From positions 1-20,046 of the forward strand of contig JACPCX010000138.1 in NCBI GenBank assembly GCA_016184305.1: a stretch of 20,046 bases of DNA. The letters run 5' to 3'. The notes under the pieces are model-generated. The model had not been told where the DNA came from. It did not search any database and worked only from the letters and a program-made list of their open reading frames with translations. Positions within the stretch are counted from its first letter, which is position 1. Every line of letters starts with the position of its first letter. The translations under genes were made by a program, and so were the position numbers. Positions 1 through 20,046 of the stretch are shown one piece after another. This stretch comes from Candidatus Rokuibacteriota bacterium (GTDB lineage Bacteria; Methylomirabilota; Methylomirabilia; Rokubacteriales; CSP1-6).

Positions 1-93
<93 letters not shown>

Positions 94-100
94 TAATTCG

Positions 101-138
101 AAGCGCCCGGGCCGCAAGGCTCGGGCGCTTTTCTATTT
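101..138 (+). terminator. Rho-independent terminator of the rRNA operon, possibly bidirectional
   Basis: AAGCGCCCGGGCC-GCAA-GGCTCGGGCGCTT stem with GNRA loop, followed by TTCTATTT; lies between the 5S gene and a convergent CDS. Confidence 0.85.
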
Positions 139-148
139 CCACGTCCGG

Positions 149-799
149 TTAGAAGAAGGCCGACGCGACGGCGATGAAGGCGTTGCTCACCAGATCGAAG
201 ACCGGTCCCACGACCCACCGAGTCGCGCCAGACATGACGAGCACCAGCAGGAGGAGCGGCCCGTACTGCTCCAGCTGGTGCAGGCGTGCCCACGATCGGC
301 GCGGAAGGAAGTAGGGGAGGAAGTGGCCCCCGTCCAGGGGGGGCAGGGGAATCAGGTTGAAGATCGCCAGTGCCAGGTTGAACTGATAGGCCCAGAGCAG
401 CATCCCGAGCAGCGGGGCGCGGATCAACGGCATGTCCACGATTTGCTGCGCCAGCCCCAGAGCGATGAGCCCGACGAATGCCGTGATGAGATTAGAGAAC
501 GGGCCTGCCGCGGCGATCCAGGCCATGTCCCGCACGGGGCGCTTCAGGTTGTACGCGTTGACGGGCACGGGCTTGGCCCATCCGAAACCCGCCAGCACGA
601 AGGCGAGCGCTCCCAGGGGATCGATGTGCGGCAGCGGGTTCAGCGTGAGCCGTCCCTGCAGCCTTGCCGTCGGGTCTCCGAGCCGATCCGCCACCAGCCC
701 GTGGGCGAGCTCGTGGACCGTCACCGCGAGGAGCAGCGCGGGAATCTGGAGGACGAGCCGCTGCAGCGTTGCGGCCGGATCACCGAAGAAATCCATCAT
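149..799 (-). CDS. Site-2 protease family (peptidase M50) membrane zinc metalloprotease
   Basis: HELAH (HExxH), [31 protein letters not shown] and [11 protein letters not shown] motifs; hydrophobic segments. Confidence 0.93.
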
Positions 800-1011
800 C
801 CGCCGCCTGCGGGGACGCGATCCTCCGGGGACGGGTCGGTCGGGATGGGCTCGCCCGCGATCCGATAGCGCTCATCGAGCCACACGCCGAGATCAATGAG
901 CCGGCAGGACAACGAGCAGAATGGCCGGTTTGGGTTGGCGTGCCAGACGACGTCGCCGCCGCACCTCGGGCAGCGCTGTGACCGGCGAGTGCCGGTGGAG
1001 GGACGAGCCAT
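796..1011 (-). CDS. yacG: DNA gyrase inhibitor YacG (zinc finger)
   Basis: CPRCG...[23 protein letters not shown] signature; stop overlaps the start of the M50 gene. Confidence 0.92.
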
Positions 1012-1017
1012 GAGGTC

Positions 1018-1092
1018 ATCCTATCGGCCGCGCGCGAACCGTGTCAACACGACGTCTGGCCCATTGACACGGTCGGGGGCCTTCGCTACAGT
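1018..1092. promoter_or_regulatory. Back-to-back sigma70-type promoters for yacG (minus) and the DUF47-pit operon (plus)
   Basis: Plus: TTGACA(1064-1069)-17nt-TACAGT(1087-1092). Minus: TTGACA(1047-1042)-18nt-TAGGAT(1023-1018). Confidence 0.65.
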
Positions 1093-1162
1093 CATCCGAG
1101 CGGCTTTCAGTGCCGCGCCCGATGCGCACAGCACGTACCCCTGCCGCAGGAGCCTGACCCCG

Positions 1163-1780
1163 ATGTTCCGGATTCTTCCCCGCGAGGAGAAGTTCTTCGA
1201 CCTGTTCGAGCAGCAGGGCTCCAACATCGTGGCGGCCGCGCGGGTCCTCGAGGAGCTCACGCTGGACTACCCCGAGGCGCAGGCCAAGGCCCAGCAGATC
1301 AAGGACCTCGAGCACGCCGGGGACACCCTCACGCATGAGCTGGTGCGGCGGCTCAACACCACCTTCATCACCCCCATCGACCGTGAGGACATCTACGCCC
1401 TGTCAAGCCGTCTGGACGATGTCCTCGACCTCATCGACGCCGTAGCGGATCGCCTGTTGCTCTACAAGATCGCGGCGCCCACCGAGGCCTGCGTGAGCAT
1501 GGCCAAGATCATCGTCCAGGCGGCGGAGGAGACCGACCGGGCGGTGCACTGTCTCCGCACGCTGTCGCCGTTGTACCACAAGCACTGCATCGAGGTGAAC
1601 CGGTTGGAGAACGAGGCCGATCGACTCCTGCGGGATGAGCTTGCCGCGTTGTTTGATGGGCAGACCGACGCCATCGAGGTCATCAAATGGAAGGAGCTGT
1701 ACGAGACCCTGGAGTCGGTGACCGACCGCTGCGAGGATGTGGTGAACGTCATCGAGGGCATCGTTCTCAAGATGGCGTGA
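1163..1780 (+). CDS. DUF47 / PhoU-like phosphate transport regulator (205 aa; start corrected from the ORF track)
   Basis: MFRILPREEKFFDLF start with AGGAG RBS at 1148; LEHAGD, TFITPIDREDI, LENEAD and TDRCEDV motifs; directly upstream of a Pit transporter. Confidence 0.92.
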   Translation: MFRILPREEKFFDLFEQQGSNIVAAARVLEELTLDYPEAQAKAQQIKDLEHAGDTLTHELVRRLNTTFITPIDREDIYALSSRLDDVLDLIDAVADRLLLYKIAAPTEACVSMAKIIVQAAEETDRAVHCLRTLSPLYHKHCIEVNRLENEADRLLRDELAALFDGQTDAIEVIKWKELYETLESVTDRCEDVVNVIEGIVLKMA

Positions 1781-1790
1781 CCTCCGCTCC

Positions 1791-2786
1791 ATGACCGCCC
1801 CGTTGCTGCTCGTCATCTTCATCATCCTCGTCGCCCTCGCGTTCGACTACATCAATGGCTTTCACGATGCGGCCAACTCCATCGCCACCGTTGTCTCCAC
1901 ACGCGTGCTCACGCCCACCCAGGCCGTGCTGTGGGCGGCCTTCTTCAACTTCGTGGCGGCCTTCGGTTTCGGGGTCAACGTGGCGAAGACGGTGGGGAAA
2001 GGCGTGGTGGAGTCCGGAGTCGTGGATCACTGGGTTATCCTGGGGGCGCTCACGGGCGCCATCGTCTGGAATCTCATCACCTGGTACTACGCCATCCCGT
2101 CCAGCTCCTCGCATGCCCTCATCGGCGGTTTCGCGGGGGCGGCGGTGGCCAAGGCGGGGTTCGGCGCCCTGATCCCGTCGGGTCTGCTGAAGATCGCGCT
2201 CTTCATCGTGCTTGCGCCGGTGATCGGGCTCTGTCTCGGGTTCGCGCTCATGGTGGCGACGATGTGGGTGTTCCGGCGATTCCGGCCCAGCCGGGTGGAC
2301 GGGCTGTTCCGGCGGCTCCAGCTGGCGTCGGCTGCGTTCTACAGCCTTGGCCACGGCACCAACGATGCCCAGAAGACCATGGGGATCATCGCGATCCTGC
2401 TCTTCACCGGCGGCTACCTGGGCCCGGAATTCTACGTGCCCTTCTGGGTCATCCTCGCGGCGCACCTGGCCATTGGACTCGGCACGCTGGCGGGGGGCTG
2501 GCGCATTGTCAAGACCATGGGAATGCGTCTCACGAAGCTCCGCCCGGTGGGCGGGTTCTGTGCCGAGGCGGCGGGTGCGGTCATGCTGATCGGTACGGCG
2601 CTGGGGGGGATCCCCGTCAGCACCACGCATACGATCGCCGGGTCAATCATGGGAGTGGGAGCCACGCAGCGCCTGTCGGCCGTCCGATGGGGGGTGGCCG
2701 GCAGGATCGTCTGGGCCTGGATCCTGACGATTCCGCTATCCGCGGCCATTGCGGCGCTCACCTGGCTCATCCTGCCTCACGGATGA
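1791..2786 (+). CDS. pit: Inorganic phosphate transporter, PiT family
   Basis: NGFHDAANSIAT and GHGTNDAQK signature motifs, PSSSSHALIGG, PVSTTH; multiple TM helices. Confidence 0.95.
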   Translation: MTAPLLLVIFIILVALAFDYINGFHDAANSIATVVSTRVLTPTQAVLWAAFFNFVAAFGFGVNVAKTVGKGVVESGVVDHWVILGALTGAIVWNLITWYYAIPSSSSHALIGGFAGAAVAKAGFGALIPSGLLKIALFIVLAPVIGLCLGFALMVATMWVFRRFRPSRVDGLFRRLQLASAAFYSLGHGTNDAQKTMGIIAILLFTGGYLGPEFYVPFWVILAAHLAIGLGTLAGGWRIVKTMGMRLTKLRPVGGFCAEAAGAVMLIGTALGGIPVSTTHTIAGSIMGVGATQRLSAVRWGVAGRIVWAWILTIPLSAAIAALTWLILPHG

Positions 2787-3694
2787 GGGGCAAGCGTCGC
2801 GCGGGGAGCTCCGTCCTGGGCTGGGTGGGGGTCGCGTGGCTCGCACCTCTCGGCCTCCTGCTGGCCTATCTCCCGAGCCCGGTCGGCCTCTGGCTGGGCC
2901 GTCGGATCGGCGATCTCGCCTGGGTGTTCCTCCGCGGGCGGCGGGCGGTGGCCCTCCAGAATCTCGTTCGGGCCTTCGGTAGCCAGCACCCGGCGCCGGA
3001 GCTCCACCGTATCGGCCGCGGCTCCTTCGAGCACCTGGGTATGAACTTCATCGAGGCGTGCGTGTTCTTCTTCCGGCCGCCGTCCGTCCTCCTGTCCCGC
3101 GTCGAGATCCGCGGCGCGGCCCACCTGGAGGCGGCTGCGGCGCATGGGCGCGGGATCCTGCTCCTCTCGGGCCACTACGGGAACTGGGAATTGCTGGGCG
3201 CCGGCATCGCGCTGATGCCCTCCGGGCTGTCGGTGGTCATGCGCCCCCTGGATCATCCCCTGCTGGACCGCGTGGTGGCGCGCTTTCGGAAGCGAGGCGG
3301 CGTCGAGCTGATCACCAAGCGTCGAGGCCTGCGGGACGTGCTGGAGGCTCTGCGCCGAGGCCGCATGGTTGGCATCCTTCTGGATCAGAACGCCTCCCGG
3401 GGACAGGGTGTCTTCGCGCCGTTTTTCGGAGTCCCCGCCTCCACATCGAAGAGCCTCGCGGTCATCTCGCTGCGGACTGGCGCTCCCGTCATCCCGGTCT
3501 TCATACGACGGCAGCCGGACGGGCGCCATCGCGTCGAGATCGAGCCTGCCGTTCCACCTCCACCCGATGGCGACGTGGTGGTGTACACGGCCTCATTCAG
3601 CCATGCGATCGAGGCGGCGATTCGCCAGGCTCCCGAGCAGTGGTTCTGGCTACACCGGCGCTGGAAGACTCGCCCCGAGGGGACGCCGGCGTGA
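2783..3694 (+). CDS. Lipid A lauroyl/myristoyl acyltransferase family protein (LpxL/HtrB-like), 303 aa
   Basis: ATGA overlap with the pit stop; GHYGNWE (HxxxxE), LLDQN, FFG and PEQWFWLHRRWK motifs. Confidence 0.88.
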   Translation: MRGKRRAGSSVLGWVGVAWLAPLGLLLAYLPSPVGLWLGRRIGDLAWVFLRGRRAVALQNLVRAFGSQHPAPELHRIGRGSFEHLGMNFIEACVFFFRPPSVLLSRVEIRGAAHLEAAAAHGRGILLLSGHYGNWELLGAGIALMPSGLSVVMRPLDHPLLDRVVARFRKRGGVELITKRRGLRDVLEALRRGRMVGILLDQNASRGQGVFAPFFGVPASTSKSLAVISLRTGAPVIPVFIRRQPDGRHRVEIEPAVPPPPDGDVVVYTASFSHAIEAAIRQAPEQWFWLHRRWKTRPEGTPA

Positions 3695-4389
3695 GAGGCT
3701 GGATCGCCGTTCTCGGCGCGGGCCTGCTCTGCGCAGGCGGATGGGGATTGGTGAGCGCCGGCGAGGACGTCAATGCGCTCGTGGCGCCGTATTTCAGCGC
3801 CCGAGACGGCGGCCTGCTAGGGGAGGTTGTCGGCCGAGCCTATTCGGGCTCGCGGACACCCACTGGGCCTCCGGTTCCCTACGGGTCGGTGGCCGTCATG
3901 CTCCTCCCCTTTTCGCCTGAGCTCGAGCAGAAGCTGGACCGGATCAAGGCCGGGCTCAAAGACTCGCTCCGGGACTATGCCGACGGGGCAGCGCGGGTGG
4001 TGGCCGCGAGACAGGCCTACGAGCGGGCGCTGCTGGCAGCCGGAGCCGGGGAGATGATCCGGGGGGAAGTGAGCGGCGCAGATGGGCAGTTCCGGTTCAC
4101 GGCGGTGCCTGCCGGGAACTGGATGCTTCTCGCGTGGCGGAATGTGGAGCACCCCGTTCGAGGCCGGAAGGTCCAGAGGCGGGAAGCGGGGCAGTTCATC
4201 GACAACGTCGAGCGCACCGGGTACGTGGCGGTGAGCTTCTGGCGCATGGGGGTGGACGTTCGGCCGGGGCAGGAGACGACCGCGACCCTGATCGACCGGA
4301 ACGGCTGGATGATCGGGGTGAGGGAAGAACTGCGGCTCCCGGAGACCCAGGGGGATGCTGTGAGGCGCCGCCAAGGTGCCACGCGCTGA
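3691..4389 (+). CDS. Hypothetical exported protein with a carboxypeptidase-regulatory-like beta-sandwich segment (232 aa)
   Basis: GTGA overlap with the previous stop; signal-like N-terminus; SGADGQFRFTAVPAGNWML motif. Confidence 0.65.
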   Translation: MRGWIAVLGAGLLCAGGWGLVSAGEDVNALVAPYFSARDGGLLGEVVGRAYSGSRTPTGPPVPYGSVAVMLLPFSPELEQKLDRIKAGLKDSLRDYADGAARVVAARQAYERALLAAGAGEMIRGEVSGADGQFRFTAVPAGNWMLLAWRNVEHPVRGRKVQRREAGQFIDNVERTGYVAVSFWRMGVDVRPGQETTATLIDRNGWMIGVREELRLPETQGDAVRRRQGATR

Positions 4390-4439
4390 AGGGTGGTACC
4401 TTGGCGGCGTGCTGAAGGCTCGGCTGCCGCCAGAGGGGA

Positions 4440-4748
4440 CTACTTCTTCGCGTCCTTCGTCCCGGCCGTCACGTCCTTCTTCTCAGCCTTGGCCTGCTTC
4501 TTCTCGGTCTTCTTGGCCACGAACTTCTTCTCGCACTCGGCCTTGGCCGTGTCGTCCTTGGCCGCCTTCAGGCAGCCGGCCTTGGTCTCCTTCTTCTCGG
4601 CCTTCTTCTCCGCCACCTTCTCCTTCTGCTCCTGGCCGGGGGCTGCGGCCTTGCCGGCCTCAGTGGCTGGCTTCGGTTGCGCCACGGCCAGCCCGGCGAC
4701 TGTGAGGGAGAAAGCGATGCTGACGAGCAGCGCGATCATTTTTCTCAT
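4440..4748 (-). CDS. Small secreted Lys/Ala/Glu-rich protein with a Cys pair
   Basis: Strong RBS AAGGAGGTG; Sec-pathway signal peptide ending AVA-Q; KKAEKK-like repeats; CLKAAKDDTAKAEC. Confidence 0.85.
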   Translation of the reverse strand: MRKMIALLVSIAFSLTVAGLAVAQPKPATEAGKAAAPGQEQKEKVAEKKAEKKETKAGCLKAAKDDTAKAECEKKFVAKKTEKKQAKAEKKDVTAGTKDAKK

Positions 4749-4810
4749 GGGGTTTCACCTCCTTCAGTTCCAGATAAGTGCCCATCGCAAAAGATTCTTC
4801 ACAACACCCT

Positions 4811-4840
4811 AACCTAGTTTTTCAGAGCGTCTTCTGTCAA
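4811..4840 (-). promoter_or_regulatory. Putative sigma70 promoter for the small Lys-rich gene
   Basis: Minus strand TTGACA-18nt-TAGGTT in an AT-rich intergenic patch. Confidence 0.5.
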
Positions 4841-4919
4841 GGATAATCTCCGCTCAGGGCACCTCCGGCGTTGACCCCGGAGCCCGGCCATGGTATCAAT
4901 TGCGTGCTTCAACCCCCTC

Positions 4920-6272
4920 ATGCCGACCTCATTAAAGCGTCTCCTGATCGCGCTATCGCTCCTGTACGCCGGTCCTCTGGCCCAGCCGGGCCAAGCGGCG
5001 GGGGAGCCGTACCCGTTTTCCCCCAGGAGCCTGGACGAGGCGGCCCTGATCCGATCCCCTGTGAATGAGCCTTCGGTTCCCGACTCTTACCGATCATTCG
5101 GCCTGGAGCTCGGTCATGCCCAGCCATTCGTGGAACACCAGGGGCCCGAGGATAGTTCCGAGGCTCGGCCGCTGGCGGGACCCCGGGAGCCCACCCTGGA
5201 CCCCGCACCAGGAGCCGCCTCCGCCTCGGTGGCTGTCTCTCCGTATGTCGTCCACGACCGCCCTGAGGTCCGGCACTTCGTTGACCGATTCCAGACGGGC
5301 TATCGTCGGGCTGTGGTGGAGCGCTGGCTGTCGCGATCCGGTCGGTACCTTGGGATGATCCGGGAGGTCTTCGCCCAGCGGGGGTTGCCCGAGGAACTCG
5401 TCTTCACCGCGATGATCGAGAGCGGTTTCGACCCGGTCGCCGTCTCGCGAGCGGGGGCCAAGGGCCTCTGGCAGTTCATGGCTCCGACCGCCCGCCGGTA
5501 CGGCCTGCGGGTAGACCGATGGATCGACGAGCGGCTCGATCCGGAGAAGTCCACGTGGGCCGCCGCCAGCTACCTCACGGATCTCTTCACGATGTTCGGC
5601 TCCTGGCACCTGGTCCAGGCGGCCTACAACGCAGGCGAGATGAGGGTCGCACGGGCCGTCCAGAGCAAGCAGACGAGCGATTTCTGGCAGCTCAGCCGAA
5701 CTCGCCTCTTGGCCGAGGAGACGAAGAGCTTCGTTGCCGCCACGCAGGCGGCGGCGCTGATCGGGCGGGAGCCTTACCGCTACGGCTTCTCCTTCACGCC
5801 CGAGGATCCGCTCCGCTACGAGGTCATCCAAGTTCCCCCCTCGACGACGCTCGAGCGCCTGGCCGGCATGTCGGGGATCGCGACTGCGAACCTGCGCCGC
5901 CTCAATCCGGAGCTTCGGCTCGCCCAGACACCGCCGGGGAAGCCCTATGCCTTGAAGGTTCCCGTGGGTGGTGAGGCGGCTGTGAGAGCGGCCTTCCAGA
6001 AGGCGGCGGCGGCAACCCTGATGGCCGCCACGAAGCGCGGCCGAGGCCGAGACGCCGCCACGACATCGCAGGCGCGGCCGCCGGCCCGGGGGGTCCATGT
6101 CGTCAAGGCGCAGGACACCGTGGGCGCCATCGCGAAGCGATACGGAGTGTCGGCGGCGGAGATCGTTCGGTGGAACCTGCTCTCCGCCGCCGGCCGGATC
6201 TTCCCAGGCGACAGGCTTCGCGTGGCGCGGGTCGCGCCCGCAGAGGAGGAGGGGCAGGGCGGTTTCAGGTGA
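4920..6272 (+). CDS. Lytic murein transglycosylase with LysM domains (MltD-like); start could be 4890
   Basis: Signal peptide; IESGF catalytic Glu, AKGLWQFM, DERLDPEKST and AAYNAG motifs; C-terminal LysM HVVKAQDTVGAIAKRYGVS. Confidence 0.92.
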   Translation: MPTSLKRLLIALSLLYAGPLAQPGQAAGEPYPFSPRSLDEAALIRSPVNEPSVPDSYRSFGLELGHAQPFVEHQGPEDSSEARPLAGPREPTLDPAPGAASASVAVSPYVVHDRPEVRHFVDRFQTGYRRAVVERWLSRSGRYLGMIREVFAQRGLPEELVFTAMIESGFDPVAVSRAGAKGLWQFMAPTARRYGLRVDRWIDERLDPEKSTWAAASYLTDLFTMFGSWHLVQAAYNAGEMRVARAVQSKQTSDFWQLSRTRLLAEETKSFVAATQAAALIGREPYRYGFSFTPEDPLRYEVIQVPPSTTLERLAGMSGIATANLRRLNPELRLAQTPPGKPYALKVPVGGEAAVRAAFQKAAAATLMAATKRGRGRDAATTSQARPPARGVHVVKAQDTVGAIAKRYGVSAAEIVRWNLLSAAGRIFPGDRLRVARVAPAEEEGQGGFR

Positions 6273-6511
6273 ACGTCCATGTCCGGCTTTTCGCCACCCT
6301 CTCAGCCTACCTTCCGCGGCTTGCCGGCGGAGACAGCCTGACCCTCGTGCTCGACGAAGGAGCCACGGTCGGACAGGTCATGCAGCTGCTCCAGATCCCC
6401 GAGGACTTCCCCTGCCTGACTGTGGTGAACGGTCGGGATGCAGGGCCCGAGAGAGTCCTCGCCGATGCTGACGTGTTGACCATGTTCCCGCCGCTCGCCG
6501 GGGGCGCGTAG
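6269..6511 (+). CDS. MoaD/ThiS family ubiquitin-like sulfur carrier (80 aa)
   Basis: GTGA overlap; VHVRLFATL, VVNG and FPPLAGG-A C-terminus. Confidence 0.88.
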   Translation: MNVHVRLFATLSAYLPRLAGGDSLTLVLDEGATVGQVMQLLQIPEDFPCLTVVNGRDAGPERVLADADVLTMFPPLAGGA

Positions 6512-6525
6512 CCGCGACTTTGTCC

Positions 6526-6711
6526 TCAGAGGGTGAGCTCACGGCACCGGTAGCAGAGGTGCCGTGGGTCGCCTCCGCACACATGGCAGCTGCGGACGCG
6601 CAGGAGGTCAGGATGGCCTCCGCGGCCCAGCCCGTCACGACGAGCGGGCACCCGCCCGCCGGGACTTCTCCGGAATCTCAGAAGCGCGCGGACCGTCTCC
6701 AGCCACTTCAT
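6526..6711 (-). CDS. Small hypothetical protein with a CxxC-x7-CxxC putative zinc ribbon (61 aa)
   Basis: ATG 6711 preceded by GAGGAGG RBS; CHVCGGDPRHLCYRC. Confidence 0.6.
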   Translation of the reverse strand: MKWLETVRALLRFRRSPGGRVPARRDGLGRGGHPDLLRVRSCHVCGGDPRHLCYRCRELTL

Positions 6712-6830
6712 CGTCGAAGCCTCCTCATCATCTCCCTCCCGCACATGCGGCAACGGGGGTGGATCAGGCCGTGCCGGTCACCCACCACCCGCAGCAGGCG
6801 AAACCGCTCACGTTGCCCTCCCGGGGCTCG

Positions 6831-7148
6831 CTATACTCCCGAGAGCACCGGGACCCGGGAGAGGACGGACTGTGGCAGTGTCACGTGCTCGATGCAGCGG
6901 GTGCAGAAGAAGTCGAGCTCGAGCCCACCTCGGCGGCCGTGGAACTCCAGAGGGCGCCCGCACCAGGAGTGGCAGATGGTGCCGTCCGTGTGGAAGAAGA
7001 CGCTGACGATGGCGGGGAGGGCCTGATGCGCTCCCTCGGTTGCCGAGGGGCGAAGCCTGCCTTCCCGGGAACCCTTGCCGCCGCGCTGGCTGGGCCTCAC
7101 CTCCGTCCTGACCCGTTCCCGCGCTGAGCTGGCCATTGCAGTGCGCAT
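6831..7148 (-). CDS. Hypothetical protein with a putative metal-binding C-terminal domain (105 aa)
   Basis: ATG 7148 preceded by GGGAGG RBS; CHSWC...CTRC; downstream of a sigma54-like promoter. Confidence 0.65.
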   Translation of the reverse strand: MRTAMASSARERVRTEVRPSQRGGKGSREGRLRPSATEGAHQALPAIVSVFFHTDGTICHSWCGRPLEFHGRRGGLELDFFCTRCIEHVTLPQSVLSRVPVLSGV

Positions 7149-7218
7149 GTCGCTTCCTCCCTTCGTGTCTGGCCGCCTCTGTGACCTGGTCTGGCTCACT
7201 GCCCTTGTCGGATGCACG

Positions 7219-7234
7219 AGCAAGATGCATTCCA
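7219..7234 (-). promoter_or_regulatory. Sigma54 (-24/-12) promoter
   Basis: Minus strand TGGAATGCATCTTGCT, with GG-N10-GC spacing matching TGGCACGNNNNTTGCW. Confidence 0.6.
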
Positions 7235-7592
7235 GTGATAGCGAGACTGCGAAGGCCTTGATTTCACGACGAACCGGGTTACGCGCTGCGGGGACGGACT
7301 GACACGCCGTGGAAGCCGGTCAGCAGGAAATGAGACCGGCTTTCCCTATCTCCCGTGGAACTTGTGGGGTCGCTGCTCCCCGAAGGCCAGCACGGCCTCT
7401 CGATGGTCCTCGGTTCCGTGGACCGAGTAGTCCACGGATTTGCCTCGTGGCGTGCCGAGGTCGTGATCTGCGGGCAGCCGCCTCGCCGGTGCCTCAGGGC
7501 GCCGGTTTGGCTCCCCGACACGCGATGATGGGCGAGATCAAGCCCGTCTCCTCGGCGAAAGCAGGTACAATGCGCCCAGGAGGACCCCCCCA

Positions 7593-8555
7593 ATGAAGCG
7601 TTCACTCACGTTGATCGCATTTACCCTGGCAGTCCTGCTCCCCACGCTGTGGTCGGCGGATGCCTGGGCGCGCGCGGGAGGCGGCAGCTCGTTCGGCAGC
7701 CGAGGCTCCCGGAGCTACTCGGCCCCGGCCCGCTCATCTCCCGGAACAACGTCGCCGAGCCGTCCCGCCGCCCCGCCTTCCTCGTTCCAGCAGCCGGCGC
7801 CTCAGCGCTCGGGCTGGATGGGCGGCCTCATGGGCGGGATCGGTGGTCTCGTCCTCGGCGGTCTTCTCGGGAGCATGCTCTTCGGGGGCGGCATGGGCCA
7901 GGGGCTCGGCGGCGGCATCGGGCTCATGGAGATCCTCCTGATGGCGGCGCTCGCCTACTTCGCGTTCTCGTGGTTCAGGCGGCGCCAGCAGCCGGTTCCC
8001 TCCACGCCTATGGGCTATGGCGCGCCAGGCCGGAGCGAGGCCCCCTCCTGGCAGCCCGGGACCGCGTCGGCGGCGACGGCAGCCGTCGAGGCGCCAGCGG
8101 GGCCGAGTGAGCTGGATCTCGGTATCGCCCATATCCGCCAGATGGATCAGGGTTTCGATCCCGGAGGGTTCGGGGAGAGGGCCTCTGACGTGTTCTTCAA
8201 GCTCCAGGCGGCCTGGATGGCGCGCGACATGGCGGCGGCGAAGGAGATCGTGACGCCCGAGATGTATGCCACGTTCCAGAAGGAATGCGACCGGCTGAAG
8301 CAGCAGCGCCGCCTGAACCGCCTCGAGAACATCGCGGTCCGCTCGGTGGATGTGACCGAGGCGTGGCAGGAGGGCGGGCAGGACTTCGTGACGGTGCACT
8401 TCCTGGCGAACCTGCTCGACTACACGCTGGACGAGGCGAGCGATCAGGTCGTCGAGGGCAGTCGTACCGAGCCCGTCAAGTTCGAGGAGTACTGGACATT
8501 CGTGCGGCCCGTCGGGCCCAACGCCTGGAGGCTCAGCGCGATCCAGCAGGCCTGA
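7593..8555 (+). CDS. Tim44-domain membrane protein
   Basis: AGGAGG RBS; signal peptide, ARAGGGSSFGSRGSRS, Gly-rich TM segment, C-terminal LQAAW...FEEYWTFVR...WRLSAIQQ. Confidence 0.92.
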   Translation: MKRSLTLIAFTLAVLLPTLWSADAWARAGGGSSFGSRGSRSYSAPARSSPGTTSPSRPAAPPSSFQQPAPQRSGWMGGLMGGIGGLVLGGLLGSMLFGGGMGQGLGGGIGLMEILLMAALAYFAFSWFRRRQQPVPSTPMGYGAPGRSEAPSWQPGTASAATAAVEAPAGPSELDLGIAHIRQMDQGFDPGGFGERASDVFFKLQAAWMARDMAAAKEIVTPEMYATFQKECDRLKQQRRLNRLENIAVRSVDVTEAWQEGGQDFVTVHFLANLLDYTLDEASDQVVEGSRTEPVKFEEYWTFVRPVGPNAWRLSAIQQA

Positions 8556-8605
8556 AGGGAGCGGGCCGGCATCTTCCGTCTCGCCCGGCCCGTGTCGTCA
8601 GAATC

Positions 8606-8639
8606 CTGCCAGCCGGCGCTCGCAGAGGCCGGCTGGCAG
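8606..8639. terminator. GC-rich hairpin after the Tim44 gene, possible terminator
   Basis: CTGCCAGCCGGC / GCCGGCTGGCAG perfect 12-bp inverted repeat; no U-tract. Confidence 0.4.
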
Positions 8640-8744
8640 CCCCTGCCCGGCTGGTCCCGACACACCCCCGACCTGACCGCATCCCCAGCCGGGGGCCGAC
8701 GTCTCGGGTGTCCAATGGCGTCCGAAACTTTTCACTTGCTTCTT

Positions 8745-8772
8745 ACTTTCGAATATCCTTAAATACGGAAGT
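8745..8772. promoter_or_regulatory. Putative ArsR operator overlapping the operon promoter
   Basis: Imperfect palindrome ACTTTCGAATAT-CCTT-AAATACGGAAGT (9 of 12 pairs) in an AT-rich patch directly before the arsR-family RBS. Confidence 0.55.
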
Positions 8773-8781
8773 GAGGAATCC

Positions 8782-9141
8782 ATGACCTCCACGGACGATC
8801 AGATCTACGAGCTGCACGCGAGCGTCTGCCAGATCCTGGCGAACCCCACGCGGCTGAAGGTCCTCAACGCGCTCAGGGAGCAAGAGATCGCCGTGGCGGA
8901 CCTGGCTCGACGCGTGGGGACCAGCATGCCGAACCTCTCCCAGCACCTGGCCATCCTTCGCCAGCGCGGCGTCGTGCTCACCCGGCGGGAGGGCGCCACC
9001 ATCCACTACCGGATCGCCAACCCAAAGATCCTCCGCGCCTTCGACATCATGCGCGAGGTGCTCTTCGAGCAGATCGCCGAGGGCCGGCGGCTCGTCCGGG
9101 CGGCCGGCGCCGGAGCCCGGCGGAGCCGGACGGCACGGTGA
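8782..9141 (+). CDS. ArsR/SmtB family transcriptional repressor
   Basis: LANPTRLKVL, VADLA, NLSQHLAILRQRGVV and RREGATIHYRI winged-HTH motifs; single Cys (C16). Confidence 0.93.
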   Translation: MTSTDDQIYELHASVCQILANPTRLKVLNALREQEIAVADLARRVGTSMPNLSQHLAILRQRGVVLTRREGATIHYRIANPKILRAFDIMREVLFEQIAEGRRLVRAAGAGARRSRTAR

Positions 9142-9145
9142 CGGG

Positions 9146-9502
9146 ATGCCGCGCCTCCTGACGTTCGTCCTGTCCGCCGGCCCCTACTCGGGCCAGGCCG
9201 CATCCAGCGCGCTGACGCTCGCGAGCGCGGCGCTGGGCGCCGGCCACCGGGCGACCATCTTCGCCACCGCCGATGGGGTCTCCGGCTTCGTGACGAAGCA
9301 GAAGACCGCCGGTGTCTTCGACGTCGGCGCGGCCGCCGCCGCCTTTCTCTCCCGCGGGGGCGACGTCCACCTCTGAGGGTCCTGCCTGCGATTCAGGGGA
9401 ATCGCCGAGGAGGATCTGCTGGCGGGGGCGATGGTCGGAAGTCTCTCGCGTCTCATGACGCTTCTTGGGGAGAGCCACGCCGTGCTCACCTTCGGGCGAT
9501 AG
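9146..9502 (+). CDS. Selenocysteine-containing DsrE/TusD/YchN-family sulfur relay protein (118 aa, U77 in UxxC)
   Basis: In-frame TGA 9374-9376 in VHL-U-GSCLRFRGI; the frame continues 41 codons in DsrE-like sequence (...GSLSRLMTLLGESHAVLTFGR) to TAG 9500-9502; SECIS-like hairpin follows. Confidence 0.9.
9377..9417 (+). promoter_or_regulatory. Bacterial SECIS element 1
   Basis: GCGATTC-AGGG-GAATCGC apical 7-bp stem with a G-rich loop 18 nt after the TGA; lower stem GGGTCCT/AGGATCT and CCT/AGG. Confidence 0.8.
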
Positions 9503-9512
9503 GGCGCGCCTC

Positions 9513-9878
9513 GTGCCGCGGCTCCTGTGCCTCGTGCTCGATCATGCCCCGTATGGCTCACTCCAGCCTGCGGAGGCGATCCGCCATGCCGGGGGGGCGC
9601 TCGGGAAGGGCTGGGAGGTCGTGCTCGCCTTCATGGGAGATAGCGTCTACACGGCGCTGCCGGGACAGGCGCCGCTGCCCGACGGGTGGCTGTCGCTGTC
9701 GGAGGCGCTCGGCGGGATCCTGGAGACGGGCGAGGAGCGAGTGCGAGTATTCGCGGACCAGGACTCCCTCGATGTCCGCGGGCTGTCGGCTGGCGAGCTG
9801 ATTCCCGGCGTGCATCCGGCGGCGGCTGGCGAGATCGCCTCCGCCATGGCCGCCTGCGACAAGACGCTGCTCTTCTGA
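9513..9878 (+). CDS. DsrF/TusC-like DsrE-family protein (121 aa; GTG start corrected from the track)
   Basis: LVLDHAPYGS, AFMGDSVY, DQDSLDVRGL and CDKTLLF motifs; lacks the central active-site Cys, as DsrF does. Confidence 0.8.
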   Translation: MPRLLCLVLDHAPYGSLQPAEAIRHAGGALGKGWEVVLAFMGDSVYTALPGQAPLPDGWLSLSEALGGILETGEERVRVFADQDSLDVRGLSAGELIPGVHPAAAGEIASAMAACDKTLLF

Positions 9879-9885
9879 GGATCCC

Positions 9886-10215
9886 GTGGCCTCGATCCTC
9901 CTGGCCCTGAGCAGCTCGCCGGAAACCCCAGCCGGGCAGCGGGCACTTGCCCTCGCCGGTTCCCTGGCAGATCAGGGGCATGCGCTCACGCTCTGCTGCC
10001 TGCAGGACGCCGTGCTCCTCGGCAGCGATCGTGCCCCAGGAGAGGCGCGAGCCCTGCTCGACAACCTGCTCGATCGGGGCGCACGCTGTCTGGTTCTCCG
10101 CGAGGACCTGCTCCTCCGCGGGCTTCAGGGCGGTGCGCGCGCCCTGACGGTGGACCACGCCGGCCTGATCGCGGCCCTGACCGCCAACCACGACCGGGTC
10201 ATCGGCGCCCTGTGA
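9886..10215 (+). CDS. DsrH/TusB-like protein
   Basis: LQDAVL, VLREDLLLRGL and VDHAGLIAALTANHDRVI match the DsrH/TusB pattern; third gene of a DsrE-fold triplet. Confidence 0.75.
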   Translation: MASILLALSSSPETPAGQRALALAGSLADQGHALTLCCLQDAVLLGSDRAPGEARALLDNLLDRGARCLVLREDLLLRGLQGGARALTVDHAGLIAALTANHDRVIGAL

Positions 10216-12557
10216 GACTGCCGCGCTTCTCGCTCGTTGAGTTCTCCGTCAGACATCCGAAGCTCGTCGTCTCTCTCACGGTCCTCGTCACCCTCGCGTT
10301 CATGACGCAGTTCCCGCGGATGAAGACAGATACGAATCCGAAGAACATGCTTCCGGCAACATCCGACGTCAGGGTATGGAACGATGAGGTGGACAAGACG
10401 TTCGCGCTGTACGAGGACATGATAGTCGTCGGGATCGCACGAGACGGCGGCGCGCTCAACAGCGAGACGCTCGAGAAGGTCGGCAGGATCACGAACGAAC
10501 TCCTCAAGATCAAGGGGGTTGCGGCGAGGGATGTCACCAGCTTCCCCACCATCACCAATGTCACTTCCGAGTCGGGCACCCTGAAGGTGGCGCCGCTCAT
10601 GGTGGCAGTCCCGAAGACGAAGGGCGACATCGAGAACCTCCGCACGTCGCTCTTCGAGAACCCGCTCTTCATCGATCGCATCATCTCGAAGGACGGGAAG
10701 ACGACGGCGATCTACGTTCCTCTCGAACAGGGGGCGAACGGCAGGGACGTGGCAGACCGGATACGGGAGATCGTGGGACGGGAGAAGGGGGACGAGAAGT
10801 ACTACATCGCGGGTGACCCTGTCGTCAGGGACACGTTCGGCGCAGAGATGTTCACGCTCATGGCGATCCTTGCGCCGATCGCAGGGATGATCATGCTCGT
10901 CGTCCGGTATGTCATGTTCAGGGACCTCTTCCTCTCCATCGTGCTGATGATGGATGCCATGATCAGCATAGTGTGGAGCATGGGGCTGCTCATAGCGCTA
11001 GGATTCCCGATTCACATCATGAGCTCCATGGCTCCCGTCTTCTTGATGGCCATCGCGACCGACAGCATTCACATCTTCAACGAGTTCTACTTCCGCTTCA
11101 GGGAGAAGCAGGACAAGACGGCGGCGATCATCGAGACCATGCAGGCGGTGGGCCGCCCCGTCCGCTACACCGCGCTGGCAACGGCCGCGGGCTTTGGAGT
11201 GCTCCTGTTCATGAGCATCGTGCCGGTGCAGGTCTTTGGAGGCCTGGTGGCATTCGGGACCGTGGCGCTGCGGATCCTGAGCTTCAGCTTCATCCCCGCC
11301 ATGTTCACCTTCGTGAAAGAGGCGAATATCGAGAAGGCGGCCCAGGGAGAAGACGTGTCGTCGAGCAGGACCTCGGTGTTCCTGAGGGCGCTTGCCGGAA
11401 TCGGTGCGTATCGACCCAGGACGACTGTTCTCGTGGGCCTCCTGCTGTGTGCGCTGGCGATCACGGGGATCACGCGGATTGTCGTGAACAACAACATGGT
11501 GGAGTGGTTCAAGAGCGGCAGCGAGATACGGGTGGCGGACGCGGAGATCAACAGGGCGCTCGGGGGCACGTCTCTCGGCTATGTGGTGGCAGTGTCGAAA
11601 GAGGAGGACTTCATCAAGACTCCTGAGGCACTGAAGTACATCGCGAATCTCCAGCGGCATCTGGAAACGCTGCCGGTCGTGGGGAAGACGTTCTCCGTCG
11701 CAGACTACGTGAAGAGGATCAACCGTGTCCTTCACAACGACGACCCCGCGTTCGCTGTCATTCCTGAGACAAAGGAGGCTGTGGGCCAATACCTGTTCCT
11801 GTTCAGCATGTCTGCGAAGCCGTCGGACCTGAACAATGTGGTCGATTACCCTTTCAGCAGGGCGAACATCTGGATTCAGCTCAAGACGTGGGATGCGCGG
11901 GCGATGGAGGAGGTCATCAGGGCGCTCGACGGCTACAAGAAGGCCCACCCGATTGCTCTGGAGCTCAAGCCTGCGGGCATCGCCTACTTCAACCTCGTCT
12001 GGAACCGCGAGGTTCTGTGGGACATGGTCACGGGGTTCCTGTTGGCCCTCATCGTGGTATTCGTCATCCTCGTCTTGAACTTCCGTTCCGTCAGGTGGGC
12101 CGTGGTGAGCTATGTCCCGCTCCTGTTCACGATTCTCCTCATCTACGGGGCGGTGGGATTCAGCGGCAAGCGGTTTGACATGCCCATCTCCGTGCTGTCG
12201 TGTCTGTCTCTCGGGATGGCGGTGGACTTCTCGATTCATTTCATCAGCAGGTTCAAGCAGAGACTGGCGGAGAGCAAGGAGCTCGGAGCTCGGAGATCAG
12301 ACGCCGACCTCATCACCGAGTCGTTGCTGTGGACTGCCGCGAGACCTGGCAAGGGAATCATGCGGAACGCGGTGCTGTTCGCGGCGTCTTTTGCGGTGAT
12401 GATGCTCGCGCCGCTGACGCCCTATGTCACCGTCGGTGCGTTCATCGTGAGCATGATGATGCTGAGCGCGCTCATGACGATGATCTATCTGCCGGCACTG
12501 ATCGTGTGGCTGCGAGGGTGGCTGTTTCCGGGAGGCCTGACATGGTCGCGGCAGTGA
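10212..12557 (+). CDS. MMPL/RND superfamily transporter
   Basis: 781 aa with a twofold TM+periplasmic repeat; IATDSIH and MAVDFSIH proton-relay-type motifs; GTGA overlap. Confidence 0.92.
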   Translation: MRLPRFSLVEFSVRHPKLVVSLTVLVTLAFMTQFPRMKTDTNPKNMLPATSDVRVWNDEVDKTFALYEDMIVVGIARDGGALNSETLEKVGRITNELLKIKGVAARDVTSFPTITNVTSESGTLKVAPLMVAVPKTKGDIENLRTSLFENPLFIDRIISKDGKTTAIYVPLEQGANGRDVADRIREIVGREKGDEKYYIAGDPVVRDTFGAEMFTLMAILAPIAGMIMLVVRYVMFRDLFLSIVLMMDAMISIVWSMGLLIALGFPIHIMSSMAPVFLMAIATDSIHIFNEFYFRFREKQDKTAAIIETMQAVGRPVRYTALATAAGFGVLLFMSIVPVQVFGGLVAFGTVALRILSFSFIPAMFTFVKEANIEKAAQGEDVSSSRTSVFLRALAGIGAYRPRTTVLVGLLLCALAITGITRIVVNNNMVEWFKSGSEIRVADAEINRALGGTSLGYVVAVSKEEDFIKTPEALKYIANLQRHLETLPVVGKTFSVADYVKRINRVLHNDDPAFAVIPETKEAVGQYLFLFSMSAKPSDLNNVVDYPFSRANIWIQLKTWDARAMEEVIRALDGYKKAHPIALELKPAGIAYFNLVWNREVLWDMVTGFLLALIVVFVILVLNFRSVRWAVVSYVPLLFTILLIYGAVGFSGKRFDMPISVLSCLSLGMAVDFSIHFISRFKQRLAESKELGARRSDADLITESLLWTAARPGKGIMRNAVLFAASFAVMMLAPLTPYVTVGAFIVSMMMLSALMTMIYLPALIVWLRGWLFPGGLTWSRQ

Positions 12558-12591
12558 GGAAAGCGCTGCCGAGTCCGACGGGAGGGAAGCG

Positions 12592-13404
12592 ATGGCTCTG
12601 AACAGGGCAGTGGCGGCTGTCATCCTCGCTCTGCTGGCGGTCTCCTGGCTGGCGCAGCCGTCGGCCGCGCAGCCTTCAGCGGACCAGATCATGTCACGCG
12701 CCCACCTGGCCATGTACTACCCCGGGGAGGATATGCGGGCGCGGGTCACGATGCGCCTGGTCTCGCGCGACGGCAAGGAGCGGCTTCGTGAGCTGACCAT
12801 GACGCGGCGGGACCTCCAGGACGGGGGGGAGCAGCGATACTTCATATACTTCCACCGGCCGCCGGACGTCCGGGACATGACGTTCCTCGTCTGGAAGTAC
12901 CCGGGCAAGGACGATGACCGCTGGCTCTACATTCCCGCCCTGAAGCTGGTTCGGCGGATCGCGGCCAGCGACAAGCGGTCGAGCTTCGCAGGCTCGGATT
13001 TCAGCTACGAGGACATCTCCGGGCGGGAGCCAGAGGAGGACACCCACAAGCTGATCAGGGAGGACAAGGCGGGCGCCCGGGATGCCTACGTCGTGGAGAG
13101 CGTCCCGAAGGACCCCGGCAGCGTGGACTTCGGGCGGAAGCTCTCGTGGATCGACAAGGGGAGGGGGCTGCCGCTCAAGGAGGAGTACTTCGATCGCCGG
13201 GGCGACCTGGCGCGGGTCTTCACCGCCGAGGAGATCACGGAGATCCAGGGTTTCTGGACGGTCACCAGGCGCGTCATGAAGAACGCACAGACCGGCCACT
13301 GGACAGAGGCGGTGCTGGCCGACGTGCGCTACAACCAGAAGCTCGCCCCCGATCTCTTCAGCGAGCGCGCGCTCCGAGCCCCCCCGACCGAGCTGGTGCG
13401 GTGA
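12592..13404 (+). CDS. Outer membrane lipoprotein-sorting (LolA-like) periplasmic protein
   Basis: GGGAGG RBS; signal peptide; PPDVRDMTFL, DDDRWLYIPALKLVRRI and FAGSDFSYEDI motifs. Confidence 0.9.
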   Translation: MALNRAVAAVILALLAVSWLAQPSAAQPSADQIMSRAHLAMYYPGEDMRARVTMRLVSRDGKERLRELTMTRRDLQDGGEQRYFIYFHRPPDVRDMTFLVWKYPGKDDDRWLYIPALKLVRRIAASDKRSSFAGSDFSYEDISGREPEEDTHKLIREDKAGARDAYVVESVPKDPGSVDFGRKLSWIDKGRGLPLKEEYFDRRGDLARVFTAEEITEIQGFWTVTRRVMKNAQTGHWTEAVLADVRYNQKLAPDLFSERALRAPPTELVR

Positions 13405-14672
13405 CAGGCCGCGCGGCGCTGGCGTGGCTCGCCGCCGCCGCGACCCTGGCGCTCGGGGGCGGTGCAGAGGCGGACGAGGACGGCGTCCCGCTCCACGGCT
13501 TCGTGCAGGCGGGGACGGCGTATCGGCTGATCCAGCCCGACCGATGCGCCCGCACCCAGCGGCTCGCCTGCAGGGAGCCCTTCGTCCTGGGCGAGGGCCG
13601 GGCCCGGGTCGAGTTGACGCCGCGGGGAGAGTGGTGGGGCCTCACCGCCAAGGGCGAGATGATCTTCGACGCGCTCGTGCCCGAGGTGGACGGGGAGCTG
13701 CGGGAGGGCTATCTCGACCTCGCGCTCGGGCCCCTGGACCTGCGTATCGGGCGCCAGGTCATCACCTGGGGCGTGGGGGACCTGGTCTTCATCACCGACG
13801 TCTTCCCCAAGGACTGGGTCGCCTTCATCGCGGGGCTCCCGCTCGAGTACCTGAAGAAGGGCTCGGACGCCGTCAGCGCCACGGGCCACTGGGCCGGGAC
13901 CTCGCTCCAGCTCGTCCTGATCCCTCGCTTCGAAACCGACACGCTCCCCGAGGCCGGCGGCCGGCTCGCCTTCCATGATCCCGCAGCAGCGGTGGAGCGG
14001 CGCTACACGGACGACCCCACGCCCTCGCTCGGCCACACGGAAGCCGGCGCGCGCCTGTCCCGCAACGTCCTCGGCTGGGACCTGTCGCTCTACGCCTATC
14101 GCGGCTTCTTCCACACGCCGGCCGGCGAAGTGGAGCCGGGACCACGACTCCGGCTCTTCTTCCCGCCGCTCAGCGTCTACGGCGCCAGCGCCCAGGGGGC
14201 CCTGCTGGGCGGCGTCCTGAGCCTCGAGGCGGGCTACTCGGATTCCCGCGACGATCGATCCGGAGGCAACGCGGCCGTCGAGAACTCCTCCGTGAAACTG
14301 CTCGCAGGCTACCAGCGGGAGGTGCTTCCGGACCTGACTCTCTCGGGCCAGTATACCGTCCACGTGATGGAGGACCACGGCGAGTACGTCCGGAGCCGGG
14401 GCCCGGGCATGCCGCGCCGGAGCGCCGCCCGGCATGTCCTGACCGCCCGGCTGACCCAGCTCCTGCTCCATCAGACGCTCCGGCTCGGCCTGTTCGGGCT
14501 GGCGAGCCCCAGCGACGGCGACTGGTATCTGGGGCCGGAGGCGCGGTACCAGATCACGGATGCCCTCTCGGCGACGCTGGGGCTGAACGTCTTCGGGGGC
14601 CCCCGCCGCAGCGACTACGGCCAGTTCGAGGGCAACTCGAGTCTCTACACCGTGGTCCGTTATGCCTTCTGA
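13401..14672 (+). CDS. Outer-membrane beta-barrel protein (DUF1302-like), 423 aa
   Basis: GTGA overlap; signal peptide; LREGYLD and LRIGRQVITWG; amphipathic strands; C-terminal VRYAF BAM-type signal. Confidence 0.8.
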   Translation: MTGRAALAWLAAAATLALGGGAEADEDGVPLHGFVQAGTAYRLIQPDRCARTQRLACREPFVLGEGRARVELTPRGEWWGLTAKGEMIFDALVPEVDGELREGYLDLALGPLDLRIGRQVITWGVGDLVFITDVFPKDWVAFIAGLPLEYLKKGSDAVSATGHWAGTSLQLVLIPRFETDTLPEAGGRLAFHDPAAAVERRYTDDPTPSLGHTEAGARLSRNVLGWDLSLYAYRGFFHTPAGEVEPGPRLRLFFPPLSVYGASAQGALLGGVLSLEAGYSDSRDDRSGGNAAVENSSVKLLAGYQREVLPDLTLSGQYTVHVMEDHGEYVRSRGPGMPRRSAARHVLTARLTQLLLHQTLRLGLFGLASPSDGDWYLGPEARYQITDALSATLGLNVFGGPRRSDYGQFEGNSSLYTVVRYAF

Positions 14673-14689
14673 AAGGAGGTGATGGGGTA

Positions 14690-14898
14690 ATGGCGCTCCA
14701 CATGGAGCAGTGGCTTCGGTTGCTGGGGGGCATCATGGTCCTCGGCAGCGTCCTGCTCGCGGTGGTCCACAGCCCCCAGTGGCTCTGGGTGACCGGCATC
14801 ATGGTGATCAACCTGATCCACAGTCCGCCTTCACCAACTTCTGACCGTCCATGCTCCTCCTGCGGGCGGCAGGAGTGAAGGAGCAGGGGGCGCGGTAG
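14690..14898 (+). CDS. DUF2892/YgaP-like small membrane protein with putative selenocysteine, interrupted by a 2-nt frameshift (pseudogene or sequence error)
   Basis: RBS AAGGAGGTGA. Removing the duplicated CA at 14819-14822 gives NLIQSAFTNF-U-PSMLLLRAAGVKE (68 aa), matching family NLxQSAFTxWCP with TGA at the Cys; ends TAG 14896-14898, 3 nt before the next ATG. Confidence 0.78.
14845..14895 (+). promoter_or_regulatory. Bacterial SECIS element 2
   Basis: CTCCTGC-GGGCG-GCAGGAG 7-bp stem with a G-rich loop 19 nt after TGA 14842-14844; lower stem TGCTC/GAGCA. Confidence 0.68.
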
Positions 14899-14901
14899 CG
14901 C

Positions 14902-15627
14902 ATGGAGGCGTCGCGGCTGGAGTTGCCCGGGGGCGGGCAGTTCGACACGCTCGCGCCCGCATACGACGCCTGGTACGACACCCCGCTCGGCAGGGTCGTG
15001 GATCGACTCGAGAGCGGGGCGGTGCTCGGCCTCGTCGGCGAGGGGCCTGGTGCCTGGGCGCTCGACCTGTCATGCGGGACGGGGCGCTACGCCCTTGCCC
15101 TAGCGCGCCGGGGCCTGAGGGTCGTGGGGGTGGACATCTCCGAGCCCATGCTCCTCGTCGCGCGCGCGAAGGCGCGCGAGGCCGGGTGTGACCTCCGCCT
15201 CGTCAGGGCCGACGCGCGAGCGTTGCCCTTCCGAGCGGGCACTGTCGATCTCGTGACGATCATCCTCGGGCTCGAGTTCGTTGGCGAGCCGCGAGGCGTC
15301 CTGGAGGGATGCCATCGTGTCCTGGTGCCGGGCGGGAGCCTCGTGATCGCGATCCTGAATCGCGCGGGACTCTGGACCGTCTGGCGCCGGCTGAAGCGCC
15401 TCGTGGTTCCCTCCGTCTGGGGTGGCGCGACCTTTCTCAGCCCCGCCGAGCTGGGCGACCTGCTGCGTGCCCGCGGTTTCACCGGGCTGCGGTGGCGCGA
15501 CGCGGTACACTTCTTACCGCTCCTCGGGCGCAGACGGGTGGGCTGGCTCGAGCGCTGGGAGGCGATCGGCGCTCGGTGGATGCCTGGACGGGCGACCTTC
15601 GTGGCGGTGGCGGCGCGGCGCGCATAG
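14902..15627 (+). CDS. Class I SAM-dependent methyltransferase
   Basis: YDAWYDTPLG, LDLSCGTG, GVDISEPML, ADARALPF and RVLVPGG motifs. Confidence 0.92.
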   Translation: MEASRLELPGGGQFDTLAPAYDAWYDTPLGRVVDRLESGAVLGLVGEGPGAWALDLSCGTGRYALALARRGLRVVGVDISEPMLLVARAKAREAGCDLRLVRADARALPFRAGTVDLVTIILGLEFVGEPRGVLEGCHRVLVPGGSLVIAILNRAGLWTVWRRLKRLVVPSVWGGATFLSPAELGDLLRARGFTGLRWRDAVHFLPLLGRRRVGWLERWEAIGARWMPGRATFVAVAARRA

Positions 15628-15776
15628 CAGGCTGCTGAAAAAGGCCCATCTGCTTCGTTGGCGCCCTCGGCCGCACGCTCAACGTACAGCGAGTACGCCT
15701 CGCGTGCGGCCGTCGGGCGCCGCCTCGCATCTGGACCTTTTTGAGCAGCCCGCAGGGTTTTCCCGCATCCTGATAG
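15625..15776. repeat. Palindromic MITE/REP-like non-autonomous element
   Basis: GCAGGCTGCTGAAAAAGG (15627-15644) vs CCTTTTTGAGCAGCCCGC (15736-15753), 16/18 inverted match; nested palindrome; second degenerate end near 15758-15775; TAG at both flanks. Confidence 0.75.
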
Positions 15777-15789
15777 AGGAGGAGGGGCG

Positions 15790-16938
15790 ATGGCGACCAC
15801 GGTGATCCTGGGGGGCGGAGTCGGGGGTCTCGTCACCGCCAGCACGCTGAGGCGCCGGCTCGACCGGACGCACCGCATCATCCTGGTCGAGCGCCAGCGC
15901 CAGCACGTCTTCACCCCCTCCTTCCTGTGGATGATGCTCGGCTGGCGCGAGCCCCACGAGATCGCCCGTGACCTCGCGAGCCTCGAGCGCAAGGGGATCG
16001 AGGTCGTCCAGGACGAGATCCGCGAGATCGATCCCGTTGCGCGTCAGGTGAAGACCGAGCGCCGCACGCTCTCCGGCGACTACCTCGTCCTGGCGCTTGG
16101 CGCCGAGGGGTGGCTCGGCGGCATCCCGGGCCTGGCCAGCGCCGGCCACAACGTCTACGATCTCGAGGGCGCGCTGGGGCTGCGCGATGCCCTGCGCCAG
16201 TTCCGCGAGGGGCGCGTGGCGGTGCTCATCGCGGGGCTGCCGTTCAGGTGCCCGGCGGCGCCCTACGAGGCCGCCATGCTGATCGAGGCCTCGCTCAGCC
16301 GGCGCGGGCTTCGCGAGCGGGCGCAGGTGGACGTCTACACCCCCGAGACGCTGCCCATGCCCGTCGCGGGCCGCGCGATGGGGGAAGCCGTGAAGGGGCT
16401 GGTCGAGAGCCGCGGGGTCGGCTTCCATCCACAGCACAAGGTGGTGGCCGTGGATCCGGAGCGGCGGGAGCTGGCGTTCGAGAACGGCGCCAGGGCTGGC
16501 TACGACCTGCTCGTCGTGATCCCGCCGCACCGGTGCGCCCCCGTCGTGAAGGAGGCGGGGCTCACCGTCGAGCCCGGCTGGGTGCCGGTGGACAAGGGGA
16601 CGCTCCAGACGAGCTACGAGCGCGTCTTCGCCATCGGGGACACGACGCTGATCAAGTTGCCCGTGGGGCTGCCGCTGCCGAAGGCGGGCGTCTTCGCCCA
16701 TGGCCAGGGCGAGGTGGTGGCCGAGAACATCGCCGCGGAGGTCGCCGGAGGGAGCGGCGCGCGGCGCTTCGACGGCTTCGGCTCCTGCATCATCGAGATG
16801 GGCCACGGGGTGGCCGCCTACGCGAAGGGCAACTTCTACGCGGAGCCCGCGCCCGCGATGACGATGCGCTCGCCGAGCCGGCTCTGGCACTGGGGGAAGA
16901 TCTACTTCGAGAAGCGGTGGCTGCGGCGGTGGTTCTGA
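15790..16938 (+). CDS. Sulfide:quinone oxidoreductase-like FAD-dependent disulfide oxidoreductase (type III SQR-like)
   Basis: GGGVGG Rossmann motif, FRCPAAPYE, FAIGD, LPKAGVFA, distal Cys in GSCIIEMG, C-terminal amphipathic WHWGKIYFEKRWL. Confidence 0.85.
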   Translation: MATTVILGGGVGGLVTASTLRRRLDRTHRIILVERQRQHVFTPSFLWMMLGWREPHEIARDLASLERKGIEVVQDEIREIDPVARQVKTERRTLSGDYLVLALGAEGWLGGIPGLASAGHNVYDLEGALGLRDALRQFREGRVAVLIAGLPFRCPAAPYEAAMLIEASLSRRGLRERAQVDVYTPETLPMPVAGRAMGEAVKGLVESRGVGFHPQHKVVAVDPERRELAFENGARAGYDLLVVIPPHRCAPVVKEAGLTVEPGWVPVDKGTLQTSYERVFAIGDTTLIKLPVGLPLPKAGVFAHGQGEVVAENIAAEVAGGSGARRFDGFGSCIIEMGHGVAAYAKGNFYAEPAPAMTMRSPSRLWHWGKIYFEKRWLRRWF

Positions 16939-16977
16939 CGCGATGCTCGCGCCCGTGACGGAGAAGGAGCCGCACCG

Positions 16978-18867
16978 GTGATCCCGAAGGCGATGGCGGC
17001 GTACCTGGCCGAGCGGCTGCCCGAGCGTGCCCTGGAGAACCGCCTGGTGCGCGACGGAGGCTTGCGCTTCGTGGAGTTCGGCTCCACCGACGTGGACAGG
17101 CTGGCGCGGCTCGGGATCGAGGTGGACCCGCTCGGCCCGCAGCTCTGCGTGTGCATGTGGGACGAGGCCTCCGCGCTCCCGATCGGCGGCTACCTCGTCG
17201 TGGACAACCTGGCCATGGGCCGGCCGGCCATGGGCGGCATCCGCATGCTGCCCGACCTCAACCCCGACGTCGTCCACAACCTCGCGCGCGGCATGACCCT
17301 CAAGAACGCGGCGGCGCACCTGCCCTATGGCGGCGGCAAGTCCGGCATCGTTTCCCCGGGCGATGATCTCTCTCCGGACGCGCGCACCGAGGTGGTGCGG
17401 GGCTTCGCCCGCCTGCTCTCGCGCTACCGCGACCTCTACCTGCCCGGGCCGGACGTGGGCACCAACGACGCCGACATGAAGACCATCGCCGTCGAGAACG
17501 GTCTGGACAGCGCCGTCTCCAAGCCGGCCGACATGGGCGGCAACCGCATCGACCAGCTGGGCGCGGCTGCGGGAGGCATCGTCATCGCGCTGGAGGCGCT
17601 ACTCCGGGAGATGCCCCGCCTCCGCGTCCTGCCCCAGTTCAGCACGCTCCAGGTGCCGCCGCGCGAGGCGCTCACCGTGCTCATCCAGGGCTTCGGCGCG
17701 GTCGGAGCCCACGCCGCGCACATGCTGAGCGAGCGGCTGCCCGGCGCCAGGGTCGTGGGCATCAGCGACGCCGCCGGCTATCTCTACGATGAGGCCGGCC
17801 TGCCGGTGGACGCGCTGTTCCGCCGCTGGCAGGCTGAGAGCGTGGTGACGCGGCCGTATTTCCTCGAGCAGGTGACGGCCGCGGGGGGGACGGCCGCCGG
17901 CCCCCGTGCTCTCCGGTTCACGTATTCGAGCCAGCCGAACGACTTGCTGCGCGAGAGCGCCTTCTGTCTGATCCCGGCCGCCCCCGTCGCCAACTACCTC
18001 GGCACCGATCCGGCCTCGCAGCCGTCCATGACGGTGGACCGGATGGGACGCTGGACGGTGAGCGTGGAGGGCGCCAACACCTACTCGCCGGATCCCGCGC
18101 GGAAGGCAGCGCGCGCCCGCATGGAGCGGGCTGTCTACCGGCAGCGGGGTGTGCTGATCGCCACCGACTATCTCGTGAACTCGGGCGGCGTGATCTTCGC
18201 GGCCCAGGAACTGCTCATCCAGACGCCGGAGAGTCTGCGCATCCCGCAGGCCATGCTCGGCGACCGGGCCGCCGTCGAGCGCTGGCTCGCCGAGCATGCC
18301 GCCGAGCTCCAGGCGCTGGCCGAGAGGCGGCGGGCCGCCGCGGAGGCGTACCGCGACGACGTGATCCGCCGGAACATGCATGAGCTGGTGGACCTCCTGG
18401 TCTCCGACGCCGACATGCTCCCCGGCGAGGCGGCCGAGCGCATCAGCGTCCGGCGCATCGCCACGCGAGAGAGCGGCCGCACCGCCGCCGACCTCATGGA
18501 GCCCATCCCGACCGTCGCCGTCACCTGCACGTTTCGCCAGGCGGCGGCCAGGCTCGTGGAGGCCCACAGCCCCATCGCGGCCGTCGTCGGCCCCCAGGGC
18601 GACCTCGTCGGCGTCGTGACCGAGTGGGACGTGACGCGCGCCACCGCCCAGGGCGCCCCCCTGGACGAAGCCGTCACCGAGATCATGACCCGCCAGGTCA
18701 TCGCGGTGGCCCCCGGCGACGGCATCCTGGACATGGTGCGCAAGCTCGAGCACCATGACATCTCGGCCATGCCGGTGGTGGCCGGCAGCGTGGTGCGGGG
18801 GATGGTCACCGCCGATCTGCTGGCCCGGCGCTCGCTCTTCCGGCTGCTGCAGTCGCAGCCGGAGTGA
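16978..18867 (+). CDS. Glu/Leu/Phe/Val dehydrogenase-family protein fused to a C-terminal CBS domain pair
   Basis: GGIRM, MTLKNA, GGGKSG, GPDVGT, QGFGAVG, EGAN and VNSGGV motifs; CBS motifs LVGVVTEWDV and HDISAMPVV...GMVT. Confidence 0.88.
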   Translation: MIPKAMAAYLAERLPERALENRLVRDGGLRFVEFGSTDVDRLARLGIEVDPLGPQLCVCMWDEASALPIGGYLVVDNLAMGRPAMGGIRMLPDLNPDVVHNLARGMTLKNAAAHLPYGGGKSGIVSPGDDLSPDARTEVVRGFARLLSRYRDLYLPGPDVGTNDADMKTIAVENGLDSAVSKPADMGGNRIDQLGAAAGGIVIALEALLREMPRLRVLPQFSTLQVPPREALTVLIQGFGAVGAHAAHMLSERLPGARVVGISDAAGYLYDEAGLPVDALFRRWQAESVVTRPYFLEQVTAAGGTAAGPRALRFTYSSQPNDLLRESAFCLIPAAPVANYLGTDPASQPSMTVDRMGRWTVSVEGANTYSPDPARKAARARMERAVYRQRGVLIATDYLVNSGGVIFAAQELLIQTPESLRIPQAMLGDRAAVERWLAEHAAELQALAERRRAAAEAYRDDVIRRNMHELVDLLVSDADMLPGEAAERISVRRIATRESGRTAADLMEPIPTVAVTCTFRQAAARLVEAHSPIAAVVGPQGDLVGVVTEWDVTRATAQGAPLDEAVTEIMTRQVIAVAPGDGILDMVRKLEHHDISAMPVVAGSVVRGMVTADLLARRSLFRLLQSQPE

Positions 18868-18962
18868 GCGCCGCCCGTCCATTCCCGGGTGCCAGCCACT
18901 ACCGGGGACCTCTCCGGGGCCTGTACCTCTGCGGGTTGTCGTCGGGCGCCGACTCCCATTGA
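18864..18962 (+). pseudogene. Short remnant resembling the C-terminal motif of phytoene-desaturase-like FAD oxidoreductases
   Basis: Translates ARPFPGASHYRGPLRGLYLCG, similar to the RPxPGxxxYRTPxxGLYLCG motif, then stops at 18960-18962. Confidence 0.5.
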
Positions 18963-19132
18963 GACTCGGCTGCGCGCCCGGTGATGGCCACCGATGATCT
19001 GGAGCGGCCCCGTCGTGGGTACGCCCCTGGCGACCTGGGCTCGACCGCGTCCCGCGGCAATATCGAGTCCCGGCTGACACCTCGGGTGGGGTGGCGCGGC
19101 CGCCCCGCGTCCAGGGAAATCGCCGCCGACCG

Positions 19133-19160
19133 TGGTAGACTGATGGCATGAAGACTACCA
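19133..19160 (+). promoter_or_regulatory. TA promoter/operator: extended -10 and autoregulatory palindrome
   Basis: TGG-TAGACT (19133-19141) ends 6 nt before ATG 19148; inverted repeat TGGTAGACT / AGACTACCA. Confidence 0.55.
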
Positions 19161-19405
19161 TTGACAAGGCAGGCAGGGTGGTGATTCCAGTGGCCATCCG
19201 CAACAAGGTGGGGCTGCGGCCGGGCGCGGAGCTCGATGTGCTGGTCGACGAGGGGTCGATCCGCCTCGTGCGTGCGGTGTCGAGGCCCAAGCTGGTGCGC
19301 GTCGGGAGGCGTCTGGTGGCCCGCCCCACGGTGGATCCGAGGCGGCTCCCCTCCATCGACGTGGCGCGGGTGATCGAGGAAGAGCGGAATCGATGGCCGC
19401 ACTGA
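19148..19405 (+). CDS. AbrB/MazE/SpoVT family antitoxin (VapB-like)
   Basis: MKTTIDKAGRVVIPVAIRNKVGLRPG swapped-hairpin motif; overlaps the PIN gene. Confidence 0.92.
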   Translation: MKTTIDKAGRVVIPVAIRNKVGLRPGAELDVLVDEGSIRLVRAVSRPKLVRVGRRLVARPTVDPRRLPSIDVARVIEEERNRWPH

Positions 19406-19872
19406 CACCGGCCTTCCTGGACACCAGCGTCCTCGTCGCCGGCCTGATCGAGATCGGTGGGCCCTCGGAATACCCGCAGCGGATCATGACAGCGATCGCG
19501 GGGGGACAGGTCCGACGGGCCGTCACGGCCTGGCACTGCTGCCTGGAGTTCTATTCCGTCACGACGCGGCTTCCGGAAGAATTCCGGCTCGCTCCCGAGG
19601 AGGCGCTCCGCCTGGTCGAGGAGGAGGTCATCGGGAGGCTCGAGGTGCGGCAGCTCTCGGACCGGGACCGGGAAGGCTTCCTCCGGGCTCTCGAGCAGGA
19701 GCGCGTGATCGGCGGTCGTGTCTACGATGCCCACATCGCCGAGGTGGCCCGTGTCTCCGGCGCACGGGTTATCGTCACCGACAACCGCCGCCACTTCCTG
19801 TCCCTGGGGCGCCACGGGATCCGCGTGCTTGGCGCCGAGGAGTTCGTCAAGGCCGCCGGTCTGGGCCGCTGA
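19393..19872 (+). CDS. vapC: PIN-domain ribonuclease toxin (VapC family)
   Basis: FLDTSVL, conserved E in CCLEF, YDAHIA and IVTDNRRHF PIN acidic residues. Confidence 0.9.
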   Translation: MAALTPAFLDTSVLVAGLIEIGGPSEYPQRIMTAIAGGQVRRAVTAWHCCLEFYSVTTRLPEEFRLAPEEALRLVEEEVIGRLEVRQLSDRDREGFLRALEQERVIGGRVYDAHIAEVARVSGARVIVTDNRRHFLSLGRHGIRVLGAEEFVKAAGLGR

Positions 19873-20046
19873 GCCCAAGGCGCGACTCTTCCCCGGTCGC
19901 GTGGGGACGGCGGCCCCGTAGCGATCACATTGCGCCCTGTGAATCGCCGATGCCCTTCGTCCTTGCGCCGCGAAGCCCTCGAAAACTCAGCTGAGGCGAG
20001 CCGGCGACGCGTTCCGGCCATGCAATTCGGCCTTGCGCCCCCGCCC

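Follow-up and report, generated by a model that had tools for sequence, protein, structure and literature searches.

A gene cluster of Rokubacteria with a DsrE-like selenoprotein, a sulfide:quinone oxidoreductase-like flavoprotein, and a putative envelope exporter

Gene content of the locus

The window (the whole stretch of DNA that was analyzed, 20,046 nucleotides) comes from a Candidatus Rokuibacteriota bacterium of soil and groundwater. It holds a row of eleven genes, all on the + strand and identified with Pfam and NCBIfam profiles, along with three further features:

8735..8764, +: promoter-like site (CTTGCT, 18 nt, TTAAAT) that contains a TTTCGAA palindrome at 8747-8753
8782..9141, +: ArsR/SmtB-family regulator, 119 aa, single Cys (C16); HTH_5 48.3 bits and NF033788 84.7 bits, both above cut-offs
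9146..9502, +: DsrE/YchN-like protein, 118 aa, with predicted selenocysteine (Sec) at residue 77 (TGA 9374-9376), motif L-U-G-S-C; PF02635 70.3 bits
9388..9405, +: SECIS-like hairpin GCGAUUC-AGGG-GAAUCGC, beginning 14 nt after the UGA
9513..9878, +: DsrF/TusC-like subunit (second DsrE/F-like), 121 aa; PF02635 44.1 bits
9886..10215, +: DsrH/TusB-like subunit, 109 aa; PF04077 21.7 bits (under its cut-off of 24.4)
10212..12557, +: MMPL-type RND inner-membrane transporter, HAE3-like, 781 aa; PF03176 95.9 bits
12592..13404, +: periplasmic LolA-like protein, signal peptide, 270 aa; PF17131 212 bits and DUF1329 34.6 bits, both above cut-offs
13401..14672, +: outer-membrane β-barrel, 423 aa, signal peptide, C-terminal ...RYAF; from fold model and Foldseek
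14690..14898, +: DUF2892/YgaP-like_TM gene, disrupted by 2 inserted nt at 14819-14820; its Sec codon is TGA 14842-14844
14902..15627, +: class I SAM methyltransferase, UbiE-like, 241 aa; Methyltransf_11 88 bits, Ubie_methyltran 66.5 bits
15628..15789, unstranded: palindromic interspersed repeat
15790..16938, +: sulfide:quinone oxidoreductase (SQR)-like flavoprotein, 382 aa; Pyr_redox_2 86 bits, FCSD_central 36 bits
16978..18867, +: adjoining, co-oriented dehydrogenase-CBS gene (Glu/Leu/Phe/Val-type dehydrogenase with two CBS domains; Pfam)

Spacing ranges from a 4-nt overlap to 39 nt, except for 162 nt between the methyltransferase and SQR genes. As a sequence-only reading of the window had noted, a palindromic repeat fills this single long gap. 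The repeat yields 109 blastn HSPs across the MAG, its summed contig depth is 2,000-13,000 (versus 10-100 for the flanks), and contigs of three runs (X1, X5, and X9) skip it, joining 15623 to 15773.

That reading treated all eleven genes as one row. Ten of the eleven are a cluster that recurs across Methylomirabilota (Rokubacteria), but the dehydrogenase-CBS gene lies outside the conserved module: among the 19 loci that reach far enough, only the window and L099, a locus from the same genus, have it after SQR. No dsrAB, dsrC, tusA, tusE, or mnmA was found among the scanned ORFs of the window, in agreement with the sequence-only reading.

A selenocysteine-containing DsrE-like protein

That the TGA in the dsrE-like gene is a true selenocysteine codon is well supported by comparative evidence. 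Within a U-G-S/T-C motif, it is kept in 22 of 22 loci from the phylum, and 36 of 39 metagenome relatives have Cys at this position. The Sec aligns with a Cys of C-K-T-C in YchN and with the active-site Cys column of TusD. The SECIS-like hairpin (predicted fold −18.2 kcal/mol, z = −2.2) is the same or nearly the same in 10 of 12 aligned orthologs, and the two most divergent orthologs have other hairpins at that position. The expected machinery co-occurs: selA and selB were found in 5/5 relatives.

The family itself is already known. Zhang, Fomenko, and Gladyshev (2005; PMC1088965) recorded a DsrE-like selenoprotein family (PF02635, UxxC) in their Sargasso Sea catalog, and the family also appears in a 2026 review (PMC13188914). 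As in the 2005 description, our protein has a small DsrE fold, Sec as the first residue of UxxC, Cys homologs, and a SECIS hairpin right after the UGA. The listings in PMC1088965 and PMC13188914 give neither function nor gene context, whereas here the protein belongs, as E subunit, to an E-F-H trio that is fixed before an RND exporter.

In this trio, the DsrF-like protein (25.4 bits on TIGR03010, cut-off 94.15) is invariably in position two. The DsrH-like protein has a conserved position three and keeps LQDAV and EDLxxRG motifs, and its stop codon overlaps the start of the MMPL gene (GTGA). Consecutive DsrE, DsrE/F, and DsrH-type genes, with Sec in the active-site column of TusD, could indicate a canonical TusBCD or DsrEFH, which would act in tRNA 2-thiouridine synthesis or reverse Dsr sulfur oxidation. 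We give this explanation next to no chance. The trio scores 22-25 bits on TIGR03012, TIGR03010, and TIGR03011 (cut-offs 49-94), no DsrC or TusE was found in the MAG (88.8% complete), and no dsrAB was found among the window's scanned ORFs. Also, the nearest solved relative is YchN (36.8 bits, versus 20.3 bits for TusD), and the aligned TusD sequence lacks the second Cys of the UxxC motif. E. coli YchN (PDB 1jx7) and TusBCD (PDB 2d1p) both have the DsrE fold, and YchN has the same C-x-x-C placement (LCKTC). Nevertheless, YchN is a lone single-gene product whose function is not known, and TusBCD needs TusE. The earlier view, which set the module apart from both rDsr and tRNA thiolation, thus holds up.

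A second Sec carrier, the DUF2892 protein, had also been proposed. In the window, its N-terminal part and its C-terminal part (...QSAFTNFUPSMLLL...) are in different frames, so the row has one intact Sec protein, not two. In runs X5, X9, and X11, every contig that covers the site lacks the two extra letters, which are present in X1. DUF2892 is a pseudogene in the window's population, but sister populations sampled in three other studies have an intact gene; on PF11127 (cut-off 25.3), the intact ortholog in L049 reaches 39.9 bits.

A putative export machine

The MMPL protein scores 189.8 bits on the HAE3 model TIGR00921, below its cut-off of 351.9. For the outer-membrane protein, a barrel fold is indicated by an AlphaFold2 model of only moderate confidence (pLDDT 68.8, pTM 0.70, about 20 strands) and by Foldseek matches to MOMP, AlgE, and porins (E of 1e-10 to 1e-12, TM about 0.5). 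The barrel that the sequence-only reading described is therefore retained, but not its membership in DUF1302: the Pfam score was 18.1 bits over one short stretch (cut-off 23.2).

The LolA-like protein is predicted to dock on the barrel. The modeled complex scored 0.90 in 3/3 runs, versus 0.01 for the best of 3 controls, where the score is the model's own confidence, from shallow alignments. Contact agreement between runs was at least 96%, and the partner pLDDT was 89. In calibration, the mark was reached by 116 of 157 solved complexes and by 2 of 215 mismatched pairs.

A close parallel is AmeABCD of Castellaniella defragrans, which confers monoterpene tolerance and combines an HAE3 pump with a DUF1329/LolA-like protein and an outer-membrane protein of the DUF1302 type (PMC6394551). 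In both systems, an HAE3-type RND pump is encoded alongside an outer-membrane protein and a periplasmic partner of the LolA superfamily, and the proposed role is to move hydrophobic molecules through the entire envelope. Compared with AmeABCD, the window differs in lacking AmeC (COG4447), in its gene order, in its shorter barrel (423 versus 605 aa) that falls below the DUF1302 cut-off, in having a PF17131 protein rather than a 451-aa DUF1329 protein, and in its context of sulfur genes rather than terpene catabolism.

The triad might instead import a hydrophobic sulfur source (external elemental sulfur or organosulfur), which DsrEFH, SQR, and the methyltransferase would process inside the cell. 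Barrels with periplasmic partners are able to work both ways, and the DUF1302/DUF1329 proteins AupA/AupB are reportedly linked to alkane uptake in Marinobacter. We consider import quite improbable: the RND/MMPL pumps characterized so far are outward, and the substrate of SQR is sulfide, not S(0).

Putative sulfur enzymes and regulator

The SQR-like flavoprotein scores best in NCBIfam on the type III SQR selenoprotein subtype (233.7 bits, cut-off 525), and its best solved relative is human SQOR (113 bits). It keeps both redox cysteines (...FRCPAAP... and ...GSCII... align with the two SQOR Cys).

The methyltransferase reaches no functional equivalog in NCBIfam, and its best solved relatives are TT1324 and UbiG. 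The UbiE-family MddH methylates H2S and methanethiol (PMC11445057), as do the UbiE/UbiG-family S-methyltransferases MddM1 and MddM2 (PMC11445057; PMC12904073). By their descriptions, these resemble the window's enzyme in being cytosolic UbiE-type class I SAM methyltransferases for which sulfide is the likely stress. In those accounts, MddH genes have no sulfur-gene neighborhood, while the window's gene has the exporter on one side and SQR on the other.

Upstream of the ArsR gene, a CTTGAC ... ACTTTCGAA ... TTAAAT layout recurs in many orthologous loci (upstream sequences compared by eye). The site at 8735..8764 was absent from the list of a generic promoter scan. Its TTTCGAA palindrome is a candidate ArsR operator. 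The sequence-only reading had pointed to ArsR members such as SqrR and BigR that sense persulfides; the protein here scores 58.5 bits on the BigR equivalog (cut-off 155) and lacks their cysteine pair. Orthologs linked to the cluster retain C16. Cys-type clusters have a further Cys near position 86, where the window's protein has F.

Sulfide detoxification operons combine sqr, pdo, rhodanese, and TauE/YeeE under ArsR/CstR-type sensors (SqrR, BigR, sHdrR/SoxR), and RND pump genes adjoining such regulators have been noted (bioRxiv 10.1101/2025.02.17.638619). Like the operons described there, our cluster is led by an ArsR-family regulator and includes SQR and sulfur carriers. Unlike them, it has one conserved Cys in ArsR instead of two, no persulfide dioxygenase in the window, a Sec-containing DsrEFH-like trio as the carrier, and an HAE3-type pump accompanied by periplasmic and outer-membrane components of its own.

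Conservation of linkage

We counted linkage in the window and 33 non-redundant loci of the phylum. DsrE(U)-F-H is immediately 5' of MMPL in 19 of the 24 loci with a visible upstream side, so conserved synteny, which had been set beforehand as a refutation test, holds. Beyond the barrel (19 loci extending far enough), we found SQR in 12, the methyltransferase in 10, DUF2892 in 8, and at least one of them in 16. The linkage survives replacement of MMPL by forms that are only 40-50% identical, with LolA at 70-83%.

The DsrEFH genes are dispensable for the remaining cluster. They were deleted independently in at least 4 loci, leaving a mini-ORF (the start of DsrE and the end of DsrH) before MMPL, and the rest stays linked. 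The transporter persists without DsrEFH in L099, L106, L109, L110, and L102; therefore the two are not obligate partners. Conversely, ArsR, SQR, the methyltransferase, and DsrEFH co-travel without the transporter on metagenome contigs. Outside the phylum, Cys-type trios adjoin ArsR, SQR (about 50% identity; in 11 of 15 loci over 3 kb), and the methyltransferase. An MBL-rhodanese fusion resembling persulfide dioxygenase and an MFS transporter are encoded in some of these loci as well. In Methylomirabilota, the triad is placed inside this module, even where DsrEFH is reduced to the mini-ORF.

That the triad and DsrEFH each occur without the other could mean that one transcription unit houses two unrelated functions. 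The triad would then export or insert an ordinary hydrophobic envelope component, or expel solvents, and would merely be co-regulated with sulfide genes, as in envelope remodelling under sulfide stress. Known relatives do handle hopanoids (HpnN) or monoterpenes (AmeABCD), and the phylum has many other LolA-like paralogs (about 30% identity): LolA-like matches occur in 52 of 251 genomes, about 28 of them being orthologs with an identity of at least 65%. We would bet against this explanation. Every ortholog-grade triad that we inspected with enough flank adjoins at least one sulfur or selenium gene (DsrEFH, SQR, DUF2892, methyltransferase, ArsR, or SelD). Also, the triad is single-copy in this MAG, and in five families, and despite the MMPL exchange, it keeps its place between DsrH on one side and DUF2892/methyltransferase/SQR on the other.

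Sulfur or selenium?

Another possibility is that the cluster is primarily about selenium. A DsrEFH-like complex with a Sec/Cys-Gly-x-Cys site might bind selenide or selenotrisulfide and either pass it to SelD or channel excess selenium into methylation and export, in the form of hydrophobic Se(0) or of methylselenides. The SQR-like protein would act on selenide or supply sulfane sulfur to selenium chemistry. In two loci, a Sec-type SelD (348-360 bits on TIGR00476, cut-off 125) beside the module points toward selenium, not sulfur: in L060, it (SHGAGUACK) is 10 nt upstream of a Cys-type DsrE, and in L118, it is immediately upstream of MMPL-LolA. The phylum's heavy use of Sec fits as well: SelD was found in 228 of its 251 genomes, with one TGA in nearly all of the matches listed. 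In L112, a rhodanese and an enzyme of the type II DMSO-reductase family are inserted between DsrH and MMPL; this family includes selenate reductase and DMS dehydrogenase. Finally, YedF, which is linked to selenium use, has a DsrE-like domain with the same CGxC motif, as described in PMC5322559. Still, we think that selenium is unlikely to be the main substrate. SelD adjacency is limited to 1 of 34 phylum loci and 1 of 39 metagenome loci, and SelD is on another contig in G000 and the other relatives checked. The recurrent partners (SQR and, in some loci, the MBL-rhodanese fusion) are hallmarks of sulfide detoxification, and an active-site Sec is uninformative about the substrate.

Proposed function

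We think it nearly an even bet that the cluster is an ArsR-controlled module for sulfide or sulfane sulfur, possibly selenide: one operon that copes with sulfide-derived reactive sulfur and exports a hydrophobic product via an AmeABCD-like HAE3 system. The analysis supports the gene identities, the decoding of Sec, the conserved linkage, the barrel fold, and a predicted LolA-barrel interface; we infer every chemical step, the substrate (sulfur or selenium), and the direction of transport. The SQR-like flavoprotein would oxidize sulfide to sulfane sulfur, which the DsrEFH/YchN-like heterotrimer would take up or reduce at the Sec-Gly-Ser-Cys site of its E subunit. The UbiE-type methyltransferase would probably cap the sulfur with methyl groups. 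The resulting product of low solubility, be it zero-valent sulfur, polysulfanes, or methylated sulfides, would then leave through the HAE3 RND pump in the inner membrane and the LolA-like periplasmic protein docked on the outer-membrane barrel.

Several observations count against this proposal: L045, L055, and L107 (3/19) have none of SQR, methyltransferase, and DUF2892 after the barrel; at least 6 clusters with 2 kb or more of upstream sequence have no adjoining ArsR; the Cys-type modules do without the transporter, which occurs in 0 of 39 metagenome loci; the two-cysteine signature that marks proven persulfide sensors is missing from ArsR; and the HAE3 and DUF1302 memberships are both below curated cut-offs. 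The sulfur/selenium relay and export operon of the sequence-only reading is kept in its linkage, its DsrE selenocysteine, and its distinctness, but not in DUF2892 or the dehydrogenase-CBS gene; ArsR lacks the BigR/SqrR Cys pair, and DsrEFH proved dispensable.

The presence of SQR, a methyltransferase, a Sec carrier complex, and a three-part pump in one operon suggests, without proving, that this bacterium expels a water-insoluble sulfur or selenium product.

Gene content and setting of the cluster

Eleven reading frames, all in the same orientation, occupy positions 8782-18867 of the forward strand, in a metagenome-assembled genome (MAG) of 3.2 Mb and 239 contigs that is 88.8% complete.

Reading frames of the cluster in order, all on the + strand (Pfam and NCBIfam annotation)
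Gene 1: ArsR/SmtB regulator
Gene 2: DsrE-family protein, interrupted by TGA
Gene 3: second DsrE/F-family protein
Gene 4: DsrH-like protein, weak match (21.7 bits against a cut-off of 24.4)
Gene 5: 10212-12557, HAE3-like MMPL RND pump
Gene 6: LolA_like protein (PF17131, 212 bits)
Gene 7: 423-residue protein, sub-threshold match to DUF1302
Gene 8: 14690-14898, small membrane ORF (DUF2892)
Gene 9: class I methyltransferase, UbiE-type
Gene 10: SQR/FCSD-like flavoprotein
Gene 11: Glu/Leu/Phe/Val-type dehydrogenase with two CBS domains

The genes and their order are as the sequence-only reading had them, except that the dehydrogenase-CBS gene does not belong to the module and that a second intact selenocysteine (Sec) protein is not there (both are discussed below). 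That reading had also found no dsrAB/dsrC or tusA/tusE/mnmA in the window, and indeed dsrAB, dsrC/tusE, tusA and mnmA have no match among the window ORFs that we scanned. Neighboring genes are separated by anything from 4-nt overlaps to 39 nt, with the exception of 162 nt ahead of the SQR gene. Scans for promoters and terminators within the cluster gave 1 and 4 sites, no more than shuffled sequence does (0.7 and 2.4 expected), which speaks neither for nor against a single transcript. An interspersed, palindromic repeat (about 130-160 nt) occupies positions 15628-15789, with 109 blastn HSPs in the MAG and a very high summed contig depth (2,000-13,000) in four metagenomes. Contigs of three sequencing runs join 15623 directly to 15773, so some alleles lack the repeat; it is not the boundary of an operon.

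Shortly after the cluster (19148-19872) come overlapping genes for a MazE-type antitoxin and a PIN-domain toxin. At 896-2786 is an ordinary pair, PhoU_div (DUF47) with a PHO4 phosphate transporter gene behind it. The C-terminal 36 residues of the dehydrogenase-CBS protein recur at 100% identity at the start of another contig of the MAG (G000:C24:2-109), which probably reflects overlapping assembly or duplication of a contig end.

Conservation of the cluster in Methylomirabilota

We compared the gene neighborhoods of the window and 33 non-redundant loci from the phylum, which were collected via the DsrE alignment and the LolA-like protein. The proposed synteny is conserved. An intact trio of DsrE-, DsrF- and DsrH-like genes lies directly 5' of the MMPL gene in 19 of the 24 loci that include the MMPL start and at least 1.5 kb upstream. 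Among the 19 loci that extend at least 2 kb beyond the barrel gene (gene 7), we found past it SQR in 12, the methyltransferase in 10 (two as fragments), DUF2892 in 8, and at least one of the three in 16. The dehydrogenase-CBS gene follows the cluster in just 2 of these 19 loci, both from the window's genus, so its inclusion in the module, as first proposed, is not sustained. ArsR stands at the head of the cluster in 19 of the 34 loci and is missing from at least six clusters whose upstream sequence is long enough to show it.

The MMPL protein comes in three forms, with 80-99%, about 50%, or about 40% identity to the window's (compared in loci L045, L049, L052, L099, and L100), whereas the LolA-like (65-90% identity) and barrel proteins are much closer; in the comparison with these five loci, both neighboring genes are 70-92% identical. 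Thus, the pump gene has been exchanged or has diverged while its place has not changed. The three forms are suggestive of exchange of the pump gene inside a fixed cluster.

The trio is gone from four loci, one of them (L099) in a 98% complete genome of the window's genus. ArsR and MMPL are then separated by a short ORF in which the opening codons of DsrE run into the closing codons of DsrH (MTARRTFVLAAAHDRVIGAL, then a stop, is one example), and its end still abuts the MMPL start.

Remnants of dsrEFH (mini-ORFs)
L099:11560-11900
L106:12500-12830
L109:12380-12520
L110:12360-12500

The remnants differ among loci, so the deletions were independent, and DsrEFH is a dispensable, optional part of the cluster. 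It is as if the mini-ORF preserved translational coupling to the pump gene. We also considered whether the trio was lost because Sec decoding was lost, and rejected this: three genomes without the trio (G003, G218, and G221) nevertheless have selA and selB.

The DsrE-like protein is a selenoprotein

When its TGA is read as Sec (U), the DsrE-like gene encodes a 118-residue protein with the motif L-U-G-S-C that is well over the cut-off for the DsrE/DsrF fold (PF02635, 70.3 versus 22.7 bits). A search of 41 related genomes gave nine orthologs of at least 61% identity, each with exactly one TGA, and the TGA lies in [U]-G-[S/T]-C at all 22 Methylomirabilota loci collected, the window included. Even loci from two further families of the class, at 41-44% identity, retain the motif, and the reading frame beyond the TGA is also conserved. 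Most database entries for this group stop at the TGA, as truncated proteins of 76 residues. Full-length homologs with Cys at this position exist (ELCGSCLRFRG), and C-G-[ST]-C is present in 36 of 39 metagenome relatives, a count biased to Cys forms by a search pattern that contained Cys. A SECIS-like hairpin (GCGAUUC-AGGG-GAAUCGC, z of −2.2) starts 14 nt 3' of the UGA. It is nearly invariant in 10 of 12 aligned orthologs, and the two most divergent ones fold other hairpins at that place. Covariation in this alignment is weak (2 double-change pairs, covariation term of −0.08), as ten of the sequences are near-identical and the two divergent ones shift register, so we relied on the separate folds instead. 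The proposal of Sec in this protein is upheld by the TGA at all 22 phylum loci, the Cys homologs, and the downstream hairpin.

The same holds for co-occurrence with the Sec machinery. The MAG encodes a Sec-type SelD with one TGA of its own. We did not find selA, selB, or tRNA-Sec in the MAG (88.8% complete, with only 26 tRNAs according to ARAGORN). Adjacent selA and selB are over their cut-offs in all five relatives searched, two of them from the window's genus, and SelD is present in 228 of 251 genomes of the phylum, nearly all with one TGA among the matches listed. Since relatives have these genes, we attribute their absence from the MAG to incomplete assembly. (The counts from the 41-genome DsrE, LolA-like, and SelD searches include G012, G115, G238, G074, and G084, which are flagged as unpublished; no specific claim depends on them.) The selenoprotein itself is already known and not new: going by the available portions of the sources, "DsrE-like protein, UxxC" has been a catalogued selenoprotein family since 2005 (PMC1088965; PMC13188914).

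Its closest relative of solved structure is E. coli YchN (LCKTC, 36.8 bits), with TusD behind (20.3 bits), and the Sec shares a column with the active-site Cys of TusD. The trio differs from TusBCD/DsrEFH in that the equivalog models are not reached: 22.4 versus 89.25 bits for TusD/DsrE, 25.4 versus 94.15 for TusC/DsrF, and 22.3 versus 49.2 for TusB/DsrH. Also, the MAG, at 88.8% completeness, has no match to PF04358 for the TusE/DsrC acceptor. YedF, whose DsrE-like domain shares the CGxC motif, is tied to selenium use by comparative genomics, according to the part of that study available to us (PMC5322559). Our literature searches found nothing on YchN together with sulfide quinone, and, for DsrE with quinone oxidoreductase, persulfide dioxygenase, and methyltransferase, nothing that describes the cluster studied here.

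Repeated disruption of the Sec-type DUF2892 gene

DUF2892 had been proposed as a second Sec carrier. In the window it is frameshifted, so that the row has only one intact Sec protein. The transmembrane N-terminus of DUF2892, from 14690, is out of frame with the C-terminus (...QSAFTNFUPSMLLLRAAGVKEQGAR), whereas intact orthologs have ...NLIQSAFTNFU... in one frame. Because of the frameshift, the window's gene is below the cut-off of PF11127 (16.3 versus 25.3 bits); an intact ortholog (L049) reaches 39.9. The insertion, two letters at 14819, is missing from all covering contigs of three sequencing runs (X5, X9, and X11) and present in a fourth (X1), each run coming from a different study. Therefore, the lesion is real in the window's population, and sister populations retain the gene. 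DUF2892 is intact at L049, L110, and L112 and in three sister populations.

Other lesions in DUF2892
L048:13720-13960, extra G in a G-run
L046:8100-8330, deletion of about 26 nt, FTNFU lost
L102:5360-5620, TGG to TGA in the membrane helix
L111:5020-5180, internal deletion

In all, the Sec-type gene has five distinct lesions in five genomes while its nucleotide sequence is otherwise highly conserved. A literature search with a single pair of terms found nothing on DUF2892 together with selenocysteine.

An older unit without the pump

A metagenome scan with Cys-type proteins (from homologous trios with Cys in place of the Sec) gave 39 loci, and none of them has a match to MMPL, LolA-like, or barrel proteins. 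An SQR-like gene (about 50% identity) is present in 11 of the 15 loci longer than 3 kb, and several loci also carry ArsR and the methyltransferase, arranged as ArsR-SQR-(methyltransferase)-DsrE-F-H. As the Cys-type loci lack the triad of transport genes, ArsR, SQR, methyltransferase, and DsrEFH-like genes form the wider, older unit, in the middle of which the pump triad lies in Methylomirabilota.

Other neighbors of the Cys-type genes include an MBL-fold/rhodanese fusion and an MFS transporter (L060 and L076), an MBL protein (L061), and an ICMT/PEMT-type membrane methyltransferase (L067). Such a gene content is typical of sulfide or persulfide detoxification clusters. A few neighbors hint at selenium. 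A Sec-type SelD lies 10 nt upstream of a Cys-type DsrE (L060:6900-7988), and another is directly ahead of MMPL-LolA in genome G047 (L118:5486-6601); both score 348-360 bits on TIGR00476 and contain SHGAGUACK. At L112:1095-6910, DsrH and MMPL are split apart by an insertion that encodes a two-domain rhodanese and an enzyme of the type II DMSO-reductase family (alpha subunit TIGR03479, 988 bits, plus FeS and haem-b subunits). Such neighbors are exceptions, not the rule: in genomes with comparable SelD positions, the window's MAG included, SelD is on a separate contig.

The transport triad

The MMPL protein matches its Pfam model (95.9 bits), and its best NCBIfam model is TIGR00921 (HAE3), at 189.8 bits against a cut-off of 351.9. 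The LolA-like protein is over the cut-offs of both PF17131 (212 bits) and DUF1329 (34.6 versus 23.1). The third protein had been described as an outer-membrane β-barrel of the DUF1302 family. The family assignment does not stand (18.1 versus 23.2 bits, over 26 residues), but the fold is supported by modeling. The protein has a signal peptide and ends in ...RYAF, and a moderately confident AlphaFold2 model built with 20 orthologs (pLDDT 68.8, pTM 0.70) has about 20 strands. Foldseek groups this model with outer-membrane barrels such as MOMP, AlgE, and general porins (E of 1e-10 to 1e-12, TM of about 0.5).

We know of no solved complex of this pair, the LolA-like protein with the barrel. In complex prediction, the mature barrel and mature LolA-like proteins scored 0.90 in all three runs, while the best of three controls scored 0.01; these scores are the model's own confidence, not a measurement, and were computed from alignments of our own making. 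In the calibration of this score, the mark was reached by 116 of 157 solved complexes and by 2 of 215 mismatched pairs. At least 96% of the contacts were common to the runs, the partner pLDDT was 89, and the predicted LolA-like contacts ring the periplasmic turns of the barrel.

Judging from the available part of PMC6394551, the closest described system is AmeABCD, which combines an HAE3 pump, a DUF1329/LolA-like protein, a DUF1302 outer-membrane protein, and a fourth protein, and whose deletion reduces monoterpene tolerance. No gene for the fourth component, the second periplasmic protein AmeC (COG4447/Ycf48-like), is among the window ORFs scanned, and the window's proteins score below the cut-offs of the DUF1302 and HAE3 models.

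Regulator, SQR, and methyltransferase

The nearest solved structures to ArsR are Rv0081, NolR, HlyU, and BigR. The BigR model NF040642 does not reach its cut-off (58.5 versus 155). BigR and SqrR have a sensing pair of cysteines, whereas the window's ArsR has C16 only. Orthologs linked to the cluster conserve C16 (HAxxCQ). Only the Cys-type clusters and L052 have a second Cys (RACDLMR), which is Phe in the window. Upstream of ArsR, a promoter-like layout (CTTGAC ... ACTTTCGAA ... TTAAAT) recurs across divergent loci, and the TTTCGAA palindrome is a candidate ArsR operator. At another place in the MAG (G000:C228:3871-4445), the gene for a paralogous ArsR (45% identical) directly precedes one of the TusA family.

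The SQR-like protein has Pyr_redox_2 and FCSD_central domains, aligns best to human SQOR (113 bits) and to bacterial SQRs, and retains both redox Cys, in columns common with human SQOR. It is not the selenoprotein subtype of type III SQR (NF049943, 233.7 versus 525 bits; no in-frame TGA within the gene). We also rejected readthrough of its terminal TGA to give a selenoprotein: this is an ordinary stop, and the in-frame stretch beyond it is the N-terminus of the dehydrogenase.

The methyltransferase is UbiE-type (PF01209, 66.5 versus 20.1 bits) and reaches no equivalog. Arsenic methylation (ArsM) was rejected, with arsenite methyltransferase models at 38-39 bits against cut-offs of 263-510. In the portions of the reports available to us, the UbiE/UbiG-family enzymes MddH, MddM1, and MddM2 methylate H2S and methanethiol (PMC11445057, PMC12904073). 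Like MddH, the window's enzyme is a class I methyltransferase of the UbiE family. No relevant literature was found that joins dimethyl trisulfide, methyltransferase, polysulfide, and sulfide quinone.

Meaning of the cluster

A stand-alone sulfur or selenium module coupled to a trans-envelope pump would be consistent with the comparative evidence, which is strong. We infer its chemistry throughout, that is, whether it acts on sulfur or selenium, with methylation or not, and by export or import. To our knowledge, it is poorly understood how insoluble zero-valent sulfur and selenium, or methylated derivatives of them, pass across the Gram-negative envelope, and hardly any HAE3 pump with LolA-like and barrel partners has been characterized. 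The cluster might be the first dedicated trans-envelope exporter of zero-valent or methylated sulfur or selenium, in which the Sec-containing DsrEFH-like carrier would deliver sulfane sulfur or selenium to the HAE3 pump at its cytoplasmic face, and the LolA-like chaperone would pass the insoluble cargo on to the docked barrel. We consider this rather unlikely. If true, it would explain in molecular terms how bacteria get hydrophobic species of S(0) or Se(0) out of the cell.

The cluster points to a Sec form of DUF2892, and it assigns a gene context to a DsrE-like selenoprotein family that has long been known without a function. In this unit of six to ten genes, an HAE3-like pump is genetically locked to a putative sulfide-oxidizing enzyme, a methyltransferase, and putative sulfur or selenium carriers, and the unit is widespread in an abundant, uncultured phylum of soil and groundwater.

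Follow-up and report, generated by a model that had tools for sequence, protein, structure and literature searches.

The question raised by this locus is whether a short open reading frame in the window (the whole 20,046-nt stretch of Candidatus Rokuibacteriota DNA analyzed here) ends at its TGA codon or continues through it as a selenoprotein gene, and, if the latter, what its product might do. The frame opens with an ATG at 9146 on the forward strand and runs for 76 codons to a TGA at 9374–9376, the sole in-frame TGA within 9146–9502; past this codon the same frame reads GSCLRFRGIAEEDLLAGAMVGSLSRLMTLLGESHAVLTFGR up to a TAG at 9500–9502, 10 nt short of the GTG (9513) that starts the following gene, all of it as an earlier note on this DNA had located it. 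The read-through product of 118 residues (9146..9502, + strand; 118 codons, with U77, followed by the TAG) matched the Pfam DsrE family PF02635 at 70.3 bits in a profile search (cut-off 22.7), and the alignment joins residues 5–116 to profile positions 3–116 of 116, spanning the TGA, which bears out the earlier claim of a full-length DsrE protein. In the AF2 model of this product (pLDDT 89.7), the predicted active site U77-G-S-C80, a UxxC motif in which the TGA supplies the first residue, is at the end of strand β4 and the start of a helix. The in-frame TGA almost certainly encodes selenocysteine (Sec), and we consider it very probable that 9146–9502 as a whole is one intact gene with a DsrE/YchN fold and Sec at the UGA of codon 77. 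What the analysis itself brings to light is the gene structure, a Sec/Cys pair, protein-coding constraint before as well as after the TGA, signs of RNA constraint in a hairpin, the fold and the neighborhood. A gene split in two, the tail having its own start, was considered and rejected: downstream of the TGA, ATG first occurs in frame as M95, a position at which the other orthologs have Q, R, S or N, and the DsrE domain spanning the TGA also speaks against it.

The most conservative explanation is that the TGA is a genuine stop, leaving a 76-residue truncated DsrE fragment or pseudogene followed by an accidental open frame. Gene callers agree with such a reading, and 34 of the 38 database homologs are calls of 72–83 residues, cut at the TGA, as the earlier note had predicted of standard annotation; no NCBIfam model was found that would rescue the truncated call. 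TGA is, in addition, the normal stop of this genome, and searches of its assembly did not recover selA, selB or tRNA-Sec, a point taken up below. The comparative evidence runs the other way. Across this genome and eight relatives (61–99% identity), the alignment crosses exactly one in-frame TGA in nine of nine close orthologs, and with named MAGs added the TGA stands at codon 77 in all 17 non-redundant close orthologs, which are mostly from Rokubacteria/Methylomirabilota MAGs. The 41-codon tail is open in every one of these 17. Over tail codons +11 to +38, pS was 0.516 and pN 0.181, a ratio of 0.35, with pN below pS in 36/36 pairs; the part upstream of the TGA gave a pN/pS of 0.34; purifying selection on the tail thus equals that on the head.

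The residue found in place of Sec is equally informative. Among 19 compared loci, 15 have TGA and four have TGC, the latter being more distant homologs from other phyla with the motif ELCGSCL. In an alignment of 147 family representatives, Cys occupies position 77 in 131, CxxC is present in 118, and seven sequences end exactly at residue 76. U-G-S-C is invariant in 13 aligned sequences, and one further ortholog reads U-G-T-C. The occurrence of TGA in close orthologs and Cys in distant homologs therefore constitutes a classic Sec/Cys pair, so that the Cys/TGA alternation at residue 77 anticipated in the earlier note is indeed present; Cys in all close homologs, which the same note had named as grounds for abandoning the idea, is not what was found. 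With an open and selected tail, a DsrE domain and fold that require both halves of the protein, and Cys at the TGA position in homologs, termination at the TGA is scarcely credible. The practical value of the Sec reading lies in annotation, this gene of soil and groundwater Rokubacteria/Methylomirabilota being recorded as a 76-residue ‘DsrE family protein’.

Bacterial SECIS elements are described in PMC1088965, in the passage bearing on them, as stem-loops directly 3′ of the UGA whose small apical loop includes G, and the 7-bp stem beginning 12 nt past the TGA agrees with this description. The SECIS-like stem-loop, delimited by folding and synonymous constraint, covers 9377..9417 (+ strand), with a lower stem of 9377–9383 paired to 9411–9417, an upper stem of 9388–9394 paired to 9399–9405, and the apical loop AGGG at 9395–9398. 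The hairpin GCGATTC-AGGG-GAATCGC (9388–9405), pointed out previously as following the TGA and sitting atop a longer stem, is present as described, including the G-rich 4-nt loop that begins 18 nt past the UGA. The loop is AGGG in 14 of 16 full-length TGA-form sequences, CGGG in one and CGTG in one, and an incomplete 17th form also has AGGG. The 7-bp stem is intact in sequence in 16/17 TGA forms and missing from three of four TGC forms, and the prospect of a hairpin not conserved in homologs, likewise raised against the Sec reading at the outset, was thereby dispelled. Selection on the RNA is further suggested by synonymous codon choice: over codons +1 to +10, the codon differed in 49 of 352 same-amino-acid pairs (0.139), compared to 0.30–0.47 in five other codon windows, and the hairpin holds fixed CGA, AGG and GGA, which make up 8.7%, 10.7% and 9.7% of their codon families in this genome (4,625 codons).

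Folding energetics and covariation contribute less. The single-sequence fold was no better than chance, with 69/200 dinucleotide shuffles at least as stable (z = –0.37), and the folding check proposed for the hairpin thus came out negative for one sequence; the support that exceeds chance is accordingly comparative, namely the TGA of the orthologs, the synonymous constraint and the selection on the tail. The full 7-bp hairpin is not in the minimum free energy fold of 3/17 TGA forms, and one Cys form (L053) also forms a hairpin at the corresponding place, indicating that hairpin potential is not specific in this GC-rich DNA. Upper-helix cells are 99.1% paired across 16 sequences, the upper helix being without any variation; covariation counting over these 16 sequences gave no signal (172/500 shuffles matched the observed pairing), and the lower helix has a sole compensatory pair, which 8/16 of them leave unpaired. 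An Rfam scan of 9100–9600 at E ≤ 10 returned no SECIS family and two chance matches only (E 4.3 and 7.4). In mechanistic terms, decoding of the UGA would be directed by a bacterial-type SECIS consisting of the 7-bp GC/AU stem, the AGGG loop and the extending lower stem, and SelB with Sec-tRNA(Sec) would, by analogy with other bacteria, bind this hairpin. The lack of covariation or Rfam support to mark the hairpin as a SECIS is a point in favor of a second explanation, in which the UGA is read through without Sec, by near-cognate Cys or Trp insertion or other recoding, and the hairpin is merely a stimulator of read-through.

This second explanation also draws on the Sec-insertion genes, none of which was found in the assembly. 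A search for selA, selB, selC and selD, as suggested in the earlier note, recovered selD (345.7 bits), but nothing above cut-off was found in this assembly for selA (PF03841, TIGR00474), for selB (TIGR00475) and the SelB-wing domain (PF09106), or for tRNA-Sec (aragorn and the Rfam model, best 44 bits against a cut-off of 47). A genome without selA, selB and selC had been listed there as contradicting the Sec reading, and formally this is the state of the 88.8%-complete assembly. The selD gene that was found has one in-frame TGA itself, reading ...AACAG-U-ASK..., at what we take to be the catalytic position of SelD; beyond this UGA comes an 8-bp stem with its 4-nt loop 21 nt downstream, a geometry like that of the DsrE-like gene. 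Four of the seven CMD/AhpD matches in this genome also carry an in-frame TGA, three of them at CxxU. The assembly comprises 3.2 Mb and 25 tRNAs, compared to 4.7–5.4 Mb for congeners, and relatives carry a compact tRNA-Sec/selA/selB locus: among related genomes, selA exceeds its cut-off in 36/41 and tRNA-Sec is present in 36/41, and selB adjoins selA in five of five genomes tested. None of the eight relatives carrying the TGA gene lacks both selA and tRNA-Sec, and each of the two is found in seven of the eight.

The DNA of this genome matched neither the 12-kb selA–selB block of the closest congener nor the 6-kb sel contig of a second; for the sel locus of a third, only parts of the upstream flank matched, at the very starts of two contigs, where synteny is not kept, and a clean contig break at the sel locus is consequently not demonstrable. 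Given the small and incomplete assembly, the absence of the entire 12-kb block, and the TGA-containing SelD and four AhpD-like genes, the missing selA, selB and tRNA-Sec are best read as an assembly gap. Two further candidates were set aside. A match to the selB N-terminus at the end of another contig proved to be EF-Tu after a tRNA cluster, and genome-wide recoding of TGA was rejected because TGA is the stop of 12 among the 14 other genes of the window that were checked, an observation that also weighs against the second explanation. Together with the hairpin of SelD, the AhpD-like genes, the Sec genes of relatives that carry the gene, and the typical Sec/Cys pairing of the site with an active-site Cys in homologs, this makes read-through without Sec very unlikely. 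The reading of the TGA as Sec, as originally put forward, is upheld by the TGA in 17/17 orthologs, the Cys of distant homologs, the tail pN/pS and the sel genes in relatives.

Selenoproteins of this kind have been catalogued since the mid-2000s, and the finding is in this respect sound but ordinary. The Sargasso Sea selenoproteome (PMC1088965) lists a DsrE-like selenoprotein (Pfam02635, UxxC), another is listed for Desulfovibrio vulgaris (PMC1794560), and passages of reviews from 2022 (PMC9312934) and 2026 (PMC13188914) include the family, with WP_014524487.1 as an example; the earlier note was correct in stating that such proteins had been reported. By its PF02635 domain and UxxC motif, rather than by orthology, the gene is a member of this catalogued family; no Desulfovibrio sequence is among the 38 database matches. 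It has in common with the catalogued proteins the Pfam family, the UxxC motif, the Sec/Cys pair at the first Cys, and the small G-containing apical loop. It differs in heading a DsrEFH-like cassette in Rokubacteria/Methylomirabilota, whereas the literature passages on the family give it no gene context or function, and those in reviews call it uncharacterised. A MAG with 63 predicted selenoproteins is mentioned in a passage of PMC13188914, and the present gene adds to the evidence for a large selenoproteome in this phylum.

Among proteins of determined structure, E. coli YchN (1jx7) is both the best PDB sequence match (E 3.1e-4, 24% identity) and the best structural match to the AF2 model (TM 0.88, rmsd 1.8; 117 versus 118 residues). 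Its C-K-T-C aligns with U-G-S-C, which agrees with the proposed alignment of the TGA with the first Cys of the YchN CxxC, YchN having Cys in place of Sec. To our knowledge, DsrF-like and DsrH-like partner genes are not a feature of ychN. Such partners are found here: judged from sequence and gene order, the DsrE-like gene is the first of a divergent three-gene DsrE/DsrF/DsrH-like cassette, completed by a DsrF/TusC-like second subunit gene (9513..9878, + strand; Pfam DsrE family 44.1 bits) and a DsrH/TusB-like third subunit gene (9886..10215, + strand; Pfam DsrH 21.7 bits against 24.4). The cassette recurs with the right sizes and order in 9/9 orthologous loci, the F and H partners matching weakly, and a CC pair of the DsrH-like protein is conserved within the Sec-form clade. 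E. coli TusBCD (2d1p) and Allochromatium vinosum DsrEFH (2hy5) are likewise encoded by three consecutive small genes in D/E-, C/F- and B/H-like order, and they share the fold of the DsrE-like protein (TM 0.84 to TusD and 0.87 to DsrE). Alignment of the TGA with the TusD Cys was also obtained, weakly (E 0.042), at position 90 of 140 in 2d1p chain A, which corresponds to native Cys78 provided that an N-terminal tag accounts for the 12 extra residues; the residue alignment to A. vinosum DsrE covers residues 8–50 only. In this weak alignment TusD has a single Cys at the site, compared to the CxxC-type motif of the family considered here. All three cassette genes also fall far below the TusBCD/DsrEFH equivalog cut-offs (22.4 against 89.25 for TIGR03012, 25.4 against 94.15 for TIGR03010, and 22.3 against 49.2 for TIGR03011; NF001237, 19.9 against 92, for the DsrE-like protein), and the DsrE/TusD-type label in the earlier note must be dropped insofar as it implies a bona fide TusD or DsrE. 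The neighbors are different as well: an ArsR regulator, an RND export module, a methyltransferase and an SQR-like gene.

The regulator gene (8782..9141, + strand) encodes an ArsR/SmtB-family protein with a single Cys (Pfam HTH_5, 48.3 bits; NCBIfam HTH_metalloreg, 84.7 bits) and lies directly upstream of the cassette in five of nine orthologous loci. Sensors of the BigR, SqrR, SoxR and sHdrR type use two Cys, unlike the ArsR protein of the window, for which BigR is the best specific NCBIfam match, at 58.5 bits against a cut-off of 155. Farther downstream, a type-III-like sulfide:quinone reductase (SQR) flavoprotein is encoded at 15790..16938 (+ strand; Pfam Pyr_redox_2 and FCSD_central), with PDB SQR matches down to E 1.1e-31 and an NF049943 score of 233.7 bits against a cut-off of 525. 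Between it and the export module is the gene for a SAM-dependent methyltransferase (14902..15627, + strand; profile match to Methyltransf_11, UbiE-like), orthologs of which adjoin the cluster in three relatives (G015, G028 and G033) and the Cys-form cassette in one locus. Both the SQR-like gene and the methyltransferase gene are downstream of the cassette in the window and in G015; within the examined stretch of G027 and G028, the SQR-like gene was not seen. An SQR-like gene adjoins the cassette in 4/4 Cys-form loci of other phyla, with 47–52% identity to the window SQR, and in three of these ArsR is upstream and the SQR-like gene sits between ArsR and the cassette. In the Sec-form clade, a 4.5-kb export module separates cassette from SQR. 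The new detail is that an ArsR regulator and a type-III-like SQR accompany the cassette across phyla; the cassette is Sec/Cys-switching, and the tie extends to at least four other bacterial lineages. The SQR-like gene was itself weighed as a second selenoprotein, because its best NCBIfam match is a selenoprotein subtype, and was rejected: its TGA follows the C-terminal tail, and read-through would enter the next gene. No persulfide dioxygenase or rhodanese was detected among the scanned ORFs.

With this linkage, a selenoprotein family that reviews call uncharacterised acquires a proposed function that can be tested. ArsR-type sulfane-sulfur-responsive repressors are reported, in passages of PMC12423496, PMC10451225 and PMC13122954, to control sulfide and sulfur-oxidation operons, and the BigR, SqrR, SoxR and sHdrR systems share with this locus an ArsR-family regulator at the head of a cluster that includes an SQR-type flavoprotein. 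The DsrE-like protein would accept sulfane sulfur from the linked type-III-like SQR, probably within a DsrEFH-like hetero-oligomer whose three subunits are suggested by homology and gene order. The sulfur would be held as an Se–S(n) adduct on U77 and resolved by Cys80, in the setting of an ArsR-controlled cluster for the handling of sulfide or reactive sulfur. We put this role as an SQR-fed sulfane-sulfur acceptor at slightly short of an even chance. Several observations sit awkwardly with a sulfane-sulfur function: DsrC/TusE (PF04358) has no match in this 88.8%-complete genome, the four TusA matches are all on other contigs, and ArsR has one Cys. The distance of SQR from the cassette in the Sec-form clade and its not being seen in G027 and G028 belong with these.

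The principal competitor accepts the Sec but assigns UxxC another chemistry, either a redox-active selenenylsulfide in a thiol–disulfide oxidoreductase or selenium handling in the manner of YedF, rather than an SQR-fed persulfide carrier. DsrE-like proteins are listed, in passages of PMC1088965 and PMC1794560, among thiol-based redox proteins, with UxxC as the redox motif, tables in PMC1794560 grouping the family with thiol-oxidoreductase homologs and not with sulfur carriers, and YedF's DsrE-like domain has CGxC and is linked to selenium use (a passage of PMC5322559). The YedF comparison is weakened by the absence of a YedF family match at E ≤ 0.01 in NCBIfam. The presence of both cysteines in 118/147 family representatives, as opposed to the single Cys of TusD, and a genome with no DsrC/TusE acceptor would also suit redox chemistry, whereas both the fold and the aligned nucleophile agree with sulfur-carrier proteins, partner genes of DsrF-like and DsrH-like type are conserved, and the SQR-like gene adjoins the cassette in all four Cys-form loci. 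Redox or selenium-handling chemistry therefore retains a sizeable minority chance.

If the protein is a sulfane-sulfur acceptor, the genes that follow the cassette could indicate where the sulfur goes. An MMPL/HAE3-type RND transporter (10212..12557, + strand; Pfam MMPL 95.9 bits; TIGR00921 189.8 bits, below cut-off), which shares its first 4 nt with the end of the DsrH-like gene, follows the cassette in 8/9 loci, the ninth ending at a contig end. The export module continues with a LolA-like periplasmic protein (12592..13404, + strand; Pfam LolA_like 212.3 bits), conserved after MMPL, and a DUF1302-like putative outer-membrane protein (13401..14672, + strand), which has no Pfam or NCBIfam match, has an Atlas feature score of 0.99 to DUF1302-bearing clusters, and is conserved in seven of 16 loci searched. 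It is conceivable, though unlikely, that the Sec-bearing DsrEFH-like complex is a dedicated acceptor of SQR-made zero-valent sulfur or selenium and passes the hydrophobic chalcogen, possibly once the linked methyltransferase has methylated it, to the MMPL/LolA-like/DUF1302-like exporter in Rokubacteria. Such a system would represent a previously undescribed selenoprotein-dependent route for sulfur or selenium export out of a diderm cell.

The DsrE-like gene at 9146–9502 (forward strand) is, on the comparative sequence evidence, a real selenoprotein gene that has been mis-annotated, and a further member of a catalogued DsrE-like family. As read from the sequence, the annotated frame runs from ATG 9146 to TGA 9374–9376 (76 codons), beyond which 41 further codons stay open to TAG 9500–9502, with the GTG that opens the next gene following after 10 nt; these coordinates agree with the earlier note. 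The 118-residue read-through product matches Pfam DsrE (PF02635) with 70.3 bits (profile positions 3–116 of 116), and because this match spans residues 5–116, the domain requires both halves around the TGA. An AlphaFold2 model, built from an alignment of 13 sequences, has a mean pLDDT of 89.7 and most closely resembles YchN (TM 0.88) and A. vinosum DsrE (0.87) in the PDB, with further matches to DsrF and E. coli TusD (both 0.84), consistent with the full-length fold proposed earlier. In the model, residue 77, encoded by the TGA, closes a predicted strand (73–77) directly ahead of a helix (78–83). As previously suggested, this residue lies opposite the first Cys of YchN CKTC (alignment E 3.1e-4) and, in a weak alignment (E 0.042), opposite the TusD Cys, residue 90 in a chain of 140 and equivalent to native Cys78 provided that the 12 additional residues represent an N-terminal tag. 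The alignment to A. vinosum DsrE ended at residue 50, short of this site.

A six-frame search of the source genome (G000, MAG GCA_016184305.1) and 40 relatives recovered close orthologs (61–99% identity) in nine genomes, G000 and eight relatives from several genera and families. Each match crosses exactly one in-frame TGA and reaches residue ~117, with L-U-G-S-C-L at the same codon in all nine, so the TGA is neither unique to this assembly nor replaced by Cys in the close homologs. Scanning named genomes yielded 19 loci, 15 with TGA (Rokubacteria- or Methylomirabilota-labelled MAGs, three bearing only the label 'uncultured bacterium', and a 4-kb contig from an Actinomycetota bin) and four with TGC (Armatimonadetes, Gemmatimonadales, Sphaerobacteraceae and one unclassified bacterium). 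With duplicates removed, 17 non-redundant TGA forms stand beside the four TGC loci, and the anticipated Cys/TGA alternation at residue 77 is thereby seen. In a database of 5.8 billion proteins, 34 of 38 homologs are 72–83-aa calls ending at the TGA, the truncation expected of standard annotation; the remaining four are full-length (116–119 aa, 44–52% identical) and carry ELCGSCL. Searching 1.84 billion representatives with a profile gave 1,012 relatives at E ≤ 0.001. Among 147 aligned from the best 150 of these (three proteins >200 aa omitted), position 77 is Cys in 131, another residue in seven and gapped in two (fragments), seven proteins stop exactly at residue 76, and CxxC occurs in 118. 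Substitution patterns indicate that the tail is protein-coding: codons +11 to +38, counted downstream from the TGA, have pS 0.516 and pN 0.181 (ratio 0.35), with pN below pS in 36/36 pairs, and the 70 codons upstream of the TGA have a ratio of 0.34. The earlier observation holds, and this TGA very probably encodes Sec. Genome-wide TGA recoding was excluded, since among 14 other genes checked in the window 12 have TGA as their stop.

The hairpin described earlier, GCGAUUC-AGGG-GAAUCGC, lies at 9388–9405 (+), above a lower stem formed by 9377–9383/9411–9417 (+), and its G-rich loop does begin 18 nt past the TGA. We here put the RNA-level constraint on this putative SECIS into numbers. Across codons +1 to +10, the codon differs in only 49 of 352 same-amino-acid pairs (0.139), compared to 0.30–0.47 in five other windows; pS is likewise low there, 0.155 versus roughly 0.5. 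The frozen codons CGA, AGG and GGA, which form the stem and loop, are minority choices, supplying 8.7%, 10.7% and 9.7% of their respective families over the 4,625 codons of 14 supported genes in the window. Across 16 sequences, 99.1% of upper-helix cells are paired, and the hairpin is missing in three of four TGC forms. The G000 SelD gene has the same geometry, an 8-bp stem and 4-nt loop 21 nt downstream of its UGA. As a single sequence, the fold was equalled by 69 of 200 shuffles (z = –0.37), and covariation among the 16 sequences did not rise above shuffles (172/500); the upper helix is invariant, and the sole compensatory pair is unpaired in 8/16. No Rfam family matches the hairpin, and the minimum free energy fold lacks the full stem in 3 of 17 TGA forms. 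The Armatimonadetes Cys form, with TGC, also makes a hairpin at the SECIS place (L053:2329–2400; 8 bp, 4-nt loop, –31.2 kcal/mol), which could be a fossil SECIS or merely GC-rich folding.

The G000 assembly comprises 3.2 Mb in 239 contigs, in which aragorn found only 25 tRNAs. The search for Sec machinery that the earlier note had proposed was borne out for selD; selA, selB and tRNA-Sec gave nothing over cut-off in this 88.83% complete genome. SelD (G000:C18:28407–29345, minus strand; TIGR00476, 345.7 bits) is interrupted by a single in-frame TGA (...YAACAG-U-ASKMGP...) at what we take to be the position of catalytic Cys17 of E. coli SelD; its hairpin loop reads GAUC. G000 thus has a Sec-containing SelD though selA, selB and selC are unassembled. 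Four of its seven CMD/AhpD-domain matches (L061, L062, L063 and G000:C8:3421–3591) also contain an in-frame TGA, three as CxxU (NCFDU, GCTSU, ACTYU) and the fourth as NTHU, without Cys. Across 41 genomes, including G000 and the unpublished G012, selA and tRNA-Sec each exceed cut-off in 36 and usually lie about 1.4 kb apart, and selB directly follows selA in 5/5 genomes tested. All eight relatives with the TGA gene have selA or tRNA-Sec (7/8 for each). The absences in G000 are most plausibly explained by an assembly gap, because its congeners have 4.7–5.4 Mb and a 12-kb stretch of the relative G001 (selA-selB plus about 7 kb of neighbours) finds no matching G000 DNA.

A DsrF/TusC-like gene (9513–9878, +) and a DsrH/TusB-like gene (9886–10215, +) complete the cassette; all three products score far under the TusD, TusC and TusB equivalog cut-offs. 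Beyond them lie genes for an MMPL/HAE3 RND transporter, LolA-like and DUF1302-like proteins (the last label being an Atlas lead), a methyltransferase and a type-III-like sulfide:quinone reductase (SQR). The E-F-H cassette occurs at 9/9 orthologous loci, followed by MMPL in eight (the ninth ends at a contig edge) and preceded by ArsR in five; G015 reproduces the entire order. In the Cys-form loci of other phyla, an SQR-like gene (47–52% identical to the window's) adjoins the cassette in 4/4 and ArsR lies upstream in 3/4, and on this basis the core common across phyla is ArsR, SQR-like and DsrEFH-like genes. One Cys-form locus (L057) also has a methyltransferase, and another (L054) a TauE sulfite exporter further along. 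The Rokubacteria clade carries the export module as an insertion. Only in the Sec-form clade does this envelope module (MMPL/HAE3 RND, LolA-like, DUF1302-like; 10212–14672), whose gene starts overlap preceding stops (GTGA), separate the DsrEFH-like genes from the paired methyltransferase and SQR genes.

The family itself is known: PMC1088965 lists a 'DsrE-like protein, Pfam02635, UxxC' selenoprotein family from the Sargasso Sea (two sequences and a SECIS figure), and PMC1794560 lists it for Desulfovibrio vulgaris, in line with the earlier statement that such selenoproteins had been reported. Reviews of 2022 and 2026 include it and term such families functionally uncharacterised (PMC9312934, PMC13188914); the latter also cites a Methylomirabilota MAG for which 63 selenoproteins were predicted. 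To this we add the linkage, through gene context, to SQR and ArsR. Because the ArsR, SQR-like and DsrEFH-like core recurs across phyla, the DsrE-like protein would accept sulfane sulfur downstream of SQR, a role we put forward tentatively. The chief alternative is a redox function of the UxxC motif, under which literature tables group the family. A classical DsrEFH/TusBCD relay fits G000 poorly, in that DsrC/TusE was not found in the 88.83% complete genome and its four TusA genes are all on other contigs.

Further observations concern the surrounding genes. The SQR-like flavoprotein (15790–16938) has 'type III sulfide quinone reductase, selenoprotein subtype' as its top NCBIfam match (233.7 bits, cut-off 525), with Cys where that subtype might have U and an apparently true TGA stop. 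The LolA-like protein also matches DUF1329 weakly. A ThiS/MoaD-family protein (6170–6511, 32.4 bits), 2.6 kb upstream of the cassette, ends in ...PPLAGGA, a sulfur-carrier Gly-Gly tail followed by a single extra residue; no activating enzyme was seen adjoining its gene. Two Sec-form loci appear rearranged: DsrF-like and DsrH-like matches overlap at L042:1328–1633, as if partly deleted or fused, and at L067:3620–5280 (G033) the MMPL match breaks off after residue 539, directly beside a 30-residue piece of SQR. The 4,043-nt contig binned as Actinomycetota carries a TGA-form ortholog (76% identity) together with its ArsR, which probably reflects mis-binning and possibly gene transfer. Finally, an adjacent Cys pair (LTLCCLQD) in DsrH-like proteins and a C-terminal Cys (A-C-D/E-K/R-T/A-L) in DsrF-like proteins each occur in 9/10 Sec-form sequences and 0/3 Cys forms.

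Follow-up and report, generated by a model that had tools for sequence, protein, structure and literature searches.

Does a TGA codon that stands where the relatives of a small membrane protein carry a cysteine mark a selenoprotein gene, a true stop or a gene in decay? The question is raised by positions 14690-14898 of a contig from Candidatus Rokuibacteriota bacterium (GenBank assembly GCA_016184305.1, contig JACPCX010000138.1), of which the stretch from position 1 to 20,046, a length of 20,046 nucleotides, was analysed and is referred to here as the window. The evidence points to a locus that is very probably a recently inactivated allele of a genuine selenoprotein gene, one whose intact orthologues read UGA as selenocysteine (Sec). 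The predicted assignment of Sec to the conserved Cys, in a family that is uncatalogued as selenoproteins, is well supported by comparison.

The gene, of the DUF2892/YgaP-like_TM type, lies on the forward strand (Table 1), and the strong Shine-Dalgarno-like sequence before its start, AGGAGGTG, is kept in alignments with three metagenome contigs (L181, L188 and L176) and with the orthologue in genome G015. Frame 1 from the ATG at 14690 encodes MALHMEQWLRLLGGIMVLGSVLLAVVHSPQWLWVTGIMVINLI and then HSPPSPTSDRPCSSCGRQE up to a TGA at 14876-14878, an open frame that as it stands yields 62 aa with an unrelated tail; the QSAFTNF motif and the codons beyond it lie in the frame that starts at 14821. The family corresponds to Pfam PF11127 (YgaP-like_TM, formerly DUF2892). 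The two coding halves of the window's copy are in different frames, and the PF11127 score of 16.9 bits (profile positions 9-43, under the cut-off of 25.3) is that of the N-terminal half only. None of the NCBIfam models matched the DUF2892-like protein. A preliminary description of this DNA had read the letters correctly throughout, from the frames and the TGA at 14842-14844 to the hairpin and the 19 nt that separate its loop from the TGA.

Table 1. Features of the DUF2892-like gene and of its gene cluster, in window coordinates
Feature	Position	Strand	Basis
ArsR/SmtB regulator, head of the cluster	8782..9141	+	NF033788, 84.7 bits, above cut-off; BigR model 58.5, below
DsrE/TusD-like gene with in-frame TGA at 9374-9376, motif HLUGSC	9146..9502	+	sequence comparison
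DsrF-like and DsrH-like genes	9465..10215	+	PF02635, 43.5 bits; PF04077, 21.7 bits, below cut-off
HAE3/MMPL-type exporter, LolA-like protein, DUF1302-like outer-membrane protein	10212..14672	+	DUF1302 match weak, 18.1 bits
Shine-Dalgarno-like sequence, strong, 5' of ATG 14690	14674..14681	+	sequence
DUF2892/YgaP-like_TM gene	14690-14898	+	TGA at invariant Cys site and hairpin
N-terminal coding part, frame 1, two predicted transmembrane helices	14690..14820	+	translation
CACA, 2-bp CA duplication, frame-shifting lesion	14819..14822	+	alignments, contigs of public runs
QSAFTNF motif, frame 3 here	14821..14841	+	nearly invariant in orthologues, columns Q44-F50 (alignment A4)
TGA at invariant Cys column, predicted Sec in intact orthologues	14842..14844	+	frame starting at 14821
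C-terminal coding part PSMLLLRAAGVKEQGAR	14845..14895	+	amino acids conserved; aligns with Cys-type C-termini
SECIS-like hairpin CTCCTGC/GGGCG/GCAGGAG	14857..14875	+	fold and orthologue alignment
Conserved core of the hairpin	14859-14863 paired with 14869-14873; loop 14864-14868	+	
TGA, stop of the frameshifted open frame	14876..14878	+	translation
TAG, stop of the orthologous frame	14896..14898	+	translation, alignment
SAM-dependent methyltransferase, directly downstream	14902..15627	+	profile matches
Type III SQR-like flavoprotein, Cys form	15790..16938	+	NF049943, 233.7 bits, cut-off 525

Orthologues were sought by searching the G015 protein against 183 genomes of the order, a profile against 251 genomes of the phylum, and metagenome contigs with two seed peptides, [IV]QSAFTNF and W[LV][TA]G..G.NL, both of which leave the codon in question outside. 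An orthologue or remnant was found in 12 of the 251 genomes of the phylum, eight of them with TGA at the site; copies with the TGA are otherwise uninterrupted in G135, G136, G153, G157 and G168, the last of which also departs from residues conserved elsewhere by changes of Pro to Leu and Arg to Pro. The metagenome scan returned 25 loci, 22 with TGA at the site: 20 are uninterrupted, one is ended by the contig edge and one retains the TGA beside a deletion of the type seen in G154. Two more loci have a deletion like that of G152, and one, L195, was set aside as doubtful, being a match of 14 residues within AT-rich, unrelated DNA. Neither TGT nor TGC occurs at the site in any of the 12 genomes and 25 metagenome loci. 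TGA-containing orthologues with a conserved hairpin, which the preliminary description had set against orthologues carrying only TGC, TGT or TGG at this codon, thus do exist, and they are found in other Sec-using organisms (22 of 25 loci, five genomes). Judged by this distribution, the TGA is ancestral and no lesion.

The same codon recurs, at the same column, in a second subfamily represented by metagenome locus L190 (QSGFTDW-U-PMMTVLRAAGV, 62% identical), whose Cys twin, P0005, is named from a Syntrophobacterales MAG. Other residues are also met with: Arg, Ser, Gly or Leu stands at the site in the database proteins P0002, P0003, P0042 and P0013, and G160 has Trp. The Trp codon is one base from TGA, and so, presumably, are the codons of the four variants, which are seen at the protein level only. 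The '1 TGA' rows of genus g61, considered as further Sec forms, proved to be ordinary stop codons that end Cys-type paralogues.

The column that the TGA occupies is that of an invariant cysteine, as the preliminary description had claimed. When read with Cys, the intact orthologues score 41.9-46.3 bits against PF11127 (cut-off 25.3) over profile positions 9-59, a span that includes the site. The TGA aligns with the Cys of homologues both in a 12-sequence alignment (A2) and in alignment A7, drawn from many phyla; column C51 is invariant in both, in A7 in 56 of 56 sequences with Sec read as Cys. A profile built from A7 matches PDB 2mpn_A (E = 7.6e-7, positions 5-58). In an AlphaFold2 model of L181, an intact allele (mean pLDDT 74.7), helices span 5-26, 31-48 and 52-59, the Sec-Pro pair standing at the start of the third; the two transmembrane helices of PF11127 are recovered from this model and from homology to 2MPN. 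We picture the intact orthologues as DUF2892/YgaP-like_TM proteins of 66-69 residues in which codon 51, UGA, would be decoded as Sec under the direction of a small hairpin 19 nt downstream. Such a protein would have two transmembrane helices and a Sec-Pro pair capping a short C-terminal helix, which the positive-inside rule would place at the cytoplasmic face of the membrane.

Cys-type small PF11127 proteins of the 'QSAFTNWCP' subgroup have the same length (60-72 aa) and two-helix layout, and share with the Sec group the NL-QSAFT-x-(W/F)-C/U-P motif and a basic C-terminal helix; they differ in having TGT or TGC and no conserved hairpin, where the Sec group has TGA and a SECIS-like hairpin. This subgroup is widespread, with at least 574 confirmed stretches in species-representative genomes, and Cys stands at the site in 78 of the 80 loci kept among the matches listed. 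We rejected the split of 78 Cys to 2 Sec as a frequency, since it is biased, one of the two seed peptides having required Cys. Escherichia coli YgaP (2MPN) has a homologous transmembrane domain, there fused to a rhodanese, and Ser at the aligned position.

Several observations suggest that translation continues past the TGA. Among 18 distinct uninterrupted sequences the residues after it are conserved, and synonymous variation is seen at P48, S49, G57, K59 and E60. The part beyond the TGA can also be aligned with the C-terminal ends of Cys-type homologues. The pooled pN/pS ratio is 0.21 before the TGA and, leaving aside the hairpin core, 0.46 after it, the higher downstream value being computed from nine codons; the upstream ratio, combined with a synonymous divergence (pS) of 0.405, argues for long-standing purifying selection. 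TGA is not reassigned genome-wide: it ends both the gene immediately upstream (14670-14672) and the SQR-like gene further down, where it is an ordinary stop.

The hairpin beyond the TGA has a 5-bp core, CCUGC/GCAGG, that every one of the 21 distinct orthologous sequences preserves; of the two outer pairs, one is kept in only 9 of them and the other in only 12. The loop reads GGGCC in 19 sequences, CGGCC in G168 and GGGCG in the window, where base 14868 is G against C in the other 20. Rules given for bacterial SECIS elements (bSECIS) call for a loop of 3-9 nt, a stem of 4-16 bp, a distance of 16-37 nt from the UGA, a G in the first two loop positions and a minimum free energy of at most -7.5 kcal/mol (PMC13188914); the hairpin conforms to all of them, with a stem of 5-7 bp, a spacing of 19 nt and energies of -8.4 to -12.1 kcal/mol, and its five-nucleotide loop GGGCC fits the N1-G-G-N-N2 pattern of the bSECIS model. 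Codons 53-56 are nearly frozen (CTG in 17 of 18 sequences, CGG in 17 of 17, GCC and GCA each in 18 of 18), while the other Leu, Arg and Ala codons of the gene vary among two to five synonymous codons, with five at Arg6 and four at Leu5. Synonymous divergence in the core is low, at 0.024 about 17-fold below that of the rest of the gene (0.405 upstream), and among degenerate codons three of four are invariant in the core and 2 of 24 outside it (Fisher p = 0.011). A set of 20 Cys-type paralogues from this phylum writes the corresponding Leu with five codons and the Arg with three, and these genes share no hairpin.

Covariation was not detected in the hairpin, the core pairs being invariant (RNAalifold covariation term -0.09 kcal/mol), and folding z-scores against shuffled sequences are unremarkable (-0.6 to -1.9) and uninformative in such GC-rich DNA; the argument for the hairpin is therefore that of the frozen synonymous sites. 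An Rfam scan of 14600-15000 with E up to 10 gave no match. The hairpin stands above chance by its conservation and not by folding energy alone, for which the z-scores are -1.4 to -1.9.

The window's own copy departs from these orthologues by two bases. In a blastn alignment with the G015 orthologue, ATC--CAGTC lies opposite ATCCACAGTC of the window, and a MAFFT alignment with L181, L188 and L176 has the identical two-base gap; L181, which is in frame, shares 99.27% identity with the window along 2,600 nt. The CA insertion precedes the TGA, and the reading frame of the window's genome is consequently interrupted. Among contigs of public runs compared with window positions 14500-15050, a 630-nt Logan contig of run X1 (depth 76.7) shows 0 differences across 14537-15050 (514 nt), insertion included, and no X1 contig lacks the two bases, with the proviso that contigs drop rare alleles. 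The bases are missing from contigs of X5 (one), X7 (two) and X12 (three), which are other samples from other studies. A low-depth X1 contig that skips 14683-14829 was left out: its shorter side covers 22 nt and it possibly belongs to another organism. Because the independent X1 contig carries CACA, the insertion cannot be put down to a single assembler; X1 may be the window's source sample, so that its contigs exclude an assembler artefact and not a sample-specific variant. The insertion is specific to the X1/window population, and near-identical strains keep the gene in frame.

Might the window's gene nevertheless work as a selenoprotein gene, the two bases being an assembly or sequencing error or being bypassed by programmed recoding? 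We think this improbable, even though near-identical contigs of other samples keep the frame and the assembly of the window's genome, in 239 contigs, is fragmented and MAG-like. The fully matching X1 contig and the absence of any X1 contig without the insertion argue against an error, as does the nature of the change, a tandem CA duplication typical of replication slippage. Compared with L181, moreover, the window allele bears Gly-to-Val at 14805 and the C-to-G change in the hairpin loop at 14868, both missing in relatives. Recoding would need a shift of +2 or -1 to restore the frame, and inspection by eye revealed no slippery heptamer for a programmed frameshift at ATC-CAC-AGT. The window's copy is instead a young frameshift pseudogene of what is very probably a real selenoprotein gene: the duplication shifts the frame ahead of the Sec codon, leaving a product of only those 62 residues, with both helices and an unrelated tail but with the Sec site and C-terminal helix lost. 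The preliminary description had taken this very copy for a cryptic selenoprotein, which does not survive the finding of a frameshift that recurs in an independent assembly, and had joined the two halves by a frame correction that is right as to the letters but conceals a real lesion, two extra bases relative to the orthologues.

Inactivation of the gene is recurrent. Sec-type copies are disrupted in seven of the 12 genomes, each by a different lesion: two added bases in G000, an additional G in a G-run in G015, an internal deletion removing both helices in G154, a deletion of the IQSAFTNFU codons in G152, loss of the start codon with a replaced C-terminus in G026, a deletion along with TGG at the site in G160, and a TGG-to-TGA change at Trp33 in G228. 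In the genus-mate G003 the gene is wholly deleted, the upstream stop being followed by 2 nt and then the ATG of the methyltransferase. Among the 22 Cys-type paralogues of the phylum a single one is disrupted (Fisher p = 0.001, kin not being independent). With disruptions in so many of the genomes, the gene is often dispensable, which makes an essential role less likely. The window shows what is very probably a selenoprotein gene in the course of being lost, frameshifted in one strain and intact in another that is 99.3% identical.

The excess of disrupted Sec-type copies, together with the Arg, Ser, Gly and Leu found at the site in some database proteins, could also be accommodated if the whole orthologue group were a decaying relic, its TGA an old nonsense mutation and its conservation a matter of recent ancestry. 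We give this very little credence: the 18 distinct uninterrupted sequences combine the high pS and low upstream pN/pS described above, the TGA is common to a subfamily that is only 62% identical, and frozen synonymous sites in a hairpin would be needless in a dead gene. Hardly more credible is a TGA that acts as a true stop throughout the family, giving a 50-aa product, with the conserved sequence and hairpin downstream serving as a regulatory RNA (an attenuator or coupling element). Public annotations do include such proteins, 14 of 39 matches in a protein collection being 48-50-aa records that end exactly in ...QSAFTNF. The stretch after the TGA, however, is in frame and aligns residue for residue with Cys-type C-termini, PF11127 scores span it, and outside the hairpin its synonymous changes leave the amino acids conserved; the stop codon would, furthermore, coincide exactly with the sole invariant Cys column, and the gene that follows varies, being a methyltransferase in some genomes and SQR-like in G154. 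We therefore retain the reading in which the window carries an inactivated allele of a selenoprotein gene.

Part of the machinery for Sec is visible in the window's genome, whose selD itself has a TGA in AGUASK, at the catalytic UxxK position. A search of this MAG-like assembly turned up no selA, selB or tRNA-Sec gene (the last sought in an aragorn listing); the completeness of the assembly is 88.8%, and its 239 contigs amount to 3.2 Mb, genus-mates having 4.7-5.4 Mb. SelA is present in 37 of 41 relatives, selB scores above the cut-off in five of five and tRNA-Sec is found in four of five. G003 holds selC, selA and selB in a single locus of about 5 kb. The lack of one contig in the window's assembly would account for all three absences.

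The gene sits in a conserved cluster with the order ArsR, DsrE(Sec), DsrF, DsrH, exporter, LolA-like, DUF1302-like, DUF2892-like, methyltransferase and SQR-like. The neighbouring DsrE-like gene carries a conserved TGA of its own, in line with the preliminary claim of two TGA-at-Cys genes in one operon. Of the five genomes whose DUF2892-Sec gene is intact, four also have a TGA-bearing DsrE-like gene, and in G168 and G135 the two share a contig. The DsrE-like family (UxxC), which is among those catalogued in Table 1 of a 2026 review (PMC13188914), is likewise a Sec-for-Cys sulfur-relay variant, and its member in the window (HLUGSC) lies 5.5 kb upstream in the cluster; unlike DUF2892-Sec it is a soluble protein, its fold is unrelated and its family is no newcomer to the catalogue.

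What is reported of Cys-type relatives concerns sulfide. The Azospira suillum DUF2892 transcript is described as rising about 10-fold during H2S oxidation, and deletion of the gene as slightly delaying the onset of oxidation (PMC5358917). E. coli ygaP, according to PMC9774250, is repressed by and cotranscribed with YgaV, a sulfide-responsive regulator of the ArsR type, and a gene of that type also heads the cluster in the window. Cys-type genes with similar neighbours include Dsui_0042 of Azospira suillum and the copy of Geotalea sp. SG265 (L159). From this gene neighbourhood and the literature on Cys-type relatives, on which the preliminary reading of a membrane-embedded Sec sulfur carrier would likewise depend, we infer a role that we hold as a real but minority possibility, in which the Sec, anchored in the membrane, would accept or relay persulfide or selenosulfide sulfur in the handling of sulfide or reactive sulfur. 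More speculative still, and on present evidence unlikely, is a single selenium-dependent system in which the DsrE-like(Sec) and DUF2892(Sec) proteins would act with the SQR, the methyltransferase, the export trio and an ArsR/BigR-like sensor, sulfur passing from SQR and quinone to the membrane Sec and on to DsrEFH, and the product being exported or methylated; the repeated knock-outs would then reflect a conditional cost, such as selenium scarcity, and not drift.

The Sec form of PF11127 is a family missing from current selenoprotein lists, as represented by the 119-family Table 1 of the 2026 review (PMC13188914), where DUF2892, YgaP and PF11127 are all absent; the doubt voiced in the preliminary description as to whether the family had been catalogued is settled to that extent. 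The deep-Sep paper mentions none of the three names either, and we found no literature that pairs DUF2892 or PF11127 with selenoproteins, although supplementary tables may use another name. Other membrane selenoproteins are named in the review, among them YeeE/YedE (GUxSG), a putative mercuric transport protein (C/SxxU) and the SO_0444 Cu/Zn efflux protein (UxC), which are thought to handle sulfur species or soft metals; these families are unrelated, larger and multi-pass, and are without the PF11127 domain.

A Sec form of PF11127 would bring a very small integral membrane protein into the selenoproteome of prokaryotes, would mark the invariant Cys of a widespread family of little-known function as a reactive centre and would, by way of the neighbouring genes, tie that family to sulfide or persulfide handling. 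It also bears on annotation, where gene callers routinely truncate selenoprotein genes: here, 48-50-aa proteins end at the predicted Sec codon, and two such records, which carry the name 'DUF2892 domain-containing protein', stem from NC10 and Rokubacteria MAGs. Four further protein records end in ...GFT(D/G)W. Protein Atlas clusters with 48-50-aa PF11127 representatives, of 52, 80 and 104 members, serve as a lead.

The first member of a dsrE-F-H-like trio in the window, a DsrE/TusD-like gene, carries an in-frame TGA of its own, with a hairpin bearing an AGGG loop lying ~18 nt 3' of that codon. This TGA is kept in four of the five related genomes compared, namely those with an uninterrupted DUF2892-Sec gene, and the product fits a catalogued selenoprotein family, the 'DsrE-like protein, UxxC' of Table 1 in PMC13188914.

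Coordinates of features in the window and in other contigs and genomes (G000, genome of the window; G003, its genus-mate)
Feature	Position	Strand	Remarks
DsrE/TusD-like gene	9146-9502	+	in-frame TGA at 9374-9376, motif HLUGSC
Selenophosphate synthetase gene (selD)	G000:C18:28407-29345, locus L001	-	TGA at catalytic position, AGUASK
tRNA-Sec, selA and selB, single compact locus	G003:C2:43285-48078		relative G003
Clean absence of whole small DUF2892 gene	G003:C18:36208-36211, locus L024		genus-mate
Inverted-repeat-ended segment, ~141 bp	15632-15772		between methyltransferase and SQR-like genes
SQR-like flavoprotein gene	15790-16938	+	best NCBIfam match 'type III SQR, selenoprotein subtype'

Since its selD itself carries TGA at the catalytic position, the organism needs Sec decoding for its own Sec donor. 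None of tRNA-Sec, selA and selB was found in the G000 assembly; the compact arrangement of all three in G003 recurs in four other related genomes (G001, G002, G136 and G153), and the joint absence from G000 is most simply explained by a single missing contig.

At the locus where the genus-mate lacks the small gene, only 2 nt separate the stop of the upstream gene from the methyltransferase start. The window copy is present and frameshifted: its tail (14821-14878, frame 1) reads HSPPSPTSDRPCSSCGRQE and includes a CSSC motif, which arises from the hairpin region translated in another frame and is probably due to chance. Over 14823-14898, the stretch running from QSAFTNF through the TGA to the hairpin, summed contig depth stands 4- to 10-fold above the flanks in three public runs from other studies (X5, X7 and X12); this short conserved segment is therefore common to many related organisms in these samples.

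Downstream of the methyltransferase, the ~141-bp segment, which is missing from the orthologous metagenome contigs L181, L176 and L188 when these are compared with the window, gives 109 blastn alignments across many contigs of the G000 genome, some of them self-complementary, and looks like a miniature mobile repeat. The adjoining SQR-like flavoprotein scores 233.7 bits against its best-matching model, below the cut-off of 525; in the window it is the Cys form (GFGSCIIE), and its gene terminates at an ordinary TGA stop.
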